Below, in pieces: positions 1 to 64,000 of a stretch of DNA of 64,000 nucleotides. This DNA is from an uncultured Gemmatimonadaceae bacterium (lineage in GTDB: Bacteria; Gemmatimonadota; Gemmatimonadetes; Gemmatimonadales; Gemmatimonadaceae): assembly GCA_963761305.1 (NCBI GenBank), contig CAVXGK010000001.1, positions 1,600,001 to 1,664,000 of the forward strand. The letters are read 5' to 3'. Every line of letters starts with the position of its first letter. Positions within the stretch are counted from its first letter, which is position 1. Below the pieces are notes generated by a model that worked only from the letters and a program-made list of their open reading frames with translations, was not told the DNA's origin and made no database searches. A program made the position numbers and the translations under genes.

Positions 1-48
1 GAGTTCGAGATTCACCAACGCTGGAATACACTGAAGAGGAATCCAACG

Positions 49-477
49 ATGCCGACACGAGGCGCCAAGGCGCGGTGGGAAGGTGGGCTCAAGGGAGGCA
101 CGGGTACGTTCAGCACGGCGACCGGCCTGAGCGCGAACTATTCGTTCAGCTCGCGGTTCGAGTCCGGAACAGGGTCGAACCCGGAGGAAATGCTCGCCGC
201 CGCGGAAGCCGCGTGCTACAGCATGGCGGTCAGCGGTGCGCTGGAGCGAAACGGCACGCCCGCGACGAGCGTCGACACGTCGGCCAAGTGCACCGTCGAG
301 CGAGTGAACGACGCGTTCACGATCACCAAGATCGAGCTGACGGTGAAGGCCGTCGTCCCGTCCATCGACGACGCGACCTTCCAGAAGATCGCCGCGACGG
401 CGCGCGACAACTGCCCCGTGTCGCGAGCGCTCAAGGGCAACGTGGACATCCAGCTCGTCGCCACGCTCGGGACTTGA
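49..477 (+). CDS. osmC: OsmC family peroxiredoxin
   Basis: A(R/V)WEG-x-K-x-G-x-G N-terminus, YSFSSRFE, GSNPEEMLAAAEAACYSMA (first Cys) and NCPVSRAL (second Cys); GAGGA RBS upstream. Confidence 0.93.
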   Translation: MPTRGAKARWEGGLKGGTGTFSTATGLSANYSFSSRFESGTGSNPEEMLAAAEAACYSMAVSGALERNGTPATSVDTSAKCTVERVNDAFTITKIELTVKAVVPSIDDATFQKIAATARDNCPVSRALKGNVDIQLVATLGT

Positions 478-554
478 CCGTCGTCGCTTGCGACGGCGCG
501 CGTTCGGACGCAGCCTTACGAACATCGTACTCACACCCCCACGACCCAAGTCAT

Positions 555-938
555 ATGTCCACAGCCGCTACGCCGCGCTCCGTCACGTACTACAAATGGG
601 ACGAGCTTCCGCGCGAGACCGTCTCGCCGCTGCTCGACCGCAAGCTCATCACCGGCGACCGGATGATGCTCGCCCACGTCTATCTGAAGAAGGGCTGCGT
701 CGTCCCCAAGCACACGCACGAGAACGAGCAGCTCACGTACATCCTCGAGGGTGCGCTGCGGTTCTGGATCGGCGAAGACGAATCGCAGACGCTGGTCGTG
801 CGCGCCGGTGAAGTGCTGCACATCCCGTCGATGGTGCCGCACAAGGCCGAAGCGCTCGAGGACACGCTCGACGTCGACATCTTCGATCCGCCGCGACAGG
901 ACTGGCTCAACAAGACCGACGCGTATCTGCGGAAATAG
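555..938 (+). CDS. Cupin domain protein
   Basis: C-terminal part of ORF 75..938, started at ATG 555; cupin motifs VPKHTHENEQLTYILEG and GEVLHIPSMVPH. Confidence 0.88.
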   Translation: MSTAATPRSVTYYKWDELPRETVSPLLDRKLITGDRMMLAHVYLKKGCVVPKHTHENEQLTYILEGALRFWIGEDESQTLVVRAGEVLHIPSMVPHKAEALEDTLDVDIFDPPRQDWLNKTDAYLRK

Positions 939-941
939 CCC

Positions 942-1733
942 GTGGATCTCGGGCTCAAGGAAAAAGTCGCGCTCGTCGCCGCGGCGAGCAAAGGATTGGG
1001 TCGCGCCATCGCCGAGGAGCTCGCGGCGGAAGGCGCGACCCTGGTGATCTGCGCGCGCGGACAGGGAACGCTCGACGCCGCGCGCGACGAGATCTCGGCG
1101 AAGACCGGCGCCGACGTGCGAGCGGTCGCCGCCGACGTGTCGCAGCAGGAAGGGATCGCCGCCGTCGCCAACGCGGCGCTCAGCGCGTTCGGACGCGTCG
1201 ACATCCTCGTGACGAATGCCGGCGGACCTCCGGCGGGCATCTTCGAGATGCACGATTGGGACACGTGGCACCGCGCCGTCGACCTCACACTGCGCAGCGC
1301 CGTCGAGCTGACGCGACTCGTGCTGCCCGGCATGCGCGCGCGGAAGTGGGGACGCATCATCCACATTACATCCATCGCGGCGAAACAGCCGGTCGACAAC
1401 CTGATGCTGTCGAACAGCATTCGCTCGGCCGTCACCGGATTTTCGCGCACGCTCGCCAACGAAGTTGCGGCGGACGGCGTCACGGTGAACACGCTGCTGC
1501 CCGGCTACACGCGCACCGAGCGCGTCGAAGAGCTGGCCGACGCGAACGCGAAGAAGGAAGGCACCAACCGCGCGGCGATTCTGGCGCGCTTCGACCGTGA
1601 GATTCCGATGCATCGCCTCGGCGAGCCGCGCGAGTTTGCGGCGCTCGCCGCATTCATCGCGTCGGAGCGCGCGAGCTACATCACCGGCCAGTCGATCGTG
1701 TCCGACGGCGGCTGGATTCGTTCGTTGATGTAG
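942..1733 (+). CDS. Short-chain dehydrogenase/reductase (SDR, FabG-like)
   Basis: AASKGLGRAIA Rossmann motif, DILVTNAGGP, VTVNTLLPG, YITGQSIVSDGG; GTG start 3 nt after the cupin stop. Confidence 0.9.
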   Translation: MDLGLKEKVALVAAASKGLGRAIAEELAAEGATLVICARGQGTLDAARDEISAKTGADVRAVAADVSQQEGIAAVANAALSAFGRVDILVTNAGGPPAGIFEMHDWDTWHRAVDLTLRSAVELTRLVLPGMRARKWGRIIHITSIAAKQPVDNLMLSNSIRSAVTGFSRTLANEVAADGVTVNTLLPGYTRTERVEELADANAKKEGTNRAAILARFDREIPMHRLGEPREFAALAAFIASERASYITGQSIVSDGGWIRSLM

Positions 1734-1755
1734 TCGGGTGTAGTCGGTCGCGCGA

Positions 1756-2244
1756 TCAGCCGAAGTAGCGCGCGGTCCACCCGGACCCCGCCGGCTGCTC
1801 GAAACGGGTGCGCCACGCGGACGCCGCGCTCAACCCGGTGTCGAACACCGGCGTCGTCTCGGCGACCTCGCCGCGCTTCACGCGCTCGACGAATTGGTCG
1901 CGCGACGTCGTTTCGATGCCGGTCGCCGTGCGATAGAACACCCGCCCTCCGCCGACGAGCCGCGAACCGATCGTCCGCTCGAGCTGCTGCAGCGCGCGAA
2001 ACAATCCGTCGATCGAACAGCCCGACGCGTTTTCGGCGTTCACGTCCACGCCAATGGCGAGAAACCGATTGTCGCGCCAATCGCGCGCGCAGACGAGTGG
2101 CACGCCGTGCGCCTTCCATCTGTCGAGAAAATCATCGACCGCGCCGAGCACGGCGTCTTCGGAGTCACCGGAGAGCTCGTGGTCGCTGGCGAAGACCCAG
2201 ATTCGGGCGGAATCCGGCAGTTCGGCGAAAGGGACGATCGGCAT
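1756..2244 (-). CDS. Conserved hypothetical protein
   Basis: MPIVPFAELPDSARIWVF...WKAHG...ASGCSIDGL; coherent protein-like ORF; start moved to ATG 2244. Confidence 0.7.
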   Translation of the reverse strand: MPIVPFAELPDSARIWVFASDHELSGDSEDAVLGAVDDFLDRWKAHGVPLVCARDWRDNRFLAIGVDVNAENASGCSIDGLFRALQQLERTIGSRLVGGGRVFYRTATGIETTSRDQFVERVKRGEVAETTPVFDTGLSAASAWRTRFEQPAGSGWTARYFG

Positions 2245-2296
2245 CGTAGAGCGAAAGATAGGCGAGGGCGAACCACTCGGCTCGCTTACGGCGCCT

Positions 2297-3196
2297 TCAC
2301 GACGTTGGAGTAGCGATTCTCCGCCGGCACACAACGATCGTGATGTTGTCCGACCCTCCGCGGTCGAGCGCCATTTCGAGCAGCGATTTGCACACGTCTT
2401 CCGACGCCGGGTTGGCTGCGATCGCCGCGCCGATCTCGTCGTCGGACACGTGCTTCGTGAGACCGTCGCTGCAAAACAGGAGCACCGAGCCGAAGCGATC
2501 GATCCGCACGCGCGTGACGTCCGGAACCGCTTCCTCCGCTTCGCCGCCGACCGCGCGCGAGAGTACGTGCCGGTAGGGCGACGACGCGAGACGTTCGCGG
2601 GGCATCACGCCCTGGTCCACGAGCTCCTGCGCCACGGTCTGATCGCGCGTCACCTGCGTGAGCGTCCCGTTCCACCAGTAGTAGGCGCGGCTGTCGCCCA
2701 GCTGCACGACGTAGAGCCAGGGCCAGACCACGATGCCGAGCGTGAGGGTCGTGGCCATCGGCTTCGGGTCCGATCGAAGCTTGGCTGCCGCCCGCACCGC
2801 GTGGTGCGCGTCGAGGACCGCGCTGCGGAGCGATTCGAGAAAGACATCTTCTTCTTTCGAGCCGGCGTCGTGGTACGACTCCAGCGTCGAGGAGACGTAG
2901 TGCATGATCGTCTCCGTCGTGATCCGCGACGCCTGGCCGCCGTCGGCGTTGCCGCCCACACCGTCGGCCACGAGCACGATCGTCGCCCTCCACTCGCCGC
3001 GAAGGGGAAGCTGCTGGACGTCGGGAAGGCTCGTCGCGTGGACGATGACCTCGGGGTGCACCGTGCACGCCAGGAAGTGGTCCTCGTTCTCGACGCGCTT
3101 TTTCCCGGGATGGGTCAGCCCAAAGAGGTCGATCTCGTCGTCTCGGACACGCTGGCTCTGATTCGTGTTCGTGGTGAACATCTCGGCGACTTTCAT
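2297..3196 (-). CDS. PP2C-family Ser/Thr protein phosphatase
   Basis: RVENEDH, VADGVGG, GDSRAY, TRDQT, CSDGL, GGSDNIT motifs; GGGAGGGAG RBS before ATG 3196. Confidence 0.92.
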   Translation of the reverse strand: MKVAEMFTTNTNQSQRVRDDEIDLFGLTHPGKKRVENEDHFLACTVHPEVIVHATSLPDVQQLPLRGEWRATIVLVADGVGGNADGGQASRITTETIMHYVSSTLESYHDAGSKEEDVFLESLRSAVLDAHHAVRAAAKLRSDPKPMATTLTLGIVVWPWLYVVQLGDSRAYYWWNGTLTQVTRDQTVAQELVDQGVMPRERLASSPYRHVLSRAVGGEAEEAVPDVTRVRIDRFGSVLLFCSDGLTKHVSDDEIGAAIAANPASEDVCKSLLEMALDRGGSDNITIVVCRRRIATPTS

Positions 3197-3405
3197 CGGC
3201 TCCCTCCCCCGGCGTTCTCTGTCCTGCGGGACGCTACGAGCGTGTCCGGCTCGTCCTAGCATGGTCCGCGCCGCCAGGCGGGGCAAGGCTCTCCGTGAAG
3301 GCTTGTCGCGCGACCGCCGGAGCGCAGCGAAATCCCTTGCGAGCGCGTTGGCGCAGAGGTAGGGATTAGTCTCTCCTCTCTCCCAGACACCCTCGGCCCT
3401 TTCTC

Positions 3406-5277
3406 ATGTCTTCGACCACCTACGATCGCCGCGCGTTCATGGCGTACTTCGGCTCAATCGGTCTCGGGAGCACGCTCTTGCCGGGCGTGCTCTGGGCGCA
3501 GACCCAAACGCCCCAGCAACAAGGCGCCGCGATCACGACGGAGCAGATCGCGGCCGCCGAAGAGGTGGCGGGGCTCAAGTTCTCCGACGAGGAGCGCCAG
3601 ACGATGTCCCGCGACCTCGCGCAGGTGCGGACGGGGCTCGCGCGGTTGCACAGCGAGCCGCTCGACATGAGCATGTTCCCGACGATCGTCTTTGATCCGC
3701 TGCCGACGGGCAAGGAACTGGCGAAGAAGACGAGGGCGCCGACGGTGCGCAGCAAGGTCCCGGTCATGGCGCGCCCCGGCAGCCTCGACGAGCTGGCCTA
3801 CGAGTCCGTGACGACGCTGTCGGATCTGGTGCGCACGCGCAAGGTGAAGCCGTCGGAGCTGACGGACATGTATCTGTCGCGTCTCAAGCGCTACGACACG
3901 CAGCTTCACTTCGTGATCAACCTGACCGAGGACCGCGCGCGTAAACAGGCCGCCGCGCTCGATTCAGAGATTGCTCACGGACACTATCGCGGCGCGCTGC
4001 ACGGCATCCCCTGGGGCGCAAAGGATCTGCTCGCCGTAAAGGACTACCCAACGACGTGGGGAGCCGGCTTGTATCAGGATCAGAAGTTCGACTACGACGC
4101 GACCGTCGTGAAACGCCTCGACGACGCGGGCGCTGTACTCGTCGCCAAGCTCACGCTCGGTTCGCTCGCGCAGGGAGACCGGTGGTGGAAGGAGCGCACT
4201 CGCAACCCATGGAACCCGGAAACGGGATCCAGTGGCTCGTCAGCCGGTCCGGCGTCGGCCACTGCCGCGGGATGCGTCGGTTTCAGCATCGGCTCGGAGA
4301 CGAACGGGTCGATCACGTCGCCGTCGCGCACGTGCGGCGTCGCGGGGTTTCGTCCGTCGTTCGGGCGCGTGCCGCGCTCGGGTGCGATGGCGCTCTCGTG
4401 GACGACCGACAAGCTCGGCCCCATCTGTCGCAGCGCCGAGGATTGCGCGCTGGTGTTCGACGCCATTCACGGACCGGACGGCATCGATCGCTCGATCAAG
4501 GCGTATCCGTTCAACTGGAACGCCAACGAAAAGATTTCGAAACTGAAGATCGCCTACATCAAGGCGGACTTCGAGCGCACGGCAAACGGGACGACGACGC
4601 CGATCGCCGACGCGATGCATTTCCTCGACGTGCTCAAGTCGCTCGGTGCGAACCCCGAACCGATCGACGCGCCGACGCCGAACTACGGATATCTCGACGA
4701 GATCATTCTCCGCTCGGAAGCGGGCGCCGCGTTCCAGGTCGATACGCTCAACAGCAAGATCAAGGAGCTGGAGCCGTACAGCACGTGGCCGAACTACTTC
4801 CGAGCGTCGCAGTTCACCCCGGGCGCCGACTACGTGAACGCGAATCGCATCCGAATGCGCGCCATGGAGCAGATGTGGGAGTTGTTTTCGAAGTATGACG
4901 TCGTCATCACGCCGCGCGAGAACACCTCGGTCACCAACATCACGGGCACGCCGTCGATTGTCGTGCCCACCGGATTCGCCATTCCGCAGGGTCGCGGCGG
5001 ATTCGGCGGTGGCGGTGGCGGTGGGGGTGGGGGTGGGGGTGGAGGCGGCGGCGGGCGTGGCGGTCGGGGCGGCGGCGGCGGGGCTGGGGGAGGCGCTGGT
5101 CGCGGGGACTCAGCCGCGGCCGCCGCGCCGGCGGCACCGCCGCCACCCACCGTTCCACTGCCCACGGCGATGTATGTCATGGGCCCCATCTTTCAGGACG
5201 AGAAAAACCTGCTCGTCGCTCACGCCTTCCAGCAGGCCACAGATTTTCACAAGAAGCGTCCGCCGCAGTTCGCCTGA
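3406..5277 (+). CDS. Amidase-signature family enzyme, Tat-type signal, Gly-rich insertion
   Basis: DRRAF twin-Arg; GIPWGAKD (Lys), GSSGSSAG, GSETNGSI (Ser-cisSer-Lys triad region). Confidence 0.9.
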   Translation: MSSTTYDRRAFMAYFGSIGLGSTLLPGVLWAQTQTPQQQGAAITTEQIAAAEEVAGLKFSDEERQTMSRDLAQVRTGLARLHSEPLDMSMFPTIVFDPLPTGKELAKKTRAPTVRSKVPVMARPGSLDELAYESVTTLSDLVRTRKVKPSELTDMYLSRLKRYDTQLHFVINLTEDRARKQAAALDSEIAHGHYRGALHGIPWGAKDLLAVKDYPTTWGAGLYQDQKFDYDATVVKRLDDAGAVLVAKLTLGSLAQGDRWWKERTRNPWNPETGSSGSSAGPASATAAGCVGFSIGSETNGSITSPSRTCGVAGFRPSFGRVPRSGAMALSWTTDKLGPICRSAEDCALVFDAIHGPDGIDRSIKAYPFNWNANEKISKLKIAYIKADFERTANGTTTPIADAMHFLDVLKSLGANPEPIDAPTPNYGYLDEIILRSEAGAAFQVDTLNSKIKELEPYSTWPNYFRASQFTPGADYVNANRIRMRAMEQMWELFSKYDVVITPRENTSVTNITGTPSIVVPTGFAIPQGRGGFGGGGGGGGGGGGGGGGGRGGRGGGGGAGGGAGRGDSAAAAAPAAPPPPTVPLPTAMYVMGPIFQDEKNLLVAHAFQQATDFHKKRPPQFA

Positions 5278-5336
5278 GAGCTTTACAAGAACGCTACAGC
5301 CCGGGAAAACACTTTCGCGCGACCCGGTGTCTAATT

Positions 5337-5373
5337 GGTCGGCGGCGGGGATGAAACCGCCGCCGACCGTTTT
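5337..5373 (+). terminator. Probable intrinsic terminator
   Basis: 12-bp stem GGTCGGCGGCGG / CCGCCGCCGACC with 8-nt loop followed by GTTTT, downstream of the amidase. Confidence 0.65.
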
Positions 5374-5556
5374 GTGTAGTAGAGGTTTCCCGCGATCGCG
5401 CGCCCTGACCATTTTGCGATGACAGTCTCGACCATCCGCACGGGCACCAAGCGCAACCCATTCAGCACTCGGCCGACGCCGCTGTCGGCGGACTCGATCG
5501 CGCAAACTGGCGAATACACGATCTTCGGCCTCGCCCGCTCGGTCGATGAGTCGGTC

Positions 5557-6648
5557 ATGCGCGAACGCCGCATCAGCTTCACGCTGATCCTGTTCGGCGT
5601 CGCGACGCTGATCGCGATTCTCTATTCCGCCGAGCGATTCGCGTACAGCCGGTTCACCGGCGCACCGATCTCGCTGCGAAGCTTGTTGCCGGCGGAATTG
5701 ATATTCACGTACGCGTGGGCGCTGCTCACGCCGCCGGTGATGTTCGTCGCCAAGCGCTTCCCGGTGTGGGGGCATTCGCCGCACCTGCGCAATTGGGGCG
5801 TTCAAGTCGCGGCCCTGGCGGCCTTCGTCGCCACGCACGCCGCGCTCTGCTCCCTTGTGATGGCGGCGATTTCGCCCGCCACCACGCTCAGCGAGTTCCC
5901 GACGCTGTTCGGCAACACAGTGCTCTCGTGGACGGTCGTGGACGCGATCGTGTTCTGCGCGCTCGTCACTGTGCACCACGCCGTCGTCTACTATCGCGTG
6001 TCGAAGGATCGCGCGCTCCGCGCGTCGCAACTCGAAGCACGGCTCGCCCAGACGCAGCTCCACATGCTGCGCATGCAGCTCCAGCCGCATTTCCTCTTCA
6101 ACACGCTGCATTCGATTTCGGCGCTCATGCACAAGGACGTGCGCCGCGCCGACTCGATGATCGCCGCGTTGAGCGACCTCCTTCGCATGTCGCTCCAGAA
6201 CATCGGTGCGCAGGAAGTGCCGCTCCAGTCGGAGCTCGACTTCCTCCAACGCTACGTCGAGATCATGAGCCTCCGGTTCGGCGATCGGCTCCGCGTGTCG
6301 ATCGACGTCGATCCGGAGACGCGCGACGCGCGCGTGCCGAACCTGTTCCTGCAGCCGCTGGTGGAGAACTCGTTCCGCCACGGATTCGGCGATCTCGGAC
6401 AAGGTTCGGTGGCGATCACCGTGCGGCGCGAGGGCGACATGCTCTGCTGCGACGTCCGCGACGACGGCCGGGGGCTTCGCGCGGGACACAAAGAGGGCAC
6501 CGGCCTGGCGAGCACCCGGCAGCGGCTCGCCCACTTGTACGGCGAGCGACAGACCTTCTCGCTTCGCGGCGCGCCTGGACAGGGTGTCCACGTCACGATG
6601 GCGATTCCGTTTCAACCTTCAGAACCCGACCTCACGGCGGCAGACTGA
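5557..6648 (+). CDS. LytS/YehU-type sensor histidine kinase
   Basis: Membrane N-terminus, LRMQLQPHFLFNTLHSI H-box, LQPLVENSFRHG, DDGRG, GTGL; start 5557 preferred over 5419. Confidence 0.9.
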   Translation: MRERRISFTLILFGVATLIAILYSAERFAYSRFTGAPISLRSLLPAELIFTYAWALLTPPVMFVAKRFPVWGHSPHLRNWGVQVAALAAFVATHAALCSLVMAAISPATTLSEFPTLFGNTVLSWTVVDAIVFCALVTVHHAVVYYRVSKDRALRASQLEARLAQTQLHMLRMQLQPHFLFNTLHSISALMHKDVRRADSMIAALSDLLRMSLQNIGAQEVPLQSELDFLQRYVEIMSLRFGDRLRVSIDVDPETRDARVPNLFLQPLVENSFRHGFGDLGQGSVAITVRREGDMLCCDVRDDGRGLRAGHKEGTGLASTRQRLAHLYGERQTFSLRGAPGQGVHVTMAIPFQPSEPDLTAAD

Positions 6649-7436
6649 TGACTCCTCCTCCCTCGATACCCGACTCCACCAAGATCAGAGTGCTGATCGT
6701 CGACGACGAAGAGCTGGCGCGCGACCGCGTCGCCTCTCTCCTCGCCGAACAACCTGACGTCGAAGTCGTCGGCACGTGCGTCGACGGACCGAGCGCCGTC
6801 GAAGCGATCGAGCGCGAGCGGCCCGATCTCGTCTTCCTCGACGTGCAGATGCCGGGCATGGACGGCTTCGAGGTCGTCGAAAATCTCGAGCGCGAGCACG
6901 TTCCGGCGGTCGTGTTCGTGACCGCGCACGACGCGCACGCGATCCGCGCGTTCGAGATCCACGCCCTCGACTTCCTCCTCAAGCCGTTCGACCAGACGCG
7001 GTTCGAGAAGGCGCTCGAGCGGGCGCGCGCCCAACTGTCACGCGACAAGTCGTCGTCGCTCGACTCGCGGCTCGTGTCGCTGCTCGAGGAACTGCGCGAG
7101 GAGCGGAAATACCCCGAACGCCTGATCGTGAAATCGAGCGGCCGCGTGTTCTTCGTCCGCGCCGAAGACGTCGATTGGGTCGAGGCGGCGGGCAACTACG
7201 TCAAGATTCACTCGAAGAGCGAGGCCCATCTCCTCCGCGAGAGCATGAAGAACATGGAGGCCAAGCTCGATCCCAAGACCTTCGTGCGCATCCATCGCTC
7301 GGCGATCGTGAACATCGATCGCATCAAGGAGCTGGAGCCGTGGTTCCACGGCGAGTACGTCGTGATTCTGCGCGACGGCACGCGCCTCACGGCGAGCCGA
7401 GTGTTCAGCGACCGATTGAGCGCCGCGATCGCGTGA
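6648..7436 (+). CDS. LytTR-family response regulator
   Basis: VLIVDDE, FLDVQMP, FVTAH, LLKPF receiver; FVRIHRSAIVN LytTR; TGATG overlap with the kinase. Confidence 0.93.
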   Translation: MTPPPSIPDSTKIRVLIVDDEELARDRVASLLAEQPDVEVVGTCVDGPSAVEAIERERPDLVFLDVQMPGMDGFEVVENLEREHVPAVVFVTAHDAHAIRAFEIHALDFLLKPFDQTRFEKALERARAQLSRDKSSSLDSRLVSLLEELREERKYPERLIVKSSGRVFFVRAEDVDWVEAAGNYVKIHSKSEAHLLRESMKNMEAKLDPKTFVRIHRSAIVNIDRIKELEPWFHGEYVVILRDGTRLTASRVFSDRLSAAIA

Positions 7437-7441
7437 TCGAA

Positions 7442-8341
7442 CTAGGCGGCCGCGCGCAGGATCGACTGGAGCGCGGTCTCGAGGTTCGGTAGCGAGAACG
7501 CGAAGCCGGTCTGCAGCAGTTTGCGAGGGAGTGCGCGCTGGCTCGCCAGCGCGGCTCCCTTTGCCATTTGTCCGTAGAGCAGCTCGAGCGCGAGCACCGG
7601 AACGGGGAAGATCGCCGGACGGTGCAGCACCGACGCGAGCACGCGCGTGAACTCGGCGTTGTCCACGGGATTCGGCGCCGTGAGGTTGAACGCGCCCCGG
7701 GCGCCGTCCGTGTCGACGAGGAAGCGCAGCGCGCGCACCATGTCGGCGAGCGCGATCCAGCTCATCCAGTGCTTTCCGTCGCCCAAGCGTCCGCCGACGC
7801 CGAGTCGGAAGGGGAGCAGCATTTTGGCGAGCGCGCCGCCGCGCGGGTCGAGCACGATGCCGGTGCGACTGATCGCGACACGAATGCCTGCGTCGCCGGC
7901 CGGCGCGGTGGCCGCTTCCCAGTCCTTGCACACCGACGCGAGAAAGTCGTCGCCGGGGCTGCTCGTCTCGTCGAGCACTTCGCTTCCGCGCACACCGTAG
8001 TAGCCGACCGCCGATCCGCTCACGAGCGCGTTTGGTCGCGGTGACAGCGTCGCCATCGTGCGCGCGATCAGCGATGTCGATTGAACGCGGCTCTCACGAA
8101 TGGCGCGCATCGCATCGCGCGTCCAACGCTGCGCGATGTTCTCACCGGCGAGATTCACTACCGCGTCGACACCGGCGAGGGCTGTCGCGTCGATCTCGTT
8201 GCGTTCCGGGTTCCACGAGACCTCGTTCGGCCCGCGCGCTGCGCGCCGCACGAGACGGCGCACGTGGTGCCCGTCCGCGACCAGCGAACGAACTAGTGCC
8301 GATCCGATCAAACCGGTGGACCCGGTGACGGCGATGCGCAA
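7442..8341 (-). CDS. TIGR01777/YfcH-like NAD-dependent epimerase family protein
   Basis: IAVTGSTGLIG, VVNLAGENI, SAVGYYG, FLASVCKDWE, GGRLGDGKHWMSWI, APNPVDN. Confidence 0.9.
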   Translation of the reverse strand: MRIAVTGSTGLIGSALVRSLVADGHHVRRLVRRAARGPNEVSWNPERNEIDATALAGVDAVVNLAGENIAQRWTRDAMRAIRESRVQSTSLIARTMATLSPRPNALVSGSAVGYYGVRGSEVLDETSSPGDDFLASVCKDWEAATAPAGDAGIRVAISRTGIVLDPRGGALAKMLLPFRLGVGGRLGDGKHWMSWIALADMVRALRFLVDTDGARGAFNLTAPNPVDNAEFTRVLASVLHRPAIFPVPVLALELLYGQMAKGAALASQRALPRKLLQTGFAFSLPNLETALQSILRAAA

Positions 8342-8435
8342 CGGAGATCTCTCGCTCTGGGCTCAGGTCACAGGATAACAGGACCGGCCCTGAGTGGCGT
8401 TCTTGCCGCGCGGCGGTGGCCGCGTCGAGACCGGA

Positions 8436-8618
8436 CTAGTCGGCCGAGTTCAGCTCGGGGCTCGCCGCGAGCGCATCGCCCGCGGCCATCGAGAGCGCGT
8501 CGACTTCGGCATCGTCCGTGTCGTTCAACACGCGCATTTCCTGGATCGCGCGGTCGACGAGCCGCAGGGCGGCGTCCGATTCGTAGAGGAGCTCGTCGCG
8601 ACGAGCGAGCGAGCTCAT
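8436..8618 (-). pseudogene. 60-aa stub, probable N-terminal fragment of a CheZ-like phosphatase
   Basis: Starts 2 nt after the cheY stop. LYESDAALRLVD resembles, from memory, the N-terminus of CheZ-like proteins that follow cheY in Gemmatimonadota. No QFQD(x)xxQ-type catalytic segment, and no remnant seen in the ~95 bp before the next gene. Confidence 0.45.
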
Positions 8619-8620
8619 GA

Positions 8621-8998
8621 TCAGGCCGCGGCGCCGATGCCGGCGAGCACGCGCTCGATCTTTTCCTTGAGTGCGGGCGGCGTGAACGGCTTGTGGATGT
8701 AACTCGTCACGCCCGCGTCCACGCCGGCGACGATCTCTTCACGGGCGCCGCGCGTGGTGACCATCAGAATCGGGAGCGATTTGCCGAGCGGGTGCGAGCG
8801 CACGGCGCGCGTGAACTCCGAGCCGCTCATCTCGGGCATGTTCCAGTCCGTGATGATGAGGTTGACCCCGGAGCCGAGGTGCGTCAGGGCGGAAAGACCG
8901 TCGCCTGCCTCGATGGTATCGGCGTAGCCGATCCGTCGCAGGGCGTTGACGACGATGCGCCGCATCGTCGGAGAGTCGTCGACCACTAGGATTTTCAT
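8621..8998 (-). CDS. cheY: CheY-like single-domain response regulator
   Basis: MKILVVDDSPTMRRIVVNAL, ITDWNMPEMSG (phospho-Asp), LPILMVTT, YIHKPFTP: typical CheY signature. Confidence 0.88.
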   Translation of the reverse strand: MKILVVDDSPTMRRIVVNALRRIGYADTIEAGDGLSALTHLGSGVNLIITDWNMPEMSGSEFTRAVRSHPLGKSLPILMVTTRGAREEIVAGVDAGVTSYIHKPFTPPALKEKIERVLAGIGAAA

Positions 8999-9043
8999 GA
9001 CTACCGACACCCTACCCCGGATCTCGCGTGAAGCGAGCGGCGA

Positions 9044-9346
9044 TTAGAGATCGCCGCTGGACAGCAGCCGACGTGCGATCACTTCAGCCACTTCGCGTGT
9101 GTTGTACGCCCCACTGCGCAGACGACGAGTCACCGCCTCGAGATCGGTCGACTCGAGCACTGCCGACGAAGCGCTGTCGGCGACCTGCTGCTCTACGTCG
9201 GCGATCTCCGCCATTCCATCCAACTGCGGTGCCACCTTGCGCGCCTTCTTGTTCCGCCGCTTGCCGGTCGTGGGGACGGGTGCGTTCACACTCTCGGACA
9301 ACGCGGTGGCACTAATCGGCGCCTGGGTATTCGGATCGATCTGCAC
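9044..9346 (-). CDS. flgM: FlgM-like anti-sigma28 factor
   Basis: C-terminal LEAVTRRLRSGAYNTREVAEVIARRLL fits the FlgM 'I..G.Y......IA..ll' pattern; GGAGG RBS before GTG 9346; sigma28-like promoter upstream. Confidence 0.7.
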   Translation of the reverse strand: MQIDPNTQAPISATALSESVNAPVPTTGKRRNKKARKVAPQLDGMAEIADVEQQVADSASSAVLESTDLEAVTRRLRSGAYNTREVAEVIARRLLSSGDL

Positions 9347-9367
9347 AGCTCTGAGCCTCCGATCTGA

Positions 9368-9394
9368 GTATCGACGAGAGAGGTACGCGGTTGA
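9368..9394 (-). promoter_or_regulatory. Sigma28 (FliA)-type promoter of flgM
   Basis: Minus strand TCAA-N15-GTCGATAC versus consensus TAAA-N15-GCCGATAA. Confidence 0.65.
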
Positions 9395-9439
9395 GGGTGA
9401 CGGCACACATTCGCCGTCGTGCGACGCGATGTTTCAGTT

Positions 9440-9652
9440 CTACACTTCCAGAGCCGGGCGCGAACGGGCCTGACTGCTGACGGTCAACAGCTCACCGGCG
9501 ACGTAGCCGTACAGGCTGGCCAGGCGCGGCGCGACCTTCCCGCCTCGCTTGAAGTCCAGGTCCCGAAGGGCTTCCAGGACCAGGTTCGAAGCGTCCACCA
9601 GACAGCTGTATGGTTCGGCGTCGTCGTGTGTGGCAAGGTGCGAGTCGCTCAT
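9440..9652 (-). pseudogene. fliS: Truncated FliS-like flagellin chaperone (70 aa)
   Basis: NLVLEALRDLDFKRGGKVAPRLASLYGYVAGELL matches the FliS core L..LD...GG..A..L..LY.Y; the N-terminal Y...ASP..L..LY segment and the C-terminal helix are absent. Confidence 0.65.
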
Positions 9653-9659
9653 GCATCTG

Positions 9660-9686
9660 GTATCGGTCCGACTTTCTGACGGGTTA
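9660..9686 (-). promoter_or_regulatory. Sigma28-type promoter of the fliS-like ORF
   Basis: Minus strand TAAC-N15-ACCGATAC; -10 ends 7 nt before ATG 9652 (leaderless geometry). Confidence 0.6.
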
Positions 9687-9771
9687 GCGAGACCCTTGTG
9701 CTGTAAACAGTTGAGCCGTTCGACCCCGGTTTCAGGGGGTCGTCGCGCTTTGCGAGGACGTTCTGACTTCA

Positions 9772-9803
9772 GGTGGACGGGTGGACGGGTGGACGGGTGG
9801 ACC
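9772..9803 (+). repeat. Octamer tandem repeat (GGTGGACG)x3 + GGTGGACC
   Basis: Read directly from the sequence; degenerate copies continue to ~9820. Confidence 0.9.
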
Positions 9804-10004
9804 GGCAGAACCAGACAGCCAGGCGGCAAGTCGGCACACGAACCTGTCGCGTCCCTCAGTCCCTCCCCACGAACAACTTCAGTCTTTTTGATTTTTGACG
9901 TTCTCGCGTTCTCCGCGCGGTTACAGCGGCAAGACGCAGAGCGTCTTGGAGGAGTATCGGCGTGAACCCGCCGATTCTTGATCGCGCGCATCAAACTCAT
10001 CCGT

Positions 10005-11450
10005 ATGGCGACGATTCTCTGCCTCGACGACGAACCGGCAATCGGGTTGATCCTCCAGGACACCCTGGAGCGAGCCGGCCATCAAGCCGTCGCGGCGCAC
10101 AACGTCCCGCAGGCGTTGCAAGCCCTGTCGGGCGGCGCCATAGACCTCATCATCTCCGATTACCGGATGCCCGGGCTCACCGGGCTCGAATTTCTCGCGC
10201 TGCTCAGACAGGAAGGCCACGACACGCCCCTCATCATGCTGACCGGCTACGGCAGCATCGAGCACGCGGTGTCGGCGATCAAGGCGGGCGCGATCGACTA
10301 CATCACCAAGCCGGTGCGCCCCGAGCAGCTCGAGCTCGCGGTGAATCAGGCGCTCGAGGTGGTCCGTCTCCGCCGCGAGAACGAACGGCTGCGGCGAGAG
10401 GTGCTCGAGTTCCGCAACGAGCGTCAGATCATCGGCACCAGCGCGGCCATTCGACGTGTGCTGCAAACCGTCGCCACGGCCGCGCCGACGCGCGCCACCG
10501 TGCTCCTCGAGGGAGAATCGGGAACCGGCAAGGAGCTCTTCGCGCGCACGATCCACGTGCAAAGTGATCGTCGCGACGGGCCGTTCATCCAGCTCAACTG
10601 CGCCGCGCTCCCCGAAGGCCTCGTGGAGAGCGCGCTCTTCGGCCACGAGAAGGGCGCGTTCACCGGCGCGATTCGTCGGGTGGAAGGCGCGTTCGAGCGC
10701 GCCCACGGCGGAACGCTGCTGCTCGACGAGATCTCGGAGATGCGGCTCGATCTTCAAGCGAAGTTGCTTCGCGTGCTGCAAGAACAGGAGTTCGAGCGCG
10801 TCGGCGGATCGACGCCGATCAAGGTGGATGTCCGCATCGTCGCGACGACGAATAGGGATCTCGCCGTGTTCGCCGCCGCGGGAAACTTTCGTCAGGATCT
10901 CTACTATAGATTGAGCGTCATTCCCGTCCGTCTGCCGCCGCTCCGCGAGCGTCGCGACGACATACCGCTCCTCTCATATCGGTTCGCCGCACACTACGGG
11001 CAGGAGATCCGCAAGGAGATCACCGGCATTTCGCCCGAAGCCGCGGAACTGTTGCAGGGATACGACTGGCCGGGTAATGTCCGCGAGTTGCAGCACGCGG
11101 TGGAACGGGCGGTGATTCTCACGCCCGAGCCGATGATCCCGTTGCACGCGTTCGACGGACAGCGGTTCGGGTTGAGCGGCGCGTGGAGCGGACCGACGCC
11201 GACGCGAATCCCCAACGCGCTGTTTCACACGAACGGAAACGGCACCGCACCATCGGCGCCGGCGATACCGGATGGCGCGGTCGTCTTCACCTCGCTCAAC
11301 GTGGACGAGGCGGAAGCAAAGTTGATCGAGCGCGCGCTCGAGGTGTCGAACGGCAATCGTACGCGCGCGGCGGATTTGCTGGGCATCAGCGTGAGAACTC
11401 TTCGCAACAAGTTGAACGGAACGAAGGCGGACAGCGACGGAGGGAGTTAG
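10005..11450 (+). CDS. Sigma54-dependent response regulator (NtrC family; FleR/FlrC/FlbD-like)
   Basis: Receiver (LDDE, ISDYRMP, KP), Walker A GESGTGKE, GAFTGA loop, LLLDE, WPGNVREL, HTH GNRTRAADLLGISVRTLRNKL. Confidence 0.93.
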   Translation: MATILCLDDEPAIGLILQDTLERAGHQAVAAHNVPQALQALSGGAIDLIISDYRMPGLTGLEFLALLRQEGHDTPLIMLTGYGSIEHAVSAIKAGAIDYITKPVRPEQLELAVNQALEVVRLRRENERLRREVLEFRNERQIIGTSAAIRRVLQTVATAAPTRATVLLEGESGTGKELFARTIHVQSDRRDGPFIQLNCAALPEGLVESALFGHEKGAFTGAIRRVEGAFERAHGGTLLLDEISEMRLDLQAKLLRVLQEQEFERVGGSTPIKVDVRIVATTNRDLAVFAAAGNFRQDLYYRLSVIPVRLPPLRERRDDIPLLSYRFAAHYGQEIRKEITGISPEAAELLQGYDWPGNVRELQHAVERAVILTPEPMIPLHAFDGQRFGLSGAWSGPTPTRIPNALFHTNGNGTAPSAPAIPDGAVVFTSLNVDEAEAKLIERALEVSNGNRTRAADLLGISVRTLRNKLNGTKADSDGGS

Positions 11451-11454
11451 ATCC

Positions 11455-12561
11455 ATGATCAATCGCGCGAGTTTGGCGGCAGTCGTCTCGGTCGGGGTGT
11501 TGGCAGCGGGCTGCCACGCCCCGTCTTCAGTTTCAGCCAGCCCCGCGGCGTCGATGAACGCGGCCACCACGAGCTGGCCGGCGCCCTCGCCCGGCCGCAC
11601 GTACACGCTCATGCCGACGCCGGCGACCGTCGCCTGGGGCTGGTACGACGCGGCGGGCCAACCCGTGCTCCGCGTCGCGTCGGGCGACGAAGTCGTCGTG
11701 CGCGCGCTCTCCACGTGCAGCCCGATGTCGCTCGTACGCGCGGGTCTCGACTCGACTCGCGTCGAGCAGCTCGCGAAGGACATCTACGCCGCGCGCTCGA
11801 CGATGAAGGTCGGCCCCGGAGGTCACATCCTCACCGGCCCGATCTACGTCGAGGGCGCCGACTCGGGCGACGTGCTCGAGGTCCGCTTCAAGTCGATCAA
11901 GCCGGCGATCAACTACGCGTGCAACTCGTTCGGGCCGCGCAGCGGATTCCTGCCCGAGGATTTTCCGGGCCCGGGACACTCGAAGATCATCGAGCTCGAC
12001 ACCGTCAACATGATCGGCCATTTCGGCCCGGGCATCGACATTCCGCTGCATCCGTTCTTCGGCAGCGTCGGCGTCGCACCACCGGCGTCGATGGGTCGCT
12101 TGAACAGCGCACCGCCCGGCATCCACGCGGGGAATCTCGACAACAAAGAGCTCGTCGCCGGCACGACGCTCTACATCCCGGTGTGGACCAAGGGCGCGCT
12201 CCTCGAGATCGGCGACGGGCACGCCGGCCAAGGCAACGGCGAAGTCGACATCACGGCGATGGAAACCTCGCTCATCTCCCGCATGCAGCTCGTCGTGCGC
12301 AAAGACATGCATCTCTCCTGGCCGCGCGCCGAGACGCCCAATTACTACATCGCGATGGGGACCGACTCGGCGCTCGTCAAAGCGACGAAGACGGCCGTGC
12401 GTCAGGGGATCGAGCTACTCGTCGACGTGAAGCACATGTCGCGCGAGGACGCCTACCAGCTCCTCAGCGTTTCCAGCGACGTGGACATCACGCAGCTCGT
12501 GGACGGCACCGTCGGCGTCCACGTGATGATCCCGAAGGCGATCTTCACGACCAAGCGCTAG
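11455..12561 (+). CDS. Acetamidase/formamidase family protein, lipoprotein-like signal
   Basis: TVAWG, HILTGPIYVEGA, HAGNLDNKEL, GDGHAGQGNGEV, ITQLVD; LAAGC lipobox. Confidence 0.9.
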   Translation: MINRASLAAVVSVGVLAAGCHAPSSVSASPAASMNAATTSWPAPSPGRTYTLMPTPATVAWGWYDAAGQPVLRVASGDEVVVRALSTCSPMSLVRAGLDSTRVEQLAKDIYAARSTMKVGPGGHILTGPIYVEGADSGDVLEVRFKSIKPAINYACNSFGPRSGFLPEDFPGPGHSKIIELDTVNMIGHFGPGIDIPLHPFFGSVGVAPPASMGRLNSAPPGIHAGNLDNKELVAGTTLYIPVWTKGALLEIGDGHAGQGNGEVDITAMETSLISRMQLVVRKDMHLSWPRAETPNYYIAMGTDSALVKATKTAVRQGIELLVDVKHMSREDAYQLLSVSSDVDITQLVDGTVGVHVMIPKAIFTTKR

Positions 12562-12773
12562 TCGGCGGTCGACGGCGCCTGCCGTCGCGGACCATGCCGA
12601 ATCGAGCGGGGCGACACGGTCGCTCCGCTCGATTGCTTTAGCCGTCTGCCACAGCCCTTGGCATTTCGGCATGAACCATTTCCGCCGACCTGCGCGGAAA
12701 ATCTTGCCGTTTGAACGTTTATTGCCGGGTCGCGGGAATTCCTAAAGTGCGAGACGGCATCGGGCGGCAGGTC

Positions 12774-12788
12774 TGGTAAATCTTTTGC
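12774..12788 (+). promoter_or_regulatory. Candidate sigma54 -24/-12 promoter upstream of fliA
   Basis: TGGTAAATCTTTTGC (GG-N10-GC); a second, weaker GG-N10-GC lies at 12850-12864. Confidence 0.35.
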
Positions 12789-12993
12789 GGCAAGCAATTT
12801 AGCTAAAGCGCGCTCGGCAGCGGATTTTGCAAGAGCCTGAGCAGCGAACTGGTCCACAGCGTGCCAATGATGAGACGCGCGTCACGTTTGGCCGCACGCC
12901 GTCCCACACCGCTGGACCGCACCGCCTCAGCGCCACACAACGCCCGACCGCCCCCAGTCTCCCCTGCCTCGGCAACTGCCGGGAGTCGAAAAC

Positions 12994-13746
12994 ATGGAAC
13001 CGCGTCTCACGTGGAAGGCCTTCGCCGCCGGCGATCTGGCCGCCCGCGATGCTCTCTTGATGGAGAACCTCAGCCTCGTGCATCATGTCGCGCGTCAGCT
13101 CGAGCGCAAACTGAGCAACGAGCTCGATCACGACGAGTTGGTGAGCGCAGGAACGCTCGGCTTGATGTCCGCCATGACCGCATTCGACCCGGAGCGCGGC
13201 CTCGCGTTCAGCACATTCGCCGTCCCGCGAATCCGCGGCGCGATCCTCGACGAGCTGCGCAGGCAAGACCACGTGCCGCGATCGGTGCGCCGCAAGACAC
13301 GCGATATCCAGGCCGCATCACACGCCGTCGCGGCGCGCGTCGGCCGAGCGCCGGAAGACTCCGAGGTTGCGCAGGCACTCGGCGTCGACGTGCACACGCT
13401 GTGGAAATGGGAGTCCGACGTCGAAGGCGCGATCCGTGTCCCGATCGACCGTCCCGTGAACGAGCGCGGCGAGGCCCAGTCATCCCTCCTCGACCTGCTG
13501 CACACGGATCCGTCTGACGGCGTGGACGAACAGCTTGGCAGGGAGCAGGAAGTCACGATCCTGCGCGAGGCGATCATGCGCCTCAAGGAGCAGGAGCGGA
13601 CGGTGCTCGCGCTGTACTACTTCGAGGAGCTCAAGCTGCACGAGATCGCGGAGATTCTCGGGCTGACGGAGTCGAGAGTGTCGCAGGTGCGCTCGAAGGC
13701 GCTCGCGAGACTGCGTGAGCAAGTGGGCATGTCGCTAGCGTCGTAA
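12994..13746 (+). CDS. fliA: RNA polymerase sigma factor FliA/WhiG (sigma28)
   Basis: DELVSAGTLGL, FDPERGLAFSTFAVPRIRGAILDELRRQDHVPRSVR, region 4 LYYFEELKLHEIAEILGLTESRVSQ. Confidence 0.95.
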   Translation: MEPRLTWKAFAAGDLAARDALLMENLSLVHHVARQLERKLSNELDHDELVSAGTLGLMSAMTAFDPERGLAFSTFAVPRIRGAILDELRRQDHVPRSVRRKTRDIQAASHAVAARVGRAPEDSEVAQALGVDVHTLWKWESDVEGAIRVPIDRPVNERGEAQSSLLDLLHTDPSDGVDEQLGREQEVTILREAIMRLKEQERTVLALYYFEELKLHEIAEILGLTESRVSQVRSKALARLREQVGMSLAS

Positions 13747-13749
13747 CTC

Positions 13750-13797
13750 CCGGTCCACCGGTCTACCGGTCTACCGGTCCACCGCTCTACCGGTCTT
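13750..13797 (+). repeat. Octamer tandem repeat CCGGTC(C/T)A x6 between convergent genes
   Basis: ccggtcca ccggtcta ccggtcta ccggtcca ccgctcta ccggtctt. Confidence 0.9.
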
Positions 13798-14956
13798 AGA
13801 CCACGTTGTATTCGCCGACGACGCTGCCAGTTGAGAACCGCGCGATTCGCAGGGCATCGATGTCGATCGTGCTCGCGCGGCCGTCGAGAATTTCTTCGGC
13901 CATGAGAAGTCCGGCCGCGGGGCCGTGCATGAGCCCGTGGCCGCTGAAGCCCGCGCACACGAAGAGGCCGTCGACCTCCGGCACGGCGCCGAGAATCGGC
14001 TGGTCGTCCGGCGTCACCTCGTAGAGACCCGCCCACTCGGCAGAAATCTCCGCGTCGGCCAAGAGCGGCATGCGCTCGACCGCACGCTCGATGTGCTGCA
14101 AGCGCCAGTCTTCGTCGACGCGCGTGTCGAATCCCGGCGGTTCGTCGCGGTTGGACATTCCAGTGAGGATTCCGTCGCCCTCGCGGTGGAAATAGAGCGC
14201 GCGCGAGAAGTCGATCACGAATGGAAAATCGGCGCGCAATGAGGGAATGGCGCTCGTGACGGCGATCTGCCGGCGCACTGGCTGAATCGGAAGCTCGACG
14301 CCCGCCATTGCGCCGACCGCAGCCGACCAAGGACCGGCGGCGATCACGACCCGCGGCGCAACGATCGTCTCTCCGGCCACGTCTACGCTGCGCACGCGAC
14401 CGCCGGACACGGTGATTCCGTCGGCGCCGCTGCTCGTCTCCAGCGCCGCGCCGAGTCGTCGCGCCTGCGACACATAGCCCTGCAGCAGGCCATTCGGATC
14501 GACCAGCCCGTCGGCGGCGCACCACGTGCCGCCGACGATCCCCGTCAGGTCGATCTCCGGCGCGAGAGCGGCGATCTCCGCGCGATCCACTTCGCGGCTC
14601 GGCACCCCCAATCGATTCTGGAGCGCGACGTTCGCGCGGAACTGCGCGAGATCGGCGTCGTTGTCGAGCAGAAAGAGATATCCGCAGCGGCGGAGACCCA
14701 CCGCCTGATCCATCTCGGCCGGGAATCGTTCCATCATGCCGATGCTGAGCTTCGACAGCTCGATGTTCACCGCGGTCGCGAACTGGTGTCTCACGCCGCC
14801 GGCGTTGAGTCCCGTGGAGCCGAGGCCGAACATCTCGCCGCGCTCGAGGACTACGACGTTCGTGCAACCGCGCCGCGCGAGGTGATAGGCGATGCTCGCG
14901 CCCATGATTCCGCCGCCGATGATGACGACGTCCGCCGTGCAATTTGATGAGGGCAT
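13796..14956 (-). CDS. FAD-dependent oxidoreductase (DAO / sarcosine oxidase beta-like)
   Basis: DVVIIGGGIMG, GSTGLNAGGVR, AAGPWS, WAGLYEVTPD, GFSGHGLMHGPAAG. Confidence 0.9.
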   Translation of the reverse strand: MPSSNCTADVVIIGGGIMGASIAYHLARRGCTNVVVLERGEMFGLGSTGLNAGGVRHQFATAVNIELSKLSIGMMERFPAEMDQAVGLRRCGYLFLLDNDADLAQFRANVALQNRLGVPSREVDRAEIAALAPEIDLTGIVGGTWCAADGLVDPNGLLQGYVSQARRLGAALETSSGADGITVSGGRVRSVDVAGETIVAPRVVIAAGPWSAAVGAMAGVELPIQPVRRQIAVTSAIPSLRADFPFVIDFSRALYFHREGDGILTGMSNRDEPPGFDTRVDEDWRLQHIERAVERMPLLADAEISAEWAGLYEVTPDDQPILGAVPEVDGLFVCAGFSGHGLMHGPAAGLLMAEEILDGRASTIDIDALRIARFSTGSVVGEYNVV

Positions 14957-15177
14957 GGAACGAAAAGTTACTTCACTCGCGCGCGCCATTCACGGCGGGC
15001 GTCTTTCAGTTCTGTAGCGAAGCGGAGCCGCGCCTTGCGCCGCGCCCGGCAAGTTCCTCCTCGTCGGCAAGGAATTCCCGCCGGCGGGTGCCGCCGCGGT
15101 TGGTCGTTCTCCGGCGAATGCGATGGTAACGCGTTGATGAGAAAGGTCATATCGGATTCAGCGTTTTCGCGCCGATT

Positions 15178-15193
15178 GGGCACCGGGATTGCC
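15178..15193 (+). promoter_or_regulatory. Sigma54 -24/-12 promoter of the flgN-like gene
   Basis: GGGCACCGGGATTGCC = GG-CAC-N5-TT-GC with exact GG-N10-GC spacing. Confidence 0.65.
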
Positions 15194-15228
15194 TTTGAGA
15201 GCCGCGCATCTCCCTCATGCTCATCGTG

Positions 15229-15645
15229 ATGTCGACGGCACTCCTGCGTAGCCCGGCCGAAGATCTTTCGCCGGCGCCGCTTTCTCCAATCGAATCGCTG
15301 GCCGAAGCGCTCAACGCCGAGCGTCGTCTGCTCGACCACCTGAGCGAAGTGGTGCGGCGCCAGCGCACTGCCGTCGCCACCGACGACATGGATGCGGTCA
15401 GCGATTGCGTGTTCGCGACGCATCGCGTGCTCGTCACCCTGCGTGAGGCGCGCTCGCACCGGCAGTCGATCGGCACGCTGATCGGATTGCCGGCCGGCGC
15501 CGACGCGGGAACCGACTCGCTCGAGCGCGCGCTTGGCGCTCGAATGACGCCGGCGATTCGCACCGCGCGCGACGAGCTGCACCACGCGGCGCGCACCTTG
15601 GCCCGCGAGGTTGCCGCGACGCGCAGCGGGACTGCGTCAAGCTGA
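15229..15645 (+). CDS. flgN: FlgN-like flagellar export chaperone, C-terminus apparently shortened
   Basis: Helical LAEALNAERRLLDHL...RQRTAVATDDMDAV pattern typical of FlgN; lacks the usual N..l C-terminal segment and overlaps the convergent gene by 9 nt. Confidence 0.6.
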   Translation: MSTALLRSPAEDLSPAPLSPIESLAEALNAERRLLDHLSEVVRRQRTAVATDDMDAVSDCVFATHRVLVTLREARSHRQSIGTLIGLPAGADAGTDSLERALGARMTPAIRTARDELHHAARTLAREVAATRSGTASS

Positions 15646-16392
15646 ACGCTGATCCGCCGCCCGACGCGTCTTGAGCGTCGGCAGCCGGAGCTCCACCGCG
15701 CCCTCGCGCCGGCTAACGGCGCCGCCCAGCATCGTCGAGAGTCGTTCCGCGTAGGGCGCGCGCACCGGTGTCGGGATTTCGCCGACCGGCTGCGGGCCGA
15801 CGCGAAATTCGACTTTCACCCAGCGATCGTCCGATTCGATGGTCGCGTGGACCGACGCGCGATTCGCCTTGGCGAGCCGCTTCGCGTCGTTGAGGATCAA
15901 CACCAGGACGCGCACCAACGCCCATCGCTCGGCGCGCACCGGCTCGACGAAGCGCGTCGGCACGATCGTGAAGGGTGTATCGCGCAGATCGTGCAGGAAC
16001 GCGTGGACGGCGAGCACGTCGGCGATCACGTCGTCGATGATGAGCGGTTCTTCGTCGGCGTCGGCCCGCGGCAGCAGACGCATCGCCCGGGCGCAGTCCT
16101 CCAGGCGTGTCAGCTCTTTCGAGAGGCTCGCGAACGCCGGGTCGTTGGGCGGTAGGTCGCCAAGTCGCGTGAGCTCGAGCAACGCCGAGAGCGAGCCGAT
16201 TCGGTTGTTGAGCGCGTGGTGGACGCCGTGGCACACCTGGTCCACGATCAACAGCCACTCGTCAGCCACTTCGCCTTCGACCCCCGGCGCGATCGGCGCC
16301 GCGATCGTTTGGAAGGCCGCGGGAGGCGCGGGCGGGTGTGAGACCGGGGGGGCCGGGGGGGGCGGAACGGCTGGGGCGCCCGGGTGCGTCAT
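15637..16392 (-). CDS. Hypothetical protein resembling a degenerate histidine kinase (DHp + vestigial CA)
   Basis: Pro-rich N-terminus, GVHHALNNRIGSL H-box-like segment, LVRVLVLILNDA N-box-like segment; no DxGxG or GxGLGL boxes. Confidence 0.55.
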   Translation of the reverse strand: MTHPGAPAVPPPPAPPVSHPPAPPAAFQTIAAPIAPGVEGEVADEWLLIVDQVCHGVHHALNNRIGSLSALLELTRLGDLPPNDPAFASLSKELTRLEDCARAMRLLPRADADEEPLIIDDVIADVLAVHAFLHDLRDTPFTIVPTRFVEPVRAERWALVRVLVLILNDAKRLAKANRASVHATIESDDRWVKVEFRVGPQPVGEIPTPVRAPYAERLSTMLGGAVSRREGAVELRLPTLKTRRAADQRSA

Positions 16393-16567
16393 CGTTGGAC
16401 CCGTCGAGTCGAGGGTGACAGCGCGGAAAGTTAATGGGCGTACTGCGGTTTGGCCGCCAAAATGACCGGTTGCGGGAACAGGAGTCGTGTTTAGTTGGTT
16501 GATTGGATCATGAGGGCCGGCGATACTCCTTCGCGGACCCAGACCCTTCGTCTCCGGATGCGTCTCG

Positions 16568-17170
16568 ATGGTTCTCGAAGTCCTGTTGCTCGCCGGCGCG
16601 GTCGCCGCGAATTCGCCGAGAGCGTCGATTCCACCTGATACGTCTACGCTAGCCGTGGTTCAGACGGAGCCGGCCGACTCGGCGCTCCTGCGATTGGCCC
16701 GGATTCCGACGGACACGCCGCATGCGCGCGTCCGCGCGATCGAGGTCAGCGACTGGTACGAGCGGCGTCTGATGATCCACCGATATGTCGCGTACGCCAC
16801 GCTCCCCGTGTTCGGCGCGCAGTGGCTCGCCGGTCAGCAGCTGCTCGACAAGAGTCGTGAAGCGCCGACGTGGGCCAAGACGACCCATCGCGTGGGCGCG
16901 ACGATGCTCGCCGGCATGTTCACCGTGAACACGGTGACGGGATTGTGGAACTGGTGGGATTCGCGCGCGGTGCCGCAGAACCGCGTGCTTCGCACGGTCC
17001 ATGCATTTTCAATGATTGCCTGCGATGCCGCGTTTTCATATACAGGAGCCAAGCTGTCCAACGAAGCCGAGACGAGCAGCTCAGCGCGCACGCTTCACTA
17101 TCAGGTGGCGCTCGTAGCCATGGGCGTAACCGTGTTGAGCGGGACGGCCATGAAGCTCTGGAACAAATAA
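16568..17170 (+). CDS. Hypothetical membrane protein (signal peptide + ~4 TM, His-containing)
   Basis: Hydrophobic segments each preceded by His (IHRY, THRV, VHAF, LHYQ). Confidence 0.7.
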   Translation: MVLEVLLLAGAVAANSPRASIPPDTSTLAVVQTEPADSALLRLARIPTDTPHARVRAIEVSDWYERRLMIHRYVAYATLPVFGAQWLAGQQLLDKSREAPTWAKTTHRVGATMLAGMFTVNTVTGLWNWWDSRAVPQNRVLRTVHAFSMIACDAAFSYTGAKLSNEAETSSSARTLHYQVALVAMGVTVLSGTAMKLWNK

Positions 17171-17180
17171 CCACGCCCCG

Positions 17181-17681
17181 ATGTTTGTCCCTGAATACAT
17201 CGTTCACTTGTTGAAGCCATGGAATCATTTTTACAGTCACTCCAAGATGGCCGAGACAGTCGTTCAATCGCTGCACATCGTAGGGGTGTTGATGGCCGGC
17301 GGGCTCGCCATCTCCGCTGACCGCGGGACGTTGCGCGCACTCCGAACGCCGGTCTCGGATCGCGCATTCCCCATGCGTGAGCTCGCCGCCGTTCATCGTT
17401 GGGTCCTCACGGGCCTCACGATCGTCGTCGTCAGCGGACTCGGCATGTTGACCGCCGACATCGAGACGTTCTTCGGATCGTGGGTTTATTGGACCAAGAT
17501 GGCGCTGTTCGTCGTATTACTGGTGAACGGATTGGTGATCGTGCGCACCGAGGGCGAGTTGCGCGCCGATCCTGGAGAGCAGTCTCCGCACTGGGGCCGG
17601 CTCCGAATCCGGGCGCTCTCGAGCATCGGGCTCTGGTTCACCATCACCGTGCTCGGTGTAGCACTCGTCAACCTGAGTTGA
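17181..17681 (+). CDS. 4-TM membrane protein (CopD/DUF2214/DUF6644-like)
   Basis: LHIVGV, VVSGLGML, YWTKMALFVVLLVNG pattern; operon-like spacing. Confidence 0.6.
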   Translation: MFVPEYIVHLLKPWNHFYSHSKMAETVVQSLHIVGVLMAGGLAISADRGTLRALRTPVSDRAFPMRELAAVHRWVLTGLTIVVVSGLGMLTADIETFFGSWVYWTKMALFVVLLVNGLVIVRTEGELRADPGEQSPHWGRLRIRALSSIGLWFTITVLGVALVNLS

Positions 17682-17691
17682 GCTCCTACTG

Positions 17692-18243
17692 ATGTCTTCA
17701 CGCACCACCGATACGAGCAACGACAATCGCGACGCGGCCGATGCGTGCGCTGGATGCACGGCGATTCCGCGCCGCGGTTTTCTACGAGAGGCCGGCCTGT
17801 TCGCGGCCGGCGTTCTGGTCGCGCTCGGCGCCGCTCCGGCGCGCGCGTCGGCGATGCCGATCGAATTCATTTCGTCGACGCGCGGCGATCGCGAGGATAA
17901 GACGTATCCGATCCCGGCGCAGGACGGCGTGCAGATCGACAAGGACGCCGACGCGATGTTGGCGCGTTGGCAGGGGAAGGTGTTCGCGTTCTCGCTCGCT
18001 TGTCCGCACCAGAACACCGCGCTCCATTGGCAGGACAAGGATCAACAGTTCGAGTGTCCGAAACACCACTCTCGGTTCGACCCGCAAGGCAACTACGTCA
18101 AGGACAGCGGCCGCGCCACTCGTGGACTCGACCGGATGGCCATCCGGAAGGACGCGAACAACGTCGTGGTCAATCTGGACAAGATCTTCCAGCAAGACGA
18201 CGACGAAGCCGACTGGAAGACCGCGTTCGTTTCCCTGACCTAG
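17692..18243 (+). CDS. Tat-exported Rieske [2Fe-2S] protein
   Basis: PRRGFL twin-Arg; CPH...CPKHHSRF Rieske ligands. Confidence 0.88.
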   Translation: MSSRTTDTSNDNRDAADACAGCTAIPRRGFLREAGLFAAGVLVALGAAPARASAMPIEFISSTRGDREDKTYPIPAQDGVQIDKDADAMLARWQGKVFAFSLACPHQNTALHWQDKDQQFECPKHHSRFDPQGNYVKDSGRATRGLDRMAIRKDANNVVVNLDKIFQQDDDEADWKTAFVSLT

Positions 18244-18272
18244 CCTCACGTCGTTCGACGACAACCCGAGTC

Positions 18273-18734
18273 ATGCCCTGCTCCGACTGTTTCAACCGGC
18301 GGGAATTTCTTACGCGATCCGCGCTCGCCGCGGCGGCGTTGGTGGCCGCCGAGGCGTGCGGCGACGGACAAATCGGCCCCCCCGTTCACTCGGGCGCTGG
18401 CGGTGATCCGAACATTCCGATCGGCGGTCCGTTCACGATCACGATCTCACAGTTCGCCGGTCTGGCGACCGTGGGCACGGTCGTCGACATCGGTCACGAG
18501 CGCGCCGTCGTGCGCACCGGCCCGACGACGTTCCTGGCGCTGTCGGAGATCTGCACGCACGAGCAGTGCGATACGAGCGTCACCAACAACCGGTTCGAGT
18601 GCCCGTGTCATGGTTCGATCTTCGCCGCCGACGGGTCGGTCATCCGCGGCCCCGACACCGGCGACTCGATCACGCCGCTGCGCCAGTTGAACGTGGTGTT
18701 CGATCAGGCGGCGGGGACGCTCACGGTTTCCTGA
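18273..18734 (+). CDS. Tat-exported Rieske [2Fe-2S] lipoprotein
   Basis: ATG 18273; NRREFL twin-Arg, AEAC lipobox-like; CTH...CPCHGSIF. Confidence 0.88.
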   Translation: MPCSDCFNRREFLTRSALAAAALVAAEACGDGQIGPPVHSGAGGDPNIPIGGPFTITISQFAGLATVGTVVDIGHERAVVRTGPTTFLALSEICTHEQCDTSVTNNRFECPCHGSIFAADGSVIRGPDTGDSITPLRQLNVVFDQAAGTLTVS

Positions 18735-18804
18735 CGCCGCGTTGTATGCGTCGACGCAAGGCACACGTTCACTCTGCCTTGCGGAGCACCCGTCGCCCCT
18801 TCTG

Positions 18805-21633
18805 CTAGGAACGTTGCCTGCGCGTGCGGCGACGCTCGCCTCTGAGCGTGGGTTGGCCGGCACCTTTCGCGTCCGTGTGGCGACTCGTCTCCGCCGACGC
18901 CGCCGGGATCGCGAAGTAGAAGCTGCTGCCACGTCCCAGCGCGCTCTCCACCCAAATGCGGCCGCCGTGCGCCTCGACGATGCCGCGGGTGATCGGCAGA
19001 CCGAGTCCCGCGCCGAGTCGACGCGCTCGCGTGGCCGCTTGCCAGAAGCGTTCGAAGACGTGCGGCACGTTTTCGGGCGCGATGCCGGCGCCGGTGTCGG
19101 CGACTGAAAACACGACCTCCTGATTCCCCGGCACCGCGCGAACGGTGATGCATCCGCCCTTCGGCGTGAACTTGACCGCGTTTCCAATGAGGTTGTCGAA
19201 GACCTGGAGCAGGCGGTCGCGATCCCCCATGACAGCCTGAACCCCGCGGTCGACTTCGAGGCGCAGCTCGAGGCCGGCCGACGCGGCGAGTGTGGCGTGA
19301 GTCTCCACCGCATCCCGCGCCAGCTCCACCGCGGAAAGGCGCTCTCGCTCGACCTTCAATTGCCCGGCCTCCACCTGCGCCACGTCGAGGAGATCTTGAA
19401 TCAGGCGATTCATCCGCTCGGCGGAGCGGGCGATGATCAGACGCGGCGTCTGATCGCGCTGCTCCGGCTCCGGGCCGGAACGCTCGAGCATCTCGGCTTG
19501 CATCATGATGGCGCTGAGGGGATTCCTCAGATCGTGGGCGACGATACCCAGCACGTCGTCGCGCGCGGCCAACGCGCGCTGGAGCGCGGCCTCTGCTTGC
19601 TTCCGATCCGTGACGTCGCGCAGCACGACCGAGAAGAACGTCGCTCCTTCGACATCGACCTTGGAGATCGACGCCTCGGCTGGAAACTCCTCGCCGTTCT
19701 TTCGGAGACCGAAGATCTCTCGCATTCGGCGGGCGACTTCCCGCCCGGCGGCGAATGCCGCGAAGTCCGCCCGATGCGCCGCGCGAAAGCGCTCGGGAAT
19801 GAGCCGCTCGAGCGCCGTGCCGAGCACCTCGCGGTTGGCATAGCCAAAGATCTTTTCGGCGCCCTCGTTGAAGATCGTGATGCGCTGGTCCTTGTCGACC
19901 GAGATGATCGCGTCGGACGCAATGGAGACGATGCCGGAGAACTTGGCCTCCGACAGACGAATGGCCTCGCTGGCCCGTTTGCGCAGCGTGACGTCTTCGA
20001 TCTGCGAGATGAAATACCTCGGCGCACCGTCCGGTGCGCGAAACAGCGAGACGTTGAGCAGACACTCGACGACCGACCCGTCTTTGCGGATGTAGCGTTT
20101 CTCGAACTGATATCGCGGGATGTCGCCGCGAGAGAGGCGGTCCGACAGCTCGACCTCTTTTCCGAGATCGTCCGGATGGGTGATGTCGCGGAAGGTGCGT
20201 TGGGTGAGCTCGTCGGCGCTGTAGCCCGTGATGTCGCAGAGCGCGCGATTCACGCGAACGAAGCGGCCGTCGAGCGCGACGAGCGCCATTCCGGTGGCCG
20301 CGTTGTCGATCGTGAGGCGGAACCGCTCCTCCGACTCGCGCAATTGCGCGTTGGCCGACTCGGCCCGCTCCCGAGCGAGCTGCTCGCGTGCCAGCAGTTG
20401 CTCACGCTCGTCGGCGATTCGCCGCGCCTCGGAGATGTCGCGCGTCACCGTGCCCATGCCCAGGATCCGCTTGCCGCTGGCGTCGCGGATTGTGAAATGG
20501 GTATCCGAGACCGGGATCGCCTCGTTCGTCTCGAAATTCCGAAACTGCGTCTCGCCGGACCAGTGGCCGCGCTCGAGCATCGTCTTGAGAATCACATCGG
20601 TGACGAAGGAACGAAGCTCCGGTGGATAGAAATCCTCGATCGGGATTTGGCCCACCGGAAAATCCGGCGACAGGCCGACCATTCGACGGCCGGCGGCGTT
20701 GACGTACATCGGTTTCCCGGCCGGATCGGCGATTCCGATGAAATCCGTGGAGTTGTCGAGCAGAGCCACGAAGACCTGTCGGAAATCCTCGATGCGTTTG
20801 CGCGCGCTGATGTCGCGGATGAACGCCTGCCACCGGCCGTCCGGCAGGATGTTCGCGCTCGTTTCGACGGGCACGCGAGTCCCGTCGCGCCGCATCAACG
20901 TCCATTCGGATTTGGTCACCGTACCCGGCACCAACAGTTCAGCCTTGACCGCCTCCAGTCGCGCCGCGTCCTCGGGCGGGATGACGTCGAAGATCGTCTT
21001 CCCAATCAGCTCGTCGCGCGCGTAACCCACGAGTTGGCAGGCGGCCTGGTTCACGTCGGTAAAGCGGGCGTCGAGATTGGCAAGAAAGTAGGCGTCGGGC
21101 GCGAGCTCGATGGTTTCTCGCTCTCGCGCCAACAATCGTGCGCGCTCTTCGCTTGCATTCCGCAAGGCCTCATTGGCCTCCTCCAGACGTCGGCGCCGTC
21201 TGGTCGTCAGAGCCGCTACGTAGACGATGACGAGTCCGTCGATGGCATACAGCGATACCTGAAGGACTGCCCGTGACACCGAGTTTCCCGCGAACACGAC
21301 GAACATCATGACGCCCAACGGAAAGCTGATCACGACGCTCGCGAACGCGGGGCCGGCCCCAGCCAACAGGCCGGTCAGTAATAACGCGGAGCAGAACAGG
21401 ACGAAGGGAGCGTCCATCCCGATCCACGGCGTCGCCAGGATCCTGACCGCGAGAGCGACCACTACCGCGGAGAGGCCGAACGCATAGCGGGCGACATTGC
21501 TCTGGAAGAGCAGATCGTTGCGCCCGCGACGCGCACGTCGAACGCGCTTGCGACTGAACAACTGCAGAAGACGCTCCCAGAGACCGACACGACGGACGCC
21601 AGGTGAGTCCAGTGAAAAAAACAAGCCGGGCAC
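18805..21633 (-). CDS. Membrane-anchored multi-PAS sensor histidine kinase
   Basis: N-terminal TM bundle (DUF4118-like), ~4 PAS/PAC repeats, AHDLRNPL, NLIGNAVKF, DTGAG, GAGLGL; start uncertain (GTG 21633 chosen to avoid overlapping the upstream gene). Confidence 0.9.
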   Translation of the reverse strand: MPGLFFSLDSPGVRRVGLWERLLQLFSRKRVRRARRGRNDLLFQSNVARYAFGLSAVVVALAVRILATPWIGMDAPFVLFCSALLLTGLLAGAGPAFASVVISFPLGVMMFVVFAGNSVSRAVLQVSLYAIDGLVIVYVAALTTRRRRRLEEANEALRNASEERARLLARERETIELAPDAYFLANLDARFTDVNQAACQLVGYARDELIGKTIFDVIPPEDAARLEAVKAELLVPGTVTKSEWTLMRRDGTRVPVETSANILPDGRWQAFIRDISARKRIEDFRQVFVALLDNSTDFIGIADPAGKPMYVNAAGRRMVGLSPDFPVGQIPIEDFYPPELRSFVTDVILKTMLERGHWSGETQFRNFETNEAIPVSDTHFTIRDASGKRILGMGTVTRDISEARRIADEREQLLAREQLARERAESANAQLRESEERFRLTIDNAATGMALVALDGRFVRVNRALCDITGYSADELTQRTFRDITHPDDLGKEVELSDRLSRGDIPRYQFEKRYIRKDGSVVECLLNVSLFRAPDGAPRYFISQIEDVTLRKRASEAIRLSEAKFSGIVSIASDAIISVDKDQRITIFNEGAEKIFGYANREVLGTALERLIPERFRAAHRADFAAFAAGREVARRMREIFGLRKNGEEFPAEASISKVDVEGATFFSVVLRDVTDRKQAEAALQRALAARDDVLGIVAHDLRNPLSAIMMQAEMLERSGPEPEQRDQTPRLIIARSAERMNRLIQDLLDVAQVEAGQLKVERERLSAVELARDAVETHATLAASAGLELRLEVDRGVQAVMGDRDRLLQVFDNLIGNAVKFTPKGGCITVRAVPGNQEVVFSVADTGAGIAPENVPHVFERFWQAATRARRLGAGLGLPITRGIVEAHGGRIWVESALGRGSSFYFAIPAASAETSRHTDAKGAGQPTLRGERRRTRRQRS

Positions 21634-21731
21634 GTGGACGTCGCCGCGCGTTCTATGAAAGGCGACTGACAGTACTGCCAAAGGTCTATTGTTGCTCGCC
21701 TCGCAACCGGCGCAATCGGGGCGCGCGGCGT

Positions 21732-22103
21732 TCAGCGTTCGTGTGCGGCCGTCGCCAGTGCCGAGCGGAGACGATCCACGACGGCGGCCGGGTCCGCGAC
21801 CTCGATCACCAGTCGCTGGTAGTGTTCGTGATCGAGCTCGATGACGACGGTGCGCTCTGGGTCGTGGACGTCGTAGAACACAAACCCGCTGTCTTGATAG
21901 AAGCTGCCGGCGGTCAACACTCCGGGAATCTGCGTGCCAGGAAGACGCACGCCGTGCCACCAGCCGCGCGCGGGTTCCGGATCGGCGCGCACGCCCGTGA
22001 TGTGCGCGAGCGGAAGCTCGAGTTGGCTCTTCAGGGCCCAGAGCCTGTCCCAGCCCTCGACTTCGAAACGAACGCGGTCCCCATGAATCGAGACTTCAAC
22101 CAT
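21732..22103 (-). CDS. Conserved hypothetical protein (PH-fold-like)
   Basis: GGGAGG RBS; LELPLAHITGVR, RLPGTQIPGVLTAG, YQRLVIEVADP pattern. Confidence 0.7.
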   Translation of the reverse strand: MVEVSIHGDRVRFEVEGWDRLWALKSQLELPLAHITGVRADPEPARGWWHGVRLPGTQIPGVLTAGSFYQDSGFVFYDVHDPERTVVIELDHEHYQRLVIEVADPAAVVDRLRSALATAAHER

Positions 22104-22251
22104 GATCAGCGCCTCCCCGGTCGGTTCTCACTTTGTAAATGTGGCCACAAAGGCGGCGCCGGCAATCCGCAAGTAGCGCTGAACGGGACTTGGCGCGGAC
22201 GGATTTTGCGTAACCGTTCCGCTCTCCGCGAGGTTCGCATATTTTCTTCCC

Positions 22252-22932
22252 ATGCTACTCGGCGTCGCGGGCATGGTCGGCACGGGCAAGACGACGCTTT
22301 CACGCGCGCTGGCCTCTCGGTTCGGTTTGCAGATGGCCCTCGAGAGCGTCGACGCCGAGAATCCGTGGCTCGAGAGCTTCTACGCCGGCCAGGACGAGAT
22401 GCACGCCTACGCGATGCATCTCCAGCTCCACTTCCTCACCACGCGCTTCGCCTCCATGCGCCGCATGCGTGGACTCGGCGGAAGTTGGGTGCTCGACCGC
22501 ACCTGGTACGAGGACGCCGAGATCTTCGCGCGAGGATTGTTCGAGCAGAGCTACATGACGTCGGACGAGTGGACGCTCTATCGGCGATTGTATTCGGAGC
22601 TGCTCCACTCGCCCGCGGCACGGCCGCCGCGATTGCTGATCTACCTCCACGGTCCCGTCGACGTCGTCACCGAACGCATCGCGACGCGCGGCCGTCCGAG
22701 CGAGAAGGACGTGTCGCCGGACTACTGGCGCGCGTTGCACGAGCGCTACGAGCGGTGGATCTCATTATTCCGTCACTGCCCCGTGCTGTCGATCGACGTG
22801 CGAGACTACGATCTCGTCGCCGACGGTTCCGCGGTGGACGAGATCGCGGGGCGTGTGCGCCAGCAGCTCGAGGGCGAGCTGCCGCAGACCGAACTGTGGC
22901 CGGCCGTGTCGCGCCGGCACGCTTTCGCGTGA
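22252..22932 (+). CDS. Deoxynucleoside kinase family protein
   Basis: GMVGTGKTT P-loop, ESVDAENPWLESFY, LQLHFL..RF, LDRTWYEDAEIF, RIATRGR lid. Confidence 0.9.
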   Translation: MLLGVAGMVGTGKTTLSRALASRFGLQMALESVDAENPWLESFYAGQDEMHAYAMHLQLHFLTTRFASMRRMRGLGGSWVLDRTWYEDAEIFARGLFEQSYMTSDEWTLYRRLYSELLHSPAARPPRLLIYLHGPVDVVTERIATRGRPSEKDVSPDYWRALHERYERWISLFRHCPVLSIDVRDYDLVADGSAVDEIAGRVRQQLEGELPQTELWPAVSRRHAFA

Positions 22933-22947
22933 GCGCGCGGAGCCTCG

Positions 22948-23247
22948 ATGGGACTCTTGTCGAAGATTCTCTTCTTTCCCGTCGCCGGGCCTGTCGCCGG
23001 CATCCGCTGGTCGCTCGGTAAGGTCCAGAAAGTCGTCGAGGACGAGCTCACCGACGACACGCCGGTGAAGCAGCAGCTGATGGAGCTGCAGCTCGAGCTC
23101 GAGGTGGGCGACATCGACGACGCCGAGTACTCGCGCCGCGAAGCGGAGATCATGGCGCGACTGCGCGAGGTCCGCGCGTGGCGCGAGCGACTCGGCAAAG
23201 CGACGAGCGGCGGTCCCGTTCGCGTGGCGCGCGACGACGAGGAGTGA
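22948..23247 (+). CDS. gvpG: Gas vesicle protein GvpG
   Basis: MGLL..IL..P..P..G..W N-terminus; L.ELQ..LE.G.I...EY...E..I..RL C-terminus. Confidence 0.85.
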   Translation: MGLLSKILFFPVAGPVAGIRWSLGKVQKVVEDELTDDTPVKQQLMELQLELEVGDIDDAEYSRREAEIMARLREVRAWRERLGKATSGGPVRVARDDEE

Positions 23248-25139
23248 GCGCGCTCGATTCGCTGCTCGATCGACTTCCACGCATCACCCTCGTCGTCGGA
23301 AAAGGCGGCGTCGGCAAGACCACGCTCGCCGTCGGTATCGGCATCGCGTTCGCTCGGCGCGGCGAAAAGACGCTCGTCGTCTCGACGGACCCGGCCGCGG
23401 CGCTCGGCGACGTGATCGGCGCTCCCGTCGGCGGCGCGACGCGCGGCGTGCGCGGAGTGAGCGGCCTTCAGGCGCGCCAACTCGACGCGCTCCCGTTGCG
23501 GCGTGCGTTTCTCGATCGCTGGCGCGCCGTCATGGCGGAAATCGTCGACCGCGGCACGTATCTCGACCGCTCCGAGGTCGATGGACTGGTCGACGCGGCG
23601 CTTCCGGGCGCCGACGAGATCTTCGCGCTGCTCGCGCTCGCCGACGTGATGGCGCAGACGCGCGGTCCGGCGCGGGTCGTCGTCGACACGGCGCCGACCG
23701 GCCACACGCTGCGCCTCCTCGCGCTGCCGGACACGTTTCGCGCGTTGCTCGACATGCTCGAGCTGATGCAGGACAAACACCGGTTCGTCGTCCGCGCCCT
23801 CACGCGCCGCTACGCGCGCGACGCGGCCGACGATTTCCTCGACGAGATGCGCGGCCGCGTCGACACGCTCAAGCGCGTGTTGGCCGACGACCGGTCGCTC
23901 GCCGCGCTGGTCGTCACGCGCGCCGAGCCGGTGGTCGCCGTCGAAACGGCGCGTTACGTCGACGCGCTGCGGACGCTCGGCGTCTCGATCGCGGCGCTGG
24001 TGGTGAACGCGGTGCCCGAGCAGACGGCCGACACGCGCTCGTCGTCTCGCGCGATTGATTCGTCGATTGCCCGGCTTTTCGTTCCGCGGCGATCGCGTCC
24101 TCCGCGCGGCGTCGCCGGTGTATCGGCCACGGTTGCCGCGATGACCACGACAGTCGTGCGACCCGCCGCGCGACCGTCCGTACGACAGGCCGCGCGGCCA
24201 CGAGCGCGAACGACGCGGAAACCCGTGCGCAGCATCGCGCTGGACGCGCTCGTGCGGCCACTCACGATCGTCGGCGGCAAGGGCGGCGTCGGCAAATCCA
24301 CCGTGTCGTGTGCCCTGGCCATCGCGGCCGCCGATGCGGGCGATGGGCCAGTGTTGCTCGTCTCAATCGATCCGGCGCCGTCGATCGCCGACGCGCTCGG
24401 CGTGAAGGACGGATCGTGGAGCGGCGGCGCCGAACGAAATGTCAGCGGGGTGAAAGGACTCGTGGCCCGGCAGCTCGACGCGGCGGCGGCGTTCGCGGCG
24501 GCGCGCGATCGGTACCAGTCGCAGATCGACTCGATGTTCGGCGCCGTGATCGCGCGCAGCGCCGACGCCGAGCGCGATCGCGCCGTCATGCGCGACCTGT
24601 TGTCGCTCGCGCCGCCGGGCGTCGACGAGCTGTTCGCGCTGTCGACGCTCGGTGACGAGCTGGCCGAGGGACGGTTCGCCCGCATCGTCGTCGATCCGGC
24701 GCCAACCGGGCATCTGCTTCGTTTGCTCGAGATGCCGGCGATCGCGCTCGACTGGAGTCATCGCCTGATGCGTCTGATGCTCGACTATCGCGAGGTCGTC
24801 GGGCTCGGCGACGCGGCCGGCGAGCTGCTCGAGTTCGCGAAGCGAACGCGTGCGCTCGACGCGCTGCTGCGCGATCGCGAGCGATCCGGCGTGATACTCG
24901 TCACTCTCGACGAGCCCGTCGTGCGGTTACAGACGCGCCGACTCGCGCGCGCGGTGCGGCAGCGCGGCGCCGACGTGATCGCGCTCGTTTGGAATCGAAC
25001 GAGCCGATCGATCGACCCTCTTCCTCAGTTCGTTGCCGCGCGCCAAGTTTGCGCCGAAGAGACGCGTCCGTCGCCGGTCGGCGTCGCGACGTTGCGAACA
25101 TGGTCGCGCTCCTGGCGCGAGGTACGCGCTACGGCTTGA
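23244..25139 (+). CDS. ArsA/Get3-family (SIMIBI) ATPase with two tandem nucleotide-binding domains
   Basis: Two GKGGVGK(T/S) deviant P-loops, S(T/I)DPA switch I, PG(A/V)DE, DTAPTGH and DPAPTGH switch II; GTGA overlap with gvpG. Confidence 0.92.
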   Translation: MSALDSLLDRLPRITLVVGKGGVGKTTLAVGIGIAFARRGEKTLVVSTDPAAALGDVIGAPVGGATRGVRGVSGLQARQLDALPLRRAFLDRWRAVMAEIVDRGTYLDRSEVDGLVDAALPGADEIFALLALADVMAQTRGPARVVVDTAPTGHTLRLLALPDTFRALLDMLELMQDKHRFVVRALTRRYARDAADDFLDEMRGRVDTLKRVLADDRSLAALVVTRAEPVVAVETARYVDALRTLGVSIAALVVNAVPEQTADTRSSSRAIDSSIARLFVPRRSRPPRGVAGVSATVAAMTTTVVRPAARPSVRQAARPRARTTRKPVRSIALDALVRPLTIVGGKGGVGKSTVSCALAIAAADAGDGPVLLVSIDPAPSIADALGVKDGSWSGGAERNVSGVKGLVARQLDAAAAFAAARDRYQSQIDSMFGAVIARSADAERDRAVMRDLLSLAPPGVDELFALSTLGDELAEGRFARIVVDPAPTGHLLRLLEMPAIALDWSHRLMRLMLDYREVVGLGDAAGELLEFAKRTRALDALLRDRERSGVILVTLDEPVVRLQTRRLARAVRQRGADVIALVWNRTSRSIDPLPQFVAARQVCAEETRPSPVGVATLRTWSRSWREVRATA

Positions 25140-25149
25140 GTGTTCTCGA

Positions 25150-25971
25150 ATGTCCTCGTCCACCACATCGATCTGCTACGTGTACGGCATCGTCCCGTCG
25201 GCGCTCGACGCCGCGTCCGCGCCCGAGGGGCTCGACGGCGCACGCGTGGCCCTAGAGCACTGCGACGGGGTCGCCGCGCTCGTGTCGTCGGTGGATGGCG
25301 AGTCGTACGCGCCGTCGGTGCTGGAGCAGAGCACGGGGGACGTCGAGTGGATGAGCCCGCGCGCCGTCGCGCACGACCGCGTGCTCACCTGGGCGAGCGA
25401 CCGCGGCGCCGTGATCCCGATGCCGATGTTCTCGCTCTTCACCGGCTCGGCGTCCGTGCAACGGATGCTGTGCGAGCGGTCGCCGCAACTCGCCGAAACG
25501 TTGCGGCGTGTTTCGCAGGGGCGCGAGTACGCGCTGCGCGTCTACCGAGTGGACGCCGAGTTGATGGAGGCGATGACCTCGCTCAGCCCGCGGCTCGCCG
25601 AGCTCGCCGCCAAGTCCGCCGCGGCGTCGCCGGGGCAACGGTACCTGCTCGAGCGCAAGCTCGACGACGAAAAGCGCTCCGAGATGCGCGGCGTGACGAC
25701 GGAAGTCACCGACGCGATCGTCGGCGCGCTGTCGGCCGACGCGCTCGAGTCGGCGCGCTCGCCGATTCCGCGCGTGACCGACGCGGCCGGACGCGGAACG
25801 ATGGTGTTGAACGCGGCGTTTCTCGTCGCACCCGACCGGCTGATGGCGTTTCAGCAGACGTTGACGTCGCTGGTGGAACAGCACGGTGCGCGCGGATTCC
25901 GCTTCGACTTCACCGGGCCGTGGCCGCCGTATCACTTCGCCAGCGGCAACGCGGCGGGAAACGGCGCATGA
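25150..25971 (+). CDS. gvpL: GvpL/GvpF family gas vesicle protein
   Basis: YVYGIV N-terminus, AHDRVL, VIPMP, PGQRYL, LNAAFLV, TGPWPPYHF C-terminus. Confidence 0.88.
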   Translation: MSSSTTSICYVYGIVPSALDAASAPEGLDGARVALEHCDGVAALVSSVDGESYAPSVLEQSTGDVEWMSPRAVAHDRVLTWASDRGAVIPMPMFSLFTGSASVQRMLCERSPQLAETLRRVSQGREYALRVYRVDAELMEAMTSLSPRLAELAAKSAAASPGQRYLLERKLDDEKRSEMRGVTTEVTDAIVGALSADALESARSPIPRVTDAAGRGTMVLNAAFLVAPDRLMAFQQTLTSLVEQHGARGFRFDFTGPWPPYHFASGNAAGNGA

Positions 25972-26195
25972 CCAACGAGGACGATGACATCGATGCGCGA
26001 CAGGTGGTCCTTGGCGACCTGCTCAACCACGTGCTCGACAAGGGCCTCGTGATCGGCGGCACAGTGACGATCTCCGTCGCGGACATCGACCTGGTGCTCG
26101 TCGATCTCCGCGTGCTGCTCACGTCCGTCGAGACGGTGGCCAGTCGCGGCATCGAGCGCAGCGCCGGCGCGATCGTGTCCGGGGCAAGTCGATGA
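25968..26195 (+). CDS. GvpA/J/M-family small gas vesicle protein (GvpS/GvpM-like)
   Basis: ATGA overlap at 25968; RQVVLGDLLNHVLDKGLVIGGTVTISVADIDLVLVDLRVLLTSVE. Confidence 0.85.
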   Translation: MTNEDDDIDARQVVLGDLLNHVLDKGLVIGGTVTISVADIDLVLVDLRVLLTSVETVASRGIERSAGAIVSGASR

Positions 26196-26941
26196 AGACG
26201 CACCTCTACTGCGTGCTTCCGCCGGATGACGGCGTGCTGCCGACCGGCTTGAGCGGTGTAGCCGGGGCACGCGTTCGCGCCATTCCCGTCGACGGCGTGG
26301 TGGCGTGGGTGAGCGACGTCGAGCGCGACGTGCCGGTGTCGTTCGAGGGCGTGCGCGCCCACGACGCCGTGGTCGAGGCGGCGCTCGAGATGGGTTCCAC
26401 GCCGGTCCCGGCCCGCTTCGGACAGCGCTTCGCCGACGACGCCGCCGTTCGCACCGCGCTATCGAGCCGGGCCGCGTCGGTCGAGCGGCTGGTCACGACG
26501 GTCCAGGGCTACGTGGAAATGACGCTGGTGCTCACGCCGTCCACTCGCCGGATGTTGCGCGACCTCGAGCCGGTGCTCCCCGAGATGTTCGACCTCGATT
26601 CTGCGGGCACTGGCCGCCGGTATCTCGAGGCGCTGAGGGCCCGCGAGGATGCGACCGGCGCGGTTCGATCGGCCCTTGATGAGCTCGCAAGTCAACTGGA
26701 GACGGCCACGCGGGACTGGGTCGTACGCTCGGCGATGCACGATCAGGTTACGAAGCTTCCCCTCCGCACGATCTCGCACCTCATCGCGCGGGGCTCGATC
26801 GCGCAATACAGGCGCGCCATCGGAGAGGTGAACGCGGATGGCGAGTTCCGATTTCTGCTGATCGGCCCGCGGGCGCCCTACAGTTTCTGTTCGCTCACCA
26901 GCGAACCGGCCGGAACACACGGCATGAAACTGGCGGACTGA
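26192..26941 (+). CDS. Second GvpL/GvpF family protein
   Basis: HLYCVL, GVAGARV, AHDAVVE, PVPARFG, GRRYL, GPRAPYSF. Confidence 0.82.
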   Translation: MKTHLYCVLPPDDGVLPTGLSGVAGARVRAIPVDGVVAWVSDVERDVPVSFEGVRAHDAVVEAALEMGSTPVPARFGQRFADDAAVRTALSSRAASVERLVTTVQGYVEMTLVLTPSTRRMLRDLEPVLPEMFDLDSAGTGRRYLEALRAREDATGAVRSALDELASQLETATRDWVVRSAMHDQVTKLPLRTISHLIARGSIAQYRRAIGEVNADGEFRFLLIGPRAPYSFCSLTSEPAGTHGMKLAD

Positions 26942-26943
26942 GC

Positions 26944-27315
26944 GTGGCAAATTCGGAATCGGTGCCGAACTCAACCGCCGATGCGGGTTCGGAGCACCGC
27001 GAATCCGGGAGTCCGTTCGACGCGGACCTGGCAGCCGTCGCCCGCGTGCTCCCCGATCGCATCAACGCCGATCCCGAGCGAGTTGAGCAAGGCCTTGCGC
27101 GACTTGTCTTGACCGTGATAGAACTGCTGCGCGAAGTGCTCGAGCATCAAGCCGTGAGACGCATGGACGGCGGGACGCTGAGCGAGGAGCAAGTGGAGCA
27201 GCTCGGAATGGCGCTGCTCAAGTTGAATCATCGGATGGACGAACTGAAAGGCCTTTTCGGACTGACCGACGAGGATCTGAACATCGACCTCGGACCGTTG
27301 GGCCGGCTGCGGTAA
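26944..27315 (+). CDS. gvpK: Gas vesicle protein GvpK
   Basis: GLARLVLTVIELLREVLEHQAVRRMDGGTLSEEQVEQLG...DLNIDLGPLG. Confidence 0.93.
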   Translation: MANSESVPNSTADAGSEHRESGSPFDADLAAVARVLPDRINADPERVEQGLARLVLTVIELLREVLEHQAVRRMDGGTLSEEQVEQLGMALLKLNHRMDELKGLFGLTDEDLNIDLGPLGRLR

Positions 27316-27348
27316 CCGCGGTGCGGACACTTCATTCTCGGCGACTGC

Positions 27349-27684
27349 ATGCCAGAGCTCGTTAGCCCCTCACGCACGCACGGATTGGTCGACATCCTCG
27401 ACCGCGTGCTCGACAAGGGGCTCGTCATTGCCGGGGACATCAAGATCAATCTCGCCAACGTCGAGTTGCTGACGATTCAGGTGCGATTGCTCGTTTGCTC
27501 CATCGACAAAGCCGAACAAATCGGGTTGAACTGGTGGCGGAGTGATCCGCGCCTGACGATGTCGCCTGCCGCGTCGGTGATGCCCGAGATCGAAACCCGG
27601 TTGGCTCGCATCGAAGAACAGCTGACTCGACTCTCGCACGCCCCGACTGCGGCTCGGGTAGAGCCGAAAACGCGTAAATCGTAA
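27349..27684 (+). CDS. gvpJ: Gas vesicle protein GvpJ
   Basis: [51 protein letters not shown]. Confidence 0.92.
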   Translation: MPELVSPSRTHGLVDILDRVLDKGLVIAGDIKINLANVELLTIQVRLLVCSIDKAEQIGLNWWRSDPRLTMSPAASVMPEIETRLARIEEQLTRLSHAPTAARVEPKTRKS

Positions 27685-27740
27685 GAAGTGGCTGCGCCAG
27701 CCTGGGCAAGCCGGTACCCTAGACTCCGAGGACGGAGACC

Positions 27741-28040
27741 ATGGCCGTCGAACGCACCCCAAGTGGCAGTTCGCTCATCGATGTGCTCGACCGCGTGCTG
27801 GACAAGGGCATCGTCATCGATGCCTGGGTGCGAGTTTCGCTGGTAGGAATCGACCTGGTAACCGTCGAAGCGCGCATCGTCGTCGCGTCGATCGACACGT
27901 ACTTGAAGTACTCGGAGGCAGTCGGCATCACCAGCTCGGTGTCGCGTCCACGCGAGATCGGCAGTGGTGACGAGTTGGAGCGGGTCCAGCGTGAGAACGC
28001 CGAACTCCGCCGGCAGCTCGAGGCTCGGGCAGTCAAATAA
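27741..28040 (+). CDS. gvpA: Major gas vesicle shell protein GvpA
   Basis: [60 protein letters not shown]. Confidence 0.95.
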
Positions 28041-28061
28041 TCGGCTGGAGAATGTTCTAAC

Positions 28062-30299
28062 ATGGCCGTTCTCGGAGACCGGGAGCTCGCCGGTCTCCTC
28101 TCAGCGATCGCCGAGGCGCCGGACATATCCGCCGCGACGTCGCATCTGCTCGCGCAGCTTGCCGATCTCACGGCTGCGCGACGAGCGGTCATGCTCAAGC
28201 TCGACCCCGCACAGCACAGCCTGGTAGCGGTCGCGAGCCTCGGATTTGGCGACGCGCCGCCGTCATTCAGCATCTCGCTGGGCGACCTCTCCAGTCCGCT
28301 CGTCATCAGCGCGTTGAGCCTCGTCCCGATGCAGAGCGGCTCCGAGATCGGGCTGCAGGCGCTCGACAGAATGACGCCGTGGATCGCCCTCCCGATGTCG
28401 CAGCCGTTGCAGCGAGGATCGCTCGAGGTCATGAAGCGCGACCGCGCCGCGGAACTGATCGCGTCACGGCCCGTGACGATGCGCGCGCCACCCGAGCATC
28501 GCGTGGCGGCGGCGCCGGCCGGCTGCGTCGTCCTCTCGGGCGAGTTCGACGACGCGACGACCGCCGCCGCGATCGAGTTGGTCATGCTCGCGAGTCCGAT
28601 CGTCGCGCGCGTCGCGGCGCTGCACGAGACGAGCGAGGCGGCAATCCGTCTTTCGCAGCATCGAGAGAGACTGACGCTCGTCGTCGAGTCGCTTCCCGAC
28701 CCCGTCGTGATCACGAACGCGGCGAACGACATCGTCGTCCAGAATCACCGCGCCGAGCGTCTGCTCCAGGCGCGCGACAACGATTCGGTCGGACGTCGGC
28801 GCGCGGTCGAGTTGAACAACCTGCTGCTCACCGCGTTCCTGTCCAAGGCGGCGATGAGCGGCGGCGTGCAACACGGACCGCGCGAGTTGAATCTCGTCGA
28901 CCCGGACGAAGGCAACGACCTCCTGTTCGAGGTGCTGGCGCACCCGCTCGGCGACCGCGCCGGTCCGGACGAGTCGGTTCTCTCCGTGCTGCGCGACGTG
29001 ACCGATCTGCGCCGCGCGGCGAATGAGCTCGAGCGTCAGGTTCAGCGCGTGCGCCAAGCGGAGATCAGCGTCCGCGGCGAGCGCGATCGTCTCAATCTCG
29101 TCCTCGAGAACGTGGCCGATCCGATCCTGGTCACCGACGAGCGGTCGAACATCATTTTGATGAACGATCAGGCCGAGATGCTGTTCCAGGTGAGCGAGTC
29201 CGAGCCGCGCACGCGCCGCGAGTTGGCCAACGTTCGCGGGAACGACACGAAGTTCACGTCGTTCATCTCCGAGTTCGCGATGCAGGACGACGATTCGCGC
29301 CGGGAGCGAATGACGCTCGTCTACCCGCGCTCCGGGACGAGCCTGCCCGTCGAAGTCGTGTCGGGCAAGGTCAAGAACGAACGCGGCGAGCCGATCGCCG
29401 TCGTCTCGGTGCTGCACGATCTTACCAAGCAGGTGGAGAACGAGCGGCTCTACGACGCACTAAAAAAGCTTAATTCCGAGCTCGAACGCCGCATCCGCGA
29501 CGCGACCGCCGATCTCGCCGACCAGAACGCGCGACTGCAGTGGCAGTCGCAAGAGGTCGAGCGCGCCAACAAGCTCAAATCGGAGTTCCTTGCCAGCATG
29601 TCCCACGAGCTGCGCACGCCGATCAACGCGCTCATCGGCTACTCGGCGCTGCTGCTCGACGGCGTGCTGGGCGAGGTGAATACCCGCCAGCACGACGCGC
29701 TGATGCGAGGCCGCGCGGCCGCCGAGCACCTGCTCGCGTTGATCAACGACATCCTCGACCTGGCCAAGATCGAGGCGGGCAAGATGCCGCTGCGCCTCGA
29801 GGAAGTCTCGCTCCGCGAGGTTACGCTCGAGGTCACGCAGCAGATCGAGCCGATGGTGCGGAAGAAGCAGCTCGAGTTCAAGATGGATATCGCTCCCGAC
29901 TGCCCGCCGATCTACTCCGATCGTACCAAAGTGAAGCAGATCCTGCTCAATCTGCTGTCGAACGCCGTGAAGTTCACCAATCGCGGGCGTGTCACCGTCG
30001 AAGCACATCGGGCGGTGGATGGGGTCCGCATCGACGTCGTGGACACGGGCATCGGCATTCGGGCGTCGGACCTCCAGGCCATCTGGGAGGACTTCCGCCA
30101 AGTCGACCAGTCGCGCACGCGTGAGTTCGGCGGAACTGGATTGGGACTCAGCATCACCCGCAAACTCCTGGATCGACTCGGCGGGTCGGTCGACGTGCGC
30201 AGCACCTATGGCGACGGGAGCACCTTCTCGGTGTATCTCCCCCTCCGCGTGCCGGCCGCGACGGCGTCAGAGTACGCCGTGATTGAGGTGTCAGGCTAG
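28062..30299 (+). CDS. Cytoplasmic sensor histidine kinase (GAF-like N-terminus, two PAS, HisKA, HATPase)
   Basis: LPDPVVITN and VADPILVTD PAS starts; SHELRTP; NLLSNAVKF; DTGIG; GGTGLGL; 21 nt after gvpA. Confidence 0.92.
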   Translation: MAVLGDRELAGLLSAIAEAPDISAATSHLLAQLADLTAARRAVMLKLDPAQHSLVAVASLGFGDAPPSFSISLGDLSSPLVISALSLVPMQSGSEIGLQALDRMTPWIALPMSQPLQRGSLEVMKRDRAAELIASRPVTMRAPPEHRVAAAPAGCVVLSGEFDDATTAAAIELVMLASPIVARVAALHETSEAAIRLSQHRERLTLVVESLPDPVVITNAANDIVVQNHRAERLLQARDNDSVGRRRAVELNNLLLTAFLSKAAMSGGVQHGPRELNLVDPDEGNDLLFEVLAHPLGDRAGPDESVLSVLRDVTDLRRAANELERQVQRVRQAEISVRGERDRLNLVLENVADPILVTDERSNIILMNDQAEMLFQVSESEPRTRRELANVRGNDTKFTSFISEFAMQDDDSRRERMTLVYPRSGTSLPVEVVSGKVKNERGEPIAVVSVLHDLTKQVENERLYDALKKLNSELERRIRDATADLADQNARLQWQSQEVERANKLKSEFLASMSHELRTPINALIGYSALLLDGVLGEVNTRQHDALMRGRAAAEHLLALINDILDLAKIEAGKMPLRLEEVSLREVTLEVTQQIEPMVRKKQLEFKMDIAPDCPPIYSDRTKVKQILLNLLSNAVKFTNRGRVTVEAHRAVDGVRIDVVDTGIGIRASDLQAIWEDFRQVDQSRTREFGGTGLGLSITRKLLDRLGGSVDVRSTYGDGSTFSVYLPLRVPAATASEYAVIEVSG

Positions 30300-30310
30300 C
30301 GGGGTGGCAT

Positions 30311-30525
30311 CCCGCGCGCGTTGGGGAGTGCGCGGGGGCGCGGTGCGGAAACGTGGGACGCGTGCGGGGGCTGGGGCGGGGCCGGAGGCTCGGGATGAGT
30401 GCGGTGTGCGGTGTTAGGGCTTTGGTCCCCCCGCACTCGGCCACCGATCCCGTTCCGAGTCTCCGCACCCCGGCGCCGCTCCCGTTCCAGGTCCCCGTAC
30501 CCCGCCGCCTCACCCCGCACGCGGG
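30311..30525. repeat. Long imperfect inverted repeat (G-rich arm / C-rich arm)
   Basis: CCCGCGCGCG..GGGG outer arm versus CCCCGCACGCGGG; GGAGGCTCGG versus CCGAGTCTCC; GAGTGCGG versus CCGCACTC. Confidence 0.6.
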
Positions 30526-30631
30526 CGAAACTGAGGCGTAACATCGGGGTACTTAACTCCGTCCATAGAGTGAACCTGTTTCGGGGATGGTGCTCATGTT
30601 CGGCTCGTCAGTTGCGGCGCGTGGCTCCTCG

Positions 30632-31507
30632 ATGCGGTGGGCCGTCATCGGCCTCACGCTCGGCCTCTGTGCGGCATGTTCGGATAAGGAAGCGGCGTCC
30701 CGCGCCGGCGGCGACTCGTCGCTAGCGCGCGACTTGGCGCTCGCGAATTCACAAGGCGCGACACCGCCGCAGTTGCAGGACACGGCGACCGCGCCGGCTC
30801 CCACTCCCGCGAGCCATGCGCAACGCGAGGATCGTCCGGCGCCGGTGCGTACGCACACGGCACGGCGACCCCAGGTCGAGCAGCCGCCGCAGCAGTCGCG
30901 TGCGGCTCCGCCCAGTGTGCAGACGCCGCCGGTGATGCCGGCTCCGGCTCCGTCGACGCTTCCGGCGGCGATGCCGGCCGCGGCCCCGTCGCGTGGTGAG
31001 ATCGGGTCCGGCTCGACGTTCGCGCTCACGAACGGCACGAAGGTCTGCACGTCGAACGTGCCGGGCGACAAGATCGTCGCGACGCTCAACGAGTCCGTCA
31101 CCGGTTCGAACGGCGCCGTGATTCCGTCGGGCTCCACGGTCGTGCTCGAGGTGGCGTCGGTCACGCCCGGCGACAACGGCACCGATCCGAAGATCGCGCT
31201 GCGTGTGAAGAGCGTCGTGGTGAGCGACAAGACGTATCCGGTGTCGGGCGACGTCACGCCACTCGCACCACTCGACAAGACGAAGATCGCCGACGGCGGA
31301 ACGGACAAGACGAAGGTCGTCGGCGGCGCGATCGCCGGCGCGATTCTCGGCCAGATGATCGGCCACAACACCAAGGGCACGCTGATCGGCGCGGCCGCGG
31401 GTGCCGCGACTGGCGCCGCGGTCGGCCATCAGGGCGAGCAGTGGGCGGCGTGCTTGCCCGCCGGCGCTCCAATGAGACTGACGCTGTCTTCGCCGATCAT
31501 GATGTAG
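30632..31507 (+). CDS. Putative lipoprotein with Pro-rich linker and C-terminal glycine zipper
   Basis: LCAAC lipobox, DSSLARDLALA, GGAIAGAILG...GTLIGAAAGAATG; alternative start 30587. Confidence 0.75.
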   Translation: MRWAVIGLTLGLCAACSDKEAASRAGGDSSLARDLALANSQGATPPQLQDTATAPAPTPASHAQREDRPAPVRTHTARRPQVEQPPQQSRAAPPSVQTPPVMPAPAPSTLPAAMPAAAPSRGEIGSGSTFALTNGTKVCTSNVPGDKIVATLNESVTGSNGAVIPSGSTVVLEVASVTPGDNGTDPKIALRVKSVVVSDKTYPVSGDVTPLAPLDKTKIADGGTDKTKVVGGAIAGAILGQMIGHNTKGTLIGAAAGAATGAAVGHQGEQWAACLPAGAPMRLTLSSPIMM

Positions 31508-31553
31508 GCTCGGCTGGCTGCCGATCGGCTACGGCTGACGGCTATCGGACATT

Positions 31554-31590
31554 GCAAACGGCTCGGCTGACGGTCAGCCGAGCCGTTTGC
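31554..31590. terminator. Perfect 18-bp inverted repeat (terminator or REP-like), preceded by short GGCT-containing repeats
   Basis: GCAAACGGCTCGGCTGAC-G-GTCAGCCGAGCCGTTTGC. Confidence 0.6.
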
Positions 31591-31645
31591 TGTCGACTCC
31601 AGATGATTGCCGTACCTTACCGCCGTGAGCCGAGAGCCGCCTCCC

Positions 31646-34600
31646 GTGAGCAGCGTTTTTTCGCAGACGGAATTCCACCCGCTCGTTCGTGCCTGGTTCG
31701 AGGAATCGCTCGGCGCGCCGAGCGCGCCGCAGCGCGAGGGGTGGCCGGCGATCGCGAGTGGATCGCACACGCTGATCCTCGCGCCGACAGGCACCGGTAA
31801 GACCCTCACGGCGTTTCTCTGGGAGCTGAATCAGCTGATCGTTGACGGCGCCGCGGCGCCACTCCCGAACGCGGTCCAGATCCTCTACGTCTCGCCGCTC
31901 AAGGCGCTGAACAACGACATCCAGCGCAACCTCGAGCGCCCGCTCACCGAGCTGCGCGAGCGCTTCGAGGCGGCCGGTGAGCCGTTCCCGGAGATCCGCG
32001 TCGCCGTCCGCACCGGCGACACGCCGCAGTCGGCGCGGGCGCGCATGCTCCGCAAGTCGCCGCACATCCTCATCACGACGCCCGAGTCGTTGCACATCAT
32101 GCTGACGACGGTGCGCGGTCGTGGGATGTTCAGCGGCGTTCGCGCGGTGATCGTCGACGAGATCCACGCGATCGCGGGGAGCAAGCGCGGGGTGCACCTC
32201 GCGCTCACGCTCGAACGTCTCGACCGCCTCTGCGACGAGCCGCCGCAGCGCATCGGACTGTCGGCCACGCAGCGCCCGCTCGACGAGATCGCACGATTCC
32301 TCGTCGGCCAGGACACGAGCGCGGCGGGCGACACGACGCCGCGGCCGTGCACGATCGTCGACTGCGGGCTCGTGAAGCGCATCGAGCTGGCTGTCGAGTC
32401 TCCGGTCGAAGATCTCGCGCACGTCGGCGGCACGATCTGGACGTCGGTGACGCCGCTCGTGCTGCGGCACATGGCCGGCGCGCGCACGACGCTCATCTTC
32501 GTCAACAATCGCGCGCAAGCCGAGAAGATGGCGGCGCGCGTCAACGCGCTCGCCGGTGAGGAGATCGCGCTTCCGTACCATGGATCGCTGTCTCGCGAGC
32601 GACGGCTCATTCTCGAACAGTCGTTGAAGGCGGGCCGCCTTCGAGCACTCGTCAGCACGAGCGCGCTCGAGTTGGGAATCGACATCGGCTCGATCGATCT
32701 CGTGTTGCAACTGCAGTCGCCCAAGCGCGTGGCCAACGGACTACAGCGCGTCGGCCGCGCCGGACACACACTCGATGCCGTGAGCCGCGGCGTGTTCGTG
32801 CCGACGTTCCGCGACGACGCGCTCGAGATGCTGGCCATCGTGCGCTCCATGCGCGCCGGCGACGTCGAACCGACGCGCGTCGTGCAGAACGCGCTCGACG
32901 TGCTGGCCCAGGTGATCGTCGCCGCCGTGTCGATCGACGACGATTGGACGAGCGCGTCGCTCTTCGATCTCGTCCGACGCTCGTATCCGTACCACGCCCT
33001 GACACGCACGGCGTTCGACGAAGTGCTGGAGATGTTGTCGGGGAAGTATCCGGCCGACGTCGCGTCGGAGCTGGATGCTCGTCTCGCATGGGATCGCGTC
33101 AGCGACGCGCTCACCGCGTCGCGCAGCGCGCGCATGGTCGCCGTGATTTCCGGCGGCACGATTCCCGACCGCGGCCTCTACACGGTCAATCTCCTCGATC
33201 GCACGCGGCTCGGCGAATTGGACGAGGAGTTCGTGCACGAAACACGCGTCGGCGACGTGTTTCAGTTGGGCTCCTCGACGTGGCGCGTCAACACGATCGA
33301 GCACGACCGCGTGATCGTCACGCCGGCGCCGGGCGCACCCGCTCGAATGCCCTTCTGGCACGGCGAGTACGCGGCCCGCTCCTCGCATCTCGCGCCGGCG
33401 ATAGGCGAGCTGCGTCGTCAGCTGGATTCCGCTCGCACGCCGCAAGCCGTCGATGAGATCGCCGCTCAATACGGCAGCGACCGGGCGACGGCGCAATCGC
33501 TCGTCGAGTACGTGCACGAGCAGCGGGCCGCTACCGGCGCCGTGCCGGACGATCGCTCACTCGTCGTCGAGCAGTTCCGCGACGAGACGAACGCCGTTCG
33601 CGTCGTGATTCACGCGCCGTTCGGCGGGCGGGTCAACGCGCCGTGGGGAATGGCGCTGGCGCACCGCGCACGCGAAGTGCTCGGCCACGGCGCTGTGGTG
33701 CAGGTGCAGACGACCGACGACGGCGTCATGCTCCGTTTTCCGGACATGCGAGACTGGCTGCCGCTCTCGCTCGTCTCCGACATGACCGCCGGCGAAGCTC
33801 AGCGGCGCATGCTCGACGAAGTGGGATCGACGTCGCTCTTCGGCGCGCGGTTTCGCGTGAACGCCGCACGCGCGCTTCTGTTGCCTCGCGGTACGGCTCG
33901 TCGGCGCATGCCGCTCTGGCTGCAGCGGCTCAAAGCGCGCGACCTGCTCGACGCGGTGCGCGAGTATCCGTCCTTTCCGATTCTCGTCGAGACGTATCGC
34001 GACGTGTTGCAGGACGCGTTCGACGTGCCGGCGCTCACGCGCATGCTCGACGACCTCGCCAGCGGAGCGATCGGTCTGCGCTCCGTACAAATACAGGTGC
34101 CGTCGCCGTTCGCGTCGTCTCTGCAGCTCGGCTTCGTCATGGATTGGATGTACGCCGACGACACGCCGCACGCCGAGCAGCGCGCCGCACTGCTCTCGCT
34201 CGACCGCGCGCTCCTCGACGAGCTGCTCGGCACGGAGGGCGCCGACGCCGAAACGCTGGTCACGCTGGAAGCGATGCTCGCGCGGCGTCGCGGCACCGCG
34301 CTCGGCGCGCGTGCGCGCACGGCCGACGAGCTGGCGATCCTCCTCGACCGCGCCGGCGATCTCTCACTCGCCGAGTTGCGCGACCGAACCGCCGAGGAAG
34401 CCGAGGGAAGAAGGGGCGATCCGCTCGGCGATTTGCTCGATCGCGGCCGTATCGTGCCTGTTGCGATTCCAGGAGGATCGCGACCTGTAGAAAGTCGTTA
34501 CGCGCTCGCCGAGACGGTGACCCGTTACACAGATGCATTCGGCGAGCAGTCGCCGACACGTAAAGCGGCGCAGCGCGAGATCCTCGTTCGGTTCATCTCG

Positions 34601-36154
34601 CTCGCCGGTGCCGTGTCGGTCGACGACGCGCTTCGCCGATACGCGTTCGAGCCGAGCTGGGTCCGCGAGCAGTTCGACGACTGGACGAGAAGCGGCCGAC
34701 TGGTGCGCGGCAAATTCGGCGGCGACGCTACGGATCGCTGGTGCTCTCGCCGCTTGCTCGAGCAAGCGCGCCGGCGCGAGCTGGCACAGGCGCGCAAACA
34801 GATTCAAGCCGTCGACCTCGAGCGCTTTTCGCGATTCATGCTTCGCTGGCAGCACGTCGCCCCGTCCGCGCGACTCGGCGACGATGACGCCACGACGCGC
34901 GCCGCGCGGCAGCTGTACGGCCTGTCGCGCCCCGCCGATTTGTGGGAGCGTGAACTGCTCCCCGCGCGCGTCGAGAACTACGACCAGACGGCGATCGCGC
35001 GTCTGATCGCGGCCGGCGAGTTGGTATGGGTCGGCGGCGGCGCACCCACCGCGGCCGACGAAGCGCCCATCCTTTCGAACATTCGAATGGTGCGGCGCGG
35101 CACCGGACGCGCATGGCTGCCCGAGTCGGCGCCGCCGATCGGCGAAGCCGCGACGACGACTCTCGAGGCGCTGACGCGAACGGGCGCCGTGTTTTTCGAC
35201 GAGCTGCTGACCGAGACCTCGTTCTCGGCGCGCAAGCTGCGCGACGCGTTGCGCGAGTTGGTCGGCGCCGGACTCGTCACGAACGACACGATCGACGCGA
35301 TGCGCGCCGTGGTGCGATGGCGACCGCTCGTCTCGCCGCGTGAACGCACGCGCCCCGATCCGACGCGATGGCTGCCGCCGGAGTTCACGCCGTCGGCGAA
35401 CCGATACGTCGTGCAACGCCGCCCGAATTCGCGCCGCTTGCCTCGGTGGCGACGGCCGGATCTGCCCGGCGGCGACGCCGACACCTGGCCCGGCCGATGG
35501 TCGCTGGTGTCGACTCCGCGCGTGCTCGGCGCAGCTGGCGACGAGGCCGCGCTCGGCGAAGCAATCGCGCGGCAATGGCTCGACCGCTACGGCGTCGTCG
35601 CGCGGGAAATGTGGCGGCGCGAGCGGCCGCCGGTTCCGTGGCGAACGATCTACCGGGAGCTCAAGCGCCTCGAGTTCCGCGGCGACGTGCGTCGCGGGTA
35701 CTTCGTGCGCGGACTCTCAGGCGCACAGTTCGCGCTGCCGGAGGCCGTTGAGGCGTTGCGCGCCGACGACGGCGACGACGAGCCTATCGTGATCGCCGCC
35801 GCCGATCCGGCGAACGTGTTCCCGCTTCCGCTCGCGGGCGATCCAGCGCGCGACGCGTTCGTCCGGCCGCGGAGCTCGAGTGCGTTGCTGGTGGTGCTCG
35901 ATGGCCGCGTGCTGATGATCGCCGAACGGCGCGGTGCGCGCGTCGTCGTGCGTCCGGAGAGCGACGAGGCGAGCGTGACGCGCGCGGCCGCAGGTCTGGT
36001 ACGACACCTGTCGGCGCGAATTCGCCGCGACGTCGTTCTCGAAACGATCGACGGCCAGCCGGCGGCCACGAGCCCGCACGCTCAGGCCTTCGCCGCGGCG
36101 GGATTCAGGCGCGGCACGACCGAGCTCCGTCTCCTTCGGCGAAACGCGGTGTGA
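31646..36154 (+). CDS. lhr: Lhr-family long DEAD/DEAH helicase with C-terminal winged-helix (AlkZ/HTH_42-like) region
   Basis: APTGTGKT, YVSPLKALNNDI, TTPESL, DEIH, GLSAT, LELGIDIG, QRVGRAGH, GTIPDRG, RGYFVRGLSGAQFA; start could be GTG 31625 or 31646. Confidence 0.93.
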   Translation: MSSVFSQTEFHPLVRAWFEESLGAPSAPQREGWPAIASGSHTLILAPTGTGKTLTAFLWELNQLIVDGAAAPLPNAVQILYVSPLKALNNDIQRNLERPLTELRERFEAAGEPFPEIRVAVRTGDTPQSARARMLRKSPHILITTPESLHIMLTTVRGRGMFSGVRAVIVDEIHAIAGSKRGVHLALTLERLDRLCDEPPQRIGLSATQRPLDEIARFLVGQDTSAAGDTTPRPCTIVDCGLVKRIELAVESPVEDLAHVGGTIWTSVTPLVLRHMAGARTTLIFVNNRAQAEKMAARVNALAGEEIALPYHGSLSRERRLILEQSLKAGRLRALVSTSALELGIDIGSIDLVLQLQSPKRVANGLQRVGRAGHTLDAVSRGVFVPTFRDDALEMLAIVRSMRAGDVEPTRVVQNALDVLAQVIVAAVSIDDDWTSASLFDLVRRSYPYHALTRTAFDEVLEMLSGKYPADVASELDARLAWDRVSDALTASRSARMVAVISGGTIPDRGLYTVNLLDRTRLGELDEEFVHETRVGDVFQLGSSTWRVNTIEHDRVIVTPAPGAPARMPFWHGEYAARSSHLAPAIGELRRQLDSARTPQAVDEIAAQYGSDRATAQSLVEYVHEQRAATGAVPDDRSLVVEQFRDETNAVRVVIHAPFGGRVNAPWGMALAHRAREVLGHGAVVQVQTTDDGVMLRFPDMRDWLPLSLVSDMTAGEAQRRMLDEVGSTSLFGARFRVNAARALLLPRGTARRRMPLWLQRLKARDLLDAVREYPSFPILVETYRDVLQDAFDVPALTRMLDDLASGAIGLRSVQIQVPSPFASSLQLGFVMDWMYADDTPHAEQRAALLSLDRALLDELLGTEGADAETLVTLEAMLARRRGTALGARARTADELAILLDRAGDLSLAELRDRTAEEAEGRRGDPLGDLLDRGRIVPVAIPGGSRPVESRYALAETVTRYTDAFGEQSPTRKAAQREILVRFISLAGAVSVDDALRRYAFEPSWVREQFDDWTRSGRLVRGKFGGDATDRWCSRRLLEQARRRELAQARKQIQAVDLERFSRFMLRWQHVAPSARLGDDDATTRAARQLYGLSRPADLWERELLPARVENYDQTAIARLIAAGELVWVGGGAPTAADEAPILSNIRMVRRGTGRAWLPESAPPIGEAATTTLEALTRTGAVFFDELLTETSFSARKLRDALRELVGAGLVTNDTIDAMRAVVRWRPLVSPRERTRPDPTRWLPPEFTPSANRYVVQRRPNSRRLPRWRRPDLPGGDADTWPGRWSLVSTPRVLGAAGDEAALGEAIARQWLDRYGVVAREMWRRERPPVPWRTIYRELKRLEFRGDVRRGYFVRGLSGAQFALPEAVEALRADDGDDEPIVIAAADPANVFPLPLAGDPARDAFVRPRSSSALLVVLDGRVLMIAERRGARVVVRPESDEASVTRAAAGLVRHLSARIRRDVVLETIDGQPAATSPHAQAFAAAGFRRGTTELRLLRRNAV

Positions 36155-36169
36155 CCGACTCCAGTTTTT

Positions 36170-36570
36170 CGACAGACGCCTTTGCAACGCCGGCAGATCC
36201 CTTTCCCGCCCGACAGACGCCTTTACGGCGCCGATACCGACCACTTCCGACTCGATAGCAGCCTCTTCGCAGCGAACGGCATCCTTGTCTGCGCGTTCAC
36301 CGAGCACTTCGCATCGTGCAGCTTCGTTTTCCGTCCGTTTTTCCGTCGTGTCCCCATGCTTCTCAGCCTTTGCGGCGCGTCCACCGCCTTTCCCTCGCGG
36401 TTACCCTCCTCTCCTTCCCATTCATCGACCATTACGCGCCGCGCAGCATCCTGTCCCGAGCGGATAGCACCCACGTCCAGCCGTGCAGCGACCATCTCCG
36501 GCCGGGCACGCCACTGCTCCGAGTCGATCGCCCACTCCACGCGTTGCGCGGCGTATTCCGCGAGCCGGTA
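36170..36570. repeat. Degenerate ~21-bp-periodic array in the convergent lhr/S53 gap
   Basis: CGACAGACGCCTTT exact at 36170 and 36211; phased 21-mers at 36232-36336 and 36441-36545. Confidence 0.5.
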
Positions 36571-36812
36571 CGCGAGTCCACAGCCTCTACCGCTCATTTC
36601 ACGACGCCGAAACCGGCGGCGACCACTTCACCACGGGAGAGTTCCATCCACTTCGCATGCCGTTCCGCGCCGTTGACGTGGTGCTCCAAACAGCTCACGC
36701 GCATCTCGACTGCGGTTCACAGTTTCGCGCTCCGACAGAAAAAACGAACGTTGTTGGTCGAAGGAGTCTCGACCAACAACGTTCGTTTTTCTCGTCCTAC
36801 CGCGGTTAGCCG

Positions 36813-39800
36813 TTACCGATGCCCGTCACCGTTCCTGAACGGTACCGGCGGCGCGAACAGTATCACTTCCTCCGGCCGTTCCTCGGAACCCGCTTCGACG
36901 ATCACCGTCGTCCGTACGCGTCCGTTCCAGGCGCGCATGAGGACGTTTTCGAGCTCGGCTTCGTGACACTTGAAGTGACGCGGACCGTCTTCGGTCTCGA
37001 GCACGAAGCCTTCGAAGTCACCGAAGCGATCGTACACGATCCCGTCGACCTTTCCGGTGAAGCGCAGGCGCACTTCATGGCCGTGCGACGTCGGTTTGGT
37101 GCCCGGGTGCGTTTCCGGACGCACACCACTGCCGTCCGGCGACGGACGAATCCGCGTCGGATCGCCGCCGAGCGCTTTCACGCGATCGCCGATCACGTTG
37201 ACGTATTTCTCGAAGACCGGATACCACCGGTTCTCGTGCGGAATCGTCTGCTCGATGAACTTCAGCACCGAGTACGTCCGCTCTTCCGGCTCGAGGATCG
37301 TCTGCTTGGTGCGCACCGGAATCTGAATCTGGAACGCGCCCAGCGTGTGGCGAGACTCGGGTCGTGAGTTCGGCTTCGTCGGCACCGGCGCGGGACGCGC
37401 GCCCTTCGCACGCGAACCGGCGCGTTGAATCGGCGGCGGCGGCGGCTCGAAGTGCTTCGCCGCGCTCGACGTGATCTGTCGAACCACCACGGTGAACGAC
37501 TGTCCGCGACGTACCGTCGGCGGCAGATCGATCGTGAGCAGTCCGGCGTAACCCGGGCCCGCTCCCGGCGGCACCGGCATCCACGTCGCCCCCTCCGCTC
37601 GGCAGACCAACGTGTGGTCGTCGATTCGGCGCAGCGTCGTCATGCCGTACATCTTCGCGGCGAGATCGAGGATCTCACCCGTGTGCGCGCCCGGCAGATA
37701 GATCGTCGCCTCACCACCGGCGGGCGTATTGCCCCAATCGATCATGATCTCGTCGGGCGTCCAGCCCGGCGGCAGGATCTCGTGGGTCGGTTTGATCTCG
37801 AACGTGTTCGGAATCCGATGCGATGCCGCCGTGCCCGGATTGTCCGACGCCACGATCGACAGATTGCGTTGCGACAGCTTGTCCGACGTCGCCGGCGACG
37901 TGCCGTTGACGATCGGTTCCGGATCGAACGCCAGCTCGACCACCATGCACTGGTGAATGCCGCGCACCAGCTGCTGGATGCTCTGCCTCCCCGACGGGAA
38001 CGGACCGTCCGACGTGACGTTCACCGGGAAGCGGAACTGGTTCGGCTGGTTGATGTCGATCCACACGCCGAAGTACGCGTCACGCTCGTTGCCGCTGGCG
38101 TCGTGCTGAATCGTCTGCACGTTCGCCGGGTCCGTCTGCGTGTCCATGCTCTGCGTGCCGGTGTCGACGCGCGGCGCCGCGAAGAACGGAATCGTCGTCA
38201 CTTCGCCGGCCACCGTGCCGAGCAGCGGAACCTTCGTCGTGCCGTTCACCGCGCTGCGATACGTCGTGCTCGTGTCGTACGTCGTCGACGTCGTCGACGC
38301 GGGGAACGCGCGGAAGAAAGCGCGTACCTGCGTGGCGTCCACCGTCAACGCGCGATAGCGAACCCGCGCCACCGCGAAATTGAACACCGGCGTTCCGTTC
38401 ACCTTCTCCGACAGCTCGAGCTTCGAGGTGTCTTCGTCGGTCGAGATGAGATCGAACGGATGCCCGAACGGCGAGTGCGTGTTGAACGCGCCGATGACGT
38501 TCGTGACGAACGAATTCCCCGCCGTCGCGCCCGTGCCCATCGCGACGCTCGGCAGTCCGGCCAGCGACTGTCCCGGCTGGAGCTGGAAGACGCGAACGTC
38601 CGTGCTCAGCCACGAGATCGGCCCGTCGACCATGAACGGGTTCGGCTGCGTGATCAGATCGATCACGGCCGTGCCCGACGTCGAATGCGTCGTCGCCGTC
38701 AAGCCGACCGGAATGTCTTCGGCCGTGAACCCGTTGGTGTTGGTGAACACCGCCTGATACACGAACGTGAACCGCTGCGGCTGTGCCGGCAGCGACGGCA
38801 GCTCGGCGATCAACCCGCTCGGACGAATCGTGAAGCCTGTCGGCGTCGGCGATTCGGTGAACGTCGGCGCCCACGCTTGGAGCTGCGTCGGCGACGGGTT
38901 CGTCGTCGTGATACCGAGGTCGGCCGGCGTGAAGCCGTCGACGGTCACGTAGAACGCGGCGTCGACCACTGCCGGATTCGAGATCTGGAGCATCGCGTCG
39001 ATCTCGTCTTTGCCGAACGTGCTGCGATCGGTGATGATCGTGACTTCCTTCGTGAAGCGCGCGGTCAGCGCCGCGAGCAACCCTTGGCCGTCGACGACAC
39101 CGAGTCCCGTCGCGCCGTCCCAACCCGGACCGGCCGTATAGCCCGGCGCGCCACCTGTCGCATTACTGGCGTGGTCGGCAATGTCGCGGATCACACCGGT
39201 GTTGTTGAGCGCATACAGCAGTGGGTTCAAGAATCCCACGTTGCGGCCGAGCTTGGCATTGCATAGAGCGACCAGAGCCGCATACAGCGGCGCCGTCGCG
39301 CTCGTTCCGCCAACGCCCGGGAAGCTCGAGCCGTCGACGACCAGGTTGTAGCCGCTCGCCGGGTCCGCGTTGCCCGCGATGTCCGGAATGCCGCGGCCTT
39401 GATGACCGTCGTTCGCCGAGAGCGGAACGCCGGCGCCGATCTGATACGTCGGCAGCGTGAAGAAATCGCTGACGCCGCCGCCGGTGGTGCCGAACGACTG
39501 CGCCCACGTCGTTTCTACGAACGAGGCGCCGGACACGTCGCTGACGCGCGTGCCGCCGCATGCGCTCACGAACGGATCGGACGCCGGATACAACACGTGC
39601 GCGACACCGTCGCCCTGACCACAGTCGGACCCGTTGTCGCCCGACGCCGCGAACACCGTCACGCCGAGCGCCGCCGCGTCCTGGAACGTCTGGTTCACGG
39701 CGTTGATCGCCTGCTGCGTCCACGTGAAGCCGTCGATTCCCTCGAACTCGGGCCAGCCCCAGCTGATCGAGACCACCGAGGGGTTGTTCGTCGCGTCGTG

Positions 39801-40721
39801 CACCGAGCTCGTGATCACGTCCACCCAACCCTGCTCCGTCCACGGCGCGAAGTACACGGCCACACCGGCATTCGCCGCGACTGACGACGCGACGCAGATG
39901 TCCAGCGTGACTTCGCCGTCTTCGTTGACGTCGACGCCCGGACTGTTCGTGACGCCGTCGATGCCAACGACGACCGGTGTCGGCGGAGTCTGCCCGCCGC
40001 CGAGGCCGGTGAAGAACTGATTCAAGTCGCTCTGCGCGAAGCCGCCGCCGAACTCGATCAAGCCGATCGTCTGGCCCGCGGCTCCCGGAGTCAACGGATA
40101 GTCGTACAGCGATGCCACCTGCGGTGGCGTGAGCGTCGTGACGTTGAGCGCCGGTCCGAACTCCGCGGGCGTGGTGGTGCTGCCCACGCGCGCGGATCCC
40201 GGTGCGAACGGCCTCGACGGGCGCGGAGCAACGCGCGTTCCGGCGCGACGCGCCATGCGGCGATTGTCGAGTCCGAAAACGCCTTCGACGACCTGCGAGA
40301 CGTCTTCCGGCATCTTCACTGCACCTTCGCGTCCTCGATACGTCTCGGTCGGCGATTCGTAGCGGCCGAGATCGACGGCGAACGCGTGGTTCATCTGTTC
40401 GACGGTGCCCGAGATTTTCACGGTACGCTTGGACGCACTGGTCTCTTCGACCTCGAGTCCGTTGGCGCGCGCGAACGAAACGACGAGGTCGATGTCGGAT
40501 TTCGATGCGCCGTAGCGTTCGGTGAACTCTTCGCGCGACACGTGACCTGTGGGGGTGTCGGCGTGGTGATGAACCGGCAATGCTGGTGCGTCGGTTCGAC
40601 GACGCACGCGAATGGTGACCGAGAGTTTGGCCGCCGGGTTCTCGGCGGCCACACGGCGCGCACCAGGTGCGGGCCGTCTCTCGCTGCCCTCGATCGGGCG
40701 GACTGCAGTGGGACTCGGCAT
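36813..40721 (-). CDS. S53 (sedolisin/kumamolisin) peptidase with pro-domain and long C-terminal extension
   Basis: Pro-kumamolisin-like N-terminus, DGEVTLD (Glu/Asp), SISWG, ASGDNG (oxyanion Asp), GGTSA (Ser), GWDGATGLG; GGAGG RBS. Confidence 0.92.
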   Translation of the reverse strand: MPSPTAVRPIEGSERRPAPGARRVAAENPAAKLSVTIRVRRRTDAPALPVHHHADTPTGHVSREEFTERYGASKSDIDLVVSFARANGLEVEETSASKRTVKISGTVEQMNHAFAVDLGRYESPTETYRGREGAVKMPEDVSQVVEGVFGLDNRRMARRAGTRVAPRPSRPFAPGSARVGSTTTPAEFGPALNVTTLTPPQVASLYDYPLTPGAAGQTIGLIEFGGGFAQSDLNQFFTGLGGGQTPPTPVVVGIDGVTNSPGVDVNEDGEVTLDICVASSVAANAGVAVYFAPWTEQGWVDVITSSVHDATNNPSVVSISWGWPEFEGIDGFTWTQQAINAVNQTFQDAAALGVTVFAASGDNGSDCGQGDGVAHVLYPASDPFVSACGGTRVSDVSGASFVETTWAQSFGTTGGGVSDFFTLPTYQIGAGVPLSANDGHQGRGIPDIAGNADPASGYNLVVDGSSFPGVGGTSATAPLYAALVALCNAKLGRNVGFLNPLLYALNNTGVIRDIADHASNATGGAPGYTAGPGWDGATGLGVVDGQGLLAALTARFTKEVTIITDRSTFGKDEIDAMLQISNPAVVDAAFYVTVDGFTPADLGITTTNPSPTQLQAWAPTFTESPTPTGFTIRPSGLIAELPSLPAQPQRFTFVYQAVFTNTNGFTAEDIPVGLTATTHSTSGTAVIDLITQPNPFMVDGPISWLSTDVRVFQLQPGQSLAGLPSVAMGTGATAGNSFVTNVIGAFNTHSPFGHPFDLISTDEDTSKLELSEKVNGTPVFNFAVARVRYRALTVDATQVRAFFRAFPASTTSTTYDTSTTYRSAVNGTTKVPLLGTVAGEVTTIPFFAAPRVDTGTQSMDTQTDPANVQTIQHDASGNERDAYFGVWIDINQPNQFRFPVNVTSDGPFPSGRQSIQQLVRGIHQCMVVELAFDPEPIVNGTSPATSDKLSQRNLSIVASDNPGTAASHRIPNTFEIKPTHEILPPGWTPDEIMIDWGNTPAGGEATIYLPGAHTGEILDLAAKMYGMTTLRRIDDHTLVCRAEGATWMPVPPGAGPGYAGLLTIDLPPTVRRGQSFTVVVRQITSSAAKHFEPPPPPIQRAGSRAKGARPAPVPTKPNSRPESRHTLGAFQIQIPVRTKQTILEPEERTYSVLKFIEQTIPHENRWYPVFEKYVNVIGDRVKALGGDPTRIRPSPDGSGVRPETHPGTKPTSHGHEVRLRFTGKVDGIVYDRFGDFEGFVLETEDGPRHFKCHEAELENVLMRAWNGRVRTTVIVEAGSEERPEEVILFAPPVPFRNGDGHR

Positions 40722-41192
40722 GCGACCTCCTCCAACCGGAGAGAGTGGGGAGCTCGTTGCCGCGTCGGTTCTTCGCGACGCGTGACGCTTGGTTTAATTG
40801 TTCGCGAAGTTGCGGCACCCGACCGATGACCGACGTCGGTCATCACGGAAGGCGCACCGGCTCGGCGCGACTACGACGCCCCGCGATTCCGCCGCGCCGC
40901 CAACGTTGGCGGTGGGCACAGCCGTGTTCGTCGGGCGCCGCCGACGGCGAGATGACGTGGGTCCGAGACACCAGTCCGGCGCCTCGGACCCACATCCATC
41001 GACGTCTAACGCCGTCCGTGCGAGGTGGCCGACGTCACTGCGCAGGGCCACCGCGGGACGCCGTCAATATATGCCGCGTCCCGCGCTGGTCAATACGAAA
41101 ATCGTAACGCAATTAAGATTGTCTGATTAGCAAACGTAACAGTTCGCTTCGTGTCCGCGTTTCGCGACAAACTCGAGCACCAATTCACCGCG

Positions 41193-43709
41193 TCACTTCG
41201 CTTTCTTTGTTCTCGGCGGCTGGATCGGTTCGGCACTCTTCGTCTCCAGCCGCCCGTCGCGCGGCGTGCCCAGCGTCACACCGGCGGAGTCATCGGCCGC
41301 CGGATGCTGCAGCGCACGCTCGATGTTCCGCGCCACGTCGTCGAGCCGCGTCGCACGCGCCACGTCGCGCGTCGTCGCCAAGACCGCCGCCGCGCCGCGC
41401 GCGTCGCGGTCGCTCTGCAGCGCTTCCGCGAGCTCGGCGCCGGCGAACACGTACAGCGCCGGCATGCTCACCGACGGCCGGTCCACCCATCGCCCCTCGG
41501 CCACGATCGACCGCGGGCCCACGAACACGTCGTTCCACAGCGTGCGCGTACGTGCGACGTCGAGCCAGCCGTCACCTTCCACGAAGACAGTGTCCCGTGT
41601 CTGCGCGGTTGGTGGCACGAACAACTTCGACGCGAGCCCCTGCGTCAACACGTTGTCGCCCAGCCCCAACGTTCGTGGATAGCCGCCGGCTGAGCGCGCG
41701 AAATAGATGGGACGAGCCGGCCACGAATCCCGGATCATTTGCAGCACGAACGCGTCGGCGCGCATGAGAACGCCGTTCTCGAGATGTCGCGGATCGATCG
41801 TCGCGTGGATCGCGCCGCTGTTGAACACCATCGGACCGGGAAGCTGAATGTATTCCGGATACGAGTCCGCGTCGGCGAACGACATCTTGAGCGGCGGACT
41901 GGTCGGCCTCGGCCACACCTTGTCGCGATAAATCGCCGGCCCGCGCGCGGCGTCGTAGTCGTAGACCGGCCGCCGGATGATCTGCCGCGCGTACCAGTCC
42001 GTGTTGAGCAGCGACGTGTTCGCCACCACGACGTCGCGCCGAATACCCTCCACCTCCTGCGCGTACCACAGCGGAAACGTGTCGTTGTCGCCGACGGTCA
42101 CGAGCACGCCGTACGGCTCCACCGAATTCAGCATGTCCACCGCGACGTTACGAGTGGCGCGATGATGCGAGCGTGGCGCCGCGTTCCAGTTCGTCGCCAG
42201 CGGCACGAGCGCCAGTGCTAACGCCGGCGACGCCGTCAACCAGCCTCGGCGCGTCGGCTCGGACGTGACCGTCTTGCCGTTCTTGCGCTGCTCCGTGCCG
42301 ACCAACGCCGCGAGCGACTCCCATATGTAGGTGAGCCCCAGTCCTGCCCACACGCCCCACGCCGAGAAGCTCCAAATAAAGAAGTAATCGCGGTCGCGCA
42401 CTTCGTGATCTTGCGCGGCAAGCGCGTCCTGCGAGCTGCCGAGCTTGAAGTTCAGGTAGAAGACCAGCAGCAGCGTCATCGTGAACATGAGCGCGCTGAA
42501 GTACCAGAAGCTCGGCCGATCGCGTGACGCGTGCGTGTACGCGCCGACGAGCCCCAGCACCAGGAACGTCGCCGCAAGCAGCGCCTGCGTGAACGGCGAC
42601 ACCATGTCCGGATCGCGCATCCACTGCCACTTGAAGTAGAGCCACCACATGCCGAGCTGCTGGCCGAACCCGGCTTGGCGATCTTCGAGGGCTGGCTTGG
42701 CGTATTGGCGGCGGTTGAAGTTGTAGAGGAACGAGTCGAGCGTCGCCTTCGACAGCGTGCACGACGCCTCGATCTTCGTGCGGCATCCGGTGGGCTCGCC
42801 TTCATTGATCGCCGGGAAGTACGCGGCGCGAATTGGCTGCGTGGCGAACGGACTCAATCCCGCGAGCATCGCCACGCCGCAGGCGAGCGCGAGTCTCGCT
42901 CGCAGCAGGGTGCGCGGGCGAATCGCCAGCACCGCGACGCCCAGCGCCCCGATCGGCAGCATTCCCGCCATGTGATTCGCATAGCCGAGTCCGCAGAGAT
43001 ACGCCGCAAGCACGAGTCGGCGATCGGCGAATGGACCGCCGGGATCGCGCGTCCATCGCACGGCGAGCCACGATACGAGCGCGATGCCGGCGAGCGAGAC
43101 GGTGTAGACCTTCTCGTTCACCACCGACTGGTTCCACACGGTGAACGCGAGGGCGCCAATCACCGCCGCGGCCGTCGCGCCGGCGATTCGCAGCGCGCGC
43201 GACCGAAACCACGCACGCAGCACGTGTTCGGTGACGAGAAACCACCAGCCGGCGGCCGCCGCGCTCGAGATCGCCGCGAGGACGTTGATTCGCGCCGCGA
43301 CCGTCGCGGCAATCGGCAGCACCGAGAACGCTCGGCCGACGATGACGAACAGCGGATTGCCCGGCGGATGCGGCAGTCCGAACGTGTAGGCCGCCGCGAT
43401 GTACTCGCTCGTGTCCCACATCGCGGTCGTCGGCGCGAGCGTGAGCAGGTAGAGCCCGAGCACGCACGCGGCGACGATTCCCGCGGCCAGGTACGGGGGA
43501 CGTTCGTCCTCGGTCTCTGATTCGTCGTCGTCGCGGTCGCTCCAGTGCCAGATGAGGAGCGGCAACAGCGCGCAGTACGCGACGGCGAGCAGCAACGCCG
43601 ACACCGTGATGCCGCCGCGCACGAGATCCACGAATCCCACTGCGAACGCCAGCAACGTCGCCAATAAAAGAGAAATTTTTGTCTCTTTGGCCCATTCGAA
43701 AAAACGCAT
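41193..43709 (-). CDS. DUF2723 (TMEM260-like GT-C) membrane protein
   Basis: TLAPTTAMWDTSEYIAAAYTFGLPHPPGNPLF, NEKVY, EVRDRDYF, GDNDTFPLWYAQEVEGIRRDV. Confidence 0.88.
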   Translation of the reverse strand: MRFFEWAKETKISLLLATLLAFAVGFVDLVRGGITVSALLLAVAYCALLPLLIWHWSDRDDDESETEDERPPYLAAGIVAACVLGLYLLTLAPTTAMWDTSEYIAAAYTFGLPHPPGNPLFVIVGRAFSVLPIAATVAARINVLAAISSAAAAGWWFLVTEHVLRAWFRSRALRIAGATAAAVIGALAFTVWNQSVVNEKVYTVSLAGIALVSWLAVRWTRDPGGPFADRRLVLAAYLCGLGYANHMAGMLPIGALGVAVLAIRPRTLLRARLALACGVAMLAGLSPFATQPIRAAYFPAINEGEPTGCRTKIEASCTLSKATLDSFLYNFNRRQYAKPALEDRQAGFGQQLGMWWLYFKWQWMRDPDMVSPFTQALLAATFLVLGLVGAYTHASRDRPSFWYFSALMFTMTLLLVFYLNFKLGSSQDALAAQDHEVRDRDYFFIWSFSAWGVWAGLGLTYIWESLAALVGTEQRKNGKTVTSEPTRRGWLTASPALALALVPLATNWNAAPRSHHRATRNVAVDMLNSVEPYGVLVTVGDNDTFPLWYAQEVEGIRRDVVVANTSLLNTDWYARQIIRRPVYDYDAARGPAIYRDKVWPRPTSPPLKMSFADADSYPEYIQLPGPMVFNSGAIHATIDPRHLENGVLMRADAFVLQMIRDSWPARPIYFARSAGGYPRTLGLGDNVLTQGLASKLFVPPTAQTRDTVFVEGDGWLDVARTRTLWNDVFVGPRSIVAEGRWVDRPSVSMPALYVFAGAELAEALQSDRDARGAAAVLATTRDVARATRLDDVARNIERALQHPAADDSAGVTLGTPRDGRLETKSAEPIQPPRTKKAK

Positions 43710-43736
43710 CGTCAAACGCTCCAGGATGAAGATCGG

Positions 43737-44981
43737 CTAGCGCGGCTCCGCGACCGCGGACGACGCCGAGACGTCGGGCCGCAAGCCGAGCGCGTAGCGC
43801 GCCCATGCACGCACGCGCGGGCTGGGGTCGAGCTCGGCGGCGTTGCGCGCCGCGGCGACGGAATCCGGGCGGTGCGCCAGCCCGATCACCGCGTACGCCC
43901 GCGACTCCCAGCGCGCGTCGCGCATCAGCGTCGCGAGCGTGTCGCGCGTCGGCGCGAGGTCCACCGCGGTCAACGGCGCCGCGGAGATGGCGCACGCGGC
44001 CGTCGTGGCCAGCGCCCAGCGGCGCGCGAGAGGCCGCACGTCATGCCGCGGGTCGAGGACGGCCGCCAGCCGCGAGCGCAGCGGACCGCGGCCCGACAAC
44101 GCGAGCGCGGTTCCCCTGGTCCAAGCACCGAACGACGACGCGCTGATCAGCAACTCGGCGTAGTCGCTTCGCGCGACGCCTGACGCGAGCACGCGATCGT
44201 CGGCCGCCTGCTCCGCGTCGCGCCGCAACGATCGCGCGATCCACCACGCGCCGGGGTGGAACCAGAACAGCGCGCACGCCACGCGCGACGCGACGCCGAA
44301 ACCCCAGTCTCCGCCGCGCACGTGTGCCAGCTCGTGACGCAGCGCCATCCGGCGCTGGTCGGACGTCCACGCGTCCGCCGCGGCCGGCACGAGGATCACC
44401 GGTAGAAGCACGCCCCATGTCATCGGCACGCCGACCTCGACGCTCCTGAACAATCGCACAGCCCGCCGCACACTGAGTCGAGCGCGAGCGTCGGCGAGAT
44501 CCGCTGCCCACCGCGGGTCGCGCTCGAGCGGCCGCGCGCGGCGCAGGAGTCGACGCGCGCGCCAGGACGCGAGAATCGTCGGTGACATCGCGACGACGAC
44601 ACCGATCGCGTACGCGACGAGCAGCAACTGAATCGAAGTGGCCGCCAACGACCCGCCCCCGCCCCCGCCGGCGTCGTGCGTCGTGGCGCCCGCCACGCGC
44701 ACTCGGCCGAGCGCGATGAGCGGCGCCGCGACGGCCGAGGGAACCGCCCAGCCGGCGAGCCGGATCGGCAACAATCGTCCGACGAACGCGATGAGCAGCA
44801 TCACGACCGCCGCCCGCCACACCAGCACGCGGCCTTCGGCACTCGCGCGCCGAAGCGCGACCGCTCCAACGATCGCGGCGAGGACCGGCCCCGTCGCGAG
44901 CAACGACGCCGTGTACACCGACGCGGCGGCGCGCGCGCTGTCCGCGGCTGATACCGGCAGCTCGGCGAGCGTGGTCAGCAT
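43737..44981 (-). CDS. M56 family (BlaR1-like) metallopeptidase with C-terminal HEAT-like repeat
   Basis: PMTWG...P.ILVP, RHELAH, FWFHPGAW, EQAADD; follows a BlaI gene. Confidence 0.9.
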   Translation of the reverse strand: MLTTLAELPVSAADSARAAASVYTASLLATGPVLAAIVGAVALRRASAEGRVLVWRAAVVMLLIAFVGRLLPIRLAGWAVPSAVAAPLIALGRVRVAGATTHDAGGGGGGSLAATSIQLLLVAYAIGVVVAMSPTILASWRARRLLRRARPLERDPRWAADLADARARLSVRRAVRLFRSVEVGVPMTWGVLLPVILVPAAADAWTSDQRRMALRHELAHVRGGDWGFGVASRVACALFWFHPGAWWIARSLRRDAEQAADDRVLASGVARSDYAELLISASSFGAWTRGTALALSGRGPLRSRLAAVLDPRHDVRPLARRWALATTAACAISAAPLTAVDLAPTRDTLATLMRDARWESRAYAVIGLAHRPDSVAAARNAAELDPSPRVRAWARYALGLRPDVSASSAVAEPR

Positions 44982-44985
44982 TCGC

Positions 44986-45381
44986 TCATTTTCCTTCGGC
45001 GCGCAGCCGTTTGATCACGCCGGCCAGCTCGCTGCGCTCGGCGGTAGAGAGCGGCCGGTCGGCTTCGTCCAGCAGCGCGACGACGGCAGCCGTGCGCGAT
45101 CCGCCGAAAAACGTTCCGATCAAATGCTTGACCGCGCTCTTCTGCGCCACGTTTCGCGGCGTCGTCGGGTAATAGACGTGTCGCGGTCCGTCCTTCTCGT
45201 GGCGCAGATGTCCCTTGTCCTCGAGAATGCGGAGCATCGTGCGCACGGCCGCGGCGACCGGTGGATCGGGAATGCGCGCGTGAATCATCGCCGCCGTCGC
45301 GCCACCGGCGGCGTATACCACGTCCATGATCTGCCGCTCGCGGCGGCTCAGGTTCGTCGAGGGAGAGGAAGCGCGGGCCAT
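44986..45381 (-). CDS. BlaI/MecI/CopY family repressor
   Basis: LSRRERQIMDVVY, VRTMLRILEDKGHL, TFFGGS. Confidence 0.92.
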   Translation of the reverse strand: MARASSPSTNLSRRERQIMDVVYAAGGATAAMIHARIPDPPVAAAVRTMLRILEDKGHLRHEKDGPRHVYYPTTPRNVAQKSAVKHLIGTFFGGSRTAAVVALLDEADRPLSTAERSELAGVIKRLRAEGK

Positions 45382-45389
45382 GGCTAGAT

Positions 45390-45418
45390 AAAATATTGTC
45401 CCATGGAGAGAATATTTT
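45390..45418. promoter_or_regulatory. Putative BlaI operator (inverted repeat)
   Basis: AAAATATT-N13-AATATTTT, AT-rich palindrome immediately upstream of the blaI ATG. Confidence 0.6.
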
Positions 45419-45460
45419 GGCAGGACCCCGTTCTGTCAAGCGCCGCCGCGGTCGCGCGCC

Positions 45461-47017
45461 CTAGCGCGACCCGGCCGGGACGGCTCCCCCCTGGCGCTCC
45501 AGTTCCAGCTCGGTCCGCAGACTCTCCTCGTCCCGGAACAACGTCGCCAGGGCGAGCAACTGGCCGCCGCGGAGGAACCGCACCGAGACGTCGCGCGACG
45601 CCGCGTCGCCCGTCACCTCGACCTTGTCCCACTTTTCGGCGTGGCCGACGTAGTTGATGCTCACGTCGTAGTGCGCGCTCCAGAAGAACGGTACCGCCTC
45701 GAACGCCTCGCGCGCGCCGAGGATGTTTCGCGCCGCCGCTTGGCCCTGCCGCTGCGCGACCACCCAGTGTTCGACGCGAATGCGCTCGCCGGTGTGCTGA
45801 TCGGGCCAGCGCGCGATGTCGCCCGCCGCGTAGACGCCCGGCGCGCTCGTCTGCAGGAATTCGTCGACGACGATCCCACGGTCGATCGTGAGACCGGCGG
45901 CTTCGGCGAGGCCGAGCCGCGGCTTCACGCCGACGCCGAACACGACCAGATCGGCGGCGAGCCGCGTGCCGTCGTCGAGCACGACCGAGTCCTTCTCGAT
46001 CTGTTTGGCCGTGTGTCCGAGATGGAACACGACGCCGTGCTCCTCGTGCAGCGTTTGAATGAATCCGCCGAGGTGATCGCCGAGAACGCGGCCGAGCGGA
46101 ATCTGCTCTGGCGCGACGACGACGACGTTCAGTCCGCGCCCGCGGAGCGATGCGGCGACTTCGAGTCCGATGAAGCTCGACCCGACGACGACCGCGCGCT
46201 TCGCCGTCTTCGTCGCGTCGACGATCGCGCGGCTGTCGTCGAGGGTGCGCAGATAGCGCACGTGCGGCAGGTCGGCGCCCGGCGTGTCGAGTCGAACCGG
46301 TTCGGCGCCGGTCGCCAGCAATAGCGCGTCATATGAGAGCGGCGCTCGCCCGTCGAGCTCCACGCGCTTGTTCTGGACGTCGATGCGCGTCGCGCGCGCT
46401 CGCACCAACTCGATCCCGTGCTCGGCGTAGAAGCCTTGTGGACGAAGCGGGATCCAATCTTCGGGCGCGTTCCCGGCGAGATAGTCCTTTGAGAGATTGG
46501 GGCGATCGTACGGCACGCCGTTGTCGCCGTCGATCGTCGTGATCGTGCCGTCGAAGCCGCAGCGGCGAAGCATCTCCGCCGCCGCGCTGCCCGCGGCGCC
46601 CGAGCCGACAATGACGACGCTTTTCACGGAGGGATCGCGCGTGAATGATGCCGACCCCGACGGAGCGAGCGGATCGCGCTCGATCTTGCCCGTGACGACG
46701 ATCGATTTTCCGCGACGTTCCGTCGTCCAGCGCGCGACCGGCGACAAGGCGGGCGCGTGGAGCGCTTCGCCCGTGCGGAGGTTGAAACACGCGTGGTGCC
46801 ACGGACAGCGCACCGTGTCGCCGTCGAAGAGTCCTTCGGCGAGCGGCCCGCCGTAGTGCGTGCACGTCGCTCCAATCGCGCAGTAGTCGCCGCCGAGGCG
46901 CACGAGCAACACGGGCTCGCCGTTCGCATGACCGAGCACGGCGCCGCCGGGCTCGACACTCGCCGCGTCGATTCCTTCTGTCAGATCGGGACCAGTGAGC
47001 TCGTTCGATCCGCCCAT
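45461..47017 (-). CDS. Rieske ferredoxin - FAD reductase fusion (AIF3-like)
   Basis: CTHYGGPL...CPWHH Rieske; VVIVGSGAAG, PYDRPNLSK, GSSFIGLE, AGDIA, PFFWS. Confidence 0.92.
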   Translation of the reverse strand: MGGSNELTGPDLTEGIDAASVEPGGAVLGHANGEPVLLVRLGGDYCAIGATCTHYGGPLAEGLFDGDTVRCPWHHACFNLRTGEALHAPALSPVARWTTERRGKSIVVTGKIERDPLAPSGSASFTRDPSVKSVVIVGSGAAGSAAAEMLRRCGFDGTITTIDGDNGVPYDRPNLSKDYLAGNAPEDWIPLRPQGFYAEHGIELVRARATRIDVQNKRVELDGRAPLSYDALLLATGAEPVRLDTPGADLPHVRYLRTLDDSRAIVDATKTAKRAVVVGSSFIGLEVAASLRGRGLNVVVVAPEQIPLGRVLGDHLGGFIQTLHEEHGVVFHLGHTAKQIEKDSVVLDDGTRLAADLVVFGVGVKPRLGLAEAAGLTIDRGIVVDEFLQTSAPGVYAAGDIARWPDQHTGERIRVEHWVVAQRQGQAAARNILGAREAFEAVPFFWSAHYDVSINYVGHAEKWDKVEVTGDAASRDVSVRFLRGGQLLALATLFRDEESLRTELELERQGGAVPAGSR

Positions 47018-47123
47018 TTCCACCCCTCCCCAAATGGAGTACGTGCTGCAGACCAGTACATTCCGGAGTCACGGCGTTCCTTCTCTCGTTCCGACACCCT
47101 CTCAACGCAAAGCGACCATTCTC

Positions 47124-47648
47124 ATGGAAGATCTGCGATATCCGGTCGGACGCTACCAGCGGCCTCAATCTCTCACTTCCGAGCAACGTCGCACGGCGAT
47201 CGAAGCGATTGCGGCCGCACCGACGCACCTCCGTTCAGCCGTTTCCGGCCTCGACGACCGCCAACTCGAAACGCCCTACCGCCCCGACGGCTGGACCGTC
47301 CGGCAAGTCGTGCACCACGTCCCCGACAGCCACATGAACGCTTACACGCGCTTCAAGCTGGCGCTCACCGAGGAGACACCTACGATCAAGCCGTACGACG
47401 AGGCCAAATGGGCGCGGCTCGAGGATTCCCGCTCCACGCCGATCGCCACGTCGCTCGCGCTGCTCGACGCGGTCCACGACCGGTGGCTGCGCGTCCTACG
47501 GTCCATGTCGGCGGCGGACTTCGCGCGGACGCTCAATCATCCCGAGAACGGCCTGATGAACCTCGACCAAATGCTCGCGCTCTACGAGTGGCACGGTCGG
47601 CATCACGTCGCACATGTAACGAATCTTCGCAGCCGCAGCGGCTGGTAA
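47124..47648 (+). CDS. YfiT/DinB-family thiol (bacillithiol-type) S-transferase
   Basis: MEDLRYPVG, TPYRPDGWTVRQVVHHVPDSH, FKLALTE, YEWHGRHHVAH. Confidence 0.9.
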   Translation: MEDLRYPVGRYQRPQSLTSEQRRTAIEAIAAAPTHLRSAVSGLDDRQLETPYRPDGWTVRQVVHHVPDSHMNAYTRFKLALTEETPTIKPYDEAKWARLEDSRSTPIATSLALLDAVHDRWLRVLRSMSAADFARTLNHPENGLMNLDQMLALYEWHGRHHVAHVTNLRSRSGW

Positions 47649-47895
47649 ACTGCCTTACCGCAGAGTCGCAGAGACGCAGAGAACTGCCGCAGAGGAAACC
47701 CTTAGCATCGTTGCGCAACGAGCTGGGATTCTTTGGGAACAGCCGCTCGGGATGCTTCACTCACGGTGGAATGTTTCCGGCGCGTCGAGGCATCCCGAGC
47801 GGCTGTCACAAAAAAAAAATCACGGCTCGTTGCGCGCTGATACTGGGTCGTCCTCTGCGGCTCTGCGTCCTCTGCGTCTCCGCGGTGAAGCAGTT
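47648..47895. repeat. ~250-bp nested-hairpin element, copy 1 (REPIN/MITE-like)
   Basis: Terminal IR AACTGC.T.ACCGC / GCGGTGAAGCAGTT; CGCAGAG repeats versus CTCTGCG repeats; inner 17-bp perfect stem 47739-47755 / 47790-47806. Confidence 0.8.
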
Positions 47896-48106
47896 GCCGT
47901 TGGCCGCGCGGCAGCAGGACCGGTCGCGGGGTTTGTTCGGCCCGGGCAACACCGCTTCCCGCCGAAGGTTCCGTCGCGTTTCTCGTTGGTGGTCCCGGAA
48001 CGATCTTAACGATCGCAATGCAACTCACGTCATCCTGAGTGAAGACGGCACCAATCGGGTGCATGACGAAACACTCAAGAACGATCTGACGGGGGGGCAT
48101 CTGCAT

Positions 48107-48454
48107 ATGAAGAGCGTAACGACGGTTGTGTTCGGTGCGATCATGGCGGTGGCAGTCGCCGGCATCGCGGGCGCGCAGACGACGACGGACCCGGGAACGA
48201 AGCGCGAAACGCGGGACCTCAGGCGCGATCACCGCGACCTCGTAAGCGACAGACACGACACGCGGGCCGACGAGCGCGATCTCGGTGCCGACAAGCGTGA
48301 CGTGCGGCAGGACGTCAAGAGCGGTCAGTTCAAGGATGCGCGTCAGGACCTGCGCGACGTCCGCCAGGACCACCGCGACCTCTCGAACGACCGGCAGGAC
48401 ATCCGTTCGGATAAGCGCGACATCCGCCAGGACCGCCGCCGACTCGGTCGGTAG
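48107..48454 (+). CDS. Small secreted protein with (D-x-R-x-D-R/H/K-R) heptad repeats
   Basis: Signal peptide MKSVTTVVFGAIMAVAVAGIAGA, then DLRRDHR, DVRQDHR, DIRSDKR, DIRQDRR repeats. Confidence 0.8.
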   Translation: MKSVTTVVFGAIMAVAVAGIAGAQTTTDPGTKRETRDLRRDHRDLVSDRHDTRADERDLGADKRDVRQDVKSGQFKDARQDLRDVRQDHRDLSNDRQDIRSDKRDIRQDRRRLGR

Positions 48455-48740
48455 TATTCGCAGGTTCCGCAGTGCCCGCGGCCATCCGATTGACCCCTGA
48501 TCGAGCCGCAACGGCGCCCCAGGACTGCCCCAGCAGCCTGGGGCGCTGCTTCATTTCGATCAAGGAACCCGAGCGCGAAAGCGATTCAGCGCCTAGATTT
48601 GGGACGTTGGGGACCTGGCCTCCATCCTTCCACGGGCCGCTGTGAAGCGAGCCCCGCGGCAGGATCGTCCTGTTGGTGAACGCTCCCTTGCCGCGAGCAC
48701 CACCCGACGGCCATAGTCTTACGCTTGCAGCTCCGAAAAC

Positions 48741-50600
<1,860 letters not shown>

Positions 50601-50624
50601 GCTGCCCGCGCCGGCAGCGGTCGA

Positions 50625-51707
50625 TCAGCCGGCCGGCTTTTTCCCGATCTTGGCTTTGACGTCGTTCACGACGTCGTCGAGCAACGCGTTGTCGACGCCG
50701 ACGTCCCACTCGTCGTCGCGTTGCCACTGCGCTTCGGCGCGGACGAGCACCTGCTTCCAGTCTTCGCCCACAAAGCGCACGACGACACGCGTGCGATAGC
50801 GAAGGTCGGGCATGCCGGAGCGCGAGAAGCTCGCTTGCCAGGGCGTCATGAGGAATCCGGCTTTCGCGTCGCTGACGTCGATCGAGTATTTCGCCGACAA
50901 CACGTCAGTGACGCCCCGGAAAAGCGTCGCCTTGGTCATTCCGTCGCGCACGTCGATCAGCCGTGAGACCTTGAGGTCCGCCGTCGTCTTCGAGAACGTC
51001 GACGGCGGGCCGCCCGTCGTGAGCTGCGTAGGGACCGGTGCCGGCGGGGCCGCTGGATGCGCGGCTCCAGGCGTTGGCACGGTTGTGCCGGGCGCCGTGG
51101 CATGGCTGCACGCGCTGATCAGGCACGCGACGCATACCGCGGCGACAGGCGCGAGACGTCGCGTCCACACGGCGAACGCCTCGAGAAACCTCTTCACGAG
51201 GTCGCGGGTCGACTCGTCGGTCAAGCGACCCTCCGCATCGAACCGCTGCGCTGCAAGAGGTAGGATGACCTCCGGCTTCAGCATCGCCGGGGTATCCGTG
51301 AACACGAACGTCTGGCGCAGATGGTATTGCGCCCGCATGCCACCACTGATTCCAGTGCTCGCGCTCATGATCGCCGCTGGCTTTTGCTTGAGGGGTGAGG
51401 TTTGCGGAGGACGCGAAACCCAATCAATCGCGTTCTTGAGAACACCGGGCACACTGTAGTTGTACTCAGGGGTGACGACGAGAAACCCGTCCGCGGCGCG
51501 AATCGCCTCTGTCAGCGCGTCGACCGGTTCGGGGCGAGCGATCTCCCGCGCGTCTTCGTCATACGGCGGGATCTCGCGCAACCGGTCGAAAATCTCGATC
51601 ACCATCCCCTGCGGCGCTAGCTCTTGCGCCGCTTTGAGCAGGCTTCGGTTCAGGGAATGACGCCGAAGACTGCCCGCGAGCCCCAGGATTCGCTGCGCTG
51701 GATCCAT
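50625..51707 (-). CDS. NAD(P)H-dependent FMN reductase (ChrR/YieF-like) fused in frame to a lipoprotein-like domain
   Basis: GSLRRHSLN, TPEYNYSVPGVLKNAIDWVSR, GGMRAQYHLRQ; then RRLAPVAAVCVACLISAC + Pro-rich linker + ~120-aa domain. Confidence 0.85.
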   Translation of the reverse strand: MDPAQRILGLAGSLRRHSLNRSLLKAAQELAPQGMVIEIFDRLREIPPYDEDAREIARPEPVDALTEAIRAADGFLVVTPEYNYSVPGVLKNAIDWVSRPPQTSPLKQKPAAIMSASTGISGGMRAQYHLRQTFVFTDTPAMLKPEVILPLAAQRFDAEGRLTDESTRDLVKRFLEAFAVWTRRLAPVAAVCVACLISACSHATAPGTTVPTPGAAHPAAPPAPVPTQLTTGGPPSTFSKTTADLKVSRLIDVRDGMTKATLFRGVTDVLSAKYSIDVSDAKAGFLMTPWQASFSRSGMPDLRYRTRVVVRFVGEDWKQVLVRAEAQWQRDDEWDVGVDNALLDDVVNDVKAKIGKKPAG

Positions 51708-51803
51708 GTTTCGTCCGTGGTCCCGTTGTCGGAGACTGGCCGGCCTGCGTGAGTCAGACCCCCGCCAGGATGCAGATGGTCACGGGCGGACGTAGCTACC
51801 GAA

Positions 51804-53555
51804 TCACTGTACACACTGTCCCATCGGGTCCGGCTTCGGGTGGTCGACGACCGGCCGGTGGTCCAGATCCGCCACGCGGAGCGCCACGTCGTGCACGAAG
51901 TTGGCGACGCGCGCCAGATGCTCGTAGTCGATGTACTGCGGCTCGTCCGTCACCTCGTGGTAGTCGCGGTGGCCGCCGGTCGTGAAGAACACGATCGGAA
52001 TACCATACCGCGCATACTCGTAGTGGTCGCTGCGGCAGTAATACTGCTGCGGATGTCCGTTGGCGTCGAACTGGTAGTCGAACTTGAACGGCTTGGGCTG
52101 CGTCTTGTTGACGGTTTCGACGAGGTCACCGAGCTCGGTGGAGAGGCGCCGAGAGCCGATGAGCTGCAGGTAGGTCGGTCCGCCGTCTTTGATGTCGCCG
52201 GCGTCGCCCCGGCCGATCATGTCCATGTTGAGCTGCGCGACGATCGAGTCGCGCGGCACCGTCGGATGGTCGGTGAAGTACTGCGAGCCCCAGAGCCCCT
52301 TCTCCTCCCCGGCGTGCCACACGAAGAGGATCGAACGTTTGGGCTTCTGCGTGCCGCGCGCGAACGCTTCGGCGATCTCCAGCGTCGCCACGGTGCCTGA
52401 GCCGTCGTCGTCGGCGCCGTTGTAGATCGAGTCCAGACGCGGCGGATTCTTCTTGCGCAAACTGTCGAGAATCTGACGGATCTTCACCTGCTCTTCGGCC
52501 GTCGCGGGCCGATCGCGATCGTCCTCGCCTTGTGGGCGCACGACGGCGTCGAACGCGCGGAGCGAATCGTGATCCACCGGCGTATGGTTGAACCCGATGT
52601 GGTCGTTGTGGGCGCCGATCGCGACGTACTGGCCGGCGAGCTTGGGATCGCTCCCCTTCAAAATGGCGACGACGTTTCGCGCCGGTGCGCGCGTGGAGTC
52701 GAAGACGATGGATCCATGCACCGTCTTGCCGGGCGCTCCGCGCTTGAGGCTGTCGAACGGTGCGCCCACGAGCGCCGCACCCATCGGCCGGGTGACGTAG
52801 AGGAACGCGGGCAGCATCTGCGGCGCGCCGGCGCCTGGCGGCGGATCGTCGAGCCCCTCGGACGGTTCCACGAGGGCATTCCTTTGGTCCGCCTCGAAGC
52901 CCTCGAGCGCCACCACGGCGATCGCCGCCGATTTGATGTAGTAGCCGGTGAGCGGCTGACGATAGCCGGCGATGAGCGGCTTTCCGTCCGGTCCATTTCC
53001 GACCGCAATGACGACGAATTTTCCTTCGGCCGCGGCGGGAGGCACGAGCTTGGACGTGTCCACCGGCAGCGTCAGCGTGCCGCCGAACACGACCTGCGTG
53101 TTGTCGATCGGGCGAACCGTTCCGCCGAACAGCGAGTTGTCGCGTGGGACGAAGTCGGTCTTCACGGCGAACGTCTTTCCGTCGACGCTGATCGACGTCT
53201 TCGGCGAAAGGGTGTGATCGAACACCGGGAGGTTCTGGAAATACGTCCCGCTGTCCCCCGCCGGGATCAGCCCGAGCTTCTTCGCTTCGTTCGCGATGTA
53301 CGCGGTGGCTCTGAGGTGATTGGGCGTTCCCACCTCGCGGCCCATCATCGAGTCGTCGGCGAAGATGTAGAGGCGTGTCATGAGATCGGCCGCCGTGATC
53401 GCGGGCGTCGTCGGCTGCGGCGCGTGCTTGAGCGGTAGCGGCTTCTCCGCGCTCGCGGCTGCGGGTTGCTGTCCGGGGAGAGCTGTCGCCGCGATCAGGG
53501 CGATCGACGCGAAATGAACTGCGAGGCGAAGGGCGAAACGAGACTTGGCGACCAC
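51804..53555 (-). CDS. M28 family metallopeptidase (secreted)
   Basis: Signal peptide; ADDSMMGR, NVVAIL, GAHNDH, NGADDDGSG, GEEKGLWGS, NMDMIGR, SDH, DYH; GTG 53555 with GGGAG RBS. Confidence 0.9.
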   Translation of the reverse strand: MVAKSRFALRLAVHFASIALIAATALPGQQPAAASAEKPLPLKHAPQPTTPAITAADLMTRLYIFADDSMMGREVGTPNHLRATAYIANEAKKLGLIPAGDSGTYFQNLPVFDHTLSPKTSISVDGKTFAVKTDFVPRDNSLFGGTVRPIDNTQVVFGGTLTLPVDTSKLVPPAAAEGKFVVIAVGNGPDGKPLIAGYRQPLTGYYIKSAAIAVVALEGFEADQRNALVEPSEGLDDPPPGAGAPQMLPAFLYVTRPMGAALVGAPFDSLKRGAPGKTVHGSIVFDSTRAPARNVVAILKGSDPKLAGQYVAIGAHNDHIGFNHTPVDHDSLRAFDAVVRPQGEDDRDRPATAEEQVKIRQILDSLRKKNPPRLDSIYNGADDDGSGTVATLEIAEAFARGTQKPKRSILFVWHAGEEKGLWGSQYFTDHPTVPRDSIVAQLNMDMIGRGDAGDIKDGGPTYLQLIGSRRLSTELGDLVETVNKTQPKPFKFDYQFDANGHPQQYYCRSDHYEYARYGIPIVFFTTGGHRDYHEVTDEPQYIDYEHLARVANFVHDVALRVADLDHRPVVDHPKPDPMGQCVQ

Positions 53556-53771
53556 GACGAGCTCCCTGTGGTGAATCCAGACGACAATATCAAACTTCAT
53601 GCGACGGCGAAGCGAGGCTCGACATGTAAGGTTCGCGCAAGTCGTGATGTCCCAATACTTCCGGACCGAGTTTGCGCCTCTGCCCGGCCCGCGTAGCTTC
53701 AAGCTCAACAGCGTTTCCCAGACGGCGCGCGTTAGCTCGCGAGACGGCCGCGCGCCGACACCCGTTACTTC

Positions 53772-54884
53772 ATGAAAATCAGCGTTCCAACCGAGACCGC
53801 TCCCCGCGAGCAGAGGGTCGCACTCGCGCCTGACAGCGTGGCGCGACTCGTCAAACAGCTCAAGCTCGAGATCGTCGTCCAACGTGGCGCGGGGCTTCGC
53901 GCCGGCTTTCGCGACGACGCATATCAATCCGCCGGCGCGACGATTGTCCCCGACGCTGTCGCGGCACTCTCTGCCGCGCCGGTCATCGCCAAGGTCCAGC
54001 CGCCCGACGCGCAGGAGATCGCGCGCATCGCCGAAGGCTCGACACTCATCTCGCTGCTCAAGCCGGGACAGAGCGCCGAGGTCGTTCAGGCGCTCGCGGC
54101 GCGCCGCATCTCCGCGCTGGCGCTCGAGCTCGTTCCGCGCATCACGCGCGCGCAGTCGATGGACGTGCTCTCCTCACAGAGCACGGTCTCCGGCTACAAA
54201 GGCGTGCTGATCGGCGCCTCCGCGCTCGGCAAATTCCTTCCGATGCTCACGACGGCCGCCGGCAACATCTCTCCGGCAAAGGTGTTCGTCATCGGCGCGG
54301 GTGTCGCCGGCCTTCAGGCGATCGCCACCGGCCGCCGCTTGGGTGGCGTGGTCTCCGCCTTCGACGTGCGCCCCGCCGCTCGCGAGCAGGTGTTGAGCCT
54401 GGGCGCGACCTTCGTCGCCAACGAGTTGGCGAAGGAAGACGCGCAAGCGGCCGGCGGATACGCCCGCGCGCAGACGGAAGACGAGCAGGCCCGCACGCTC
54501 GCCGCGATCGCGAACCACATCAAGGATCAGGATCTCGTCGTCGCGACGGCGGCGATCCCGGGACGCCCGGCGCCGAAACTGATCACCGCCGAGATGGTCG
54601 CGTCGATGAAGGCGGGCTCGGTGATCGTGGATCTCGCCGCGGAGACGGGCGGTAACTGCGAGTTGTCGAAGCCCGGCGAAACGGTCGAAGCGAACGACGT
54701 GACGATCATCGCGCCGCTCAATGTCCCGAGCACCGCGGCGTTCCACGCCAGCCAGATGTTCGGCCGGAACATCTTCGAGCTGCTCAAGCACCTCGTGAAA
54801 GACGGCGTCCTCCAGCTCGACCCGACGGACGAAATCACGGGCGCCATGCTGATGACCCACGACGGACGAGTCCTCAAACAATGA
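53772..54884 (+). CDS. pntA: NAD(P) transhydrogenase subunit alpha, part 1 (dI)
   Basis: EQRVALAP, PRITRAQSMDVLSSQ, GAGVAGLQAIAT, GGYA, DLAAETGGNC. Confidence 0.95.
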   Translation: MKISVPTETAPREQRVALAPDSVARLVKQLKLEIVVQRGAGLRAGFRDDAYQSAGATIVPDAVAALSAAPVIAKVQPPDAQEIARIAEGSTLISLLKPGQSAEVVQALAARRISALALELVPRITRAQSMDVLSSQSTVSGYKGVLIGASALGKFLPMLTTAAGNISPAKVFVIGAGVAGLQAIATGRRLGGVVSAFDVRPAAREQVLSLGATFVANELAKEDAQAAGGYARAQTEDEQARTLAAIANHIKDQDLVVATAAIPGRPAPKLITAEMVASMKAGSVIVDLAAETGGNCELSKPGETVEANDVTIIAPLNVPSTAAFHASQMFGRNIFELLKHLVKDGVLQLDPTDEITGAMLMTHDGRVLKQ

Positions 54885-55177
54885 ATCTTCTCGAACTGTA
54901 CGTCTTCATGTTGGCGGCGTTCGTCGGCTTCATGGTCATCTCGCGCGTGCCGCCGCTCCTCCACACGCCGCTCATGGCGGCGACGAACGCGATCTCCGGC
55001 ATTTCGCTCGTCGGATCGCTGATCGCTGCAGGATCCGCCCGCGATCACGTCGCGACGATTCTCGGATTCATCGCCGTCGTCGCGGCGTCGAGCAACATCG
55101 TCGGCGGATTCCTCATCACCGACCGCATGCTCCGCATGTTCCGGTCGGGCAACGACGGCAAGGCGGGACCGCGCTGA
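54881..55177 (+). CDS. pntA: NAD(P) transhydrogenase subunit alpha, part 2 (membrane)
   Basis: VPPLLHTPLMAATNAISG, NIVGGFLITDRMLRMF. Confidence 0.95.
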   Translation: MNLLELYVFMLAAFVGFMVISRVPPLLHTPLMAATNAISGISLVGSLIAAGSARDHVATILGFIAVVAASSNIVGGFLITDRMLRMFRSGNDGKAGPR

Positions 55178-56565
55178 TGCGCGACGTTTTCATCGAGGCC
55201 AGTTACCTCATCGCGTCCGCGCTGTTCATTCTCGGACTGCGCAGCCTCACGCGACCGGACAAGGCGCGCCGCGGCATGCAGCAGGCCGCGGTGGGCATGC
55301 TGTTCGCCATCGTCGGCACGCTGTTGAATCACACGATCGTCGACTACCGCTGGATCGCCGCGGGACTCGTGCTCGGCGTGGTCATCGGCTACCCGATGGG
55401 CCAGTGGGTGCCGATGACGGCGATGCCGCAGCGAATCGCGCTGGCCCTCACCTTCAGCGCGCTGGCCGCGACGCTCGTCGGCATCGCCGAGTATCACTCG
55501 GAGATCACAGCCGGGACGCTGCCCGCGCGCGCGACGATGCTCGCGCTCGGGTTCGAGGTCATGCTCGGCTCGATCACCGTCGGCGGGACGATCATCGCCG
55601 CGGGCAAGCTCCAGGAATGGATCACGTCCAAACCGGTGACATTCCCGGGCCAGAACTTCGTGAACGGCGCGATCTTCCTCGGCATCGTCGCGCTGGCGGC
55701 GTACACGATCGTCGACCCGTCGAAGGGGTGGGCGTTCTACACGATGATCGGCGCATCGCTGGTGTTCGGCGTCATGCTCGTGATGCCGATCGGCGGCGCC
55801 GACATGCCGGTCGTGGTGGCGCTGCTCAATTCGTATTCCGGCCTCGCGTCGTGCGCGACCGGATTCGCGATCGGCAACGTCATCCTGATCATCAGCGGTT
55901 CGCTCGACGGCGCGTCGGGTTTCATCCTGTCGATCCTGATGAGCAAGGCGATGAACCGTTCGTTCACGAACGTGCTGTTCGGCGCGTTCGGGAGTGAAAC
56001 GAAGGCGGTCGGCGCCAAATCGTCGGCCGGTCTGTCGGTGCGCTCGATCAGCGTCGAGGACGCGGCGATCCAGCTCGCGTACGCGCAGCTCGTGATCGTG
56101 ATTCCGGGATACGGCATGGCTGTCGCCCAGGCACAGCACGCCGTGCGCGAGTTGGCCGAGTTGATCGAGAAGCGCGGCGGCGAAGTGAAGTTCGCCGTGC
56201 ATCCGGTGGCCGGCCGCATGCCCGGTCACATGAATGTGCTGCTCGCCGAAGCGAACGTGCCGTACGACAAGTTGTACGACATGGACGAGATCAACAGCGA
56301 GTTCGACCGCGCCGACGTCGCGCTCGTGATCGGGGCGAACGACGTGGTGAACCCGGCCGCGCGCAACGACAAGGCGTCGCCCATCTACGGGATGCCGATT
56401 CTCAACGCCGATCACGCGAAGAGTGTGATCGTGATGAAACGCGGCATGGCCGCTGGCTTCGCGGGAATCGAGAACGATCTGTTCTACGACAAACGCACGA
56501 GTATGCTGTTCGGCGACGCCAAAGCCTCGCTGACGGGCCTGATCACCGAGATCAAGAACGTCTGA
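55177..56565 (+). CDS. pntB: NAD(P) transhydrogenase subunit beta
   Basis: IGGADMPVVVALLNSYSG, PGYGMAVAQAQH, HPVAGRMPGHMNVLLAEA, GANDVVNPAA. Confidence 0.96.
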   Translation: MRDVFIEASYLIASALFILGLRSLTRPDKARRGMQQAAVGMLFAIVGTLLNHTIVDYRWIAAGLVLGVVIGYPMGQWVPMTAMPQRIALALTFSALAATLVGIAEYHSEITAGTLPARATMLALGFEVMLGSITVGGTIIAAGKLQEWITSKPVTFPGQNFVNGAIFLGIVALAAYTIVDPSKGWAFYTMIGASLVFGVMLVMPIGGADMPVVVALLNSYSGLASCATGFAIGNVILIISGSLDGASGFILSILMSKAMNRSFTNVLFGAFGSETKAVGAKSSAGLSVRSISVEDAAIQLAYAQLVIVIPGYGMAVAQAQHAVRELAELIEKRGGEVKFAVHPVAGRMPGHMNVLLAEANVPYDKLYDMDEINSEFDRADVALVIGANDVVNPAARNDKASPIYGMPILNADHAKSVIVMKRGMAAGFAGIENDLFYDKRTSMLFGDAKASLTGLITEIKNV

Positions 56566-56582
56566 CGGGATCGCAGCAATTG

Positions 56583-56614
56583 CTGTCCACGCGTCCACCC
56601 GTCAAGCTGTCCAC
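56583..56614 (+). repeat. Degenerate octamer tandem repeat (CTGTCCAC family) after pntB
   Basis: ctgtccac gcgtccac ccgtcaag ctgtccac; reverse complement of the GTGGAC octamers at 9772. Confidence 0.7.
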
Positions 56615-56694
56615 CTGAATTTGACCGCAAGTCTCGGATAGCTGTCGCTCGCGCGCCGCTCGTACGTTGCGGACACCAACTACCGCGAGCAATC

Positions 56695-57771
56695 ATGTCT
56701 GCCATGGCCGTTCGTTCCGCCGACCTGAAAGAGGTCTCGTCCTCCGAGGCGTGGCGCGCCGTCGAATCGCGCGACGCACGCTACGACGGACGCTTCGTGT
56801 TCGCCGTCCGCTCGACGGGCGTCTTCTGCAAGCCGTCGTGCCCCTCACGCCGCGCGCTGCGCGCGAACGTCGAGTTCTACTCGACGACCGCCGCCGCCCA
56901 GCGCGCGGGCTTTCGTGCGTGTCTCCGCTGCCGGCCCACGGAAGACTCGACCGCCAATCCGGCGATCGAGCGCGCTCGCGCGTATCTCGATGCACACGCC
57001 GACGGGTTCGTCTCCCTCGAAGAGCTCGCCTCTCACGTTGGGTTGAGCGCGTCGCACTTGCAGCGCTCGTTCAAGCGCCTCGTCGGAGTGTCGCCGAGAG
57101 AGTATCAGGCCGAGAACCGCATGCGGCGCCTGAAGTCGCGCTTGCGTGCCGGCGACACGGTGAGCCGCGCGACGTACGCAGCGGGGTTCAACTCGAGTCG
57201 CGGCGTCTACGAGCGTGCGTCGGCGTCGCTCGGCATGACGCCGGCCGCGTACCGCCGCGGAGGCGCCGGAGTGCGCATCGGCTATACGATCGCCGACGCG
57301 CCGGTCGGCCGTGTGCTCGTCGCGACGACCGAACGCGGCGTATGCGCGGTCGAGCTTGGCGCGACCGATGCCGACGTCGAGCGCGCGCTGACGGCGGATT
57401 TCCCGAACGCGACGATCGCGCGCAACGATGACGCGCACGAGACGTGGGTGCGAGCCGTGCTCGATCGGGTGCGAGAGCCCATGCGCCCGTCGTCGCACCG
57501 AATTCCGCTCGACCTGAACGGCAGCGAGTTCCAGCGCCGGGTCTGGGCCGCCCTCCGGGCGATTCCCGTCGGTGAACGACGTTCGTACGCCGAGGTCGCC
57601 GAGGCGATCGGATCACCGAAGTCGAGCCGAGCCGTTGCCCAGGCGTGCGCGAGCAACCGACTCGCTGTGGTGATCCCGTGTCACCGTGTGGTTCGGGGTG
57701 ACGGCGAGCTTTCCGGTTACAAATGGGGCGTCCAGCGGAAACGGCTCCTGCTCGCTAAGGAGTCCGAGTAG
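56695..57771 (+). CDS. ada: Bifunctional transcriptional activator / O6-methylguanine methyltransferase Ada
   Basis: FCKPSC and RACLRC Zn ligands, AraC HTH (SHLQRSFK), IPCHRV active site. Confidence 0.95.
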   Translation: MSAMAVRSADLKEVSSSEAWRAVESRDARYDGRFVFAVRSTGVFCKPSCPSRRALRANVEFYSTTAAAQRAGFRACLRCRPTEDSTANPAIERARAYLDAHADGFVSLEELASHVGLSASHLQRSFKRLVGVSPREYQAENRMRRLKSRLRAGDTVSRATYAAGFNSSRGVYERASASLGMTPAAYRRGGAGVRIGYTIADAPVGRVLVATTERGVCAVELGATDADVERALTADFPNATIARNDDAHETWVRAVLDRVREPMRPSSHRIPLDLNGSEFQRRVWAALRAIPVGERRSYAEVAEAIGSPKSSRAVAQACASNRLAVVIPCHRVVRGDGELSGYKWGVQRKRLLLAKESE

Positions 57772-57798
57772 CTCGGTTAACTGCAACTGCCGACTGCT

Positions 57799-58052
57799 AC
57801 TGCCTGACGCAAGACGCAGAGACCGCAGAACGCAGAGAACAGCCGCGGAGGTCAAGCTCCGCGCGCTATGAGCCCGGGATGTTTTTGTTGAAGCCGCTCG
57901 GGACGCTTCGGTGCGCCGCGAAAGCATCCACGACGAGTGAGGCTTCCCGAGCGGCAGTTCCCCAAGAATCCCGGCTCGTTGGGCGACGCGCCTGGATCCT
58001 CTCGGCTGTTCTCTGCGTCTCTGCGTTTTCTGCGTCTCCGCGTCGAGCAGTT
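57799..58052. repeat. ~250-bp nested-hairpin element, copy 2 (inverted relative to copy 1)
   Basis: ACTGC.TGACGC / GCGTCGAGCAGT termini; CGCAGAG / CTCTGCG arms; inner stem GCCGCTCGGGA 57893-57903 / TCCCGAGCGGC 57945-57955. Confidence 0.8.
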
Positions 58053-58085
58053 CATTGGCCTTGCCAAGTGCACGGTCGCGGGCCA

Positions 58086-58121
58086 CTATACCGCATGACG
58101 GTATAGCGATAGATGATATAG
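58086..58121. promoter_or_regulatory. Putative PadR operators
   Basis: Perfect IR CTATACCG-N5-CGGTATAG (58086-58106) plus an overlapping imperfect copy GTATAGCG-N5-TGATATAG (58101-58121), upstream of padR. Confidence 0.65.
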
Positions 58122-58145
58122 AACCCGTTCACCCGTCCCCCCGCA

Positions 58146-58475
58146 ATGGGCCCACTCTCCGTACAGGTTTTTCAGATCCTCCTCTCGCTGGTCGACGACG
58201 ACCTGCACGGGTACGCCATCATTCAGGACGTCGCGCGTCGAACTGACGGCGAGGTCCGCCTCACGGCGAGCACGTTGTACGCCGCGGTGAAGCGTCTGCT
58301 GGACAACGGGTGGATCGAAGAGCTTCGGCAACGGCCGCGTGCGGGCGACGATGCGCGCCGACGATACTACCGGCTCACGCCGCGCGGACGCCATGCGGCG
58401 CAGACCGAAGCGCTCCGCATCGAGCGCCTCGCCGGTATGGCAAGATCGAAACAGCTCATCGGCGCGCGGCGATGA
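58146..58475 (+). CDS. PadR family transcriptional regulator
   Basis: ILLSL..DLHGYAIIQ, TLYAAVKRL, RRYYRLTPRG. Confidence 0.92.
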   Translation: MGPLSVQVFQILLSLVDDDLHGYAIIQDVARRTDGEVRLTASTLYAAVKRLLDNGWIEELRQRPRAGDDARRRYYRLTPRGRHAAQTEALRIERLAGMARSKQLIGARR

Positions 58476-61126
58476 TCGTCCGCGTTTACCGCGCCCTGCT
58501 CGCGCTCCTGCTGCCGTCGCGATTTCACGACGCGTTCGCGGACGACATGGTCGCGGTATTCGCCGAGCTCGCCCGCAAACGCGGCGTCCGCGCCCTGATC
58601 GACGAGCTGCCCGGCCTGATGTCGCTCGCCGTTCGCGCACGACGAAGCGACAAAACGACACGCATTCATGACGTGAACGTGCGGCTGGAGGAGAACATGC
58701 TCGACTCGCTCGGACAGGACATCAGGTTCGCTCTGCGCGCGCTCCGACAAGCCCCCGGCTTCGCTCTCGTCGCTGTCGTGACGCTCGCGCTGGGCATCGG
58801 CGCCAACACCGCGATCTTCAGCGTGGTGAACGGCGTGCTGCTCAAGCCGCTCGCCTTTCCGCATCCCGAGCAGCTCCTGCGCGTATGGCAAGTCGAGAAC
58901 GTCGACGGGTCCACGCGCCAGACGACCGTGTCCGCCGTCAACCTCGATGACTGGCGCGCCCGCCGTAAACAGCTCGCCGACATCGGCGGCTATTTCTACA
59001 TCGAGGGAATGAGCGGCACCGATCTCACCGGCATCGGCGAGCCGCAGCGGATCTCGACGGCGTTCATCACCCCAGGCTTCTGGAACACACTGGGCGTCGC
59101 GCCGGAGATCGGCCGTTTGCCGCGCGACGAGGAGATGGTGCGCGGATCGAACGACCGACTCGTCGTCCTCTCATACGACTTCTGGCAACGCGAATTCGGC
59201 GGCGCACGTACCGTCGTCGGGCAGCGCGTGACACTCGGCGGACAATCATACGAGATCGTCGGCACGATGCCGCCGAGCTTCCGGTTCCCCACGCCGGCCG
59301 TCGAGATGTACATCCCGTACTCGACCATTCCCGATGACGCGATCCCGCGCCTGCGCGGCGTGCGAATCCTGAGCACGATCGCACGTCTCAAGCCGGGCGT
59401 CACCCTCGGTCAGGCGACCGGCGAGATGAATGCCATTACGCGCGGTCTCGCCCAGCAGTACGAGGAAGACCGCACGCTCGGCGCCGCGGCGGTGGCGCCG
59501 CTGCAGGACGCCATCGTCGGCAAAGTGCGCGCGACGTTGCTCGTCCTCCTCGGCGCCGTCGGGTTCGTGCTGCTCATCGCCGCGGTGAATCTCGCCAGCC
59601 TGTTGCTCGCGCGCGCGACGGCACGAGAGCGCGAGTTCGCCATCCGTGTCGCGCTCGGGGCCGGCCGTTCGCGCCTCATTCGACAGCTCTGCACGGAAAG
59701 CGTCATTCTCGCTCTCTTGGGCGGATTGCTCGGCGTCGGCGTCGCGATCGTTGGGAAGAGTGCGCTCCTCCGCCTGGCAGCCGGCCAACTTCCGCGCGCC
59801 GAAGAGGCCGGACTCGATGTCCGCGTGCTGCTGTTCACCGCGGGACTCACGATCCTCACCGGTCTGATATTCGGACTCGTGCCGGCGGCCCGCGCGTCGT
59901 CGCCCGAGCTTCAGCATTCGTTGCGAGAGGGCGCGCGCGGCAGCACGAGCACCACGGGCAGGCTCCGCAACGGGCTCGTCGTCGCCGAAGTAGCCCTCGC
60001 CGTCGTGCTGGTGATCGGCGCCGGGCTCATGACGCGCAGCTTCATCAAGCTGATGCAAATCGACCTCGGCTTCGCGCGCGACCATCGCGTCGCGTTGAAC
60101 TTCACCCTGTCCGACGCGCGCCATCCGTCTGAAGCGGAGATGAAGGACACGTACGCCGAGATGCTGAGCCGTGTGCGGAAGGTGCCCGGGGTGATCGCAG
60201 CCGGCGCCATTCGCGATCTCCCGTTTCGCGGCGACGGTGAAGCGATCGGATTCTTGCCGCCGGGCGTGACCCCGGCGGCGGACGGTGAGTTGCCGCGCGC
60301 GACGCTGATGTTCGCGAGCGACGGCTTCTTTGCGGCGATGGGAATTCCGCTCGTCGCCGGTCGCGATCTCACGCCGCAGGATCGAACGGGCGCGCCGATC
60401 GCGCTCGTCGTGAACCAGGCGCTGGCCAAGAAATACTTTCCGGGCCGGAGTCCCGTCGGACAGACGATCACGTTCGGCGGGCCGAATCATTTCATGATCG
60501 TCGGAGTGGTCGGCGATGTGCGTCAGGAAGCCGTCGACGAGACGCCAGGGCCGCGCATGTACGCCAGCGTGTACCAGATGTTCCGCGTCAAGGTGAACCT
60601 GGTGGCGCGTACGCAGGGCGAGCCGCAGGCGATGATCAAGCGCCTCGAGGACGCGGTGCGCTCCGTGGATCCGCAGCAGGCGTTCACGGCCGCGTTCACG
60701 CTCGACGATGCCGTCGGCGACGCCGTGGCCCGCCCGCGACTGCTCGCCGTCCTTCTCGGTCTCTTCGGCGCGATGGGACTCGTGCTCGGAGCGCTGGGGA
60801 TCTACGGCGTACTCGCCTATCTCGTCACGCAGCGCACCCGTGAGATCGGCGTTCGCGTCGCGCTCGGCGCGCGACCCGGCGCCGTGCGGCGGATGGTCGT
60901 CGGGCGGGGGCTGCGGCTCGCCGGAGCCGGAGTGGTCGTCGGAATCGGCGCGGCGCTCGTGCTCACGAGAGTGATGCAAGGCGTGCTGTACGGCGTGACG
61001 CCGACCGACCCGTTCACGTTCGCAGCCGTCGCCGCCGCGTTGCTCTGCGTGGCCGGGATCGCGAGTTGGGTTCCGGCTCGGCGAGCAACAAAGGTCGATC
61101 CGCTCGTGGCGCTCCGGGCGGAGTGA
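58472..61126 (+). CDS. Duplicated MacB/FtsX-type ABC permease (ADOP family)
   Basis: ATGA overlap with padR; LALGIGANTAIFS, REFAIRVALGA, REIGVRVALGA, VDPLVALRAE. Confidence 0.92.
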   Translation: MIVRVYRALLALLLPSRFHDAFADDMVAVFAELARKRGVRALIDELPGLMSLAVRARRSDKTTRIHDVNVRLEENMLDSLGQDIRFALRALRQAPGFALVAVVTLALGIGANTAIFSVVNGVLLKPLAFPHPEQLLRVWQVENVDGSTRQTTVSAVNLDDWRARRKQLADIGGYFYIEGMSGTDLTGIGEPQRISTAFITPGFWNTLGVAPEIGRLPRDEEMVRGSNDRLVVLSYDFWQREFGGARTVVGQRVTLGGQSYEIVGTMPPSFRFPTPAVEMYIPYSTIPDDAIPRLRGVRILSTIARLKPGVTLGQATGEMNAITRGLAQQYEEDRTLGAAAVAPLQDAIVGKVRATLLVLLGAVGFVLLIAAVNLASLLLARATAREREFAIRVALGAGRSRLIRQLCTESVILALLGGLLGVGVAIVGKSALLRLAAGQLPRAEEAGLDVRVLLFTAGLTILTGLIFGLVPAARASSPELQHSLREGARGSTSTTGRLRNGLVVAEVALAVVLVIGAGLMTRSFIKLMQIDLGFARDHRVALNFTLSDARHPSEAEMKDTYAEMLSRVRKVPGVIAAGAIRDLPFRGDGEAIGFLPPGVTPAADGELPRATLMFASDGFFAAMGIPLVAGRDLTPQDRTGAPIALVVNQALAKKYFPGRSPVGQTITFGGPNHFMIVGVVGDVRQEAVDETPGPRMYASVYQMFRVKVNLVARTQGEPQAMIKRLEDAVRSVDPQQAFTAAFTLDDAVGDAVARPRLLAVLLGLFGAMGLVLGALGIYGVLAYLVTQRTREIGVRVALGARPGAVRRMVVGRGLRLAGAGVVVGIGAALVLTRVMQGVLYGVTPTDPFTFAAVAAALLCVAGIASWVPARRATKVDPLVALRAE

Positions 61127-61135
61127 CGCCGACGG

Positions 61136-63826
61136 CTACCCGCGCATCGCTTCGACCGGATCGATCTTTGCAGCCCGCCGCGCGGGACCCGCGCTCGCGA
61201 GCACGGCGACGATCAGCAACACGACCGCCGTCGAAGCGAGCACCAAGGGATCGCTGGGGCTGACGTCGAACAGCAGCGACCGTAGCAGTCGTGTTCCCGC
61301 AAGCGCGCAGACGATGCCGAGCGCGACACCGGCCGCCACGATCGCCAGCGATTGTCCGACGACCAGCCGCGTCACCGCGCCGACCTGCGCGCCAAGCGCG
61401 ATGCGAATGCCGATCTCGCTCCGCCGCTGCCCGACGACGTACGCGATCACGCCGTAGATGCCGACCGCGCTCAAGGCCAAGGCGATTGCCGCGGCGATGA
61501 GCATGAGCAGCAGCGTGAACGACGTCTGCGCCATCGACTTCGCGACGACGAGTTCCATCGGCTGAACGTCCGCGACGATCGCCTTTGGCTCGACTTGCGC
61601 GAGCATCGCGCGGATCGCCCCCACCAGCAGCGACGTGCTGACGCCTGGCGCCTTGACGACGAGCGTCAAATCAGCGCCGACGTTCCAGTTGGGCGTGGCC
61701 GGTGTGGCGAGCATCGGCAGTAGTACTTCTTGAATTGGCGGAGTCTGCAGCCCGTTCGACCGGATGTCCTCCGTCACCGCGACCACCGGGAAGGCGTTCG
61801 TCGGGTTGAACGGCTTGACGATGTGTCCAAGCGCGCTCTGGTCCTCCCAGAACCGCTTGGCGAATGCGGCCGTGATGACGGCCGGCGCGGTGCGCGCTTC
61901 GACCGCTTCCCACGTCGGGGCCGCGCCCGTGAACTTGATTCCCATCGTCTCTAGGTAGCCGGGCGTGATCGTGCTCATCGGCATGCAGTTGCCCGACTCG
62001 CCGAGCGAGTTCGTCACGTCGACCGTGAGCCCGCTGCAGCCCCACCCGCCCGACAGCGGAAGTTGATCGACCGCGCCGGCGTGGAGCACGCCGGGAATCG
62101 TTCCGACCCGCGCGATGAACGAATGCCAGAACGTCTCGGCGCTCTGCGCCGTGTGGTAGTCGCGCGGCAAGATGATGGACATCGTTTCGACGCCGCTCGG
62201 GTCGAACCCCGGGTGCACGCGCCGCAGCTTGGCGAAGCTCTCCGCCATCATCCCCGCGCCGGCGAGCAGCACGACGGCGAGGGCAACCTGCGCGAGCACC
62301 AGCCCCCGCCGCGCCACCTCGCGCGACTTCGATGACGTGAGGCCGCGGCCACCGTCGCGCAGCGACGCGACGTCCAGCCCCGCCGCACCGAGCGGGAGCA
62401 CGCCAAAGACGGCGCCGAAGGCCAGCGCCGATCCGAGACAGAACGCGACGCCGCGCCAATCGACCGCAACCTCGGCGAGACGCGGCAGGGTTTGCGGCGC
62501 GATCACCAGCACGACGTGCAGCAACAGCCCCGCCATCGCGATCGCCGCCGCGCCGGCGGCAACCGCGAGCAACATGCTTTCCGTGAGATAGTGAATCGCC
62601 AGGTGCGTCCGATCCGCGCCGAGGGCCGTACGCACGGCCACCTCACGCCGGCGCGCTTCGATGCGCACCAGGAACAGGTTCGCCACGTTCGCCGCCGCGA
62701 TGAGCAGCACGAACGCCACGGCACCGAAGATGAGCCACAACCCGCGCACGATCGACGCACCGACGACGTGATCGCGCAGCGACGTCACGTTCATCGCGAA
62801 TCCGGAGCGGTCGAGGAACCCCTTGGCATAGACGGTCGGATACTGCTCCTGCATCCGCCGCTGCACACGCTGGATGTCGGCGAGCGCGGAGGCGACGGTC
62901 ACATTTGGCTTGAGCAGACCGATGGCCGAATGCGTGTGGTTGTTGATCGGTGGCTCGCTCGGATTCAGATATTCGCGAATCCATACGTCGGCGTTCACGT
63001 CGGGAATCGTCGCTCCCGCCGGCAGCACGCCGATGATCTCAAGCGACGTCGTGTCGCCCGTCATCAGTCGTTTGCCGACGACGTGCGGATCGCCGCCGAA
63101 CCGCCGCAGCCAGTATCCGTGCGAGATCAGGGCGTAGCGCGGATCGCCGTTGGGAAGCCGCTCGTCCTCTTCGCCGATCGCGCGTCCCAATTCGGGGCGA
63201 ATTCCGAGTAGACGAAACGTGCTCGCGCTCACGTCGACTTCGGGCACTCGTTCGGCGGGGTGCGCCGCGTCTCCCGGCACGACGAGCATGTCCTCGTCGT
63301 ACATCGCGACGTCGGTCAGCACCCGGCTATTTGTCTTGAAGTAGAAGTACTGCCCTTTTGAGAGCATGTACTCCTCCCCTTCCTTGACTTTCGGCCACAG
63401 CGTGCCGAGGTGAACGAGCCGGTTGGCGTTGGGATAGGCCAGCGGACGAATTACCACGCGGTCGAGCAGGGTGAACATCGTCGTCGCCGCGCCGAGGCCG
63501 AGCGCCAGTGTGAGCGCCGCGATGAGTGAGAACGAAGGCGCGCGGCCGAGCGAGCGCGCCGCGCGTCGTGTCTCGCGGGACAGGGTGTCGAAGAGTTCCA
63601 TGCGATTTCTCCGGCGCAGCATGTCGTTGTCGATGTCGCGTGCTTGTCGGCGATAGGCCTCGTAGTCTCCGAACCGGCGGCGCGCCTCGCGCTCGGCGTC
63701 GGCGCGCGAGAGTCCTTCGCTCTGCATGATCTCGTCGATGCGGCCCTCGAGGTGGAACCGGAGCTCGTCGTCGACCTCGCGATCCGCGCGCCGGCCGCCG
63801 CCGGGAAGTCGAAAGACACGCTTCAT
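61136..63826 (-). CDS. Duplicated MacB/FtsX-type ABC permease (ADOP family)
   Basis: DDELRFHL prefix domain, LALGLGAATTMF, REVAVRTALGA, EIGIRIALGA, IDPVEAMRG; ATG 63826. Confidence 0.92.
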   Translation of the reverse strand: MKRVFRLPGGGRRADREVDDELRFHLEGRIDEIMQSEGLSRADAEREARRRFGDYEAYRRQARDIDNDMLRRRNRMELFDTLSRETRRAARSLGRAPSFSLIAALTLALGLGAATTMFTLLDRVVIRPLAYPNANRLVHLGTLWPKVKEGEEYMLSKGQYFYFKTNSRVLTDVAMYDEDMLVVPGDAAHPAERVPEVDVSASTFRLLGIRPELGRAIGEEDERLPNGDPRYALISHGYWLRRFGGDPHVVGKRLMTGDTTSLEIIGVLPAGATIPDVNADVWIREYLNPSEPPINNHTHSAIGLLKPNVTVASALADIQRVQRRMQEQYPTVYAKGFLDRSGFAMNVTSLRDHVVGASIVRGLWLIFGAVAFVLLIAAANVANLFLVRIEARRREVAVRTALGADRTHLAIHYLTESMLLAVAAGAAAIAMAGLLLHVVLVIAPQTLPRLAEVAVDWRGVAFCLGSALAFGAVFGVLPLGAAGLDVASLRDGGRGLTSSKSREVARRGLVLAQVALAVVLLAGAGMMAESFAKLRRVHPGFDPSGVETMSIILPRDYHTAQSAETFWHSFIARVGTIPGVLHAGAVDQLPLSGGWGCSGLTVDVTNSLGESGNCMPMSTITPGYLETMGIKFTGAAPTWEAVEARTAPAVITAAFAKRFWEDQSALGHIVKPFNPTNAFPVVAVTEDIRSNGLQTPPIQEVLLPMLATPATPNWNVGADLTLVVKAPGVSTSLLVGAIRAMLAQVEPKAIVADVQPMELVVAKSMAQTSFTLLLMLIAAAIALALSAVGIYGVIAYVVGQRRSEIGIRIALGAQVGAVTRLVVGQSLAIVAAGVALGIVCALAGTRLLRSLLFDVSPSDPLVLASTAVVLLIVAVLASAGPARRAAKIDPVEAMRG

Positions 63827-64000
63827 CGCGCGGTTCCCACAGCGGTACCGCGCGCGTCGAGTACGAGACCCACAACGCCGGTGTAGCGTGTCCAACGTTC
63901 GTGCTCGGCGGTGAGGTGCTTCCGTCCGGCGGCGGTGAGACGGTAGAACTTCGCCTTGCGATTTCGCTCCGTGTATCCCCAATCGGCGCCGAGCCAGCCT
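63823..64000 (-). CDS. PadR family regulator (acidobacterial type), 5' part outside the window
   Basis: Manual translation: GWLGADWGYTERNRKAKFYRLTAAGRKHLTAEHERW...stop; ATGA overlap with the permease. Confidence 0.85.
   Translation of the reverse strand, partial: GWLGADWGYTERNRKAKFYRLTAAGRKHLTAEHERWTRYTGVVGLVLDARGTAVGTAR

Follow-up and report, generated by a model that had tools for sequence, protein, structure and literature searches.

A conserved gvpN-less gas-vesicle cluster with a tandem Get3-like ATPase and a linked sensor kinase in a Gemmatimonadaceae bacterium

Why gas-vesicle genes persist in non-aquatic bacteria is a long-standing question. In the locus described here, a first-pass annotation had seen a gvp operon built around an ArsA/Get3-like ATPase instead of GvpN, and had proposed either a distinct assembly route or a Gvp-derived structure that is not for buoyancy. 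What does the ATPase do in such a cluster, and what does the cluster build?

Gene content of the cluster

The window, i.e. the whole stretch of 64,000 nucleotides that was analysed, contains the following genes:

22252..22932, + strand: deoxynucleoside kinase (PF01712, 144 bits), ending 15 bp before gvpG
22948..23247, + strand: gvpG, 99 aa (PF05120, 71.8 bits)
23244..25139, + strand: tandem Get3/ArsA-family ATPase, 631 aa (TIGR00345, 275 bits), member of the gvp-linked clade
25150..25971, + strand: gvpL-like 1 (GvpL/F family), 273 aa (PF06386, 186 bits)
25968..26195, + strand: gvpS-like (GvpA family), 75 aa (PF00741)
26192..26941, + strand: gvpL-like 2, 249 aa (PF06386, 125 bits)
26944..27315, + strand: gvpK, 123 aa (PF05121, 118 bits)
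27349..27684, + strand: gvpJ-like, 111 aa (PF00741)
27741..28040, + strand: gvpA, 99 aa (NF006874, above cut-off)
28062..30299, + strand: GAF-like/PAS/PAS histidine kinase, soluble, 745 aa (Pfam PAS twice, HisKA, HATPase_c)

A coordinate and Pfam check reproduced the eight genes from gvpG to gvpA as first described, all on the + strand, with 4-bp overlaps at 23244 (GTGA), 25968 (ATGA) and 26192 (ATGA) and remaining intergenic gaps of 10, 2, 33 and 56 bp. The Pfam matches over these genes were GvpG, ArsA_ATPase (two stretches, 257 bits), GvpL_GvpF (twice), Gas_vesicle (three times) and GvpK. The N-terminal helix of GvpG is hydrophobic, the top 19-residue hydropathy (1.62) falling on residues 1-19. 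The first-pass gene list was correct for these eight genes but overlooked both the histidine kinase, which starts 21 bp after gvpA, and a distant gvpF. This orthologue of the relatives' gvpF is located at G000:C2:2169353-2170156, beside a copy of the operon's kinase; the nucleation set is complete in the genome, with G, L, S, K and J in the window and F at the second locus. The site of the relatives' gvpF is occupied here by the deoxynucleoside kinase gene, which was present only in this genome and one of the same genus, and which is probably not a functional part of the operon. A promoter and terminator scan gave signal at chance level.

In a profile search of the whole source genome (93% complete) no GvpN was detected: the best match scored 38.9 bits, far short of the cut-off of 266.8. 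As a positive control, the same model exceeded this threshold for 7 of 17 other genomes. The best match is a CbbQ/NirQ-type AAA protein. Another AAA+ protein could stand in for GvpN in trans. GvpN was likewise found in none of the 20 GvpK-positive genomes of the phylum and in none of 80 metagenome loci. The contig scan and the metagenome scan were samples, covering 1 and 17 of 64 parts, respectively. GvpO and GvpC had no match in the genome, and the same models matched nothing in the control genomes either.

In a tree of six concatenated Gvp proteins (37 rows), the gvpN-less clusters of four phyla formed one clade (SH-aLRT 100). These clusters retain A, F, G, L, S, K and J, in the order gvpF-G-(ATPase)-L-S-(L)-K-J-A-kinase, where parentheses mark optional genes. 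Shorter relatives lack gvpL-like 2, and in 6 of 20 genomes, also shorter relatives, the gvpS and gvpK domains lie in a common frame. Loss of gvpS in the short clusters was ruled out, as S and K sit in one reading frame. Most of the genomes surveyed were incomplete MAGs, and kin among them are not independent. The gas-vesicle cluster is intact and of a conserved gvpN-less type which closes with a sensor-kinase gene.

The tandem ATPase and GvpN

The ATPase had been described as a two-domain protein with only two Cys residues, and this was borne out by the motifs in both halves (GKGGVGKT/GKGGVGKS and DTAPTGH/DPAPTGH) and by C356 and C603. The P-loop, the switch I Asp and switch II were invariant in both halves among 46 sequences. 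The TIGR00345 match is well above the cut-off of 135, and TIGR04291 reached only 167 bits, far below its cut-off of 650. In the structural model, long helices span residues 152-187/194-214 and 488-514/522-543, and switch II is followed by 67/60 residues in the gvp-linked ATPase, compared with 53/41 in Cys-ArsA. The extended helices 7-9 and the post-switch-II insert are present, as in TRC40-insert Get3 proteins, the insert in both halves, and the best sequence match in the PDB was Chlamydomonas ArsA1 (E 8e-48; E. coli ArsA, E 2e-32), in agreement with the suspected Get3-like anatomy. Foldseek placed the tandem ArsA structures 9nbw and 1f48 above ArsA1 and Get3; such a ranking is expected for any tandem fusion but gives no support for a Get3 role.

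The ATPase could also be the subunit of an arsenite/antimonite pump, found in the cluster by chance, as its relatives are annotated in databases as 'arsenite-transporting ATPase' and its predicted fold is an ArsA-like tandem. However, the column of E. coli C113/C422, which is Cys in 36 of 36 metalloid-ArsA halves, was Gly in every one of the 46 N and C halves scored among the gvp-linked ATPases, and the TIGR04291 score is low. The motif aligned to E. coli ArsA C172 is absent. Neither Acr3 nor ArsB had a match anywhere in the genome (the controls matched in 7 and 5 of 14 genomes), which extends the first-pass observation that no such gene lies nearby. In the phylogeny, the gvp-linked ATPases fell outside metalloid-activated ArsA, in a separate clade of their own (SH-aLRT 98) which included both gvpN-bearing and gvpN-less cluster types. 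An arsenic role was rejected on these grounds, and we consider that a pump subunit has practically no chance of being the correct explanation.

The central proposal was that the Get3-like ATPase takes the place of GvpN and that full-size vesicles are assembled by a distinct route which it drives. Its gene appears to be translationally coupled to gvpG, the predicted catalytic motifs are intact, and it was found in 19 of 31 gvpN-less clusters versus 3 of 8 gvpN-bearing ones. However, among the 39 genomes, chosen by GvpK, all four combinations occurred (both genes, 3; gvpN only, 5; ATPase only, 19; neither, 12), and there was no anticorrelation between gvpN and the ATPase (Fisher p = 0.26, with kin not independent). 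The ATPase was missing in 12 of the 31 gvpN-less clusters, 10 of which were confirmed genome-wide; within the phylum, it is carried by 10 of 20 clusters. It stands alongside GvpN in seven loci (L097, L107, L108, L110, L181, L288 and L299), and the two also coexist in the available part of a 2010 survey (PMC2963123); of the 15 gvp-linked ATPase loci, 4 lie in gvpN-bearing clusters, as do L288 and L299. An additional genome, G304, carries one cluster of each type, and either cluster includes an ATPase; the gvpN cluster kept besides the gvpN-less one suggests different products. Because of the co-occurrence, the trees, with one ATPase clade common to both cluster types, and G304, we rejected the replacement of GvpN, which we regard as very unlikely.

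Well-supported branches force at least five changes in ATPase presence among gvpN-less clusters; as read from these sequence trees, the ATPase has been lost at least five times. Its linkage to gvp genes is conserved in 15 of 17 clade loci. The other two, L099 and L112, had no gvp gene nearby, and M. xanthus Mxa1 is also unlinked to gvp genes, which indicates that the ATPase can have uses besides gvp. The likely role of the ATPase is that of an assisting chaperone, not of a stand-in for GvpN.

The linked kinase and the product of the cluster

The kinase is a conserved member of the operon. It was directly 3' of gvpA in 19 of 20 genomes, was present in 19 of 20 GvpK-positive genomes as against 6 of the other 281, and was found in 24 of 31 gvpN-less clusters (it is absent from 7) versus none of the 8 gvpN-bearing ones. 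In the 80 metagenome loci, the gene upstream of the kinase was gvpA in 60, gvpF in 11 and a contig edge in 9. The model of residues 1-455 had a pLDDT of 86, and Foldseek returned only generic tandem-PAS and phytochrome matches. In the source genome no receiver or DNA-binding regulator adjoins the cluster; in other phyla a stand-alone receiver comes after the kinase. To the PAS-PAS kinase of the classical Thiohalocapsa cluster there was a generic likeness only (E 6e-7).

GvpA scored 117 bits with NF006874 (cut-off 100) and matched solved shell proteins throughout (E 3.5e-28 to 8gbs, 5e-22 to 7r1c). It consists of a canonical shell core (residues 1-70, about 90% conserved over the gvpN-less clade) and a C-terminal tail, about 30 aa long, which is typical for gvpN-less clusters, where tails measure 20-40 aa; the GvpA of gvpN clusters stops at about 70 aa.

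We give somewhat better than even chances to the explanation that this conserved gvpN-less cluster makes small bicone-type particles, with an optional chaperone, the ATPase, and with the kinase in control. A shell of canonical GvpA would be nucleated by G, L, S, K and J together with GvpF, which the second locus would provide in trans, and without GvpN the growth of the particle would halt at the bicone stage, like in gvpN deletions. The helical groove of the ATPase may hold hydrophobic Gvp subunits (G, S, A or J are candidates), which ATP turnover would free, a step helpful but not essential. The cytosolic kinase could set expression or assembly on a small-molecule or redox cue, a control modelled on the gvr genes acting on gvpA1 in Serratia. 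Of these Serratia gvr products, GvrB is a kinase with PAS domains, and GvrC is a receiver protein.

Judged by gene content, the cluster likely yields small gas particles that give no buoyancy and are under two-component control. The earlier suggestion that the product is not for buoyancy is plausible. The gvpN-less gene set is that of bicone-forming gvpN deletions. In the accessible parts of the reports, a Serratia gvpN deletion gave bicones and no flotation (PMC4982088), and that of an engineered cluster gave bicones of 39.7 x 72.3 nm, the removal of C, R, T and U having left morphology unchanged (PMC10327013). By arithmetic with assumed densities, it would take about 3,600-4,300 bicone particles to make a 1-fL cell float.

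Ordinary elongated, buoyant vesicles could also be formed without a dedicated GvpN, if a housekeeping AAA+ protein acted in trans or the GvpA tail sufficed. GvpA is canonical and the CbbQ/NirQ-type protein is in the genome; Streptomyces clusters lack gvpN according to the part of PMC4982088 available, and the genus is counted among vesicle formers. On the other hand, the gvpN deletions, as far as these sources describe them, end as bicones or tiny vesicles, there is a single gvpA gene and no gvpC match (nor one in the control genomes), and G304 keeps a gvpN-bearing cluster apart from the gvpN-less one. We consider elongated vesicles unlikely.

Alternatively, the particles themselves could be a sensor, the kinase docking on GvpA tails or on GvpF and passing the state of the particle on to a two-component pathway, be it collapse caused by turgor or pressure, drying or the gas content. 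The kinase adjoins gvpA across phyla and persists through gene-order changes, the second pair of gvpF and kinase is preserved in a clade of 12 loci, the GvpA tail is coiled-coil-like in most kinase-bearing lineages (low-complexity in kinase-less Acidobacteriota), and the PAS domains have long conserved helices with no invariant His or Cys. However, the tail survives in G038, which has no kinase, and is no coiled coil in kinase-bearing Terriglobia; five genomes have the kinase without a detected gvpA (the gvpA search there had no positive control); and the gvpF-kinase pair could be explained by deletion inside a duplicated operon. On this reading, the bicone, a natural minimal gas nanoparticle, would serve soil-type bacteria of several phyla as a sensory organelle, with a docked GAF-PAS-PAS kinase and the Get3-like ATPase as an optional chaperone; we consider it rather unlikely.

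A scaffold or signalling assembly without gas or hollow particle would fit the stand-alone GvpF/L-like genes, which occur in 4 of the 5 genomes without detected gvpA and in the source genome adjoin signalling genes. The conservation of GvpA residues 1-70, their match to solved shells and the retention of every nucleation gene make such an assembly quite unlikely.

Relation to published clusters

ArsA-like genes in gvp clusters, which the first-pass annotation suspected might already have been noticed, were indeed published in 2010. In the available part of that survey by Castillo & Saier (PMC2963123), the ATPases of clusters 4 and 6 are likewise two-domain proteins of about 630 aa inside gvp clusters with no ars genes, and the acidobacterial case of Ellin345 has two L/F genes, J, K and M and, as here, no gvpN. 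The ATPase stands there mostly alongside gvpN, and two distinct ATPase steps are proposed; unlike here, that part reports no kinase, gvpN-less clade or repeated ATPase loss, and its text does not contain 'Gemmat'.

The bacterial tandem Get3 proteins of groups 7/8 in Farkas et al. 2019 (PMC6593721, seen in part) resemble the ATPase in their two domains, the insert in both and the absence of metalloid Cys, and were put forward as general chaperones; the CxxC motif of group 8 is missing in the gvp-linked ATPase. The word 'vesicle' is absent from PMC6593721. Our literature search found no paper pairing Get3 with gas vesicles, subscription journals being outside its coverage, and none on a gvpN-less kinase-linked cluster class by titles and abstract starts, with the same journals excluded.

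As described in the available parts of PMC4982088 and PMC6617781, Serratia sp. ATCC 39006 has regulatory genes (gvrA/gvrB/gvrC) within its gvp locus, as the kinase is here, and both systems have three GvpA and three GvpF/L paralogues. The Serratia locus, unlike the operon here, includes gvpN, C and V, and the vesicles made are cylinders; the kinase here is of a distinct GAF-PAS-PAS family with no NtrC-type gene adjacent. The engineered gvpN-deletion bicones (PMC10327013, in part) show the same reduction to nucleation genes and GvpA, as do actinomycete gvpN-less clusters (PMC4982088, set beside the operon by description only); compared with the engineered deletions, the gene set here is natural, conserved over at least four phyla and mostly kinase-tied.

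The gvpN-less clade gives a compact test case: its seven conserved gvp genes match those of the engineered bicones, the kinase is defined, and the ATPase is present in some natural versions and absent from others. Its Gvp proteins would be the first candidate clients for bacterial tandem Get3 proteins, which are uncharacterised, and acoustic reporter work would gain a natural source of pressure-resistant particles of very small size.

Operon, flanks and distribution in the phylum

Re-examination of the window bore out the first-pass annotation of all eight genes, including how they overlap and which motifs the ATPase carries. A gene overlooked there, encoding a histidine kinase of 745 aa, was found to begin 21 bp past gvpA. 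Close homologues bear the label Gemmatimonadaceae. The flanking genes were as follows:

18805-21960, - strand: four-PAS histidine kinase (upstream; not seen at relatives' clusters)
21732-22103, - strand: small unknown protein (upstream; not seen at relatives' clusters)
30587-31507, + strand: glycine-zipper protein (downstream; shared with the same-genus genome only)
31607-36154, + strand: Lhr helicase (downstream; shared with the same-genus genome only)

The lack of arsB and acr3 noted for the neighbourhood extended to the whole source genome (completeness 93%), where neither Acr3 nor ArsB was found in searches whose controls gave matches. The profile search of this genome returned no GvpN, as the top match, a CbbQ/NirQ-type protein, scored 38.9 bits against a cut-off of 266.8; as a control, the profile gave hits above the cut-off in 7 of 17 further genomes. 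GvpO and GvpC gave no match in the source genome, in searches without a positive control.

In the phylum sample of 301 genomes, 10 carried an ATPase orthologue (E < 1e-100; one split across two frames), and the remaining 71 matches had E > 1e-30. GvpK was present in 20 genomes (a count including the unpublished G155 and G095), none of which had GvpN, and in 19 of these the kinase followed gvpA directly. All 10 ATPase orthologues lay inside gvp clusters, and 10 clusters had no ATPase. The PAS module of the kinase occurred in 25 of the 301 genomes; six of them lacked GvpK. One of these six has gvpF-gvpA-kinase, another retains a remnant of gvpF, and the search for gvpA came up empty in five. Among the best 80 metagenome kinase loci, which are close kin of one another, the gene upstream was gvpA in 60 and gvpF in 11, the contig edge intervened in nine, and no gvpN was seen. 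The ATPase was present in 12 of the 30 metagenome loci covering gvpG to gvpA.

Co-occurrence of the ATPase with GvpN

A one-in-64 GTDB sample yielded 80 ArsA-family loci, of which 17 exceeded 300 bits on the ATPase profile. The linkage to gvp genes was conserved at 15 of these 17, and the remaining 63 loci had no gvp genes. Within the 15 linked loci, GvpN was over cut-off at four, eight lacked gvpN and had the kinase (a stand-alone receiver lay inside or next to the cluster in seven of these) and three were cut by contig ends. GvpN was absent from 10 of the 11 genomes of the latter two groups. The exception, the Terriglobia genome G304, holds both cluster types, a gvpN-less kinase cluster (L096) and a classical one (L181) with GvpN, CDC48 and Hsp20, with one ATPase copy in each.

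A GvpK-picked search of 201 Myxococcota and 201 Acidobacteriota genomes, together with the 20 of the phylum, gave 39 genomes.

Presence of GvpN and the ATPase in 39 genomes (in brackets, without G155 and G095). For G626 and G420, the ATPase was scored from a different contig; G672, a 2.5-kb fragment, matched the ATPase weakly.
GvpN and ATPase: 3 (3)
GvpN, no ATPase: 5 (5)
ATPase, no GvpN: 19 (17)
Neither: 12 (12)

No significant anti-correlation between the two emerged (Fisher p = 0.26; related genomes are not independent). All four combinations were found, and the genomes with both or with neither speak against the ATPase being there instead of GvpN. The kinase accompanied 24 of the 31 gvpN-less clusters (22 of 29 without G155 and G095) versus none of the eight gvpN-bearing ones, with Myxococcota searched within the fetched regions only; five of the seven kinase-less gvpN-less clusters were from Acidobacteriota.

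A tree built on a concatenation of six Gvp proteins put the 37 gvpN-less clusters on one branch (SH-aLRT 100) against five gvpN clusters, for which there was a long-branch warning. ATPase presence changed six times on this tree, at least five changes being forced by well-supported branches, and we read these changes as repeated loss.

We also observed CDC48-family ATPase genes, mostly with Hsp20, within classical gvp clusters (L097, L107, L110, L181, L288-L291, L299), and a small DnaJ-like zinc-finger gene at L108 and L110. The ATPase clade also has a cyanobacterial member (L099:10001-13839), which lies just 5' of fraC/fraD rather than gvp genes; the gvpN cluster of that genome sits elsewhere.

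Anatomy and proposed role of the ATPase

Both nucleotide sites of the ATPase were invariant and no Cys was; Gly occupies the metalloid Cys column, and a Get3-type insert is present in each half. Chlamydomonas ArsA1 was the best PDB sequence match and a tandem ArsA ranked top in Foldseek. In a tree of 134 domains (quick search, eukaryotic Get3 left out), all 47 gvp-linked halves and four halves of two unlinked loci formed one branch (SH-aLRT 98), with N and C halves as separate groups. It included gvpN-bearing and gvpN-less clusters alike, and 36 halves of metalloid-type, Cys-bearing ArsA fell outside it.

The first-pass suspicion that ArsA-like genes in gvp clusters had already been noticed proved right: the link is known, since Castillo & Saier located such ATPases there and proposed a biogenesis step apart from that of GvpN (PMC2963123). 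Farkas et al. proposed insert-bearing bacterial homologues as general chaperones (PMC6593721). In B. megaterium, GvpF and GvpG are proposed GvpA chaperones and GvpN an elongation factor (PMC11445434), and Anabaena gvpABC, NJKFG and VW gave irregular vesicles in E. coli (PMC7204071). The anatomy and these published proposals fit a putative optional holdase. A substitute for GvpN does not fit them, nor does it fit the co-occurrence or the ATPase-less gvpN-less clusters.

GvpN-less clusters are also known from Streptomyces (PMC4982088). No account of the kinase-linked gvpN-less clade was found in the titles and abstract openings searched, subscription journals lying outside that coverage. Our analysis contributes the four-way table, the apparent repeated ATPase loss, a genome in which the two cluster types coexist, the fusion of S with K and the gvpF-kinase pair at its new location.

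Predicted product, kinase and second gvpF locus

A, F, G, L, S, K and J constituted the invariant gene set of the gvpN-less clusters. GvpA residues 1-70 are canonical, and the operon's protein has a tail absent from GvpA of gvpN clusters. Deletions of gvpN give small bicones that do not float (PMC4982088, PMC10327013). From the invariant set, these bicones and the canonical, tailed GvpA, we would expect the set without GvpN, and hence the operon, to produce small, pressure-resistant gas particles. By arithmetic with assumed densities, buoyancy would need thousands of them per cell. In short cluster versions, the gvpS and gvpK domains share one reading frame and the second gvpL is gone (L077, L078, L079, L080, L082, L054 and about 18 metagenome loci).

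Residues 1-455 of the kinase were modelled (pLDDT 86) as a GAF-like and two PAS domains with long helices between, and structural matches were generic. We read the kinase as cytosolic, since nothing in it is more hydrophobic than the GAF output helix. Control of the system is its most likely function, by analogy with the gvr genes of Serratia (PMC4982088, PMC6617781). A bolder and less probable reading of the gene order would have the kinase sense the particles. A PAS-PAS kinase and receiver are also found in a classical cluster of Thiohalocapsa; that kinase is only generically related to the operon's. In Terriglobia kinases (L096, L104, L105), the GAF region contains an insert with four Cys, possibly a metal or redox site, which is absent from the window's kinase.

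The best GvpL/F match of the source genome (270 bits) lay on its other contig (C2, about 2167170-2170160; locus L001), 30 bp before a kinase paralogue:

L001:9351-10157, - strand: gvpF
L001:7170-9320, - strand: paralogue of the operon's kinase, followed by priA

This gvpF is the orthologue of the cluster-internal gvpF in 18 of the 20 genomes; in the window and in the same-genus genome, that slot is taken by a deoxynucleoside kinase gene. Twelve loci with this gvpF-kinase pair group as one clade.

L001 also holds a short stand-alone GvpF/L-like gene (15290-15928, - strand; 212 aa), whose neighbours in the same run are a GAF kinase, two small ORFs of unknown type (93 and 111 aa), a Ser/Thr kinase and a gene of the histone-deacetylase family. 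Since similar short matches occur in four of the five genomes in which gvpA was not found, a function for this family beyond gas vesicles is possible. At L266 (G216) and L234, a gvpF fragment lies directly 5' of the kinase and other gvp genes are absent, which looks like a deleted cluster with the kinase left behind.
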